This document shows positions 1 through 64,000 of a stretch of 64,000 bases of DNA, in pieces. Position numbers and translations under genes: made by a program. The DNA comes from Microbotryum violaceum (lineage: Eukaryota). The stretch covers positions 310,001-374,000 of the forward strand of contig CDLV01000013.1 of the NCBI GenBank assembly GCA_001244265.2, given 5' to 3'. Under the pieces are notes generated by a model. It saw only the letters and a list, made by a program, of their open reading frames with translations. It was not told the DNA's origin and did not search any database. Position 1 is the stretch's first letter. Each line of letters starts with the position of its first letter.

Positions 1-155
1 GAGTGGATGAATGATAGAGAGAGGGGGTCGTGAGCGGGGCCGAGTGGAGCAGCGAGTGACGATGGACCGAATTCCAAAGCGGCCCTTCGCCTCGCGGGGC
101 ATGGGCTTTGACTCCCTCTACATCGCTCAAACCACACTCAAGGCCCTCTTTCACC

Positions 156-893
156 ATGCCGAGACACGATTCAAGCGCTGGGAAGCCTCAGAAGAAGAGC
201 AAGAGTCAGTCCCCATTTCATGCTCCCATACACTCCCTCGTGAGAGTGCGGAGGTCGGGCTCGAGTCGCCGTCTCGACTTCGACTTCGCAACCCACTCCG
301 CGAGCGGTCATCGTCCCGTGACCTGAGAGCAGTCTGGTGGAGCTGACCTCGATCCCCTTCTTCTGCGTGTCGACAATAGACTCGAGCCACAAGAAAGCGA
401 CGTAGGTGCTAGTCAAATTAGTACACGTCCAATAGCCCTGAGAAAGGGCCCTGCACTTACCTCCGCTCCCGATTGCCCCTGGCTGGCAATTCCGCATACA
501 CTCAGCACCAAGCCTGGTCGATCGTCCAACTTTAACGCTTTCCTTAATGTGAGTGCGGAATGATCCTATCCATCTGTCTCCATCTGATGGGGTTGATACA
601 AATTCCGACCTGGCATACATCTTAACGACTGTTGCTGACGGCCACGGGAACTCTTGCCGAGACGTGCAGATGAAACTAGCCGAGCTGAAGAAATCCGAGC
701 CGACTCTGTCCCATGCTGAACGGCTCAAGCAGATCAATGATCTTTGGAAGGTGAGCTCGAAAGACATCCGCCAGACCCTCGGGCGTTGATCCCGTGTTTT
801 CAAAGCTGGCTGATGGTCCGTGCTGACTTAGTGTGACTTCACTCGGCTCGTGACGTTTGGTAGATCGAGACGGGCAAGAAGAAGCAGCAGTGA
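156..893 (+). CDS. Small basic YABBY/HMG-box-like protein, 5 exons
   Basis: GT-AG splicing (introns ~205-379, 402-505, 549-669, 751-863) gives MPRHDSSAGKPQKKSKNSSHKKATTKPGRSSNFNAFLNMKLAELKKSEPTLSHAERLKQINDLWKIETGKKKQQ*, which resembles the YABBY/HMG-like pattern S.YN.F....L..LK...P.LSH.E.F.....W. Confidence 0.7.
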
Positions 894-1144
894 TCGCATC
901 CACCCTTGTGTCTTCGTATTCGTGGCCATCTTTCTTTGTTGTAATATCAAGTTGCCCCTTTACTTCTTTTTCTGTCTATATAACACTTTGACTTCGCTGT
1001 CGAGAACCGCTTTCTCGGCCAACGGCCTTCGGGGTTCTTGGCAGCGCAGCCCCACTTTGACTCGGAGATGTCCAGTCCTCCTCGCGCGCGCTTTTCCCCA
1101 CTTCACCCAACCTCCACTCCGCTTCACAAGTTTTGCCATACACC

Positions 1145-2740
1145 ATGGCACCCATCAAAGTCGCCGCAATCCAAGCTTCTTCGTGTGCCTACTCACTCGA
1201 CGAGTCGCTCGAAAAATTGTGGACCTTCACAAAGGAAGCGTCGGACGAAGGGCGAGCACAGCTGCTCGTCTTCCCAGAAGCGTTTCTCTCCGCGTACCCA
1301 AGACATCTGGCATTCGCCATTGGGAGTCGAACGTACGAGCAAAGGGACTGGTACGCGAGATACTTGGAAAGCGCGGTCAAGATCCCGCCGGGCGCCATGG
1401 GTCAACGTCATGGCGACCAAGATCGTAGCGAGACTCGTGACGCCCCGGCCAATGACTCGGATGAGTTTAGGGCGTTCAGAAGAATATGCTCAATCGCCGA
1501 AGTTTTCAAAGTCGTATGTAGCCTGAATCCAATACGATGGACTCTCAAGCGTCGCACTGAGACCTTTTTCTTGGCCCATCCCTTTTCGCAGTTCTTGTCC
1601 GACGATCGGCATCATCGAACGCTCCCTCGTTGGTGCGACGTTGTGGTGCAGCAAGATTCTCGTTTCCCCCGAGGGTAGGCTTTTGAGCCTTCATAGAAAG
1701 CTGCAGCCCACGGCTTGCGAGCGCAAGTTCTATATATCTGGGTTCGTGCTCGTTCACTCCCAAGTGAAGACATTGATAGCTGTGTCTCCTTTGCAGGCGT
1801 CGTATGGTCGCAAGGCCATGCGTGGAACGAGGATCAGCAAGGGTCCAGCTTGCAGGTGGTGGATACACCCATTGGAAAGGTCGGTCTCCCCGAGTGGCAT
1901 GCTGCTACGATCAAGACCTGTCAGTGGCTGACAAAATGTTTCGCTCGGCCATGTGGGGCGGCACATTTCTAGATTGGCGGCCTGATTTGCTGGGAGACCT
2001 TCATGCCCCTACCACGATACGCCCTTTATCAGAAGGGTGTCGAGATGTACGTCGAAAAGCACGCTCTTCCTTGTTCGTGTACTTGAATGAGTGACGACCT
2101 CAAATTTGCTTTTCTGGAACGGAACAGTTGGACGGCACCGACCGCCGACGCTCGACCGACCTGGGCTCCGGCTATGCAGCACATCGCTCAGGAAGGACGG
2201 TGTTTCGTCACTTCTGATGCGTCAAATTTTACCACATGACTCTTAAGTGTCAAGCTCAAGCTCAAGCTCATCTCGTCGTACCCTTGTTCCCCTCGCATCA
2301 GCCAACCAATACCATAAGTCATCCGACTACCCCGCGGACCATCCCGCCAACGCCTCACCCGCTAGAGCCCCCGAAGCGGCCGAAGCAGAAGTCTGGAGTC
2401 GCTTTTTTATTTTATTTGATAGACTTCATTAACAGCATAATTAGTCGCGGTGGATCGGTCATAGTTGATCCATTGGGAACGATCTTAGCCGGCCCTCTAT
2501 GGGACAAGGAAGGAATTCTCTACGCTGAGGTCAGTGTGGTGGAGTCCTGCTGCGCGTTGCGCATTGTGCAACGCTCGGGGCTGACAAAGCACCTTAGGCC
2601 CATAGATCGATGTTTCCTGCATTCCTGGGACCAAGTTGGATTTTGACCCTGTTGGTCATTATGCGAGGGAAGATCTGTTCAACTTCTCTGTCCCTACGGA
2701 TCACGCCCCACGGGGGGTGGAAACTACAGGCCCAGACTAA
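1145..2740 (+). CDS. Nitrilase (carbon-nitrogen hydrolase family), multi-exon
   Basis: IKVAAIQ, VFPEAF (catalytic E), HRKLQPT (K), [13 protein letters not shown] (C), [20 protein letters not shown]. Confidence 0.93.
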
Positions 2741-2883
2741 GAAAGGCATTGCTAGGGAAAACGGCGGGGTAACGGTAGAATGAAGGCGACTCATAAAAAA
2801 GGCTAGCTCGAAAGGAGTATTGAAGAGGGGTATATGATGGGGTTCGGTTCTGGAAATCCAAGACCCGATCGTTGATCGTCTAT

Positions 2884-4636
2884 TTAGTCCGTAGCGAAGC
2901 CGTCGATAGGGGTCTTCAATGCCTTGTCGATGGCATTGAAGGCTGTGGGGTCATACAAAAAGTTGAATGTTAGCAACTTGGAGCGCTCATGTGTTGGAGC
3001 TTCTGCACTTGCCAAGATTGTCGAGCCCGATAGAGGAGACAAAAACACCGAGGTATTCCTGCTGGACGGCTATCTGCGCTCGGTAGGACGCCGAGCGAGC
3101 ATCAAGATAGGTGATGAAGCTCTTGGTTCCGGGATTGAAAAGGAAAGGCGTCCTGGAGCAGTGATCGTAGTGCCTTTTGTATCCCCTGCCGGCGGTCAAC
3201 CCATCCTCGCCCTTGAGGATCCCCTGCGCCTTCAACTTGACAAACGTGTTGTCTGCGCCGTTATAGGTCTCGTACCTTTGACGAATGCGAATCTGGTACT
3301 TCTTGGGAACTTGCTGGTCGCCGTACACAACGCTTGTGCGGAGCGTATTGTTGTGGAGGGTGAATGCCTTGCCGAACGAAGGAATACCGAGCATGATCTT
3401 GTTGGCGACGAAGCCAGCCTTGATGAAGCGCTCGATGTCGGTAGTGACCGACCTTCCGGTACCGCATTGGTGGGAGGGCGAGTCAGGACCGGTCCATTCA
3501 TTCCATGCTCCAACGTAATGGTAGGCCATGACGTTGAAGGCATCGACGACCTCGGCGAAGTCCTGGTAGTTGCTCAAGGTCGTGGTGCCGCTCGGCGCGA
3601 AGATGCCGTTGGGCGACACGGCGGCGGAGAGCCACTCCTTGGGACGAGAGCGACGCAAATCCTTAAGCAACTTGAGCAGGTTGGCCGAGTCCTTGGGATC
3701 GATTTCGTTCTTGGGGTTACCGTGGACGGTGGGGAATTGCCAGCCTATTAAAAGATGATGAATGGTCAAGATCATGGAGTTGGGAGGATAGTTGGGCTTG
3801 CTGTGCACTCACTGATATCGACACCATCGGTATTGTACTATTATTCGCGGAGAAGAGTATTAGCTATGATTCCAGAGTCATCTCCATTCATACTTCACTT
3901 AGTAACAAGCCCAAATACTGACCTTTCTGCCGACCTCAAGGATCTGCTCGACGAACTTGGCGCGCGCAGTTTCGGTCCTGACCAGGCTCGAAAAATATTG
4001 CTGTTGGGCACAAGAGATAGGGGGCGATAGCTTGTGTCAGTCACGTGCCCGAGTATCGAGTCAACTTTTATTGGGACTAGTATGGTACCGAGCCTTCAGG
4101 TCCACCGATGGAGAGCACTGCCTTCTTCTTGTCTGTTACGTGGTAGGTCAGGGGTAAGTTTCAATTTTAGAATAGGGGCCACTGGGGGATCAAGCATATT
4201 TGAATTGTAACTCACGTGCGTGGGCTCTCAACACGAAATCTGCAAGGCCAGGTTTGCCGGCAGGGAAGGCGAGTCCATTCTTGGCCGTCACAGCGGCCCT
4301 AGTGAATGTGGACCAAAGAGGGGGTTGAGGACGAGGTCTCAGCTCTAACCGTTCGCCTTTCGCCGGGTGAAGAGGCCCGAGGGTTGCCCGGCTGGCGCAC
4401 GCTAGCCGTCAGCGTACTCACATGTAGTAGCCAATATCAGTGACGTTCCAGTCAATGGCGGCGTCGACCTGCGACCTGTAAGGAAGGAGGGGGCGAATCA
4501 GTCTACCTATGCAGATTAGGATCAATCTGGGGTGGGCGCGGACCACATTGTGAGGGGTGTGTTGACGACTTACGCGGGGTAATAGGCGGCGAGCAGGCCT
4601 TTCTTGGCCGAGACGGCGACAAGAAGTGAAGCAAGG
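2884..4636 (-). CDS. Secreted GH18 chitinase-like protein, predicted catalytically inactive
   Basis: Signal peptide MLLSTTLLASLLVAVSA; GH18 segments LSIGG, YNTDGVDISWQFP (spliced), FNVMAYH, KIMLGIPSFG, TPFLFNP..FITYLD. Confidence 0.88.
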
Positions 4637-4902
4637 AGTGTGGTGCTCAAGAGCATGTTGGGTGACTGGTCGCTCGGGGGGAGGGGGGAGGGGGGGGGGA
4701 GAATGAGAGAAGGCTCTAGTCCCACGTCAAGCTATACTTGTCTAGCGAGGCCGTCAACAGGTGCCAAGCACTCCGGAACTGGACTCGGCAGAGCGCGGAA
4801 AAGGAGGCCACTTGAATCGGGGGGTGAGCGGTGTGAGCGCGGCCTCAGCTCCCACGGGCCTTGCCCACGAGTGAGACAAGCTCACTTCTCCATGTTTGAA
4901 TA

Positions 4903-6147
4903 CAGTCAGACCTGAGAAAATTTATATCGCCCAATCTTATACCTGTCAATATTTATGAACTTTCCAATCTCCCGACTTTTTTTTGCTGACAGAACCTGTC
5001 CAATCTTATACCTTATAATTTATGGGTTTACAGGCCGGAAATGAGCGATTGATCAGGAATTGGCCTCTCCTTCGGCGTTCTTGTTGGCGAGCCGCCTGCT
5101 GGAAGAGTCCGAAATGCCCCGGAACAGCCGAGAAGCGAGCACAGTAGAGCAAAGGCGGCGGTTGACACGGTGACAGGCTAGTCGTGACGTGCTTCTCTCT
5201 CCTCTTCCGCCGACAATGACGCCGAAATGAACTTCTTCACAATCCGAGAAGCCCTCATCAGAAATTCCTCTTCATATCATCATGGTCTCATTCCCTTCCC
5301 GGAATTCAACTGCTGGCGCCACGCTCAAATCTTGTCTGATCGCAAGAACAATGACCATACCACTTCTTCCCAACGGTCGCGGGCCTCTCGATGACGATCG
5401 CGGCATCATCAACGCGATGAACGCGATGAAGACGGCGAACGATGAGCTGGTCGAAAAGGGGATAATTACGAGCAACGAGGAGATGAGTATCCACTTTCTC
5501 GTCGATGTGGAGGAGGAGAATCTTGCTGGTGGGGCTGAAATGACCGATCAGGAGATTGCGGAACTGGTCATTGCCGAAGAGTTGGAGGAGAATTGCGAGG
5601 GAGAACTCGAAGGAGGAGGGGAGGAAGCGGAGATAGAGCTCCGACCGGCGGAGCGAACGACGCTGAAGGAGGCAATCTCAGCGCTTGATGTTTTCCTTAG
5701 GTTTGCTATGAATGGGTACTCAGGTCCAGCGTATTTGATTTCTTTTGAGCACGAGGCTACGAGGATTCGCAGGACTCTTGTTGCCGAGCAGGATGCCGCG
5801 AGGATTCAGACGACAATGACTTCGTATTTCCAGCGTCAGTAGGTCAAGCTATTTTTTCTCGGAGCTTTCAAAACTTGCCAGATGTCATCATGCCTCAGTA
5901 GAGGCCGTACATTGGTGGCAATTCAGTAATTCGAGCCTACTGAATTTACTCCCCCTCAAAAGTCAATGTATCGACTCAAACGATGCAGGAAAATTCTTGA
6001 TTTGATGTAGGAAGCTTAAAAACGGAGTTCCAGGTCATAATGTAGTGATTTGAAGCCGAAGTCTCTAAGAAGTCTCTAAGCTTATACCTGTCTTAATTTA
6101 TGGGAAAATCCGTCCACCGAAAATATAAATTTTCTCAGGTCTGACTG
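4903..6147 (+). mobile_element. pogo/Tigger-type (Tc1/mariner superfamily) non-autonomous derivative
   Basis: 25-bp perfect TIR CAGTCAGACCTGAGAAAATTTATAT at both ends, TA target duplication (4901-4902, 6148-6149), subterminal CTTATACCT repeats. Confidence 0.92.
5282..5842 (+). pseudogene. C-terminal remnant of pogo/CENP-B-like transposase
   Basis: Acidic tail MTDQEIAELV...TLKEAISALDVF and terminal QTTMTSYF typical of Tigger/pogo transposases; no HTH or DDE core. Confidence 0.75.
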
Positions 6148-6867
6148 TAGATCTGTTTTAGTCCCCTTTACGATTTGGATAGTCACATGTCACACTTCGC
6201 GGTCAAGTGCTCTTGGCAAATCTACGAGCACGACCACTGCCAGTTGATATTATTAAAGGTGTGACTAAATCCGGCCAAGTGCCCGATTGTGAAAGGAGCC
6301 TTCTTCTGCCAGTGGGCGCCTTGTCGAAGTTGTCGCAGATAGATTCTGTCTTTGTGAGCAAGACCGGTGAAGCTGGAACCGATCGCGCCTGACTTAAAGC
6401 TAGAGACGCCTTGACGTCGCCGTTGAGACTTGTGTAACGGCCAGCCGGAAGTGACTGCAGTGCAACCTTGCAAAGGCACACGCACCGTGCGATCATCATG
6501 AACCTGATCAGCTGTGGCGATATTGACATTTGCGGTAAGTAGTGCTGAGTTAAGCCGGAGACAATAGGCTGTGTTTGAGACTCCCGCTCCAGCACGAGTC
6601 TCGTGGGCCACTGCAGTATCGTGTCGGACAACTGGGAAAACTCATCGACATGGCCAACATCGATCATCGACACCGACGATTGAGCCCACTTCCGACCTCC
6701 GGGATAAGATTTGACATGGGGTGGGCAGGATAGGCAAAGCAGAGGTACCTTCTCTACCAAAGCTACCGCCCGTGACGATATCCGGTCGCCGGCCTTGGGG
6801 ATTCGCCGGGCCGGCGGGTGCACTGAACTTGCCGACGAGTTGCGGACCCCTATGCGATAACGCCGGT

Positions 6868-7355
6868 GAAAAGGGCGGTACACCTTTTGGATCCATCTTA
6901 AAAAGGCGGTCACTCCCCTCCTGGTCCTCGTCGGTCCTTATTTCGTCCTCAGGGAGGGGGCGTTGGCACTCTTGGTACAGGGGTGAAAGGATTTCACGGA
7001 ATAGGCGCGATTCCTCATATTCGGCGGCAATGTCAACGGGGACGGTGAAGATGCGCGCGAGGATGTCGTCAAAGTCTTGGATGCGGGTCCTATACTCCTT
7101 CAAAACTCTCGCACTCCCTCCACCTCTCTTTCGCTTCTGCCCCAGCGCAAAACGCAATATACTGGCGCAGAAGCGCTGACCGTTCCAAGCTCCTTAGACG
7201 AGCGTCGTTGAACACAAACTGCTTGTACGTTTCTTTCTTCGACTGACCACGTGTGGCTGGTTCGAAACTTTCGTCTTGGCGCAGATCAGCCAGTGATAAT
7301 CGCTCGGCGGTTGCACTATAGTCAGGCGCGATTGGTATATGGGATGTTCGATCCG
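6868..7355 (-). repeat. 488-bp inverted copy of 8088-8575 (KDZ derivative fragment)
   Basis: Reverse complement matches 8088-8575 by eye, including the chimeric junction; ORFs 6642..7157(-) and 8286..8681(+) begin identically. Confidence 0.93.
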
Positions 7356-7442
7356 AGAGGAAGCATTTGGCTCAGGTTATATTCGGTCAGCCGAGTCTTG
7401 CGGAAAGTCGCATCATGATTTTCGATCGATCACCGCTCGGAC

Positions 7443-11853
<4,411 letters not shown>

Positions 11854-12125
11854 GCTCGGACCTCTTTTTCCGTTCGCCCACCCCACTCGACCCGATTCGC
11901 CGTCTTTTCTGTTCATCACTCGCTGCATTCGACGCCTCGCCCTCGCTGTTCCCCTCGGTTGTGGTGTGGCTGAAGAGGAAGAAGGTGAGCTCTCAGTGAC
12001 GATGTCTTGAGGTTCTTGCGCCACCTTTGCTAGTACTACATGCTGACGACGTTCACTCGGGTGCACAGAGCTCGGCACGACATTCCGATCGCGTGGAGGG
12101 CGTGCCTGGTGTCGACTCGACCACG

Positions 12126-15100
12126 ATGCTAAGGCGAAAGTGTCGGTCGATAGTACCACCCTCGATGGCGACCCTCGAGACCTGTCATATTGCTGCAGTG
12201 CTGCCAGCGTTCCTGCTACCGGCCTTCGCAATCGAGCGAGCGGTCCTCCAGCTCGACGTCCACCTCGCCAGCGATGGCGCACCCTCATTCGTTCCGATGG
12301 CAACCACGTCCTCGCATGCACAATCTTATCTATCACCATCAAGTCAACACCGTAGCTTGCCACCCTCAAAGCCTCGCCTGCGGTCACGAACGGCGTCGTC
12401 GTCATCTTGGGCGATCAACTCGAGTCGCTCGTTCAGCTCCTCCGCTGTCACGTCACAATCTCTCGACTCGAGCAGTCCCCCAGAACAGAGTCACCCACGT
12501 GTATGGACAAGTGATGATTCGAGAACAACCGAGCACCGGATAGGGAGCTTCGCGTACCGAAAGGGTAGACTCGCCTCGTCTTCCAGCCAGCTGTCCGGGA
12601 TCCCACCTCGCTATAACAGTCAAGGGCGCGTGTATAATCCAAATGCCACCTCACAACATCCCAAAACGCACGGTATAGACCAATGTCCTGGTGCTATCCG
12701 TGATCGTATGCACAGATTGGCTGAGCCGGCGAACCGCAGCGAGTTGCTTCGAGCGATCCACCAAGCCCCGGTCTCGGATTGGGGCGACAACGCGCTCTAC
12801 TCATTGCTCGAACTCAAGGATCATACCAGACGGCTCGCACGTCTTGACGACATCGCTCCCATTACCGCACTATCCACGCTCGGTATCGCTGCAGGTCAGC
12901 CGACTTTTTCGCTGCAGCTACTTCGCAATTCAATGGATGCTATCCTCCTTCGGTATGCGAACGACCCTAAGGAGGCGATCCGGAAAATTTCGAAGCTGGT
13001 CGAACAGCCACTCCGTCGTCTGAGGCACGACAAATCATTTGTGACAGCTTTGTCCGTTACCAATTCTGCGCTTGCTCGCAACTGCTTCACGCCGGTTGTG
13101 CTCAAAAATCACCTGCGCGCTCTTTACGAACTCGATCGATACCCCGAGGCAATTCGCGCGTTTCACATGTTCGAAGAGCACGGTCTCGAACCTGATGCAG
13201 CTTCTTGGGATGACTATGTTGGCGCCCACCTACACCACTCGGATGTGCAGACAGCGCAGGCGGTCCTCGCTGAGAAGATCGAACGGGGCCACGGTACGAC
13301 ATCCAACACGGTCCTGACTTTGCTCGATGGCATGTACCGGTACGGAGGCAGTCGCGTTATGGAAGACCGGGCTCTTGAAGATGTCACTCCGGAAGCATTG
13401 ATGCGTTCGCAAGCGGTTTCGCAAGATGTCCGAGTGCTAAACAAAATCATCGCGGCTCGATTCGCCCGACGGGACGCGGCGGGTGCTCTCCAGGTGTTTC
13501 AACGCTACTTCGATGTATCACCTGAGCTACGGAGTCGAGTGGCCGAGGCTTTCAAAATCGATTCACTAGAGTCACCATTATTTTTCGACCACTATCAGCC
13601 GACACCCGATTTGGCGACACTCGCCATCATCACCAAAGCTTTGGCTCGGACACGCCAATTCGAGACTGCGCTCAGCTTTATCGTGGAAGAGTCGCAGCAG
13701 CCAACGCTTGGCTTGGTCATCGACGACCACACCATTGCTGTCATCGTTCTTTGTCTAGTTGAACGTCAGCCCAACGGACTAGCTGAGGCGAACCGATTCC
13801 TACAAGCCCTGCCCCACGGCGAGGGGCGCGTCGAGCTGGTTGGTACCGCATTTCGGACAGTTGATTTCCCGCGTTTCGAACCGTCCGGCATGTCCTTTGA
13901 AACCCTGCTGGCTGCCACGCTCCGCCAGACTGGGTTGACGGGTGCCAAATCTCTGCTCGAACGCCTCGTGGAAACGCACAGCAACGGCTCGGTCAGCGTG
14001 TCTGAGGGAACGATCACGATCCTCGTCGAGTACCTCGCCCAACAAGTCGGCCAAATTGTCGAAGCCGCTTCGCTGATCATCCGATTGTGGGAGCTGTCGT
14101 CGGACCGTGAGAATCAAAGGCCGAGTCTGAAGAACGTCAGTGCTCTGCTTCGGGGAGCTTTGCAATCGGCGAAGAACAAGTCGATGCCTTCACGAGATGC
14201 ATTTACTTTAACGCGTGCCGTGCTTCCGCCAAATCTCCTCCCCCCCGCTAGCGACGAACATTCCGGCAGACCCTATCAGTCCATTATCGGCCCCGATGCT
14301 GCCAAGATACGAGCCTCCCTCGTCGCTCGGGTTCTGCAACCTGATCGGACGACGGCAGAGCTCCTGCTTGAGACTGTGTCCCCCGTCAATTCGATGGTGA
14401 ACGACACCGAGCACATGTGGGAGCATCTTCAATCCTCGATCCTTAGCCGTGGGATCAGGCCCACGTATCGACATCTGGACCTCATCCTCCGAGCTTACAT
14501 CCACCTCGGGGACCCGGCTGGGGCTCTTCGCGCCCTCGATCGTGGCTTGAACCACCTGTTGATCGAAGCTCATCCCGCTCTATACGCCACCCTCATCAAC
14601 GGCTTCACGTTATGCGGTGACTTAGATGGCGCTCTCCAAGTTTACGCAGAAATGAGTGATCGCGGGATCGATCCCAATCGCCGCGTATACGTCGCTTTGG
14701 TGATTGGGTTCATCCGTCAGCGCAAACATGACGCCGCTCGCATGGTGCTCGAAGAAGCCAAGCAAAGCCTAGCGGATCAATCAATCGACACGAATCCCAT
14801 CTTTGTCGGCGTAGAGTACCGCGCTAGAATCGCGCGTGATCCTTTCCCGGATGCGGTCCGATGGCTTCATGCCAAGCTGGCGACGGGCCAGGTCGAGATC
14901 GACGAGGTGCTCGCTCGGATCGTGAAGCGTTCCTGGAGATGGGCCAAGTGGAAGCTCAATCGCCGCAGTCGAGGGTTGATCGAATTCAAGGGTGGCCTGC
15001 CTCGGAACGAGTGGAGCGATGAGGAGGTTGCTGAGATTGTCGAGTCGTTGGAAGAGACGTGGAAGTGGGCGAGAACAGCGAGAGCGAATCGACGGCAGGA

Positions 15101-15158
15101 ACTGGGTCGAGGCTGGAACGAGGCGCAGAAAATTTGGAATGGCTCGAGAAAGTCGTAG
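12126..15158 (+). CDS. Pentatricopeptide-repeat (PPR) protein, probably mitochondrial; single exon
   Basis: ~1010-aa ORF with PPR motifs, e.g. LYATLINGFTLCGDLDGALQVYAEMSDRGIDPNRRVYVALVIGF; Arg/Ser-rich N-terminus; start codon uncertain. Confidence 0.88.
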   Translation: MLRRKCRSIVPPSMATLETCHIAAVLPAFLLPAFAIERAVLQLDVHLASDGAPSFVPMATTSSHAQSYLSPSSQHRSLPPSKPRLRSRTASSSSWAINSSRSFSSSAVTSQSLDSSSPPEQSHPRVWTSDDSRTTEHRIGSFAYRKGRLASSSSQLSGIPPRYNSQGRVYNPNATSQHPKTHGIDQCPGAIRDRMHRLAEPANRSELLRAIHQAPVSDWGDNALYSLLELKDHTRRLARLDDIAPITALSTLGIAAGQPTFSLQLLRNSMDAILLRYANDPKEAIRKISKLVEQPLRRLRHDKSFVTALSVTNSALARNCFTPVVLKNHLRALYELDRYPEAIRAFHMFEEHGLEPDAASWDDYVGAHLHHSDVQTAQAVLAEKIERGHGTTSNTVLTLLDGMYRYGGSRVMEDRALEDVTPEALMRSQAVSQDVRVLNKIIAARFARRDAAGALQVFQRYFDVSPELRSRVAEAFKIDSLESPLFFDHYQPTPDLATLAIITKALARTRQFETALSFIVEESQQPTLGLVIDDHTIAVIVLCLVERQPNGLAEANRFLQALPHGEGRVELVGTAFRTVDFPRFEPSGMSFETLLAATLRQTGLTGAKSLLERLVETHSNGSVSVSEGTITILVEYLAQQVGQIVEAASLIIRLWELSSDRENQRPSLKNVSALLRGALQSAKNKSMPSRDAFTLTRAVLPPNLLPPASDEHSGRPYQSIIGPDAAKIRASLVARVLQPDRTTAELLLETVSPVNSMVNDTEHMWEHLQSSILSRGIRPTYRHLDLILRAYIHLGDPAGALRALDRGLNHLLIEAHPALYATLINGFTLCGDLDGALQVYAEMSDRGIDPNRRVYVALVIGFIRQRKHDAARMVLEEAKQSLADQSIDTNPIFVGVEYRARIARDPFPDAVRWLHAKLATGQVEIDEVLARIVKRSWRWAKWKLNRRSRGLIEFKGGLPRNEWSDEEVAEIVESLEETWKWARTARANRRQELGRGWNEAQKIWNGSRKS

Positions 15159-15261
15159 CTTGAGTAGTACGAAATGCAAACTGTATCATCTTCGATCAAA
15201 AACGGTACAGCGAGAAATAAAATGATCCACTAATTTATCTACGAGTGACGTCCCAGGAATA

Positions 15262-16982
15262 TCAAGCCTGTATCTGCACTGAATCCGTTGATAGAAGATC
15301 ATAGCCTGGCGAGTCGCCATAGAACGCCTGGAGATGTTTCGCTACTTCTGCCGCCGTCTCCTTCGGCTTTTCTTGAACGAGCGTGTGGAAGGCCTTCCTG
15401 ACCCTGACAATGGTTGCGTGGGGTATCAAGCGCAGTGTGTCCTGCAGCGCCTCTTCAGTCAGGACCGAGCAATCAAGATCCGCGCAAATGAACCGGACCG
15501 GCAAGATCGTCGGTAGCATCGCCAGTCGACCGCCTGCTCGACGCGAGGCAGTCGTGCAGAGATCACCAAACACGAGCTGGTGGTCCAACGGAAAGAAATA
15601 AGATCAGGCCTGACGACTTGACAATGTGCCTAAAATGGAAGACTCACCGCCTCATCTTCTGGTCGCATCTTCAACCTCGCCTCCTCCGATCCCGGAATAG
15701 TTGTCATCCCGTACTCGACGTACGCCTGCATGGATCTCGAGGCAAAGGTCTGATAGAACGGTTTCTTCATCAGGCTCGCCATGGCCGCCTCCTTGGACGG
15801 CCAATGATCCTTGCGAATAAAAGCGCTTTTGCTCTTGAACATCACTTGTCGTTCCCAGCTCGGCGGAGGCATCGCGGGGTCGAGGAGGACCAACGATGAA
15901 AAGAGGGACGGTTGGGCGCTCGCGGCATAAGTCATGCCTGCGCCGCTGAGACTATGGCCAATGCTGACGATGAGGCGATCACGGAAAACTCGGTTCGTCG
16001 GCACCGAGAGGCCGGGGAAGAGTGGCCGAGCATCTAGCTCGTGCATGCCGTCTGGTACGGCTACTATGTAGGGTAGCTCGTCGGTGATAGGATCAGGCGA
16101 GAAGGGATCGGGCAGGTAAGAAATGATGAAATTGAGAATGTCCCGGCCGTGATCGGCCCAATTAACTGTCGGAAGAGCCAGCCTATTGTTCAGCATCGTT
16201 TTACTATGAGGTAAGAGTCCGTTTGACCACTTCGGCTCACAAGCTTTGCCCAAGACTTCTTCGTTGAGCAATGCCGAGTCGCCTTGATTGAAAGTATCGA
16301 TGCTCCAAATTTCGGCAATTGGCCGGGTTTTCGAGTCGAATTGTTCGAGCAGATCGGACAGCATCGGCTCAAAAGTTTCTACACGAAGGGCACATTATAT
16401 CAGTGGCGCGCAGTCACTGGGTTTGTCCCTACTAACTTTGTGAAATCCATTCGCGTGACCCAGGACGAGCGTAAGAATGGGTTCCTTCGATCGCACAAGG
16501 ACGGCGCCATGAGTCGTCGAGCTGCGGTACCTATTGACGACGGTGTACAGTTGTTCTTGACTTGCAAGTTCTTTCGTATCAATTGGGTTCGTAGGGTTCC
16601 TCAAGCCTTCGAGCTGGACGTCTAACAGTTCCTTACACGCCTGTTCGGCATCGATTCGACCAGGTGGGGCCTTGCTTGACGATGACAATGAAGTGCTCGC
16701 AGACGTAGCGCACGACGCCTTTTCAGACGGCGAGGAAGCTGGATCCGTAGTGCTTCCTCTGACCGACCTCGGGAATGCAGCCGGGACGATGAAACGATCG
16801 ACGGTCCATGACGGATGCCGAGCGCCGAAAGGAGCTTCACGTGATCGGCGAGGCAACCGCTCACGTTGGAGCTTGCGGGTGAGGCTTTTAGGCGGTAAGA
16901 GCGGTAGTAGAGGACCTTTGAGACCTAAAAACTCCGCTTGCTGCTCCAAGGCGGCCAGTCCGTTATCGTTCTCGTTCGACAT
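15262..16982 (-). CDS. Alpha/beta hydrolase (Lpx1-like / Abhydrolase_6 type)
   Basis: HANGFHK, EIWSID..NQGDSALLN, nucleophile elbow GHSLSG, LVLLDP, C-terminal HTLVQEKP. Confidence 0.88.
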
Positions 16983-17255
16983 GTCGCTGCGAGATGGTCT
17001 GCAACAACAGAGAGGCGACGGCCGAACTGGCAAGCCCGAATGCCGAGGCCCGGGTCACGCCCGGGTCGGTCATCATGTGAGCCGGGGCTATCTCCGGCTC
17101 CTGGCATAACTTGATCGAGCCTACTTACGCAGAGCGGGGCTTGACAGTTGATCAAGCTAGACAAATCAGAATTGATTTGCCTACAACATTCGAGCGTCAT
17201 AAAACATCCGTCATCGGTTGCCTAATCTTGCTAGGGTAGAAAGGGCCACTCTTCA

Positions 17256-20200
17256 TCATTTCACAATCTTCCACGACCCGTTCACCGTCTTCTCCACCAG
17301 GCCCTCGATCCGCATAGCATCCAAGAACGCGACAAGTTCGTCCGTCGTTTTGCCCTTGTAGGTGGGGACGAGCATGTTGAGGGTGGAATGAATCCGAGCG
17401 ATCGGCAAGGCGCCTAGGTTGAGCAGCTGCGAGGCAATGTTTTCGGCCCGATGATCAGTACCAGCCGTAGCTTTTCGTCGAGGGTCGGAGTGGGCCGAAA
17501 AACATACCATACCCTTGATGTACTGCCAGTAGACTCGCATCTGTGCTCGTAAGATATGAGAAGGTGTCAAACCGAGTGGCTCCAGAACACGGAGCACTTA
17601 GGGTACGAACCTGCTCGATTTGTTGCACTTCGACGCTTTGCACGGCTTGAGCCTCCTCCTCGATCACTGCGGCGAACGGAGTGGGATGGTCGTCAGCTCA
17701 ACTTCGTTCAGGCAGCCGGTTGTCAGACAGAAGTCGCTCACCATGCGAAGCAGCCTTCTCCGTCGCTGCATCGGTGAACTCGAGCAGCTTCCACTCATCG
17801 TCCGGTAAGCTCTTGAGCACCCCGTGGTTGTTCCAGAAGTAGAGAACGTTGCGAATGGCCACGGTGTCGATGATCCGCAACTCGTCACCGATCGAATCGG
17901 CGGTCCAAATGGCTGCACGCTACAAATTTTACGCGTCAGCGCGAACTCACTCGGCGCTTCCCCTTCATAGCAAAGTATCGTACTGCGCAATTGGAACACT
18001 TCAAGCACCGAAGCTTGCAAAGGTGTGACGTCAAGAGTCAAACTTCGATCGCGCAGATCGACTGTGATGTTGATTGTGCCGAGCTGAGGAAGCCATCGCA
18101 ACTTCTTCTCGGGCTTGAGCGCCGTGAACGCTTGATCGTATTCGCGTTGAGCTCTGTAAATTGATAAGTAAAGTAAGGTCTTGCCCTTTTAAATACGTCT
18201 AAACGTATGCGAGCTCACCTTCCGAGCTGACCAGGCAACTTGAGCGGGGCGGGCTGAAAGGACGGCCAGAACAAACGTGAAACAATGGTCGCGTGCAAAG
18301 GAACACCCTGCACATTCATTGAACCGCGGGGTCAGTCGACAGTCAAAAGTCACCAATAAGGGCGCCTAGAGATCCACGCACCTGATTCCGCTCATGAACA
18401 GCCACATCGATAGCCTTGGAATCTTGCAGATCCCGAATCATGACCTCGCACCCTTGCAGACTCGCCTCCCCGAACCTAACTTTCAGCACCTCGACATTCT
18501 TTATCTCCTTTTCGAATGCATAGTCCTTGACGGCCAAGAGTCGTTGGGCCAATAGAACTTGCAATTCTTTGACGAAGACGTCCTTGGTGTCGTAGATGCT
18601 GACAAGGAGTTGTATGATGTCACTTCCTTTGCTTTTTCGGAAATCTGAACGTGCCATAGAGGTTAGAAGGTGGCGTCAGCAAAGAGAAACTGCCTTGTGC
18701 TCGCATTTGCAAGACTGACCCGCAGGCGCATCGATTGGGTCAGGGGTCCATTTGGGATCGTTGTAGTTCTCTGCTTCATCTTTGGCATCCTGGACAGGTT
18801 TTGCACCCGAAACTGCCAACTCTTTGACCAACTCGTTGCCTTCCTCGATCAACGACGAAACGATGCATCGGATGGTATCTTCTCGAGCTCTGAAAACGAA
18901 AGGGAGAATGTTAGCAGACTGGTAATCATTGTGAGCAATCTGAGGACGCACCGAAGATATTGTCGTATTGGATCCGCAATCCTTGACAAAAGCACGCCCT
19001 GCGGGTCTAGCAGACGCAGGCACCTGATCGAAGCGATGTATTGGCTTATGATATTCTTCGTATCGACCCCCGGGTGCAGCAATCGTTGTTCGTTGAGCTG
19101 TCGCAGCTTGTTAACGATGATGGCTCGCTGGTCTGTTTTGAGAAGGCAGACCTGCAAGACGGCCGGGTGAGCTAAGTTTCTAGAAGGTCCGAACCACATT
19201 CCGAGCTCACTTTGAGGTCTTCCAAAGCAGGTGTCGACCTTGGAAAGTTGACAATGATGTCGAACATCTCTGACGCCCTGCACGAATAGGACACCACACG
19301 CGTCAGCTATTCCGCCTCCACATAATCTCCGGGTCATAGCCCAAGCGTACCTTAAGACACCCAGTGTCTTGTGCACATGGTACTCGAACCGTGTGAATGT
19401 AGGCTTGAGCAGCTTTTTCGCCTCTTCGGACCCGGCAGTCCCGTCGGACAGAGTCTTCTCGTACAGGCCCGCCACCCAATTCAGGACCGGCCCATTGACC
19501 CAACCGAGCAAATCTTGTAGCTGGAGTTGATCGAACACGCCCTTACAATCCCGCGCAACCTTTTTCTCGATCTCCTCGTATATAAGCCCGAATAAGAGCG
19601 GGTCGTAGCGGTCCAAGAGCGGGATCAAGGTCGACAAGGCGTGGGCATGGTTGGGAGGAAGCGAACCGAGGGGTGGGGAGAGGTGCAAGAGGTACCGAAG
19701 ATAGACACCGAGGGCTTGGGTGAACTCGGGGGGTAAGACTGCGTACAGGCAGTTCAGACAATATCGTTTGTAGTTCGCGAGGGCCGTTGATGACCTGGCG
19801 TGATTTGGTGAAAGTGAGTGTATCAGCGGGGCTCAGGTGTTCGACGCGTGGTGCATGTGACCTAATTGGACGGACGGCCAAAAAGTGGAGAGCGGTCGCT
19901 GCCATCGGTCGAGGATGAGTCCGACGCGGTGAAGAAGTTGAACCACGGCGAGCGGTCGATGATCGCCCGATGATGTCTATGATGTAGCGATTGAAAGACG
20001 GTCAGTCAGCTTGGCTGCCGTGAAGGGAAAAGGGTTACGATTGTCAGGTCACCAACCCAGAATCGATCGAGGCAATCGAGCACCTCGGCTTGGACGACAT
20101 GGAATGTGTCCTTGATGGCCACTGCGGGTTAGATTGAGATGACGTGAGCTGACAGAGGTTAGGAGGCTAAACGCTTGGGGGACGGTACTGACGTAGATAG

Positions 20201-20532
20201 TCGTCGAAGAGCCGATCACTGAGCCCGGCTCGCTCTACGGCCTGAGCGGCTCTGACGATAACAGGAGGCTCAAAGTAGTCGGTGTGCAAGTTCTGGGCGT
20301 GCGCTGCCGGGTTGAGGTGAGCGACGCAGAGTGGCCAGGCCTGCTTGTAACAACGTCGTACCGAGATAGGAGGCGCGCTCTCAGTGCAAATGATCGGTGA
20401 TCGAGCACGACTGACCGTGGTGCGACGTACCTGTGCGACCGAGATCTGATCCTCTGTAGCCTCGCCTCGGTAGTGAGGTGGGTCGAATTGGTGTGCCGTC
20501 TCTCTCCACAGGGACGCTACGTCGATGTCCAT
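17256..20532 (-). CDS. APC2: Anaphase-promoting complex subunit 2 (cullin-like)
   Basis: RLLHPGVDTKNII, LVSIYDTKDVFVKELQVLLAQRLL, KLRWLPQLG, C-terminal winged helix YWQYIKGMLLNLGALP..RIHSTL. Confidence 0.95.
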
Positions 20533-20836
20533 GCTGCCCTGTTGATCGAGGTGCGGGTACGAAGCCACGGCAGTCCGTGGCTGGGCTCTCAGCTCGTGGG
20601 CTTCTCAGGCGCGTGTCGTTTGGTCGCACGGTTCCTCCTGGTCCCTCACGCGCTCACGGCCGACCTCGGTCTGCGCGCGTGACGAGGTATGACGCGTCGT
20701 TGACATCGCGCACTCATCGCCCCGTGTCCTGCCCCATCGCGCCTCGTGTGTTCGTCTACGTCGCCGTTGCTCCCCCTCCGCACCTCCACCCGCGCTCGTG
20801 CGCCGATCTTAAACACTCCTACGCGTGCCAGGGAAC
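20533..20836. promoter_or_regulatory. Bidirectional APC2/RAD5 promoter with MCB-like ACGCGT sites
   Basis: Divergent ATGs ~305 bp apart; ACGCGT at 20692 and 20821 plus other CGCG cores. Confidence 0.45.
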
Positions 20837-23800
20837 ATGGGCGGCCTCTTTCTCTCGGACGACTCGGATGACGAGCCCTCTCGACCGTCGCCGTCGCCCA
20901 CCACTACCGATCACGCGATCGACCTGCACGAGCGGGACGAGCAGGTCGATGACCAAGCCGCGCGACCTTCCAAGCGCACCCGTCTAAGCGTCGGACCAGA
21001 GCAAGCCAATGGATCATCTGTCTTGCCCAAGCTCACTACACCTCGAGCTGCGACGTCCGAGGCGTCGAGGGAGAGGAGCATCCTTGTCCTCGACGATTCG
21101 TCGCCCGAGAAGCCACGCCCTACCTTGTTCAGGCCTGAGCTAAGCGATGACGACGACAGCGACCTCGATGATGGCTTGCACCAGGAAGGATCCACATCGA
21201 AGCCTCAACAAAGGAAAGCGCAGCCCATACGCGAGTGGAAGTCCAACTACTTTGGAGGTCAGTGCTCGGCTGCTCGTCAGCTCATCTCAGCATTGGCTCG
21301 ACTCAGCTCAACTCTGACGCTGACTCCGTCCCCCTCTTTCCACCTTGCAGAACTCATGGTTTCGGGTTATGCCCTCTTTTCGTCATCGAGCTTCAACAAG
21401 CTCGCTCAGGGCGACACCGTCTCGATTCAGCGCGACAAGCTCAAACCCATCTCTGAGCGCAAGAAGGGCAAGGTCAAGGAAGACACCGTTGTTAGGTGGG
21501 TACATCCTGCCCGTCCTCTCCCCCTCGAACAAAATTCCCTCATCCCATTGAGTCTACACAGATTCAGCAACTCGAAAGGAGTAGAGATTGGTCGCATTTC
21601 CGAGAACGATGCCACGTGGATGAGCAAGTGAGCCCGAGCTGCTCGATCACTCACTGTTGATGCCGGCAAGGTTGCTGATGATGCATCCTTCTCAGGTTGT
21701 TGGATCTGGATATCATTGCATTTGAGGGCGTTGCCACGATGGTCGACCGCAAATTCAAGTCAGGTCAGCACGGGGGTGAAAATCATATCAAGCGACCCGC
21801 TTTCTGCCCCTTACTTACTCTCAGCCCCTGCATAACGTCCCGCAGGTGACACGATCTACCTCACACTCACCCCGTACATTCTTCGCTCGGCATTCACTGC
21901 ACCTAGCCAAACTATCAATCCGGTTACGAGCGATTTAAAGGGTGGTCAGACCTTTCACCAGGATTTGAAAGAAACGACGACCGAGCGCAGCCTACGCCAG
22001 AGAAAGTTGGCCCTTAACAAGCTATTCGACAAGATCGATCTGCAGCCATTCGTGAGGGCGCAGACGGGAAGTCGGAAGGGCAAAGGCAAAGCTGGCGGTG
22101 TCAGTAGCTCGCCCAGCAAGAGAGCCATGCTCGAGAATTATGATGCTAAACTTGCGGGCAAGGACACCGGTGATGAAGACGAGGAAGAGATGTCGACGGT
22201 TCGTCCCGAGTGCCTCATTTTCACTAAGAGTCTGACGGGCCGGCTGATCTAGGCCCTTTGCGACCTGCAGAGTGCTATTGCTGCTGTTTACAAGAAGGCG
22301 ACCAAGAATGATGCCAACTTGCCCGAGATGGACCCTGCACCTACTTTCAAGCTCGAGTTACGCGGTTATCAGAAGCAGGCGCTTAAGTGGATGTCGAGCA
22401 TGGAGCGAGGTGAAGAGGACGCCAGGGAGGAGCTGTCAATGCATCCACTTTGGGAAGAGTAAGTTCCATTAGTGTCCGTTGAAGAGAACTGTGCTGACTG
22501 ACGCGCTCCGCGTCGTGTGGCAGGTACCATTTCCCCGAGCCGGGGCAATATTCGACTAGCGAGCCCGAGTCGTTTTACTACAATCCCTTTTCCGGAGAGC
22601 TCTCGCTCGAATTCCCAAAGGCCACCAATGGCTGTCGCGGTGGTATTCTGGCAGATGAGATGGGGTTGGGTGAGCTTGTCTTCTCCTGCGGTCGCCCCTG
22701 GATCTCTGCTGAGTTACCAGGCATATGTATCCAGGCAAAACGATTATGATTGCATCACTTATTCATACGAGCAAGCCATTCGAGAATGATCCCGAAGCCG
22801 CTGATGATGAGGACTCGACATCTGAACACTCGGAAGAAGACGTGGTTCCCGTTCGACGACTTGGCGCGACGCAAAGTCGCCTCGGTGCCGGTGGACATTT
22901 GACGACGGCCCATGCCCAAGCTCGCCAGAAGAGCAAGCGTCTACCGAGGGCTACGTTGGTGGTGGCGCCTATGACTTTGCTGAATCAATGGGTCCGCGAA
23001 CTGGAGAAGTGCTCTCGCGATGGCATGCAAGTACTGCAGTATTATGGGAACAGTCGATCAATGTTGCAGGAGCAGATCGATGTCGGTGTTGAAGTCGTCG
23101 TGACAAGGTGAGCGTAGCTAGGCATTGATTTTCAAACAAGTAGTCGTACTGACGGTAGCTCCTCGTGATAGTTATGGAACTCTCGTTTCCGACTTTAAGA
23201 TGAGCGGGCTCGATGACGGAAAAAAGCCGAACAAGTCTGGCGCATCGACCTCGAACGGGGAGGACAAGAAAGCGAAGCTATCAGAACGGAGGGGTCTTTT
23301 CGCTGTCGATTGGTTCCGCATTGGTGAGTTTTACTTATCACAATGGCCGTGGTCTGGTTCCTGCGTGCCATCTGACACTCGTCGCATCGCGTTGCTGCAG
23401 TTCTGGATGAGGCGCACCTAATCAAGAGACGCGACACCCAGAACGCGAAGGCCGTTCATGCGCTAAAGGCCGAGAGACGCTGGTGCTTGACTGGAACGCC
23501 CATCGTCAAGTGAGTGTATAGCCAAGCTCATCTACGCTCGAAGCATTTAGCTGAGGTATTGCGTGACCCTTTTGTAGCCGCCTCGAGGATCTGTACTCGC
23601 TCCTGCACTTCCTTCGATTGGAACCCTGGGGTAATTTCTCCTTTTTCAGGGTAAGTCAATGCTTGACTAGTGACCGCGACTCTCGTCGCTCGACGTCTGA
23701 AGCTGATCATCTCTTGCCGCGTAGACTTTCATCACCGTGCCTTTTGAGCAAAAAGACTCGAGAGCTCTCGAAGTGATTCAGGTCGTGCTCGAGTCAATTT

Positions 23801-25802
23801 TGCTCCGACGCGAAAAGAAGATGAAGGACCGCAATGGGAACCCGATCGTCAGCTTGCCCCAGAAACACATCGACGTCCAATACCTCGATTTCAGCCCCGA
23901 CGAGCGCGAGATTTACGATCGCTTGTACAAGAGTGCGAAACGCAAGTTCTTGATCTATGAGGGACAAGGAGCGGTCTTGCAGTGGGTTCCTCGTCCTGCT
24001 TCCACGCGCCAAGGGCATCATACTGACTCCAGGCTCTCGGATCCGCACCGGTCATCAGAAATGTGACTGCGATCTTCTCGATCCTCATGCGACTACGACA
24101 AGCGGTCCTGCACCCATCGCTCGTGCTCAAACGACTCGAAGCGAATCTGCGCGAAAAGGGGGACCTGGACGAACGCGCGATCCAACTACGCATCATCAAG
24201 TACCTCGGCTCGTCGAGTCTCGCCGATACTATGCTAGACGAGGCGATGAACGGTGTACTCGAGGCGGACGCAGAGGAGGAGGAGGGGGACACCGCTTGTA
24301 TGGTCTGCGGAGACTTGATCGAGCAACCGGTGTGGTTGCCGGATTGCGGTCATTCGGGATGTCGCGCTTGCTTGATGCAACATTTCTACAACTGCGAAGA
24401 GAAAGGTGAAGAGGTTAGTATGGGTCGCGTAGGACTGCGTAGGGAAGCGACCTTGACTGACGGAGCCCGTTCCGGACCTTGTTGAATCATAGCCACGCTG
24501 CCCAGAGTGCCTTTCGGGTCCTTTCTCGGAACTGCAGATCGCAGCAATCGAGAGGGGCAAGAAGCCGCCACCATCAGAGTCGATCGATCCTGCGCAGAAG
24601 GTGGACAAGGCGTCAACGAAATACAAGTTGTCCAGTCCAGCTCCCGACTCGTCTCAGACCGTCATCACCATTCTCGACAGCTCCGACGAGGAAGATGGCG
24701 GAGCGACCACGCCATCCTCCGCGGTTTCTTCTGTCAAGGGGAAGAGTGAGCTGAAAGGGAAAGGGAGGGAACGGGTCAAGCCCAAGCGAATCGCTGTACG
24801 CGGTTACGAGGATCCGAGCGACTCGGAGGACGAACTGAATGGTGGGACGACGTTGACGAGCGAAGCGATGCTGACAAGTGACAAAGAGGATGAGCATGTG
24901 TTGAGCGGCCATAGCATGCCGGCGGACGGCCTTAAGCCAAAGTCAGGTTTAGGCCACGGAGCTGACGACGACTTCAAGAGCTCGACGAAACTCGAGGCGC
25001 TTGTCGTGTCGCTCAACGCTGCAAAGGAGAAGGATCCTCAGCTCAAGGCCGTGGTATTCAGTCAAGTGAGTCGGACTGAGACGTAGCAGCTCACGCGGAT
25101 ATGCGGGTGCTGATCGTGCTTCTGAGCAACAGTTCACCGGCTTCCTTGACCTTATCGAGCGTGTCATGGCACGTGGTGGCTTTACGTTAGTCAAGAACTA
25201 CCAACGGGGGCTGTCAGGCTGTCACAAGATGTCCAAGCTCTGACTCACACCCGCTCTGAACTCTACTTGTGCTTCGCAGTTATCTCCGACTTGATGGGGC
25301 AATATCGCAGCAAGCTCGTGAGAAGGCAGTCCACAAGTTTACAACCACGACCAAGTCGTGCATCCTGCTCGCTTCCCTCAAGGCCGGTGGAGTTGGCTTG
25401 AACCTGATTGCGGCGACCCGTGTGTATCTGATGGACTGTTGGTGGAACGCTGCGATTGAGGTAAGACTGGATGGATCCGTGCGACCTTTCATCGGACGCA
25501 GCAGCTGACCCCTCCCACACCTGAATAGTCGCAAGCCGTGGATCGTATTCATCGCTTTGGTCAAACTCGAGAGTGAGTCGCTATTCTGAAGCACATTCTC
25601 GGTAACAATTGAGCTAATCGTCCATGCGCCCCATTTCAGGGTATACGTCACCCGCTTCCTGATCAACAAATCGATCGACGACAAGATGATTGCGCTGCAA
25701 GAGCGCAAGACCCGAATGGTCGATAATGCGCTTGGAGGAAAGGCGAACAAGACGAGCAAAGCATTGGCCGAGGATTTTGCTGCTATCTTTGCAGACGACT
25801 GA
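20837..25802 (+). CDS. RAD5: DNA repair protein Rad5 (HIRAN + SNF2 helicase + RING)
   Basis: HIRAN ([15 protein letters not shown]), [34 protein letters not shown]...CGHSGCRAC...[26 protein letters not shown]. Confidence 0.95.
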
Positions 25803-26578
25803 GTCAACCGGGAAGCACCGGGATTGTGTAAGCTCAATCCAGCCTCTGCAGAGAGGTTTGGGCCTGGCACACTTGCCATCCGAAATTCCAGGACATTTTT
25901 TGCCTCAACTTCCTTTTGCAAGAAGCAAGGACGTTTAGCCTAATCGCATACAGCCTTTTTGAGGTTCAGTTGAAAAAAGGTGATCTGCCAACTTGCACAA
26001 AGTTTCAGGAGTATCCGTTTGAGGGCGGCGGATGTGGTTTGATCGTGTGCGTAGTCTTTAAAGTTGAGCCAACTTCTCGGACGACTCCTTGATTCGCGAG
26101 GCAACGACCGGCGACGCCTGGGCCAGAGTCTGAAATTCGACATATTCTCACTGCTGTAGCACACCCATGGAGGATTCTGGTGGTTCGTCCATCTGGCTGT
26201 GGTCATCAAGTATTACAAGCTTCGTCATGATTGAAGTAGATTGCAGTAATCATTTCTACTTCCCCTGCCACAGCAAGGGGTCACTTTTCAGGCAAAAAGT
26301 TTCCAGGGCAACAAAGCCAAACGTGCCCATAAGTCGTAAGTACCGGGACCCTCCACAGCGTAGAGCGTTCGAGTTGGCACAAATGCAACTCTTCGCACCC
26401 TTCAAATCCCCTAACCTCTTCCCGGGTTTCCCTTCCTTAGCTCTCCTTGTGCATCCTCTGAGTCAATCTAGGTGCAAAGAGCCACTCTGATCACCCAACT
26501 TATCTTTGAGCTGAGCCTTCTCTCCTATATTGGACTACGCGCGCTCGTATGCTCATCTGTTCAAAGTTGCTTTCGCGC

Positions 26579-26716
26579 CCGTGAGGGATGTCTCTTGTGT
26601 CACATCGGTCGTGAGTCCAAGTCACCGTGCAGCGACGGCTGGCCGTGAGGGATGTCTCTTGTGTCACATCGGTCGTGAGTCCAAGTCACCGTGCAGCGAC
26701 GGCTGGCCGTGAGGGA
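26579..26716 (+). repeat. Perfect 64-bp tandem duplication
   Basis: CCGTGAGGGATGTCTCTTGTGTCACATCGG...GACGGCTGG starts at 26579 and 26643, partial third start at 26707. Confidence 0.9.
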
Positions 26717-27853
26717 GTCATCTGAAAGATCATCGCTGACTTGCTTTACGGTCAACGCATTCCATCCTACGCTCATGTCATCGTTCCCGTGGTCGAGGTC
26801 CGACACCTTCGCTCTCATGCTCGCGACCTCCGCTACGAAGACGAGCTCGCAAAGAGTGGCGCGCCGCCCATGAACCCGGAGGACCCTCAGGACGAAAACC
26901 TATCGACTCAAGTGACGTCAGTGAACCCCCGATGTACGCGGTATCGGGACTACCCCTGTATCTTAGCAGTCCTTCTTCTTCCTCATTTTGGCAGCCTGCA
27001 AGCGGATTCGGTCGGAGGGGGGGGGGGCACGAAACGTGTCCTGACACTCACGATGGTGCGCAGGTGCTGGTCGTGATTGACGGGCTCTCGACCTGCTGGG
27101 CGGTCAGCCTCGTGGCTCTGGTGAACAGCATCCACCGGTTCTCATCGATCAACTTGGCTTCGTGTCGGATGAACTCGCCCCTCTAGAAGATAGTGGCGAC
27201 CCCGATTTTTCGCGCCGTTCCTCGATGGCACGAACTGCGCTGCGCATAAACTGATCAAGCTCATACCGTGGTTCACCTCGGCTTTACCACCCGGCGTGGG
27301 GTTGTAGAGGACCAGCTCGAAGTCAAAAAGGCCCTATATCACCGAAGACTCAACGATAAACGTCAAGTTGCGATCCCAATTGTCGAATAAGGAGAAAGGT
27401 CGGCGAGAAGGAAGAAGCCGACGCCAACCGCCGCTGCGAGTCCAGCGTACTTTTACGCGACCAAGTCTGTAAATTTTACTTAGTATTACGAGGTCAGCTT
27501 TGTATGACTGTCTTCGGGGACAGTAACTGACCGTCGTTGTTCGAATACCCGTTCCAAACCACGCGGCGATTATGACAGTGCTCGGGGATTGGCGAGATTC
27601 CCCATCTAATAATCGAAGCTCAATCTTCCTTTGGGCAGCGGACGTGTTGAGCTACGGCAGGATTAAACTGTTCAGCAACTTTCATTTGCAAGTCATTAGG
27701 AATATCGCCTCGGCCACCAGGTACGAGTTCGGAGAAGTTACTCCCAGATGCTCCAGGTCGCTCCCATTGCAGTAGCGATCCGCTTGGGTGATATGACTCA
27801 CCTTCCCTCTTTCTCTCTCCTGCGCGCCGCTCCCACCGCTGCCGCCGGGGTCA

Positions 27854-30800
27854 ATGCCGTCGCCGCGATACAACGACCGTGCGCACGACTATGGGCCTGC
27901 GGACCCCAACCCGATGGCGTCGACGTGGATGACGCCATTCGAGACTTCACCGAGCTCGTCCACTTCGAGCTCATCGCAGACGCCGGCGATAGCCCCTACA
28001 CCAGCTGCGACAACATCGACACACCCCAGAGCCGACGATCAGCCCCCGAGTCAGGGTCAGGCGCATGCCGCGCAAGCCGCTCAACAAGCTCAAGGCTCGG
28101 CCGGCTATGGCGACCACCCCGACGGAAACGGCGGAAACGGCACGTCGACCGAGAAGCGATCAAAGTCGTGTGCGCCATGTCGGCTGCGTCGAGTCAGGTG
28201 CGAGAGACCACCCGGGGAGAGCGACTGTATTGCGTGTACGACCCGCAACTTGCCGTAAGTTGGCTTCGGAGCTGCATCCCTCTACAGCAGTGGCCCAGGG
28301 GGGGGGGGGACGTTCCGCGTCTTGTCCGATCCGCGCAGAAAGCTGTCGGCAACTGTCGCGCTCGACCGGCGTTCCCTGCGCTGTGTCAGCTTGCTAGCAG
28401 CCTCTGCCGCTGCACGTGTTGCTGCGCCCTGCACTCGAGTGGTGCTGATTGCCGAGAGAGGTTGTGTCCCTGCCTCCCCATAATACACTTACAGCTGTAC
28501 ACCTATGCCGGCCAAGCCACGGGCCAAGGTCATATCACGGGAGGGGAAGCGCATACAGCAAGCCAGGTCAGTGTCACGTTCACGCCCAGGACCTTCGTGG
28601 GCCTGGCTGTCCCGGCGACGGCACGTGACCCATGAAACGTCCACTGACGCGGACCTTGGCTCCGTGAACTGTGGTCAGAGCTATCTTTGGTGAAGTAGGA
28701 GCAAATTCAGCGTCGTCCACTGCTTCGACCTTGCAGGCACCGCCTTCTGTTTCGCCGTATTGGGCCAGTGTGTCGTCGGCCTCGACTCCACCCACCACCG
28801 AATCCGAGTCCGAGTCCTCCCGCTTGACCGCGCTCATCGCAACACTCACCGAACGAGCGGCCCAAGGAAGCCCCAGTATCTCCCATTCAGATTCAGAGTC
28901 CAGGCTGGCCATGACTGAGGTACAAGGCGCTTTGACCGCGAGCTTGCTGGATGGTCAGTCATCATCCCGGGGGAGAATCATTGCCTGGAGCTTCAGCGCT
29001 GACAATGTTACATTGACTGATCGATCACGCAGCTCACTGCAAAGTGAGCAATTAGACAATCAAATCAAAAGAACTATATCTACTAACGTCATGATCTGTG
29101 ATAGGAAGCTCCCACGATCGCATTGCTTGAAGAGGTGAACCTCAAGACAGCCTTTGATATTGCCGGTAGAAGAATCGTCAGTGACGCTTCCCCGACCTGA
29201 TCGAGGAAGTCTACTCATACTTACCAGCGGGGTATCGCATACCAGAGCCACCTCGATGATGCTTATCAAGTTTATTGCAAAGTCGTTCTTGCGCTCGGGG
29301 CTCGAACGTCGGATCATCCTCTGCTGATCGGCACTTCGGCTCCCCTGATATCCGAGCTGGCGGCACTCGCGAAACACGGCAAAGACTTGCGAGAGTACGG
29401 CGCACGGCGCGAACACGCCTGCCGCGTGCTCCTACAAGATGCTCTCGATATGGCAGATCGGAAAGGCACACTGAGAAACGCGACGCCCGAGGCTGTCACA
29501 ACCCTACTCTTGATCGAAAGTTTGGTCGACTATTCAGGGGATATCTGGTCAGTGCATCGGGCCTCTGCATCTTCATCGTCCTTTGACATCTGCTTCGAGT
29601 CAAGAAGGCTAATACCCTGTTGTTCGACCTAGGCATTTCGACCGCCCATACTCCAACGCTTACAATGGCCATACGAAAGCATTGATGGAGGCCGAGAATG
29701 CGGTTCGTGAAGCGGGCGGGGATCCGAAGCCGAGTAATGTGGTCGGTGACGTCGCCCGGTGGACGGCCTTCACTAGGGACGCCATGGCAAGCGCCTACAC
29801 GGGCCAAGCTCCGAGATTTTCTGAAGACGATCTCTTCATCATGGTCAGTTTGCTGAGGTGCGGGACAATATTCACTGCTTCCGCTGCTCATCGACGCACC
29901 TCCCATGGGACCACAGCTCGCCGACAATCAATTCGACACGCCACTCGTGGAAGTCATTCAGAGAGGCGAGCTGCCAAACAAAATTGAGAGCTTCTGGCAC
30001 TTATTTGGATGCTACATGTTCCATCTATGCGCGCTTGCGCGTAAGACGCCGGAGAAATTGACCGGACCTCGGTGCGTGTGGTCGCTAGGCGTAGAAGCGC
30101 TAAGCACCGACCCAATTTGACGTAATTGTCGATATGCAGGGCCCGACGAAAACCACTGGATCTTGTCTTTGCTGCAGAGTTCATCCACCAAGTTGAGATC
30201 GCTGAGATGGCGTTGCCGCACTTGTTGCGTCGAGCCGAGATCTTTGAGGAGGCTTTCGACCAGATTGGCATCAGCAAAAAGCATGAGCTCATGGCAATTC
30301 ATACACTCGTGAGGAATTTCCGGATCAGCATGTGGTACATGTGAGTTGGGAAGTTTTATTTGATGCCGCGAGCTCAGGAACCGGGGTAATTGACGACGTG
30401 AAACCTCTATAATCGGTGCGCGCTCTCAGGTACCTCCTCCTAGCCAAAATCGTTCGGCAACGCGTCGGTGCTCGGCCTTCACCGGGTCATCGAGCGACGA
30501 TCAGGGAGGTCGGACTATGGCCCATAAGTTCGTCGCCCAGGGATGACGAGGACGCAAACTACTGGTCCCAGATGATCTTGCTGCGTAACCAACTGGAGGA
30601 AAAGTCGTTTTACTCTGTTCGTGCCATCATTGGCGTGGTGGAAGAAACGATCCAGCTCGATCTACCTCTGGGGATGTTTGAATGGCTCGACGTGCGAGGA
30701 ATCCAAATTTTGTTCTCGAGGCTTCCTCTGTGGACCAAGTTCTTGATCGACGTCCCTACAATCGAACAAGAAGGGCCCTTCCCCGACTGGACGTTTGCGG

Positions 30801-31273
30801 TCAAACTCGACACGCTCGGAACGGTGCTCAAGGCACTTCACTCGGTCGGCTGGCAATCAGAACGCTTGGCCCGACCCGCGGATTGGATCAGCGACGAGAT
30901 TCGGGGCCTCAAGTTGCAGCAGTATGAATGCTGGCAGCGACGGGCCTGTCCGCCTGCACCCGTACCGACTCATTCGGGAATCGTGCCACCACTGGGCAGA
31001 GCTGGCTCATACGACTTCGGCGTAGGCCCGAACCTCGCTTTCCTTTCCAACACATCGACCCACGCCCCTGCCCCTGTATTTCCCAACATCGCCCCCGGAT
31101 GGGACCTTCCGAGTCACTTACCCACCAATACCCCCAACAACAGCTCGCAACTGGATGATCTTGGGCCCGCTCCCCAACCCAGAGTGTGGACCGACGTCGA
31201 GATTCAGAAATTCCTCGATGATGCCTCGACAATGGGATTGGGCTCAATGCAAGGGTCAAATCGTGAGCACTGA
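27854..31273 (+). CDS. Zn(II)2Cys6 fungal transcription factor
   Basis: SCAPCRLRRVRCERPPGESDCIACTTRNLP|C cluster split by an intron, followed by multi-exon helical region. Confidence 0.85.
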
Positions 31274-31690
31274 GTCACTGAGGCTGCCACCATCCTTTAC
31301 TAAGGGCTGCACTAACGCAGGTCTTGTTCTCTGGTAGCCTTGAACCTGGACTTCTCGTCGGTCTTCACTCAGTGGAAGTGAATTCTCGCAAGCTTCTCTA
31401 ACCAATATACATATCCGCCTTGGTCGCATTTTGCCCTTTAACCTTCTTCGAATCTCCATCGTTCCGTCTTGCTGTTGCGACTTGTTGTATTTACCACACA
31501 TTTGTTCCGCACGTGAATCGAAGCGCGCCGATCATGTGCCCGTTTGCCAAGCCAGGAAAGGCAGCCCGAGCTCGGTCCGGGCTGCAATCAAATCCGACTC
31601 GCTGGAATCCCCCTGACCGGTACTCCCGTAATCTCAATGTTTGCAACCTGGGGCTGAGCTCCTACCTCCATCCGCTGAGCTAAAGTGGTG

Positions 31691-33468
31691 ATGTCGAGCT
31701 TTGCACGGGAGGCTTTGACAGCTCTCGAGCTCCAAGCCGATCCACTCGCTCTCAAAGGTCCTCTACTCCCACCCTTGTCCCCCAAAGCCACGATCCCATC
31801 GGCGCAGCTCCCCACACGGCGTCGACCACGGCAATCCCCGTTCGGCAAGGACAAACATCCGGAATGGGTCCTCGATTTTTTTCATTGTGCCCGCGGCGTT
31901 TCCTAGGTCCGTTAAAGGGAGCACCAAAAAACCCACGACCACAGCTTTAGATACAAGGCCGGCTCGGTTAGTACCCGCTCGGCCCGACACCAGCACTCTC
32001 GACTCGGATTCCGCCCCCGTGGCCGCCTCAAGAAAGTCTCCACGGATCGATCCACAAGAAGCTGTACATGACCTCCTACAAGCACAGCTACATGGACTGA
32101 GAAATCCGACTCGACTGAGTGATAAAGCAGAGTTGCAGGAACAAGAACAGATGTTTCTTGCCCTCAATCGATTTCGCAAATCGACGTCTCCGAGGTGGAG
32201 CCCGTCGGCGCAGAATCGTACCGAAGCGAAGGAAAGCGAGCCGTGCTTGACGCTGGTTATGGCACATGCGAATGGGTTTCATAAAGGTGAGAGGAGAGCT
32301 GCGGATTTGATTTGACGTTGACGAAGGCTGACCGAACCGAATATGGCTGGTGGTATTCGCAGAAACGTTCGAGCCGATGATATCGGACCTGCTCGACCGG
32401 ATGGGGCCCGAAACATGGGAGGCGGAAGAGATCTGGACCATCGATACCTTTAGTCAAGGAGATAGTGCACTCATGAACGACAAAGTCATAGGAACGGCCT
32501 GTAAGCAGAATGCTCCGCGTGAATTTTCCGAGCTCGAAAAGTTCTGAACTTAGGCTTCTGCTACAGTCAATTGGGCCGATCACGCCCGAGACATTCTCAA
32601 CTTTCTTATCTCGTACCTTCCCGACCCGTCGTCTCCGGATCCAAAACGCTCGTGTCTACCCTACCTGTTTCCGATTCACCCCACCACGCTTGAGCTCGAC
32701 CAAAAGCCCCTTTTGCCTGGGATGTCGACGCCCTCGAACCGAGTGTATCGCAATCGCCTAGTCATCGGCCTCGGGCACAGCATCAGTGGAGGAGCGATGG
32801 TAACCGCTGCAAGTGCCCAACCGAACCTCTTCTCTGCAATCCTCCTCGTCGATCCAGGGGCTGCTCCACCTTATCAACTCAACCGTGACCAGCCGAGTAC
32901 CATGCAGGATTGGTCGATCGGAGCCTTCGTTCGGAAAGAGCGGTGGGCATCGAGAGCGAAAGCTCGAGAGAGTCTGAAGGAAAAGATGGTGTTCCAAAGG
33001 TGGGACGAGAGATGCCTCGACAAGTACGTCGAATTTGGAACGATATAATTGCCCGATAGTGCAGGGGTGAGGCTGAAGACTCGGCCTAAGGATGAAACGG
33101 TGAGCCTGTCAATCCTAGACGGATCCTGTGCTGTCTTCATTGAACATTTCATTCTGGTTCACTTCCAGTTGGCCTATGGTGATCCTTGCGGTGTCAGTTC
33201 ACGAAGGTGCGGTGGCCGCTTACCCCTCATTCCCACCATACTCCCCGTCCATTTCATATGGCCCGAAGAAGGATGCTCCGTTCTGGACGAAGAGTCGATC
33301 GCCGACACGATGCGTGCGATTCCGCATGCCACGTACGCGAGAGCAGAAGGGGCGCATCTGTTGGTGCAAGAGAATCCGGCAGGTACTGCGGGAGAGTTGG
33401 CCAAGTTCTTGAAGAAATTTATCTCCAAAGGCAAGGAGAGGCAGCTTTGCGGTAAAGCGAGGCTGTGA
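31691..33468 (+). pseudogene. Disrupted paralog of the 15-17 kb alpha/beta hydrolase
   Basis: Same motifs (KGPLLP, VPAAFPRS, HANGFHK, GHSISG) and similar intron positions; +1 frameshift in T7 run at 31876-31882 and in-frame TAA at 33046-33048. Confidence 0.75.
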
Positions 33469-34146
33469 TTAGAAACTTGCCAGGCGCAAGAAGCAGGGTA
33501 TGTAATCTCTCCCCGAGCCGACGATTTCGAAGCAGACATAATCGAGATTGTTAGGGGAACTGAAAGATGGCAGGCTACGGCAAAAAAGCCCAGAAAGACA
33601 AGTTGCGCAAACTAGGCGAACGGTCTTGAATAAGGGGGGTGTAGGCGGAACAGTAATAGGGCGGTAGAATTGAAATTGAAGATTTGGGAAAATGCCGCAA
33701 GAATAACAAATGGACGTGGGACTCAAATGATAATGGGAGACAGCACCTCTTGTGGTTGGGGCTAGCCACGGGGTGCCTTAGATCTGGGAGGTAGAGAGGG
33801 GCAGGATGAAACGAATGAGTTGTTGCTTTGACCGACGAAGACGGTTGGTGGCGTCAGTACGTGGCGAAAGGAGAGTGAAACATCTGGTAGGATTAGAAGG
33901 GAGGGGGGCACAAATTTGAAGTCCCTTTTTCCGAAGCGCAGGCGAGGGTGTAGAATGCGACCCCGCCATCTTTCGAGCGGGGCGGGGGTAGGTCGTAACG
34001 AATAGACGCGGGTCGTAAAAGTGAAAGCAGGCGATAGAGAACAATTGCGCTGGACGGAATAGGTTGGGCCCTCGAGGCGATTACAAGGAGAAGGGCCGGG
34101 GGCTTCACGGAGCAAGGCGGACGATCGAGGCAGAGGCCGCTCGAGA

Positions 34147-35510
34147 TCATGCCCAGATCTGTGTTGGAGCACAAAAGAATAGAGCCCATTAGCCAACATG
34201 TTCCCAAGACCTTGGCACAATTCAAATCACATACCTTGAGTGTACTATCCCAAGACCCCGTACAAAGCGCCATCCCGTCCTGACTGACACCAAGACAGCT
34301 GACGCGGTTCTCATGCCCCGCCAACACTCCGACCCTCTCCCCTTTCAGTGTGTCCCAAACGTTGCAGTTGAAGTCGTCGTACCCGGCAAATATGATACGG
34401 CCCGACACGGAAAACCCGACCGAGGTGATGCCGCAGAGCACGTTGTCGTGGGTGTAAGAGTTGAGTTCCCGATCGGCTCGAAGGTCGAATAATCGACACG
34501 AGGCATCGTCCGATCCTGTTGCGAATGCGTCGCCATTCGGGAAAAATCTGGGAAAGGTAGAGGCAAGTAGTATTCAGCTAAAAAGGACCCGTGCACGACG
34601 CGACTCGGTTCGGTCGACATGGAAGGAGCGGGACTCACTGTACGGCGTTGATATCTGATTCGTGGCCTGTAAATGTCTGTACCGCTTTGCCCGTTCGAAT
34701 GTCCCATACTTTGGCTGTTGCATCGCATGCGCCCGAGACGAAAAGATTCTGGTTCGGCCCCAGGGACAGACTGTGTGGGAAATGTTCGAAAAGCGAGATT
34801 TGTCAGAAGCCTGAGACTATGCTTGTTGAGGGGAAGCACGTACCTCATGACATCCCCAGTGTGATCATTGAACTCGATCACGCGCACTCCAGCGTCAACA
34901 TCCCACAGCATGCACGTCATGTCTCCCGACGACGTCAGCACCTGCCGATCGTTGAGGAAGCGGCAGCACGACAGATACCCCGTGTGGGCCGACAATTCCC
35001 GTGCGACCTTTGCCGTCCCTTCTTTGGAACGCAGGTTGTAGATGGAGCACACGTTGTCGAGACCACCGCAAGCGACAAAATTGCCGGAGGGGGAGTAGGC
35101 GCACGTCATGACCCACGAGGACCGGAGCGGGATCGCGTGGACCTTGTTGGTCGTGTAGGCGTCCCAGACGATGAGTTTACCATCCTGCGACGCCGAGACA
35201 AGATGTCGCTTGTCCTGAGACCAATGCATGGCGTAGATCTTGGCGAGATGGCCTTTGAGTGTCCGCCGTGGTCGCATGGCAATCCGTGGTAAGGGATCAA
35301 TTTCGTGGGCCATTGAGCGTACTGTGGGTAGGCGGGAGCGCGATTGGGCCAATCAGGGGCCTGTCAGGCAGTGGAAAAACACACCAAATGACAGTGTCAC
35401 TCACGAGATGTATCGGCCAATTGTTCTCGCTTTGCGCGAATCTTCTCCTTCAGGTTCTCGGCCTCTCGCCTCGCGGCGGCGATCTTTTCCTGGATCTCGG
35501 TCGCGGACAT
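34147..35510 (-). CDS. GPB1: Heterotrimeric G-protein beta subunit
   Basis: [21 protein letters not shown] coiled coil; [40 protein letters not shown]. Confidence 0.97.
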
Positions 35511-38404
35511 GGTTCACCGAGTACTCGAGAGGACGAGGGGGATAGGTGAGCGTGAGGTGTGGGGTGTGGGAGAGGAGGGTGCTTTGACTCGAGATTGCAC
35601 GAGGCGAGGTCGCGATGCGAAGGGATGTGGTAGCGAGGGCGAAGCCGTGATCGAACGGGGTCGAGCTTAAAAGGGTGGGTGGGGGGGGGGGGGGGGGGAA
35701 CAATGGGCCGGGCGCGTTGGCGACGGCTCACCACAAAGACCGAGCCGGGCTTGCAGGCCTGCCTTGGGATCAGGTTGCGCTCGCTGAGCGAAGGGGGCAG
35801 CTCCAAGGGTTGGGACTGATAACGTGGTTAGGAGAACCCAAGTCAGCAAATGAAGAAAAGGTGGAAAGGGATAGATAGGTACGAGTGGGGGTGTGTGCGT
35901 GGTCATGCCGCTGCTTCAGCATTATTCGGGCTGCCCATTGTCAGCGAGCCTCCCCCGCTGGCCCCCAAACTGGCCAGGGCTGGGCCAGGCTGGGGATCTC
36001 GCTGGGCCGGGAGGCAGGCTACGAGCGACCGGCGGGTGGCTGGGGGCGCGGCCCGACCGCCATCGCCCATCGCCCGCGCGCGTGGCGTGGCCTGCCCGCC
36101 CTGGCTTGCACAATTCAGCAAGAGCTGGCCGGCCGGCGTCGGAGGGGCCGCGCCAACCCACGGTGAACGGTCGTACGCGGTGCACGGCAGTCGTCCAAGC
36201 TGTCCAAGCCACACGAACCGGCCACGAGTTCAAGATCCAAACGTACCTGCGTCTGGAAGAGGTAACGAGCAGATGCGCGCTGCCGAGAGCGGTTGATCAC
36301 ACGCCCAGGGGTGGGTGGGGTCACGCTCAACGTCGACGGTCGACAGACGACGATGGCGCTGAGCTATGAGTCTGAGCTAGCTGGCGCCTGAGCGGGAGCC
36401 TTGTCGAGTCGGTCGCGGGCACAGGAGAGGGTGTCGCGATCGCCGTGCGGTCTCAAAAATCGGAACGGTGCGTTCTAGTCGTGCCACAGGTCGTGATCAC
36501 CAGTTCAACAAGCTCGAGGGCGCGATTAGACGTGTTTCGATGAGGTCGAGACGCTGTCGATCGAGCGCGGCGAGGGTGTGGTTTGTGGTGCTCGGTTCGG
36601 GTCCGTCGGTGCTCCCGCAGTTGGAGGGCGGCTCGCTGTAGCAACCAAAGTCGGATCGAAGCGGTGCGAGTCGAGTCAAGCAAGTTGCACTCGATCTGGA
36701 CACTATCACGAGGCTGGGGTGCAGGGGACGCGGTCGATCAGCGTGTGCAGGCTCAAAGGGGATCTTGGAGCGGGAAGCAACGCCCAGGAGAGGCGGGGGG
36801 CTTCGTCAAAGCCAGTCGTGAGAATCATCACAGCGATTGGCCAATACAAGCGCCCTCGGGCTGGATACTAATCTCGAATTGAGAGCGTGCCCGTGCGCGC
36901 CTCCCGGCCCGGCGCGCACCTTGACAGGGTCCAAACTTCTGACGTCCTGCAAAGACTTTTAGTCCGGTATTGTTTTGAATTAGATCTGAAAGAAAACATG
37001 GAGTGAATTTGCAAGCTATGTGGTCAAAGACTGCATCTTGAATTCGCAAACCAGCCTCGCAGGCTCACTCGCAGACGTACAAGCCCGTGACAAGGCTTAA
37101 GCTGAGTAGCCGCCGCCGCGCCGCCGCCCGCCCCCGAGGGAGCCCCGCCGGCTCTCCCCCGTGTGTCAATCAACACTTGGCATGATTTCATCGTCTCGAC
37201 CTTTGAGACCGTCGTAAGAATGGACGCTCTTGAACAACCCTGTTTAACCAGAATTTGTTCCGACCTGAGTTGCCGCTGACTGGTCGACGAGTCGACGACG
37301 TCGGACCAACCCGGGAGACAATACCTGTGATCGAAGGTGCAGTGCGAGTACCACATGGCCGCGGACTTGGGTGCTGGAGCGTCGATCGTTTGCCAAAAAT
37401 AAATTTGCGGTTGATTTTCAGAGTTGGTAATGTCCAACCGTGTCGGGTCCTCGGGAACAGGGTAGGAATCGATGCATGTGCATCAGCGCCCAACGGCCCG
37501 GTGATCGACGGGCAACGACGACGTGCTTCTCATGTGACAGAATGATTGATTCAGGTCGGCGAGGCATCTCCGAAGTCCAGGCCGGCGTGGTGCGACGGGC
37601 ACGGCGGACCTTCTCTTGGGGTAGCAGGCTCATCAACTACCTAGGTACTTTGACGCGTCGTCATAAGAAACTCACCTTATTACTGTTCAGCACAAAACTC
37701 TGACCAGATCCCGATTATTGCCGGTCAGCGATGCTTTCGGATTGAGGGACGCTGGCCGGCACACGTCCAGTCTGTGAAACTCACACTGTGCCTACTGCAG
37801 CTATCGTAAACCTATAGGGTAGGACCGAGTTCCCCTTTGTTTCAATGTCCACCCTCTGGAGACCGACTTAACAGCATTCCTCACTCTTGGTGCCTAGGGG
37901 CAGATAGATAGGTTTAAGGCACTAAAATCCGTCCGGTAGGCGATCGCACCGTTGGAGCGCAATTTTCACTGTGACTCGGCTGAGCAACCCCAGCAACCCT
38001 AGAAATACCCAGTTTGGCAATTGAAAAAGGAGAGCCTCCCAATCTGATTACACTTCCTGCCCAGTTGCCCAGAACCTTAATAAAGTGGAGGACTGTTTCA
38101 ACACGTCCTGCACTTCATCTCCTCGGACTACCGGAGCGTGGTCACCCTTAATCGCTTTCTTCCCCACACGAGATGTAATGTCATTTCCCGAGTCGAGCGA
38201 GGCTTTGGTACCTGGCCACATGGGGTTGTTCTCGATGTGCCCGTCGCGATGAGGATGTTGCACCTCTTTTGTTCTCCCCGTCCACAATCGCCCGACAACC
38301 TGACTACGGCGGCTGGGAAGGGCGACGTGGGGCGAGCAAGGTCGAGAGTCGAGTAGTGCGGCCCGTTTGCCCCGTGTTATTTCCGCGGACATGCTTGACA
38401 CCGT

Positions 38405-39360
38405 TCACCTAATCGTTTCATGTTGTTTCAATTCGATGGAATTGAATGATAATATGCCGTCCGCCATTTCGGGTCTGTTCGAGGGGTAGCAGAGGAAATT
38501 ATGTTCAGCATTTGTCTCGAATGCCGAGCACTCCTTTCGAGAATTCCCCAACTTGCTTCTTGGGAGCAAAGACTCTCAGTCCTCGGACGTGGGTGTCCTT
38601 GCCGTTCATATGGTTCGATACAATCGCTACTTGTAGCAGGTGCGCTCTGATTGGATCTCTGAGAATAGAGAATGGGCATCGACCATAACGAGCCGTCAAC
38701 CTCGGCAGTTCCAGATCCTGAGCGAGGGCGGGAAGAAAAACTCAACTGTTCACTCGAAAAACCGTCGACGTCATTGTTCCCAATCCTCAAATGTTGCCAT
38801 CCTGTAGGTTGGTGCAGGTCGACCCATTTGACTTCGTGTAGATCGCCGTGATGGGTGCCGACTCGGATAGAGATCTTTTGGGGCGTGTAAGAATCGTCGC
38901 GTCCGACGTCGGCGTATATGGAAATTTGCTGATGGGGATGTGCAGTGCCTCATTCTTCAGTGGTTGGCTCATCACTTTTTGGGAGAGAAAACTCTCATGG
39001 AAACCTGCGCTTACGACGATGGACTGCTTCTTTGGGAATTGAATGTTGATCAAGTGGGGCTGCCCACCTTCGCTCCTACGAGCGACGTCCAGGGGGGACG
39101 TGAGCGAGTCCGATTATTGCAATACGCAGAGTTACGGAAACACGCACTGCCACAGTGTGTTCAGGTTCGGATCCGAGAGGTGTCCTACGCCGTGGTTCGG
39201 CTTGGACGATGAGACGGACCACGCGGCCAAGGAGCCAATGTCGACCAAGTTCAACGACGTCGCGTCAAGTACGGTCGAATCTGAGGTGCGCAAGATGGCA
39301 TTAGCGGCATGCTACTGCTGTAAAAGAGGGAGAGAATGCGGAATGACCTTGTTCTGCCAT
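38405..39360 (-). CDS. APC10: Anaphase-promoting complex subunit 10 (Doc1)
   Basis: WSVSSSKPNHGV, WQSEGGQPHLINIQF, DDSYTPQKISIRVGT, NHMNGKDTHVR, C-terminal IR tail (KQHETIR*). Confidence 0.93.
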
Positions 39361-39534
39361 TGTTGCAGGTGAAAGAAGTGGGGATAGGAGAACCATGGCA
39401 AGCTATGGCAAGTCGAGTCGACGACGCGCGCCAAGCAAGTTTCGCGCTCTCCTTTCCGCCCCCACTTGGCTCCACTTGGCTTGCGAAGGCCGATTACGTG
39501 TCCATTGCTCCGCACCGGCATAGACCCAGCAGCT

Positions 39535-41211
39535 ATGCTTCAACGACTCGCTACGGCATCAACACGGCGAGGCTGGCCTTCGGGTCCCTGCACATGTTCT
39601 CACACAAGACGCCAAATCTCTTCCTCCTCCTCTCCCCCGTCACCGTCCTCGTCCCCAGCGACCAGCTCGACCCGCCCGACCCGCCTCGGTCCCCCAATTC
39701 CTGACCTCCATCAAGTCCTCCACGATCCCGAAGCGGTCAAGCTCAACCTCAAGCGACGCAACTCGCCCGTCCCGCCCTCCGTGGTCGATGAGCTCCGCAA
39801 CCTCGAGCACCACACGGCCCGACTCCGCTCGCAACTCCAGTCCGCTCGAGAAAGGAGGAACCAATTGACCCTACTCAACAAGGATCGCGAGACCATGACC
39901 GATGCTTCGAGGGAGGAAGCCAAGACGATCAAGGAACGTATCAAGCAACTTGAACCGGACTTGAACGAGCATCGAGCTAGAATGCAGTTTCTCGCCCTCA
40001 GTCTTCCGAATCGATCACATCCTTCTTCGCCCGTCGGTGCGGAGGATCAGGCCAAGCTCATCAAGTATCTGGGACCCAAAGTTGCGTCGAACGAACAGAG
40101 GGTATCGCTGAAGGATCACGCACGGTTATGCGCAACCGATTTGGATTGGACCGATTTCCCAACGGCCTCGTTGATCTCGGGCAATTCGTGGCCCATGTTA
40201 AAGAACACAGGTGCCAAGCTCGAGTTGGCGCTTACACAGTATGCACTCTCGATCGCGCTCAAGAATAAATTCGAACTCGTCCTACCACCCGATGTCGTAC
40301 GCAGCGAGATCGCAGAAAGGTGTGGGTTTCAACCCCGGGATCAAGGCGAGGCACAGCAAACCTATTTTCTCGGTGACGGGGGTGAAAGACCGAACCAGAA
40401 CGACCTCTGTCTCGTCGGAACGGCCGAGATCCCTCTCGTGTCCATGAATGCAGGTCAAAACTTCCGTGCTGAACAACTACCCAAACGCATCGTTGGGTTA
40501 GGGAGGGCTTTCCGAGCAGAAGCCGGGGCGAGGGGTCAAGAATCCAGAGGGTTGTATCGGGTCCACCAGTTCTCCAAGATCGAATTCGTCATCGTTTCAC
40601 CCGACGACCAATCGCAGAGGCTACTAGACGAGTTGGTGAGGTTACAGATCGAGATTCTCTCGGGCCTGGGATTGAGCTTGAGGGTTCTCGAAATGCCGAC
40701 GGAGGAATTGGGGGTCTCGGCTCAGAGGAAGGTCGATATCGAGGCTTGGATGCCTGGGAGGGGAAAATGGGGTGAAGTGTCGAGCGCCTCGAATTGCACG
40801 GATTGGCAAGCGAGGAGGTTGTTGATGCGGTACAGACCTTCCGGGAAGGAGCAGGAGACGGAAGGGATTAGGAAGGAACAAGGGAAGGAACTTGAAGACC
40901 TCAACATTCCTACACCGGCGGCATTGGAAGCGACGGCGCTTTATCCATCTCAGTTCGAGAATCCAGCCCCGGCCTCCTCAAGTGGAAGCGGAAATGTGTG
41001 GTGTCATACCCTCAATGCGACGGCCGCTGCGATCCCTAGGCTCATCGTCGCGATCATGGAGAATGGCGTCGTTTTGGACCGAGAGGGCAAGGTCGAGAGG
41101 GTTCGGTTGCCGGGGTGTTTGAAGAGGTGGTGGTTGGAAGGTGGCAAGGCCGATGAAAGGATAATAGAATGGGTGGATGAAGGAGAGGCGCCAAGTATTA
41201 GTAGCGAGTGA
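39535..41211 (+). CDS. DIA4: Seryl-tRNA synthetase, mitochondrial type
   Basis: Targeting-like N-terminus, coiled-coil arm, LVGTAEIP, FRAEAG..RGLYRVHQFSKIE, DIEAWMPG, EVSSASNCTDWQARRL, HTLNATA. Confidence 0.93.
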   Translation: MLQRLATASTRRGWPSGPCTCSHTRRQISSSSSPPSPSSSPATSSTRPTRLGPPIPDLHQVLHDPEAVKLNLKRRNSPVPPSVVDELRNLEHHTARLRSQLQSARERRNQLTLLNKDRETMTDASREEAKTIKERIKQLEPDLNEHRARMQFLALSLPNRSHPSSPVGAEDQAKLIKYLGPKVASNEQRVSLKDHARLCATDLDWTDFPTASLISGNSWPMLKNTGAKLELALTQYALSIALKNKFELVLPPDVVRSEIAERCGFQPRDQGEAQQTYFLGDGGERPNQNDLCLVGTAEIPLVSMNAGQNFRAEQLPKRIVGLGRAFRAEAGARGQESRGLYRVHQFSKIEFVIVSPDDQSQRLLDELVRLQIEILSGLGLSLRVLEMPTEELGVSAQRKVDIEAWMPGRGKWGEVSSASNCTDWQARRLLMRYRPSGKEQETEGIRKEQGKELEDLNIPTPAALEATALYPSQFENPAPASSSGSGNVWCHTLNATAAAIPRLIVAIMENGVVLDREGKVERVRLPGCLKRWWLEGGKADERIIEWVDEGEAPSISSE

Positions 41212-41312
41212 TCTTGGCATTACAAATGCACGATCTGCAGGCAGAATTGGATCCAGAGCGAGAGAAGACGTAAAAGTGGCAGTGATTATTACAAACAGTC
41301 CTCGCAACAGCA

Positions 41313-42360
41313 CTATGTCGACGGTGCACTGAACAAGAACTGGAACGACAACGTCTTTGAATCCGGATCCCAATGTTCCCAGCTCATACCTTCGGTCGAA
41401 TCGATCTCCTTGGACTGGATCTTGAACGCGATCGTTTGGTACGGTTCGGCGGCGATGAGCAGGTACTGGAATTGCCGATCGGGTTGTTCGACGTGTTGTT
41501 CGAACGCGGACATGAAACGATGAAGGGGCTTGACGTTCTCGGCGATCTGAGGGTAGTGTACTTGGAACAAGAGCCCGAGCTGCCCTGTTATCGGATCGCG
41601 GACTTTGGTCACCTGTGGTGTGGGTTCGGCAAGAACGCTGTCAGTCCCTCTGTATGCGCTGTTCGCAATAGACGCGGAGTAAACGAACCTGGTATCCTGG
41701 ACTCCCGATTTTGATAAACGTTTTGTGCTGAACCTGGTTCTTGGCGGCCTGCTGCTGCGCCAGCTGCTGTGCGTAGCCGTCCGATCGGTCATGTTGCGCT
41801 TCTCTCGCCGCTCGTCGTGCGAGGTTGGTCTGGTGCTTCTTTCCTTGGGTGTGGGCGAGGTAAGAGCCTTCGTTGGTGTGGAGTGTGAGGCAAAGTCGAC
41901 ATTCGAGGCCTCCCAAGTGGTTGCGAAGGATGTAGGGGTCCTGATGGGGTGAAAGCGTCGGTAGAGGATCGACGGCGCAGGGAGTACGTGCGTGATCGTG
42001 TTCGCATGTGGTAGACAAAGAGATGAGTCAGTTCCAGCTCGACATGCAGACAGAGCATGCCGCATATACCTTTGCAAGGTCGATGGTCTCCAAGGCCAGC
42101 TTCCGTAATCGTTCCCTGCGGTCGACGGCAGCTTCAGACGCGCCTGCTACACCACCACCTCCAAACTTGGATCCGACTCGGTTCTGTTGGGGACGATGGA
42201 GGGGACGGAGTGGTCAGTACGAGAAGACGAGGTGAGAAACTCTGAGAGGAGCTCGTAGTCTCGATGACCCACTTGGTAGTCTGCGGGGTGTAGATGAAAC
42301 GATATTCAGTATCGATGGCTGGGATTCAGTGTGATGGAGATGTAGGTTTGACTGACCCAT
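41313..42360 (-). CDS. SF3A2: Splicing factor 3A subunit 2 (Prp11/Sap62)
   Basis: MDYQNRVGSKFGGGG, RRERLRKLALETIDLAKDPY, CRLCLTLHTNEGSYLAHTQGKKH, IAAEPYQTIAFK. Confidence 0.96.
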
Positions 42361-42555
42361 GATGATGTGTAGTGCGGTTAAGGGGTGTGAGGTCAGGAAA
42401 CAAAGCCAGGAGTGTTGAGCGCGCGATCGAAGCGGCCGAGCTGAGCTCCCTCGTCTGCGGTGGCTCTCCTGAGTTGTCCTGTGCCACCCACCAGCACCTC
42501 ACCCCACGCCAGCCCTCGATCGGTACGACCCATCACCGCACACCTTTGCAGAAGC

Positions 42556-45500
42556 ATGACAGGCGGAGGGGGTGGGCTGTCGTTCGGCAGGCCCCGGCCA
42601 TCTGGAAATCGAGCAACCGTGCTGTCGTCGACTTCATCACCTTCTGCAGCGCCTTCGCCACCTTCGCCATCTGGAACGCCAACGCGTCGGACTCGTTCTC
42701 GATGGGTCGGCCGTGCCGCGGTGCTGCCGACCTCGCCCTTCGCGTCGCAAACGCTTAAGCTGATCGTCGTTAGCCTGTCCATGCTCGGGCTGCAGCTCGT
42801 GTGGTCGTGCGAGATGGCGCAGGCCAGCCCTTATCTGCTCAGTCTGGGCGTCTCAAAGGCCATGATGAGCGTCGTCTTTGTCGCCGGTCAGTTCGAGTTC
42901 CCAGACTCACTCGACCCGCCGCCCCCACTTGGAGCTGCTCCCCCCTCTCCTTTCCAAACGAGGATGCCCAAGACCCTGGCTGTCCACCCACGTCCACGCA
43001 CCTACCTTCACCCTCAGCTGACACCAATCATGTCTTCACAGGCCCCTTGTCGGGATTGATTGTACAGCCCGTCGTCGGTGTACTGTCCGACGGATGTAAG
43101 TCTTCGCTCGGCCGAAGACGCCCCTTCATCATCGCTGGCTGTGCCGTCTCGAGCCTCGGCGTAGTGTTGCTCGGGTGGTCGGGACAAGTCGCAGGCTGGT
43201 TCACTACACATGAATCTGCCATAGTCAGTACAAAGTTACCTCGTTTTGACCATTCTCTGCTGTACAACGTGCTAATGTCAAGACCCACCCTCGGGCTCGG
43301 CCATTCTGATCGGCACGAAAATCTTTCATCAATCGCGCACAGCAATCGCACTTGACCATAGCACTCGCCGTACTATCTATCTACCTCATCGACTTCAGCA
43401 TTAACGTCGTTCAAGCCATGGATCGCGCTCTGCTCGTCGATGTCCTTCCGCCAAATCTTCAAGAAGCCGCGAACGCTTGGGCATCGAGAATGGTTGGGTT
43501 TGGGGGTGCGCGCCTGCTGCTTCGATGTGGCTTGGCTATCTACCCCGGCCTATGAACTGATTCGCTTCCTGTCTACGCATACAGCCGTATTTGGGTATTG
43601 GTTCGGTGGGCTTGATCTTGTCTACTGGTCGAATGGCTATCTTGGCGATAACCAGCTCAAGGTAAGCCGGAGTCGTGGTGGTCCAGCATGACAGTTGCTC
43701 ATCCGATACCTATGCATAAAGGTCATTTGTATCTTTACAGCCTTTTTCCTTTGCGGATCGCATGCCATCACCATCACGTGTGTACAAGAGCGCGTGCTCA
43801 TCTCACGTGAAACCGTGGACGAGGCGACAGGCGAGGGCTCAAAAAAACCTGTAGCAATGTTGAAGGCACTGCAAGAGATTTGGACCACGATCAAGACGCT
43901 TCCGAGACCGATTCAAGAAGTGGTCAACATCCAGGTTCGTTCATGTACGGTCCCGACTCCGGCGGATCTCCTGCTGACGAGACGAAATCCTCGCAGTTCA
44001 CATTGTCTCTTGCTTGGTATCCGATAATGTTTTTCTCGACAACATGGGTCGCAGAGGCCTATCTTAGATCGCTGGAATGGGGAGGGCCCATCGATTTGGG
44101 TAACGTTTCCGTCAAGGTTCGAGACGATGCGACCAGAGCTGGTACTCGAGCGATGCTCTTCCACTCGATCGTCGCCTTAGCCACCTCGATCCTCTTGCCT
44201 CCATTCGTCGCTTCCTCGGCCGCATCTTTCTCCTCTCCGCCTCCTCGACTCCGGCATCCTCCCAATGTATCATCCTTCCTTGATCGTCTGACTAAGACAT
44301 GGAGGAGATTCGCACCGACTCTTCCCTTGCCATGGCTTTCTCTCCCTCTGCTCTGGACGCTGTCCAATGGACTGTTTGGGATACTGCTTCTGAGCACCTA
44401 CTTGTCCAGCTCGGTATTTGGTGCGAGCTTGATCATTGCTGCGGTTGGGTTCTGCGGTGCCATCACGCAGTGGGCTCCTTTCGCACTGGTGCGTTCACCC
44501 CTTGTTTCTGTGTCTTGGGCAGTGTTCTGGGACGCACCGCTCACTTTACGAATGTGGGAATCTGTATGGGTGGCATAGCTCGGTGAACTTATCCTCTCTC
44601 TGGGCGCCACGTCCACATCATCAAACCCACTTCACTTCGACTACGCCTCAGCTGGGGGCATTCCAACGTCGACCTGGAATGAATCGCGAGCATCATTGGA
44701 CGACAACTATCAGGCTCCTTATGACGACACGCCCAAAGCTTCGTACGGATTCCAGTCCAACCCTACGACCACCGAGAACGAGGACGATGACAATGTTCAG
44801 ATCGCTCGGTTTCGGTCTACTGCGACCTCGACGGTGACGAGTAGCATAGGGTCCCCGAACAGTGCAACGAGCGCTTATTTTGAGGCGGTGATGGACACGC
44901 CGATGGTCGCGGACACACCGTCCCTTCCGCTACCACCCTTCCACCCGTCCACATCCAAGATCGAAGTGCCCTTTTTGAACAAGACTCCCACTCCGCCCCC
45001 AAGACACGATCCACCTTCGGAACTACGTATCGTCACGTCCCCCGTGGCTCGTCTACCAAGTCACATCGATGTCGATCTCTTCTCTTCCCATCCTTACAAC
45101 TACCCTCTGCACGCCGACGAAGCATCGAGTCAGTTGACGCTCCTACCTGGGGATTCGAGATCCGCCACACCGATGAGGAGAGGGTCGGCGAGTAGCCCTC
45201 TGCAGATCTTGCAGGTACGGCATTCGGACGATGAAAATTCGGAGAACTCATCTGATTCCGGGGATGCAGATGGCAAGAAAAGAGATCGAAGGGGCGTGCA
45301 AGATGGTGGTGATGAAGAGATGTACGGAGGGAGAAGAGGGACGATTAAAGCTTCACTCGCGGATGGGGCACCGACGATAATGATCGATGAGGATCAGGAT
45401 GGTCTGGACCAAGAGAGAGCGGGTGAGGATTCGCGGGATAGGCTGGGTGAAGAGGACGATGAGGATCTTGACGGTGCGGCTGATCAAGCCGGGGCGATCT

Positions 45501-46058
45501 TAGGGTGAGAAATCTTCCAGCTCGGCCTGTGATCGGCTTGATCAGAAGATTAACAGGCGCCCGGCTCTGTTCTGCAGGATCCACAACATCTACGTCGTGA
45601 TGCCGCAATTCCTCGTCACAGCTTTGTCTTCGATCATCTTTGCCCTTTTCGCACCTCACCAACCCATCATCCACCACGGCGGATCGACGACGCACCCGAT
45701 CATTCCTGCTGATCCAGGCACTGTTTCGCCTGACGATCCATTGTCAGGTGAAGGAGGAGAGCTCGGAGAACGTCTGATCCGGCGGGCTGTGTGGGCGACT
45801 CTCAACCATCTCGTCCCTTTGCTCACTCGAGCCTCGGACGAGACGCCGACAGGGGATGATCCGCCCCTAGAACGGCAATACGATCCTCTAGGCATGATCT
45901 TCCAATTCGGAGGCTTCATGGCCCTGATCTCCGCTTACTTGGCTTGGAAGATGACGCGGCATTGGAACGAGCGAGAAAGGGAAGCGAGGTCACATCATGG
46001 GGCTTTGAGAGGGCAAGGTGGTCCGGGTGGGACGACGATGAGGTCGGATCGGACATGA
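42556..46058 (+). CDS. Sut1-like alpha-glucoside/sucrose:H+ symporter (GPH/MFS)
   Basis: GLQLVWSCEM...SPYLLSLG, AGPLSGLIVQPVVGVLSD...GRRRPFI, DFSINVVQA..RALLVD, QWAPFAL, GIHNIYVVMPQF. Confidence 0.9.
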
Positions 46059-46318
46059 TTCTCGACGTCTGGTGTCGTGTGAGCTTTCAGTTCAGCTCTG
46101 TTTTGCGCGACCTTCATGTGATGTAATTTTGGGCAACTTTCACTTAAGTTCGTTTCTACCATTTCCTTGTAATTTGGTATAACATCCACTTCCCCTTGCA
46201 CATTCACCGAATGCCTTTCGCTAACACACGCTATATCAACCGAGATCTAACAAAGGACTAACTTGCTACAATGACAAAGAGTCTGCCCCGAATCCCAATC
46301 CACTTAAGCCCTCCCAAC

Positions 46319-49300
46319 CTAAAACGCATCGTCGCCGACCAGGGTCCCAAACAACCCTAATTGATCACCATGATTCGCCGCCTCGTTACCGCCTTGGTTC
46401 ATCGCAAAGATCGAAGCGAACAACATATCTTGTTCCTTCCCTACATCAACCGTATTGAGCGTCGGATCCCACTGCCAAGGTAAATCGAACGCGAGCAGAC
46501 CGAATTCGGACGCGCTCGTTGAAATGGCCGGGTTCGGATCCGTCCCGTTACCTTGGTGCGGAGGATGAGGGTTTGACGAGTTCTGCGCATGATGATGATG
46601 TCGCGTGTCGAGAGGACCATGCATGTTGATCGTTTCGCCAAAGACGGACATGCTGTCACCTGCTGTACCGCCTGAAGGGGTAGCACCTTTCATCACCGAG
46701 GTCGGGTCGTCCGCGGTCGCAGGATCGATGGGCACTTCGCCCAAGACTGAATCGTTGTCGCCGTGGAGACCGTGCATGGTCGCTGGTACGGTCGCGTCAT
46801 CGACGATGGCGAGTCCTCGAGGTGAAGGCGGATACGACGGCTGCGTAGGGTCGACTAGACCTTCTTCTGCCAGCACCGCGGGTACGCATTGCGCCTGCAG
46901 CCGGGTTAGGAGTACCGAAAAACCCCTAGAGATGTGCTCGGCGTCGACAGAGGCGTGCCGCAGTGCGCCGATGCCTTGCTCCAGCAAGCCGATGGTCTTG
47001 GATTGGCCATGCTCGACGACACCAACAGCCAATGCCTTGAACAAGAATGTCGCGGCGAACATGATACGCTGGAATATACGGGAAGGGCATAGTCTGAGGT
47101 AGCCTTTAGGTTCGAGGAAGATGACGGTCTGTTGGAGGATCGCTTGCGCCGCAGCGAGAGCATCGATAATCCAGGGTCCTTCTTGTAGGTTGAGGAGCGA
47201 CGGCGACACAAAGAGGAGATCATTCGCCTGCGGTTTGTCACAGTAATCAGTTAGTCTATAGTGAGAAGCGAGTTTGTGCTCTGGCTACCTACCTTGACTC
47301 GTCTTCGAAGACGTTCCTGCAGAGCTCGAAGCGCAATGGCATTGCCGTAGAGGCGGATGTAATCAATCTCTATTCTCAAAAGGGTCGATTCGACATTGCC
47401 TTGCTCTGAGATGGAGAGTCACGAGACCGTCAGCGGGAGTCGACATGTTCCAATCTAAACAACTCTCACTCACTCAAAACGCCTTTGGTCTTAGTGGCCA
47501 TGCTCCTCAACTCGTGGTCCAAGCTCCTGATGAAGCTCTCCCAATGGCCCGTCCTAAGCAGACTCCTCGTGATCTCCTTGTTGGGGTACAGTCTTTCCTG
47601 GATGGTGCCCATCAAAGCCGCTAATAAACCCTGCGGCAACGTCCGCTCGGCCCACAATTCGTTCAATCCACGCTTCTGCACATCCAAACTGGCTCGCTGG
47701 GTGACCTTTTCCCACCATGCGCTCGACATGTACGATTGGACGACGGCGTTCCTCCCCAAGCGAACCGAGACGTGTCGATCGGCATTGTAGCAATAGATCC
47801 AAGCGCGGAGAATCCTCTCCGATTCCCAAGAAGGGCCATCACCGTCGCGCGCATCCAAGCCGTACAAGGCCGTGTTGTGCATCCCTAGCTCTTGCGCTAG
47901 ACGAACGGCGAGTCCGAGGTAGGTCCATGACATCGAGTCGTATTGATTGCTCGTCTTGAGAGCTTTCGACGTCTCGCGTTCGCCTTCGTCTTGATCCTCA
48001 TCGGCTTCCTGACGTGCCAAAGCTGCATCGGTGCGATGGATCAAGGGCGATGACGGCCATTCAGTCAGAAGGAGCAAGGCTTCGACGCTTGAGATGTGTC
48101 GAAGCGATGACGTTCCATCGAGAAGATAGATCAACTCTTGCCGGATCCACGCCGCGCACAGAGCATGGATCTGCGCGGCTCGATCGGGGAGCAGAATCGC
48201 AGAGTATCGAGCGGCGATGGTGATGACGGCGCAGAGCAGTAGCGATTCGGTCGAAGTCAAGATGGCGAGATGCGACAGGTGGAAAATATTTGGTGATAGT
48301 AAGGGGTATAAAGGAGCCATCTCGGCTTCGAAGCTGAATAGATCGAGGGAATGTCAGCTGCAGAAGCGATGATATGGAGTACGAGCCATGTTGGAACACT
48401 CACAAGGAGAACAAGACCTCGGCTTCAGGTTGCGTAAGTAGACCCTCGGCGATGGGAGCCCAGTTGGACCACCCTCCGAGCTTGGCGACCCGAGAAGGTG
48501 ACATCCTCCCAGACTGATGGCTTTCTTTCCGGTGCAGAACGGCCCCACCTTGAGGCGTCGTCGTTCCTCCAACTTCCACGTCAGGCGAAGCAATGAGACC
48601 ATTCTGGTGACTAGGCGATCCATCTCCCGAAACAGTCGATCTCAGACTCGAAGCCGTAGCCAGTAGCCTCAGCGCGTCGGACGGGTTGTGCAACGTCGAA
48701 GCGAGCAAGACTCGACTGTTGCCCGTCCGGTTCCGACTGCTCGCTCGAGACCCGTCCCCCCGAGCTCGTTCGACAGCTTCTTCGAGCGTCACATCCTCGA
48801 CCGGTCCGCCATGTACCCCGTCCTCCCTGCCCTCTTTCCCTTCAAGGTCATCAAGTTCGTCTTCCTCATCTCCTTCGTCGATTGGTGGGGGTTCATAGTC
48901 TTCGGCCTTGCGTCGCTTCGATTCATGTGGGTTCTGTTCGCTCGATCCGCTCGCTCTGGAAGATAATGCAGGTCGAATATAGGTCGGTGCGGTCATCGCC
49001 GGCAGATTCGTTGGCGTCGGATGAAGTTGACGTGTCGGCAACGAAAGCGGCGACGGCATGAAAAACTGCGGTACCGCTGGTCCCCGTACGAGCGCACTCG
49101 GCGAAGGTAACCTCGTCCCTGCCATCAGAGCTGCTGCAGCATGATGTGGGGAGTACATGCTTGGCGTAGCCGCCCAAGCTGGGATTGATCCAGGGGCCAT
49201 CCCCAACAAGGGGAAGCCATACGGGTTGGCGACGTCGAACTGGACGTGCGCCGAGGTCGAAGCTGCGGAGCCCGCATCATGTGGGCCAGATGAGACGGGT

Positions 49301-50406
49301 GGTAGTGCTGGCTGCGAGTGATGATGATTTTGCACATGTGACAAGTGGGATGGTGGTTGCTGCTGCGCGTGCTGTGGTATCGGCAGATTCGACGCGGTCG
49401 GATCGGCGGGCGTGACCGAGCCCGCAGACGGTGCCGACTGCCCTCCGCCTCGACTGGGAAGCAGTTCAAAGTTGCGAGCGGGTCTCGGGTTGAATATGCA
49501 GTCACGCGATTCCCTTCTGCATCTGCGACACGGCCCCTCTGACGGTGCATCGGGGTCTCCGAGGTCGCATTTGAGTTTGCGCTGATGAAGGGGCAGTGAG
49601 AGGCGAGCGCCCAAGGGGTACGAAAAATGGGGAAAGTCAGCTGACCCCGATCCCAAAATCTGGGGAAACGCGCCCTGACCGTAAGCGTGCTCGAGCAGCC
49701 GTTGGTCGATGCAGTCATCACAACGGCGCGAAAGAAGGTGATGGGCATATTGTATGATCCAGTACGTCGTGGATGTCGCCAAGTCGAGAGCCTGGCTGGA
49801 ACGGTCTGTCTCCGTTTCATCCCCAGTGCTGCCACTGGCTCACGGCGATGTCGTCGAGTGCCTGCTCTCGCCATTGTTGGCTGCTGGTCGCAAGTCCAAC
49901 ACATGCCGCGACGATCCATTCGTAGCTCATGAACTAACCGATCGACAGGGAAGACCTGAGCGTTGACGACATCATCAGAGAACGAGGTGTGCAGGTTCGG
50001 CGTCGAGCGGAGAAGATCGCGAGATTTGCGTAGACCAGAGGCAAGCAAACGCGGGGTGGGGGCGGGTCCGACGGTCAGTCACAGGTGCTCCGGTACAGGA
50101 ATCTGACCGCGGGTACTCACAGGCCCGGTAGGTTCGTTTCGGCTTTCTGGAAAACACTTCGCCCGTGGAGTCGCTGGTGCTCTGCCTGCGTGCGAGGCCC
50201 GTCTGTGGAGCTGGGCCCGCCGAGCCGGGTCCGGAGCGAGCTGCACGACCACCACCGGAACGGCCGCCGTGACTGGGAGCCGCAGCGGATGAGGACGATT
50301 CGTCGGAAGAGGACCCGTAGTTGTGGTGATCTCTATCTCTGCCCCTGTCTCTGTCCCTGTCGCCGTCCTTGCCTCGTATGAAGGGTGCTATCGGTCGAGG
50401 CGACAT
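46319..50406 (-). CDS. Aro80-like Zn(II)2Cys6 transcription factor
   Basis: Spliced [76 protein letters not shown]. Confidence 0.88.
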
Positions 50407-51693
50407 GGCTGCTCAGCGCTCAGCGCTCTGAATTGGCGTCACGCCCCGGTGCGACACGGATCCAACCAGTGAACGCTGTGGTGCCCGCCTGCCTGTGCGA
50501 ATGGGACCCGTTGGCCTGGGGCAGGCCTGGGCCCGGCGTCCAGCTATGGACACTCCAAGTCAACGGACTTGATCGAAGTTAAACGGGCCTTAGTGGAAGA
50601 CTTGCACGAGCATCTACATCAGAAGAGGGGGGTGCACGCATTTCACACCGTACCATTGTACCATCCTTCCCCGTGGGGCGCTCGGAGTCGTCTCCCTCAC
50701 TCACCGGCGTTGAGACATATCACACATAGGAGCGCACAACAAGGAACTCGGCTCAAGAGGTCAGAGCTCGTCGATTAGCTCGGGCCGAATATTCGCCCAA
50801 CGGCCCGTTTCCGAGTCGAATACTGGTGACTCGACATGGCGTGGTACTCGAGTCATCTATCCAATCGTTCATGCCCAACATCTTATCCTCCCCTTGCTTC
50901 AAGCTAGGACGCCGCTGCACTCTTGACTTGCAGACCTACCGGTCCCACCCCCACTCGCGTGCAATTGAATGATCCTCAATTCGGAGGCGGTGCTCGGCGC
51001 GCGGCTGCTGGCTACGATCGCCAAGCCGGGACGGTCGTGCACCTCTGGCTATATATATAAGCACACTAAAAAGTGGCGCGCGCCCTGCAACCCGGGTTGC
51101 TGGATGGCCCGAGGACTAGCGCAACACGGAGGCTGGTGTGGCCTTCAACACGTTCATCTCAGGTACGTGCGAGCTCGTATCGGGGTAATCCAACCTTATA
51201 AATGCTGCCATTGCGTATAAAGCATATTTGGAACACTCATCCTCAATTTCTCCTTTAGATTAGTAGCGAGAAGAAGCTCGATTAGAACATCATTACATCA
51301 TTACATCATTAGCGGAGGGGACAAGGTAGCATTGATGGAGGTGATTAGGTCACGTGCCGTCTCACCACGCTGGCAGAACGAGCGAGCCGTAGCGAGCCTG
51401 AGCGCGAGCGAGCGATAGCGTTGCCGCTTGACGCGCCGTTATCGATCACAGTCCTGGTCTTACTACTTTCTGTTCCCTTCCGCTTTCGGTCGTATATCTT
51501 GACTCGAAGCCATCCGACCATACGATATGTTGCCTCTCCTGTCTGCTCCCAGTAACGCGTCAGCGTTTGCCGCTCCCGACCGTGAGACGCGTCCTCGTGT
51601 CTTGATTGTTTTGTTATTGTCTGCTGACCCTACTCCTCATTCCTCGCTGTTACCGCCGAAGATGCTTCGGTGCAATCGACCAGCAGCCCCGAA

Positions 51694-53388
51694 ATGGGGT
51701 CTGTACTGTCGTCCTCAGCGACCGTTCAGACACAACAGCACCACATTTCTGCTTCCAGCATCGCGGAAGATGGACGAAGCACGACGCTCGCCTCAAGGCC
51801 GACCACGTCCAACTCGTCCAACTCAATGAGTCATCGAATCGAAGAGGTTCAGGATGAGATCTGAGCCCTCCACGATGCCGTTCGAGCGTTGCCTTCGACT
51901 TCGCGCCTGTCATCCTCGCAAAAGGAGATCCACGTGCTCTATAACTTGCAACGTCGCCTCGAAAAGATGCAATACTGTTTGTGGCATGGAGTTCGGGACG
52001 ACGATCTCGACTCGTACACGCCCCCTGCGACTCGAAGCAACGACCGAAACGACTGGAATGACTTCAAGACCAGCCGCTTCTTCCGTTGTCTCCTCGAAAA
52101 GAACGGACTCGAGGGTAAGTGTAGCGTCTGCCTTCCTGACTCATCCCAAAACCGCTTACTCTCCATTACAAGACGCTACTCTGACAGACAAATCCATCAC
52201 TCGGACCCCTACAAAGTCCCGAAAGACTTCTCTGCGCTACAGGCGATTGGATCACGCTACTGGGAACAAGTCAAAAACTCACCAGAACTCTGGGAACAAT
52301 GGAAGGAAGCGAGGGCAAGTGAAGCGCGTGATCGAAAGGAGACCGCTCGGCCCCTCAAGCGATGGCGAATCGATTCTGCTACCATCTCCAAACTGCGGCG
52401 CAGATACGAAAATGCGATGAACGAGCTGGTCCGTGAAGCCTCGGCTCTCCGTTTCCGCCTCCTCAGAGGCCAAGTTCCCCCTGCTGACTTACGTAGCTCG
52501 GCACCGAATTAGGTTGAGCAGTATGCTGAGGGCTACGGCTTCGACGCGTTAGTCATCGTCAGCTCGAACAAGCTCGAGAACAAAAATGATCGTTTTATCG
52601 TTTCTACGCTTGGCGGCGCAGCTTTCATGCGGCGCCAAGGCTGGGATTCTGACCAGCAAAAAGATATTCTAGTCAACTTCACGGATTGCGTTAATGGGAC
52701 TCGGTTTAATCAGGAGCAAAATGAACAATATAAGATGCGGGGTTTGTCAAGCAAGCTTTAGGACGTATTTTGTGCTCGGTGATGGATTGGCGCTGATCCC
52801 AAATTCTGATGAGCAGCTAATCATGGCGATGTTGACAAGGCGTCTCAACGAGTGCTCTGCGCATGGTATAGCATCATAATCGACGATCACTATAGTGAGC
52901 AACCATTCCACGGCTCTGCGCCCACATTTTGCAGCCTAGTACTGAACATCTGTGGCCGTGCAGATCAAGCGCTCCGTCGTCGCCACCAGAGAAATAGATC
53001 TACTCAGCCCTACGTGCTTTCCAAGCTTACGAGTTATAACCAGGCAACTCTTGCGAAGGATCCAATCGCTCTTATTGTCGAGTTCGGAAATGGTCTTCAA
53101 GAGCGTGATTTCTGCAGTCCCACAAATGGCAAGAAGCCGACCGTTGCGGATTTGAGAAGAATCATCCCTCTGATGCGACAGGGTGGCCTTACTTTCTCAC
53201 TCAAAGAGGAGATAGGCCAGGGCTCTTTTGACCGCACTCGTGCCGAAGGTACTGTGACAACCGGACAGTTGGAAACGGAGCCAGAAGACCAAGTCTCTGG
53301 ATCTGGTTCTGATTCTGCTTCTGATCTTGGTTCTGATTCTAATTCTAATTCCGATTCTGATGCTGATTTGGGAGCTGCAACATCCTGA
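51694..53388 (+). pseudogene. KDZ cargo gene 1: divergent HMG-box-like protein with premature stop
   Basis: ORFs 51670..51864 and 51889..52512 share a frame across TGA 51862-51864; RNDWNDFKTSRFF...FSALQAIGSRYWEQVKNSPELWEQWKEARA is HMG-like; acidic S/D tail. Confidence 0.55.
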
Positions 53389-53415
53389 TTCCGAATCCGA
53401 CTACATTTCTGTTGT

Positions 53416-54348
53416 TCAGTATATTGTTGGTGCGCCTATCGCGCGTTGAGATAGATGGCCAAACTTTTTGTAGTCGTTGAGGTGATATTGACCTGTGTGT
53501 GGCAAGAGGTATTCAACAAGTTTCCACGCATCTTGACTAGCTGATTCGTCCGTTGATCAATTATGCGACGCGATTTTGATCGCAAAGCAAATAGATTTAC
53601 TGACGCCTAACGTTTCAGACTTTACTCCGGACATTCAATTCAGGCATTTAATGGATGTCCAAATAAAGCACTCACGCATCCTACCTAATGTCAAACTGCA
53701 GTTAAGCTCGCCCCAGAGCTTGGGGGTGACAACAGCAAAGCACCCAAATTTCTCCGACTACCCCTTCGGCCCCCGAGACGCCGGCGAAGTGAGAGCAGAA
53801 CCTTCAAGCTGTCGAGAATGTCCGTAATAACACGCTTCGCGTTGGGTTCTCCAAACGGTGTGCCCGCAGTGAAAATGAAAGCCGAGATTATTCGTTGACG
53901 CTGGAACAATAGATATAAAACAGAAGCAGGGAACAAGGTAGTTCGGCAGTTCTGACCTGCAGACGCAAGATCGCAAGGTGTCCGAGCTGGCCAGCTGACC
54001 ATATGTGCCAGGGAAATACGACGCTGCATTACGCGTAATCAATGCCTTTTCTGCTGAATTGTCAATGGAAGGGCGCGTAAACTCGGCATCGCAGCTTGGT
54101 GCTGAGGCGTCAATGACTTCGTAGTAGCAAAGCTCGTTGTTGGCCGAGTCGCTTGCATACACTGCAAGCTTTCATATAGGTCCGACGCGCTCGGTGCCGA
54201 CTACGTATTCAAGTTGCTTCCCGCCTGGGACAGGCAATGTGCCAGGTGGCCAGTATATCTTGTCTCGTGCAAATACTCGATGACCTTGACCTTTGTGCCC
54301 TGCAGAGAGAATCGCTGATTGTAACTTGTCGTGGTTCGCTGAGGGCAT
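53416..54348 (-). pseudogene. KDZ cargo gene 2: unknown protein with premature stop
   Basis: ORFs 54172..54465 and 53758..54162 share a frame across TGA 54172-54174; plausible GT-AG introns continue to RQRIISAFIFTAGTPFGEPNAK...; 3' end approximate. Confidence 0.45.
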
Positions 54349-54516
54349 CGGATCGGATCGGCTGTGACGCGCGCGGTGTCGGTGATGCTGTGAGAGGAGA
54401 GCGCGCGCGCTCGGTGACGTGAGGTGACGCGAGGCGCGACGTGTACCCCCGGGGTACGTACACATTGGGACACTGCCCTTTCCCTCTCACCCCTCACCCC
54501 CACTCCAAGTTCCAAC

Positions 54517-55950
54517 ATGGCACCACGCGCCACCGAGGGCGAGCGCGCCTGGCTCGACATCGACTCGCATCTCATCCGTGACGAGTCCGGCCAATGGCGT
54601 GTCCGTTGTGAACTTTGCAACAAACACTACAAGCTGCCTGGAGGGTACAGGTCACTCGACGGACCAATTGTAGCACCGGAACATGCACATGAGGCCAAAC
54701 GAAACCTAAAAAAAAAATCATTCGTATACACAAGCGCGCGTTCAATTCGTCTACGGTCGACAGTCGGTACAGATGCAACGAGGCGGCGTTTGAGCTGATC
54801 GGTACCGACCGTGAGGTCCAAGCAGTGAGTGCTAGACAGCTTTCCCAGGAGATCAGAAACAAACTATGTGGAGTTCGGCTAAACCTTTGTTGATGTACTT
54901 ATCTGATCTGATTGGGGTTTTGGCCACCTAAAGAAAAGATACCGCCGGCAGTTGCAGGCCAAGCTTGACATGTTGGAGGCGCCGGGGAAAGCGGACCGTG
55001 CGAGGCACGACGAGTGGGCGGCGGAAAGGGCGCGTCGGCTGGTGATGGAACCCAAAGACATCATGACTCAAGACCCAATCCCCGAGGACGTCGAAAATTT
55101 TGACTATGAGGTCCGGGAGGAGATCGACTACGTCATGTGGCCTGTTTGGGATGAATGGGCAGGGTACAAAGGGAATGGACGTCTGCCTCGGAGCCTGTTG
55201 ACCGTGCTCATCCATTGGAGGAACGTGTTGTTCGATGCATACGATAACCAGAAGCGAAAGAGAGGTGGAGGGAGTGCGAGAGTTTTGAAGGAGTATAGGA
55301 CCCGCACCCAAGACTTCGACGATATCCTCGCGCGCATCTTCACCGTCCCCGTCGACATTGCCGCCGAACATGAGGAATTGCGCCTATTCAGTGAAATCCT
55401 TTCATTCCTGTACCAAGAGTGCCAACGCCCCCTCCCTGAGGACGATGTAAGGACCGACGAGGACCAGGAGAGGGAGTGACCGCCTTTTAAGATGGATCCG
55501 AGAGGTGTACCGCCCTTTTCTCGGGAAACGTGTCCCGGACGATTACCGGGATCAGTTAGAAAGCGAACATCGCACCTGGCAAGCAGCGCTCAGACCATTT
55601 GCAACGACGGTGCTTGTCAGGAGTAGGTCCAAGCTTTACCACTAGCCTACGCTGACCTCAAAAAGGTACGATATCCACTCTGAACGGAGTGGACAGCTTG
55701 GTACTATGTATGGCCAACCCCCAGTGAAACGAGCTAGGAATTGCAGGATTACTGGTTCATGACAGTGCTCGTCCACGTTCCCGAACCTCCCAAGCCGCCC
55801 ACCGATGCGGACCGAGAGCCCGAAAGGAAGAAGATCTGGGACTCCTGGATTGTTGAGTGTGCCCACAGGTGGTTGGCGCTGTTGAGCAAACAGAGGGAGA
55901 CGTATCGTTGGATGCGCAAGAGGGGTCCAGCGGAGAGGGTGCCGCGTTGA
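54517..55950 (+). pseudogene. KDZ cargo gene 3: N-terminal C2H2/BED-like zinc finger plus helical domain
   Basis: MAPRATEG...VRCELCNKHYKL...PEHAHE; frameshift in A-run ~54708-54717; continues via ORFs 54952..55479 and 55741..55950. Confidence 0.55.
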
Positions 55951-56531
55951 CCTCAGGGGCACGAGAGGAGGACGCGATATCGGAACAGAGTTCGGCGACA
56001 GGCCAACATTCCAACCACGGATCAGTAGCCGGCTCGGAGGCCAAAAGCAACCTCTCCGCCCTCTCCGAGCTGACCAGCCTGAGCAAGCTGGAGCGCGGCC
56101 TGGATACTGGGACATGAGGCACCATGAGTGTCAATTCACCAGTTAGGCAATGACCGTCTCGAGTTTTCCGTGAGCGTGTGTAGCCATCTAGCTTGTATGT
56201 TATGTCAATGGAGATCCTGCATTGCAACCATGATTCACCCCGAGGGTACAACGCACTCCGAAGGCGGAAATTCTTGTTCAATTTTTAACCTTAGGGCAGG
56301 GCGTAGATACACTACAACAGAGTCCCGCGCCTCCGGAAATGAGGAAGCGGTATGCGACGACATGCTTCATCAATTCTAGGACACTCTTAACAAGCACTGT
56401 ACAACCGGCGTGGCGATGTGTACCCGCCGGAGGTACACACGACCGGTGCCCTCTCCAGCTGTGTACTCCCGGGGTTCCACGGCTCAGGCGCGGTCCGTCG
56501 CCGACGTCCTTGCTGACTGCACTACAACAAA

Positions 56532-57350
56532 CTTCCACGCACCCGTTCAGAGCTCAGGATGTGTCTGCAGTTACTGAATGGAACACCCTCCTGCGACGAA
56601 ACCGAAGAAATATTCGTTTGCTACATCCGACTTGCACTCTGAAAAGCCCGCAAGGCCCATGCACTTCTCTAACTGAATCTCGGTTCGAACCACCGAGCAG
56701 AGCGAAACTGCACTAGAACAATCTTCCACGCACCCAATCGAAGCTCAGGATGTGTCTGCAGTTACTGAATGGAACACCCTCCTGCGACGAAACCGAAGAA
56801 ATATTCGTTTGCTACATCCGACTTGCACTCTGAAAAGCCCGCAAGGCCCATGCACTTCTCTAACTGAATCTCGGTTCGAACCACCGAGCAGAGCGAAACT
56901 GCACTAGAACAATCTTCCACGCACCCAATCGAAGCTCAGGATGTGTCTGCATTTACTGAACGGGATACCCTCCTGCGACAAGACCGACAAAAGATTCGTT
57001 TGCTACATCCGACTTGCACTCTGAAAAGCCCGCAAGGCCCATGCACTTCTCTAACTGAATCTCGGTTCGAACCACCGAGCAGAGCGAAACTGCACTAGAA
57101 CAATCTTCCACGCACCCAATCGAAGCTCAGGATGTGTCTGCATTTACTGAACGGGATACCCTCCTGCGACAAGACCGACAAAAGATTCGTTTGCTACATC
57201 CGACTTGCACTCTGAAAAGCCCGCAAGGCCAACGCACTTCCCTAGCTGAATTCTTCGTTCGAATCAGCCTCCGAGCAGAGCAGAGCGAAACTGCACTACA
57301 ACGAACTTCCACGCACCCGCTCAAAGCCCAGGATGTGTCTGAAGTTGCCG
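56532..57350 (+). repeat. 191-bp tandem array inside KDZ element (4 units + partial)
   Basis: CTTCCACGCACCC...CAGGATGTGTCTG recurs at 56532, 56723, 56914, 57105, 57306. Confidence 0.93.
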
Positions 57351-58190
57351 AAAGGATTCACCTCCCGCCGTTGGAGACTCGTATATGTTATTATACAGTG
57401 ATCTGCCACCGGTGACCGACTTTGCACCCCCGGGGGTACACAAGGCGCAAGCGGGAAAGCGCCTGTGTACTCCCGGGGCACGCAGGACTGGTCCACTCTT
57501 CCGCTGTGTACTCCCGGTAATGATCACACCCGCGCGCCGAATGACTGTGTACCCCCGGGAGTACACAGCTTTGTCGGCGGCACAGGCCGGGTCCCTCGGG
57601 TTACACTCTTGTACTCTTGTCGCGCGCCGACTCTGTGTATGTGTACCCCCGGGAGTACACAGCCCCTACAAGGTCCTTGGCCGATGGACCAATATCCCTG
57701 CTCACTCGACTACATAAACTATCACGTCAACGGAGTAGGTATGCGGTGACGTATTTCATTGATTTTTGCTGACATATTATCGCAAGCACTGTACAACGGA
57801 GCGCCGTTGGACGCGTCTGGACCCACTTCGGAGTGCTGTTGGAACAGAACAACTACAGCAACACCAATCCTCACCGCCCCCCGCCCCCTCTGGCAACGTT
57901 CCCAAACCTGAACCTGCAAATGTCAGCACCGATGCGCACCAAATTTTAGTCTTTAACTTAGCAGAACCTTCAAGCTTGTCACGTACTGCAGTTCGGTGAG
58001 TGTGGCGGCGGCGACCGGCTCGTGGGATCGTGGTCGTCAACGCGTCAACGCCTGATTAAGGCTGACATTCATTTTACTTTTGTGCACTGGCGTCCACATT
58101 CTACCATGTGTGATATGGGCCGCATACAAAAAGCAAATTCCTTCAATAACAAATATTCTACAGTCAACAAATGCGCCAAACCATCCCTAG

Positions 58191-61100
58191 CTAGCCCATG
58201 GGCTCGTCGAGAATCTCGAGGTCGTCCGAGTCTTCACCCCTTGTCGAGCCTGACTCTCCGCCGCCCTCCCGAGCTCAGCATCATCTTCTTCCTCGACCTC
58301 CTGCTCCGATAGTGAACCCAAAAGTTCTTCCATTCGTCTTTCATACACGTCGTCACGGTCTCGCTCGGCCTGCTCCGTGGCTGGATCGGGGGTCAGGCCA
58401 AGTTCCCTTCGGAATGCGTCGAGGTCGATGGTTGTGTGGCGCACGTCCACGGCAGAAGGACCTGATGAGCGGCGGCTCGACTCAGTGACGAGGCTCTGCA
58501 TTTGAGTATTATTTAGCGTCGAAAGGCGGCGACCGAAATGACGTGGACTACCGCGCGACCGGCGCGACACCTGTTTCGCCCGTCCGGCGAAAACTCCTCC
58601 GATCAAACCGAATGCCGTGGGCCGAGATTCATGAACTGCGGGTAAACGGGTAAACGCATTCTGAACCAGACAACCGAGAGATCATCGCATTCGGCGAGCC
58701 GATCCAGACGCTCTTTGACCAAAATCTGCCGGCGCTGAAGCACATACCACACCGCAGTGCCAACCTCGCCCGCGCCGTCAGTTCCGAGAAGTTTCTTAGC
58801 CGCTTCGATCGTTTCTTCGGGAACTCATAGAAGGGGCGACGTAAGGTACAGCACCAACACAAAGAAAGGGTGTGTCCATCTCACCTCGGTCCTCTGCCCA
58901 TGCCTGAGATACCCTAACAAAGCGAGTGTCCTCATCTTCGAGCCACGCAAGTAGTTGTCGAACCTCAGCTCCGATCCGGAGAATCTCTTCTTCCGCCCTG
59001 GCTTTGAGTAAAACCGCCTTGATCCCTTTCTGAACATCGGTATCAATCGCCCAAGGCGCAGTGTCGTGTACGAAAAAACCGTCTTGCCAGAAAGCGTCCG
59101 TTGGCGACAGAGTCACAAGCGACTTAATTGTGGTAGCGAGCGGTAAGTTGTCCAGAATCTGGGCCGATTGCTCGGTCGCAGCATTTCGGTAATCCCCGAC
59201 CGCTTTATTGTACATATCGATTGCCACTTTTACTTTCTTGCTGTGCGTCTGTGAGACGCTGACAAGCTTGCTGGCTTCGACTTGACCGATTGTCGCGCCG
59301 CTTCGTCCCCGACCCATTGAGTCAATTCGTTCTTGACAGCATTGCAATTGGACCGTCGCTTTGTGTAATGCGCGAAGTTTGACTACGCAGTTGCACAAAT
59401 GCTGGAAATCTAGGTATGTCATGGGACATCAACCATCAGGTGGCGATACTCATAAAGATAGGACGCGCGCCGCACCTGAAGCTGCAAGCTCCTTCGTGCG
59501 ATCGTATTCTTGTTGGTAAGCTCTTAGCTGTTGCTGCAAGCGAGCCTTCGCTTCATCGGAAGCCATTGGATCGAATCTGAACACACAATGCCAAGACACA
59601 GTGTCAATTTTACGCCCTCGTCCTCCAATGGGGTTTGACGCGCCGAACGTACAGCCTTTCTTCCACGTGGTGTAGCCTCTGTACAATGTTAAACAGCTCT
59701 AATCGCTCCTTGTCCTCGTTCTCCCGACGTTGACCCGCCGGTGTGGCCGCTTGAACAGCTCGTTGTAAATCCCATTGCGCGAGAAGGTCAGACTCGGACC
59801 ATATTGCCGAAACGTCACTCAGATCAGTTTGTGCCCTTCCAAGCTGATCTTGAGCATTCGACAGTCGTCTGCGGAGCCAACGGCCTAGAATGGACGATGA
59901 ATGAAGGGACCGCACAATTAAGTAACGAACACGGCGTGAAAGTGTGGATGGCAGAGCATACCGAGGCTGTCAACACCGTTCTTGTTCATCAGGTCGATGC
60001 GACGCGAGATGTTGACGCGCCGGTGAGAAGCGCTCGCAGGACGATTGATCGGGATGAGCGATCGGAGCTGACTCCAAACGCGTTCGCATCCCTCCCCATC
60101 CGTCAACCCAAAGTGCTGAATCAGGCGCGGGTTGTACTCAAGCTGGCAGGGCCATTGATGAGCAAAAGCATGAAACACGCTCGTGGCAAACTTCAATCTC
60201 GGAAACAGATCGGGAAGGATACTTCTCTGCAGGCGATCGAAGTACAGTACAGGTCAGCGGCGCCCCAGGGCCAGAAATCTGAGAAACGACGGATCCGCCA
60301 CTCTTGCTGACCGATTGCATGTAGCCGTCCAAATTACACGCAACATCATACAGCACTCCGAGTGTATCGTTGGAAGGGAGTTGGTTCGAAATATGTTGCA
60401 GCAGCGATAAGCCATAGTAGCGCCTGCCTCATCAAAATCGAGCGTCAGGCCTTGTAAGCGGTTGAAAGAGGAGCTGAGCTGACGAACTTTTCGCCTGATT
60501 GATACAAATTGACCATCTTCAACGCGATATCGTGACGGCAAACACAGGCAACTAGGCCCGTATCGGACTTGCCCCGCGAGATTTGTTTCACACCGCCGTT
60601 GGCCGCTTTCCACGAATCGGCACAGGCCTTCAAGACGCGAGAGGAAGGGCGTCAGCGCGTTGAAAGGATCGCAGGGGGCGGCTCGGATCAGCGGACCTTT
60701 TCTGACTTCTTGCTGTCGCCACCATCACAGATCTCCTTCATCGATTCGAGCTCGCCTTCGCCGATGAAGAGGGCTGGCGTCGACTCCTGAAAATCGTGTT
60801 TGGCTGAGGTGTCGCGAGAATGTTGGAAGTTGCCATCCAGAGCGACAAGATGCTGCACTTCGACTCTATGGTGGGCTTGATTTAGACGCGTCGATCCGTA
60901 GCATGCTGGACACTTATCCGAGAGAGAACCCGCGACACCGAGGACGAGGTCGCCCAATTCTCGCTCGGATGTCGTGAGAGCCCGAAATTCGTCAAGGGCG
61001 CGCTGGAGTTGCTTTCGCAGCTCCTTGTCCTGCGCGAACGATGATAAATATCAGATAATGATCAATAGCAACCATGACAGGGGGTCGAGCTCACGAATTT

Positions 61101-62111
61101 ATGCTGACAGGCCCGGCCGACCCCATCCAGTTTGCTCATAGAAAATGTCGAGCCCGCGAGCTGCTCCATCAACAGGAAACGGCGCGGTGCTCCACCAGGA
61201 GTCGAGGAATTGTACAAGTCGAAAGGTGAAGGCAGAGCGAGGAGCAGCTGCGGTCGATCCGATCAATCCGATCTGAGCAAGGCGCTCGGCGTACGTAAGG
61301 CATGGGCTATCGCTGCTGGATCTCGGACAAAAAGCGATCGGTACCTCGACCATTGCATCGATTCGACCTTGTCAGCGCGTTATTCGACACAGTGACCCAA
61401 CTTGCCTTATTCACATACAGCTTATGAGGTCGTACACGTCAAGCAGTAATGTGAGGGGGCTCTCGCATGAACAAGGCGGCGGCACTTCGCTAGCGACCGA
61501 ACCCTGGCACAGCTCCTCGTCCACGTCAATCAAGGGCCGTAGATGACCTTTGACCCCAGCGCAAAACGCGATATACTGGCGCAGAAGCGCTGGCCGTTCT
61601 AAGCTCCTTAGACGAGCGTCGTTGAACACAAACTGCTTGTACGTTTCTTTCTTCGACTGACCACGTGTGGCTGGTTCGAAACTTTTGACTTGGCGCAGAT
61701 CAGCCAATGATAATCGCTCGGCGGTTGCAATATAGTCAGGCGCGATTGGCATACGGGATGTTCGATCCGAAAAATATGGGGCCGGACTAAAGTCACGTTC
61801 ATGGCCACCACCGTACTCGCTGTGACGTTTATCATCCCAATCCATCCCACTCGGGTTGGCGGCTTCGTCGAAATCGGCCTGAATCGGAGGGGCCATTGGA
61901 GGCCGAGGAGACGGCGAGCTAGCTTCGCCACGAGCATGTTCATTGAAGGTTCTTTGCTGAATTTGGCGCGCAGTGTACGTAACCATGTGCCGGGTTCCGG
62001 GGATGTTGGTGCGGCGTTGAGGGTCCGAACGAAGGCGTCGGGCTTATAGTCAGGATGTCCCTCGAAGTAGTCAGGTCGGAACTTGAAGCGATTCCATTTA
62101 TGCCTGCCCAT
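58191..62111 (-). pseudogene. KDZ transposase (CxC-type Cys cluster + RNase H-fold core), frameshifted in this assembly
   Basis: CSC..C..C, CPACYG, LVALDGNFQH, TGLVACVCRHDI, LYDVACNL, VFHAFAHQWPCQLEYNPR, GLTDGEGCERVWS, RAEEEILRIGAEVRQLLAW. Confidence 0.92.
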
Positions 62112-62483
62112 TGTCTGATGCAAATCCGAGAATGTATTACTGTGTGTTACAATAGTTGGTGCTCGTGTTAGAACTGAGGCGGGTCTGATTTGGCGCTGAG
62201 CGGGGGAGGCTAGAAGAGACAGTTCTGTGGGCGATTGCACAAGTACTCCCTAATAATAGGTCAATCTCATTAGCAAGTTGCCCTAGTCCTGGGGCCATCC
62301 AGCAACCCGGGTTGCAGGGGGGGCAACATGTATGCCACTTTTTAGCGTGCTTATATATGTAGCCAGAGGTGGACGGTCGCACGTCCCTCTCGCTCCTCCC
62401 TCCTGTCACCTCGAGCGCTGCTTATCTTCTGCAGCCTCCTCATCCCACCCCGCTCCGACCTCTCTGCTATTGGTACCTCTTTC

Positions 62484-64000
62484 ATGTCTTGTATCCGCCC
62501 TGCTACGCCAGGTAAGTCGTCATTGATCGAGCCACACTGTGCAACCCCCGTGGCGAGTGCGCATGTACTGAACCCCGCGCTGCCCGTCTCCGTCTCCGTG
62601 TCCCCCCCGTCACCCACACCCCACGCACCCCGTCACACACCGACGGACTGTTCGTCTCCGTCTCCGCGCTCGCTTCCCACTCTCTCGCAGGCACGGTTGT
62701 CGTTCTTGCTGGTACTGTTGTGAGCTCAAGCTCATTCGAAAAAGAAGATACCGTCCTACTGCGGTGCTGATCCTCCTTGTTGGTTTCCCGTCACTCACAG
62801 CTCTTGGCGCTCGTCTCCGTGTCGGTGCCGATCCTCAAGCCATTCTACTTCCTCAAAGCCGAGGTCGCCAGCAACGAGATCATCCTGGGCGTGTGGGGCT
62901 ACTGCTCAGGTTCCAATTGCACTCAGCCCAAGCTTGGCTATGCACTTGGTCAGTGCAGTCCCCATGACCCGTCACTGCACATCCCGGCCTCAAACTGACG
63001 AGGGCCCGACGGGCGATGACGATCATTCACCATGCACCAGATCTGGCCCACGTATTCGGTTATTCGGGAGTCGATGGTATCGCTTTGACCGAGAGTATCC
63101 CCAATGCGCTCGTCAAGGGACTGACCTACGTCCTCGTCCTGCACCCCGTCGGTACGTCTCCTACTTACCCCTCGACTCGGCTCGGGCGCCTACTATCCAA
63201 GTTGCTTCGGGTCTGCTGCAAACAGAAACTTTCATCGCTGATCACGTACTTTGTGTTTGAATACAGCCGCCGTCTTTGGAGCCACCTCTGTCCTACTCGG
63301 TCTTTTGGCGCACATCCGAGGCTTCGGAGGGACATGTTGGACCACCTTCTTCGCCTCGTTGGGCGCCTCGACCGCACTCCTCGCTTTCGCCATCGACATG
63401 GCTCTCTTCCTCATCGCGAAGAAGAGGATCACGTCCAGCTCCGTCGGAGGTGCAGCTAGTCTGGGTGCGGCATTATGGATGACGTTGGCGGGAGGATTGC
63501 TGCTCATGGTTTCGGGTTGTTTCTTCGGCGTAAGTAGTTGTTTGTGCTGCTAGATCACATCGTGGAGTATCAATCGGAGGTCATACATAGTCTAATCTAA
63601 CAATTTTTATACACCTACTCTAGTGCGGTGGTCGAATGGTCACCGATCGGGCCTCGCGTCGAGAAGACTCAGAAAAGAATAGGCCCGGACCGGATCCGGC
63701 CTACAGTGAGCACATGCGCAACTCAGCCTACCAGCAACAACAATACAACACTCGGAACGGGGGTAACAACCTGCCCACGTTTGCCGAGTTTCATAACAGC
63801 GAGGCGATACCTCTCAATCAGATGGGGGAGAAGAACGATTTCGATGACGACGTGAACGATGCAGGATACGTCGGGAGGGCGCCGTATCGGTCGGGTGGAG
63901 CGGCCGTAGCTGGTGTCGGACAAGGGTACGGACGACGTAATGATGGTCCCGTCCTGACTGGCGGAGGACCAACCTCGCCCCAACGATACAACAGCCCTTC
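62484..64000 (+). CDS. PalI/Rim9/Sur7-family membrane protein (runs off window end)
   Basis: MSCIRPATPG, LLALVSVSVPILKPFYFL, LGVWGYC....CTQPKLGY, LTYVLVLHPV, AFAIDMALF, LGAALWMTL. Confidence 0.85.

What the first reader, a model, noticed from the sequence alone, without database searches (positions are those of the whole stretch)
51030..62379. Complete four-gene KDZ transposon with defined ends and uncharacterised cargo, but no TET/JBP
Seen: TIRs and a TSD bracket 11.3 kb holding a KDZ transposase (D in LDGNF, D in YDVAC, E in GEGCER) and three further genes arranged ->,<-,->,<-, plus a tandem array and a repeated palindrome. Established: fungal KDZ elements are known for association with TET/JBP dioxygenases and HMG-like genes. 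Inference: this family carries a different accessory set (HMG-like, unknown, Zn-finger), possibly a self-contained regulatory or anti-silencing module. It is the best candidate for an undescribed system here.
Basis: partly seen in the sequence, partly recalled or inferred. Interest (0 to 1): 0.8.

Follow-up and report, generated by a model that had tools for sequence, protein, structure and literature searches.

The report
Four-gene KDZ transposon, dead copy
This is a real 11.3-kb cut-and-paste jumping gene of the anther-smut fungus Microbotryum that carries three extra genes beside its transposase, but large multi-gene elements of this kind are already known in fungi and this copy has all four genes broken.

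Summary
Inverted repeats of about 90 bp and an 8-bp target duplication (GACGGTCG) bracket an 11,334-bp element (51038-62371). One run holds the uninterrupted target site. The minus-strand gene is a KDZ transposase: four exons cover positions 2-215 of the 217-position Pfam model. Seven introns are supported by RNA-type contigs.

Three further genes sit on alternating strands. Each has annotated homologues only in Microbotryum species, and these often carry neighbouring locus tags. No TET/JBP domain was found.

- Gene 1 matched no Pfam family, HMG box included. An exhaustive search gave 14 hits; the 10 named were all Microbotryum.
- Gene 2 is a truncated N-terminal piece of a primase-polymerase-like (AEP) gene.
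- This copy is dead: a nonsense codon in gene 1, an internal stop in gene 2, frameshifts in gene 3 and in the transposase.

A 4.4-kb non-autonomous derivative with an inverted middle lies at 7443-11851, and its junctions recur in a DNA run.

Large KDZ elements with long inverted repeats, 8-bp duplications, unknown extra genes and no reported TET gene are already described in Cryptococcus. I rate this a new member of a known kind. What the accessory genes do remains inferred, and nothing supports an anti-silencing role.

The parts
51030..51037 (.). Left target-site duplication GACGGTCG
   Evidence: The uninterrupted target with a single copy is seen in a run X16 contig (table 5c).
51038..51125 (+). 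Left terminal inverted repeat. It starts TGCACCTCTGGC and contains the palindrome CCTGCAACCCGGGTTGCTGG.
   Evidence: Flanks of other copies diverge just before 51040 (table 7). Copy 2 has an extra 51-bp GC-rich segment after the position matching 51083.
51527..53388 (+). Accessory gene 1 (about 530-577 aa in homologues). GT..AG introns at 51582-51661, 52429-52512 and 52742-52816. This copy has TGA at 51862-51864 where the other copies laid read CGA.
   Evidence: 51862 T>C in runs X16, X18 and X8 (table 3).
53691..54348 (-). Accessory gene 2: truncated AEP/primase-polymerase-like fragment (about 180-210 aa in homologues). This copy has an in-frame TGA at 54172-54174 and lacks three residues (HYI) in the motif-I region.
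54434..54454 (.). One copy of the GTACNCCCGGGNGTAC-type palindrome, in the divergent region between the gene 2 and gene 3 start codons
54517..56117 (+). Accessory gene 3 (about 450-458 aa in homologues). N-terminal C-x2-C...H-x-H motif and an acidic Ser-rich tail. This copy has an extra base at 55471 (frameshift). Both window copies shift frame near 55917-55932.
   Evidence: 55471 is left out in X16, X18 and X8 (table 4).
56516..57346 (.). Tandem array, 191-bp unit x 4.3, non-coding (each unit ends in a stop). About 1.4 units in copy 2.
56416..57663 (.). Clusters of the palindrome TGTGTACYCCCGGG(R)GTACACA on either side of the array (56416-56480 and 57420-57663)
58603..62111 (-). KDZ transposase gene, about 923 aa from the Met at 61986 (possible earlier start at 62111). 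Nine introns: 61368-61418, 61030-61094, 60628-60696, 60424-60487, 60227-60311, 59885-59961, 59577-59652, 59410-59475, 58824-58884. This copy has a 2-nt deletion at 61107/61108 and lacks one base at 62039 relative to copy 2.
   Evidence: (tables 5 and 5c).
62277..62371 (-). Right terminal inverted repeat (ends ...GCCAGAGGTG)
62372..62379 (.). Right target-site duplication GACGGTCG
7443..11851 (.). Second, 4.4-kb non-autonomous copy of the same family. Order: [62371->61554 reversed][55249->58774][51577->51040 reversed]. The middle is inverted relative to the ends, and gene 1, gene 2, the 5' half of gene 3 and the transposase core are missing. TSD GCTCGGAC.
   Evidence: The same junctions 51574|58774 and 55249|61554 are seen in runs X18 and X8 (table 5).

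Best explanation
Window 51038-62371 is one copy of a multi-copy, recently mobile cut-and-paste DNA transposon of the KDZ (Kyakuja-Dileera-Zisupton) superfamily in a Microbotryum genome.

Shown:
- It has TIRs of about 90 bp and an 8-bp target duplication.
- A spliced, transcribed transposase gene carries a complete KDZ DDE-type domain, preceded by a CxC1-like cysteine cluster.
- Three further genes travel with it: gene 1 (a Microbotryum-only protein family), gene 2 (a truncated N-terminal fragment of an AEP/primase-polymerase-like gene) and gene 3 (an N-terminal Cys/His motif and an acidic tail).
- This copy can no longer supply any of its proteins: nonsense codon in gene 1, stop and 9-nt deletion in gene 2, frameshifts in gene 3 and in the transposase. 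It could move only in trans.
- The family also gave rise to a 4.4-kb derivative with an inverted middle. Its junctions recur in run contigs.

Inferred:
- The transposase excises and inserts the element by DDE chemistry with staggered 8-bp cuts.
- Genes 1 and 3 are element-specific helper proteins that bind DNA or recruit the transposase, perhaps at the CCCGGG-centred palindromes. This is by analogy with TnpA of En/Spm and the Myb-like protein of PIF/Harbinger. My odds for this step alone are about 0.35.
- Gene 2 is an inactive remnant or captured fragment, not a working primase.
For: Ends and mobility:
- TIRs, TSDs in two copies and the uninterrupted target site.
- In DNA run X8 the flanks have word depth about 25 and the element bins 77-690. 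Gene-1, gene-2 and transposase-core bins lie at 175-272, and the two bins over the 5' half of gene 3 at 127-135 (table 2). The tool warns that depth is not copy number.

Transposase:
- Four exons match the KDZ model collinearly over positions 2-215 of 217.
- Seven minus-strand GT..AG introns rest on joints in the RNA-type runs: five laid cleanly and two after a small re-reading. Two of the seven are also in X19, and none is in DNA run X8.
- With these introns and an X at the 2-nt deletion, the frame runs open for about 923 aa.

Cargo is real and travels together:
- Gene 1 gave 8 hits, gene 3 gave 17 and gene 2 gave 7. All are Microbotryum and none has a Pfam domain on record.
- Locus tags are adjacent or two apart at six loci: C007g04361/04363, C002g01816/01817, C002g01471/01472, C032g11123/11124, Chr5-2g08075/08076, Chr2-1g04307/04309.
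- Gene 1 has diverged paralogues at 23-31% identity in four species, with shared conserved blocks. That argues for long-term protein-level constraint.

Gene 2:
- The longer relative P0031 (350 aa, 67% identical over the shared N-terminal part) scores 0.97 by features (208 of 256 shared) to primase-polymerase / AEP_C962R clusters.
- Its Atlas model aligns to PrimPol-type clusters at TM 0.62 and 0.60.
- The window holds only residues 11-161 of it.

Lesions in this copy.
Against: - Adjacency of the transposase to the cargo in other genomes was not tested directly. My three homologue searches went to the cargo genes.
- The 'RNA' label of X16, X18 and X19 is the tool's guess. I rely on the spliced joints.
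- The CxC1 match (22.1-24.5 bits) is below Pfam's cut-off of 26.9.
- Both structure predictions failed: gene 1 mean pLDDT 44.5, P0031 32.3. No fold evidence of my own exists for any cargo protein.
- The AEP reading rests on one source plus motifs that I recall, not on a tested alignment. Pfam, PHROGs and PDB sequence searches of P0031 found nothing.
- No result shows what genes 1 and 3 do.
- Gene 1's low-copy paralogues (for example the P0039/P0048 pair, one per species) could be host genes. Capture from the host cannot be excluded.
- Both window copies share a frame shift before the gene 3 tail, so that tail may be dispensable.
Confidence: 0.8

Rival explanations
1. The cargo is passive. Genes 1-3 are host gene fragments or whole host genes picked up by the transposon (transduplication, as in Pack-MULEs and CACTA elements) and do nothing for the element.
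For: Gene 2 is plainly a truncated piece of a longer AEP-like gene that exists elsewhere (P0031). It carries a stop in this copy, and in the M. silenes-dioicae annotations an intron is drawn across that stretch. Gene 1 has low-copy paralogues that look like one-per-species genes (P0039/P0048).
Against: Genes 1 and 3 are full-length and keep conserved blocks between species at 51-75% identity. They keep their order and orientation at several loci in two other species. RNA-type contigs cover them at depths of 20-631 in X16. The gene 2 core is about 90% identical between the M. saponariae copies and this one by my count of about 51 aligned columns. That is more than neutral decay would leave if gene 1 diverged to about 60% over the same time.
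Confidence: 0.15
2. One reading: the three accessory genes form a self-contained regulatory or anti-silencing module that protects the element from the host's RIP-like mutation, methylation or RNAi. It would stand in for the TET/JBP genes of other KDZ elements.
For: Only circumstantial. Other fungal KDZ lineages carry TET/JBP genes thought to counter methylation (PMC12730594, abstract and sections read). This one has none yet still carries three conserved genes. Pucciniomycotina, including Microbotryum, show hypermutation at TCG sites in repeats (PMC12730594, passage read).
Against: No domain, fold or homologue links any of the three proteins to DNA modification, RNA silencing or chromatin. 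This copy has accumulated inactivating mutations like any unprotected element.
Confidence: 0.05
3. The 11.3-kb unit is a composite: a simpler KDZ element into which an unrelated element or genomic segment carrying genes 1-3 was inserted. On this reading the four-gene architecture is an accident of this lineage.
For: The short derivative shows that large internal rearrangements happen in this family. A 155-nt segment (55610-55764), flanked by a short direct repeat, is present in both window copies but skipped in other contigs.
Against: No internal TIR or TSD pair brackets the cargo among the 25 longest inverted repeats. The same gene 1-2-3 neighbourhood recurs in two other species. Cargo-specific and transposase-specific bins have similar depth in DNA run X8.
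Confidence: 0.05

Closest known systems
Cryptococcus neoformans KDZ1, KDZ2 and KDZ3 (Dileera clade; Huang et al. 2024 bioRxiv 10.1101/2024.08.15.608186; PMC12810828)
   Same: - Basidiomycete KDZ elements of 9-11 kb with long TIRs.
- TSDs of 8 bp (KDZ1) or 4-8 bp (KDZ2/3).
- Transposase with a CxC1 cluster plus the KDZ domain.
- KDZ1 carries two further coding genes of unknown product, and the authors say the KDZ elements harbour extra ORFs without predicted domains.
- No TET/JBP gene is mentioned.
(Passages read.)
   Different: - TIRs of 139-241 bp there, against about 90 bp here (about 135 bp in the subfamily of copy 2).
- Three accessory genes here, one of them an AEP-like fragment.
- The hosts are in different subphyla.
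The exhaustive gene 1 search gave 14 hits and the 10 named were all Microbotryum. Shared accessory genes are therefore not supported for gene 1 at HMMER sensitivity.
- Mobility was shown experimentally there. Here it is inferred from an uninterrupted target site and several copies.
Zisupton-1_PGr of Puccinia graminis (a Dileera lineage; Kojima 2025, PMC12730594)
   Same: KDZ element in the same subphylum (Pucciniomycotina) with 8-bp TSDs (section 3.1.1 read).
   Different: That family encodes a TET/JBP dioxygenase. This one does not.
Kyakuja-1_LB and Kyakuja-2_LB of Laccaria bicolor (PMC12730594)
   Same: KDZ superfamily transposase.
   Different: Kyakuja makes 7-bp TSDs, has CA..TG termini, has no TIRs and carries TET/JBP (section 3.2.1 read). 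Here the TSD is 8 bp, the TIRs are about 90 bp and there is no TET.
Two-protein cut-and-paste systems: En/Spm (TnpA + TnpD) and PIF/Harbinger/Nuwa (transposase + Myb/SANT protein)
   Same: A DDE transposase travels with a second protein that binds DNA near the ends. Nuwa is described so in PMC12730594 (passage read). En/Spm is recalled. This is what I think genes 1 and 3 work like.
   Different: There is no sequence or fold relation, and the functional analogy is untested here.

Membership tests
KDZ superfamily DNA transposon | Transposase with the KDZ RNase-H-like domain (Pfam PF18758) | tested here: met
   Four consecutive exons match model positions 2-44, 53-98, 101-132 and 145-215 of 217. 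Two exceed the 26.6-bit cut-off on their own, at 39.9 and 80.6 bits.
KDZ superfamily DNA transposon | Catalytic D, D, E residues | tested here: inconclusive
LDGNF, YDVAC and GEGCER are present in the exons that align to the model.
KDZ superfamily DNA transposon | N-terminal CxC zinc-chelating cysteine cluster | tested here: inconclusive
   CxC1 (PF18802) scores 24.5 bits (E 3e-5) on the exon and 22.1 bits on the read-through, below the 26.9 cut-off.
Zisupton/Dileera-type KDZ (as against Kyakuja) | TIRs and 8-bp TSD | tested here: met
   with an uninterrupted target site. Criteria come from PMC12730594 (Zisupton and Dileera 8 bp; Kyakuja 7 bp, no TIRs).
Dileera clade | Placement in a transposase phylogeny with reference Dileera sequences | not tested
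Only indirect pointers exist: a CxC1-like cluster and no SWIM domain, as in the Cryptococcus Dileera-clade elements (10.1101/2024.08.15.608186).
TET/JBP-carrying KDZ elements | A TET/JBP dioxygenase gene inside the element | tested here: not met
   No Tet_JBP match in about 30 frames and exons of 51000-62400. The only stretch without an assigned gene (56.1-58.6 kb) is filled with repeats.
AEP / primase-polymerase (gene 2) | Three catalytic motifs (I: DxD/E; II: SxH; III: hD) in one AEP fold | tested here: not met
   The longer relative P0031 looks like an AEP. The element encodes only the part matching P0031 residues 11-161. It therefore holds the motif-I region (YIDAEF in homologues, shortened in this copy) but not the parts that I read as motifs II and III. 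The motif definitions are recalled.
   No HMG_box match in any of 12 family members at E<=1. Foldseek against the PDB gave no match at E<=0.001, on a model of mean pLDDT 44.5. A divergent HMG-like fold is not excluded.
   C34 and C37 are invariant in 7 of 7 homologues. The downstream H-x-H is present in 5 of 7 and missing from 2 annotations. No Pfam or PDB match.

The most novel reading that the evidence does not exclude
The truncated gene 2 is the relic of a time when this KDZ lineage carried a complete AEP primase-polymerase, like the 350-aa MVLG_06887-type protein P0031. If so, related elements that still encode it may exist in Microbotryum. That would be a DDE cut-and-paste transposon bringing its own primase-polymerase, for example to prime repair synthesis across the excision gap or the 8-bp staggered target gaps. 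The very high conservation of the retained N-terminal fragment between species would then mean it was kept for a purpose, for instance as a regulator.
Probability: 0.12. Interest if true: 0.7.

Novelty: new member of a known kind. Interest (0 to 1): 0.38.

Why it matters
KDZ elements are among the largest eukaryotic cut-and-paste transposons, and in Cryptococcus their jumps cause drug resistance. Nobody knows what their extra genes do.

This Microbotryum family offers a compact, well-delimited case:
- exact ends;
- an uninterrupted target site;
- a spliced, transcribed transposase;
- three accessory genes conserved across species;
- repeated palindromes that could be binding sites;
- a natural deletion-inversion derivative that shows which parts can be lost.

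That makes it a usable system for asking whether KDZ accessory proteins are transposition cofactors. The AEP-like fragment is a small new clue about what such elements have carried. None of this overturns current views, because multi-gene KDZ elements without TET are already on record.

Tried and rejected
- Whole genome: none is held for this window, so no genome-wide census of copies or consensus was possible.
- Earlier scan notes: nothing on this genome or these sequences.
- Pfam on cargo frames and on full-length homologues: nothing credible.
- PHROGs on P0031: nothing.
- PDB sequence searches with P0031 and with profiles of genes 1, 2 and 3: nothing credible. The best were annexin at E 1.1 and geminin at E 0.22.
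- hhalign of gene 1 against gene 3: no relation.
- AlphaFold2 of gene 1 (12-row alignment): mean pLDDT 44.5, pTM 0.29.
- Foldseek of that model against the PDB: 0 of 77 matches at E<=0.001. Three GTF2I-domain chains appear at E 2-7, and an Atlas row names GTF2I at 0.76. I treat these as noise.
- AlphaFold2 of P0031 (7 rows): mean pLDDT 32.3, unusable, so it was not sent to fold search.
- Complex prediction, transposase N-terminal exon with gene 3 protein: no verdict. Score 0.00, controls not run.
- RNA: no listed holder is on record as RNA. The runs that I call RNA-type are the tool's guess.
- Joint 60492->60572 in X16 (depth 15.2): rejected as an intron, because it would remove the conserved CRH...GEK block. 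I placed the intron at 60424-60487 from the reading frame alone.
- Joint 54823->54915 has non-canonical ends on this copy (AG..TG, or GT..GG if slid by one). The 155-nt skip 55610-55764 reads GT..CA and also appears, with only 25 letters on one side, in DNA run X8. Intron or indel is not settled.
- dN/dS between the two window copies: not computed. There are only 24 substitutions in the shared 1.27 kb.
- Papers: Iyer et al. 2014 (PNAS) could not be read. Its text and supplements may list Microbotryum KDZ genes or accessory domains.
- Searches of the held library for KDZ with primase, Microbotryum with Zisupton or KDZ, and primase-polymerase with DNA transposon and fungi found no description of this family. 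One search was uninformative.


Full report
**What is there.** The window comes from a Microbotryum genome. Read-through translations of the cargo frames are 96-98% identical in alignment to annotated M. silenes-dioicae proteins. No whole genome is held.

The inverted-repeat search finds two adjoining arm pairs, 51036-51077/62334-62375 (42 nt, 93%) and 51078-51125/62277-62324 (48 nt, 92%). Two motifs taken from the arms each occur four times in 64 kb, against 0.00 expected. The four sites are the ends of this element and of a second copy at 7443-11851.

GACGGTCG directly flanks the element on both sides (51030-51037 and 62372-62379). The second copy is flanked by GCTCGGAC. In both copies the same end carries two extra bases (TG) before CACCTC, so the termini are slightly asymmetric: TGCACCTC... 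and ...GAGGTG. The element proper is 51038-62371, which is 11,334 bp.

**Mobility.** Contigs of four public runs were laid on 49500-63499.
- In DNA run X8 a 15.4-kb contig and a 7.2-kb contig run from the flanks into the TIRs, so that strain has the same insertion.
- One contig of run X16 joins 51024 to 62371 with ten other letters. Read against the window, this is the uninterrupted target with a single GACGGTCG plus a 6-nt indel. The insertion is therefore polymorphic.
- Word depth in X8 is about 25 in the flanks and 77-690 across the element. The tool warns that depth is not copy number, but the contrast fits a multi-copy family. So do the 15 M. silenes-dioicae hits among the 17 to gene 3.

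**Transposase.** On the minus strand, four successive exons match Pfam KDZ (PF18758) collinearly at model positions 2-44, 53-98, 101-132 and 145-215 of 217, scoring 12.7, 39.9, 15.2 and 80.6 bits (first seen).

Five joints with CT..AC ends on the plus strand are minus-strand GT..AG introns. All five are in X16, two are also in X19, and none is in DNA run X8. Two more were recovered by re-reading joints that carried a few extra letters (61030-61094 and 59885-59961). Two were placed from the reading frame and splice signals alone (61368-61418 and 60424-60487).

With these nine introns the frame runs open from the Met at 61986 to the stop at 58603-58605, about 923 aa. This holds only if two bases are allowed at 61107/61108 (X at the break). 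The expressed copy in X16 has two more bases there (table 5c, row 61029->61108). This copy therefore carries a 2-nt deletion in the exon holding the CxC1-like cluster. That cluster scores 24.5 and 22.1 bits, below Pfam's 26.9 cut-off.

Copy 2 and the annotated chimera P0024 read straight through from an upstream Met (62111). Copy 1 lacks one base at 62039 relative to copy 2.

**Gene 1 (+, 51527-53388).** Three GT..AG introns are placed by homologues and splice signals. The first is also roughly supported by an X16 joint (table 5c).

This copy has TGA at 51862, where X16, X18 and X8 read C, giving CGA. The word-index search found 8 proteins, all from M. silenes-dioicae or M. saponariae, at 51-89% identity and with no Pfam domain.

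A profile search of 1.84 billion representatives found only 14 proteins. The ten that carry a name are all Microbotryum: eight looked up and two already named. They come from M. lychnidis-dioicae, M. silenes-dioicae, M. saponariae and M. intermedium. The other four were not looked up.

Paralogues at 23-31% identity share clear blocks, such as DRFIVS..GG.AF and DL.RIIPLLR. This is a protein family under long-term constraint, but restricted to the genus as far as HMMER can see.

None of 12 members matches HMG_box at E<=1. The AlphaFold2 model is poor (mean pLDDT 44.5) and gives no Foldseek match at E<=0.001. The Atlas places the protein nearest to unnamed Basidiomycota clusters (0.91).

**Gene 2 (-, about 53691-54348).** Seven homologues were found. 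Six are short (180-212 aa) proteins of element copies.

The seventh, P0031 (M. lychnidis-dioicae MVLG_06887, 350 aa, partial), is 67% identical over the shared N-terminal part and runs on for a further 190 residues. The Atlas scores P0031 at 0.97 (208 of 256 features) to 'DNA-directed primase/polymerase' and AEP_C962R clusters. All ten of the best named hits fall in one family or clan. Its stored model aligns at TM 0.62 and 0.60 to PrimPol-type clusters.

I read YIDVEF, SKLSFH and FDLVPY...YRLGGNSK in P0031 as AEP motifs I, II and III. That reading is from recall, not from a tested alignment. Sequence searches do not see the relationship, and my own fold attempt failed (mean pLDDT 32.3).

tblastn shows that the window holds only P0031 residues 11-161. 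The element's gene therefore keeps the motif-I region and lacks the rest. This copy also has an in-frame TGA and lacks three residues in that motif. Gene 2 is thus a truncated AEP-like fragment. Oddly, its core is about 90% identical between M. saponariae and this lineage.

**Gene 3 (+, 54517-56117).** There were 17 hits, all Microbotryum and none with a Pfam domain. The protein is about 455 aa, with an N-terminal C-x2-C...H-x-H motif and an acidic, serine-rich tail.

This copy has an extra base at 55471, which X16, X18 and X8 all lack. Both window copies shift frame near 55917-55932 relative to the homologues. No PDB match was found.

**Cargo travels together.** Locus tags of the hits are adjacent or two apart at six loci:
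- M. silenes-dioicae: C007g04361 (gene 3) and 04363 (gene 1).
- M. silenes-dioicae: C002g01816 (gene 3) and 01817 (gene 2).
- M. silenes-dioicae: C002g01471 (gene 3) and 01472 (gene 2).
- M. silenes-dioicae: C032g11123 (gene 1) and 11124 (gene 2).
- M. saponariae: Chr5-2g08075 (gene 1) and 08076 (gene 2).
- M. saponariae: Chr2-1g04307 (gene 1) and 04309 (gene 2).
I did not test whether a transposase sits beside them.

**Non-coding features.**
- A 191-bp tandem array of 4.3 units lies at 56516-57346.
- The palindrome half-site TGTGTACYCCCGGG gives 16 matches, nine in copy 1 and seven in copy 2. None lies elsewhere in the window, against 0.03 expected.
- One site lies between the gene 2 and gene 3 start codons.
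- The TIR holds a second CCCGGG-centred palindrome.

**The short form.** Copy 2 (4.4 kb) consists of the right end (62371->61554), then 55249->58774 in the opposite relative orientation, then the left end (51577->51040). It lacks gene 1, gene 2, the first half of gene 3 and the transposase core.

It fuses the transposase 5' region to the 3' half of gene 3. M. silenes-dioicae protein P0024 is such a chimera. The fused frame is broken in copy 2.

Both junctions (51574|58774 and 55249|61554) recur in X18 and X8, at depths of 213-282 in X8. The form has therefore spread. Copy 2's TIRs carry an extra 43-51 bp GC-rich segment.

**Comparison with what is known.** Kojima 2025 (PMC12730594; abstract and sections 1, 3.1.1 and 3.2.1 read) gives 8-bp TSDs for Zisupton and Dileera. 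For Kyakuja it gives 7-bp TSDs and no TIRs. This element fits the former.

Huang et al. 2024 (10.1101/2024.08.15.608186, passages read) and PMC12810828 (passages read) describe Cryptococcus KDZ1-3. These are 9-11 kb, with TIRs of 139-241 bp, TSDs of 8 bp for KDZ1 and 4-8 bp for KDZ2/3, CxC1+KDZ transposases of the Dileera clade and extra ORFs without predicted domains.

[quoted passage not shown] The architecture is therefore on record. What is new here is the family itself, its particular accessory set including an AEP-like relic, and the chimeric short form.

No paper in the held library describes it. Iyer et al. 2014 and all supplements were out of reach.

**Verdict.** It is a new member of a known kind, with interest 0.38. 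The function of genes 1 and 3 as transposition helpers is my inference, at about 0.35. The anti-silencing idea has no support.

Noticed in passing
window 6868-7356: A 489-bp fragment lies 87 bp left of copy 2's TIR. It is the short form's chimeric junction (55520->55249 reversed, joined to 61554->61770) in inverted orientation. It looks like a truncated third copy or a local inverted duplication.
   Followed up: partly
window 57529-58349: RNA-type contigs of two runs (X16 depth 693, X19 depth 46) cover the non-coding stretch downstream of the transposase stop. Both skip 57952-58132. It could be a long 3' UTR or a separate non-coding transcript. Cryptococcus KDZ1 also has annotated non-coding RNAs.
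   Followed up: no
window 55610-55764: A 155-nt segment inside gene 3, flanked by the near-repeat ACGGTGCTTGTC/ACAGTGCTCGTC, is present in both window copies. It is skipped in contigs of X16 and X18, and weakly in DNA run X8, as well as in annotated homologues. Its ends read GT..CA, so intron or insertion is not settled.
   Followed up: partly
window 51083 and 62333, against 7487-7537 and 11757-11806: Copy 2 and other genomic copies (loose ends in X8) have an extra 43-51 bp GC-rich segment inside both TIRs that copy 1 lacks at both ends. There are therefore two TIR subfamilies.
   Followed up: partly
window 53990-54150 (gene 2 core): The AEP-like fragment's core (DSANNENCYYEVIDASAPSC..IDA.F..PSIDNSAEKALITRNAASYFPG) is far better conserved between M. 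saponariae and this lineage than gene 1 as a whole, although the gene is truncated and interrupted. This is unexplained.
   Followed up: no
window 12000-15158, 18849-19832, 34345-35352, 39388-41211, 47466-48353: Ordinary host genes surround the two element copies: a PPR-repeat protein, an ANAPC2-like protein, a G-beta WD40 protein, seryl-tRNA synthetase and a fungal-specific transcription factor domain. Both copies therefore sit in gene-rich DNA.
   Followed up: partly
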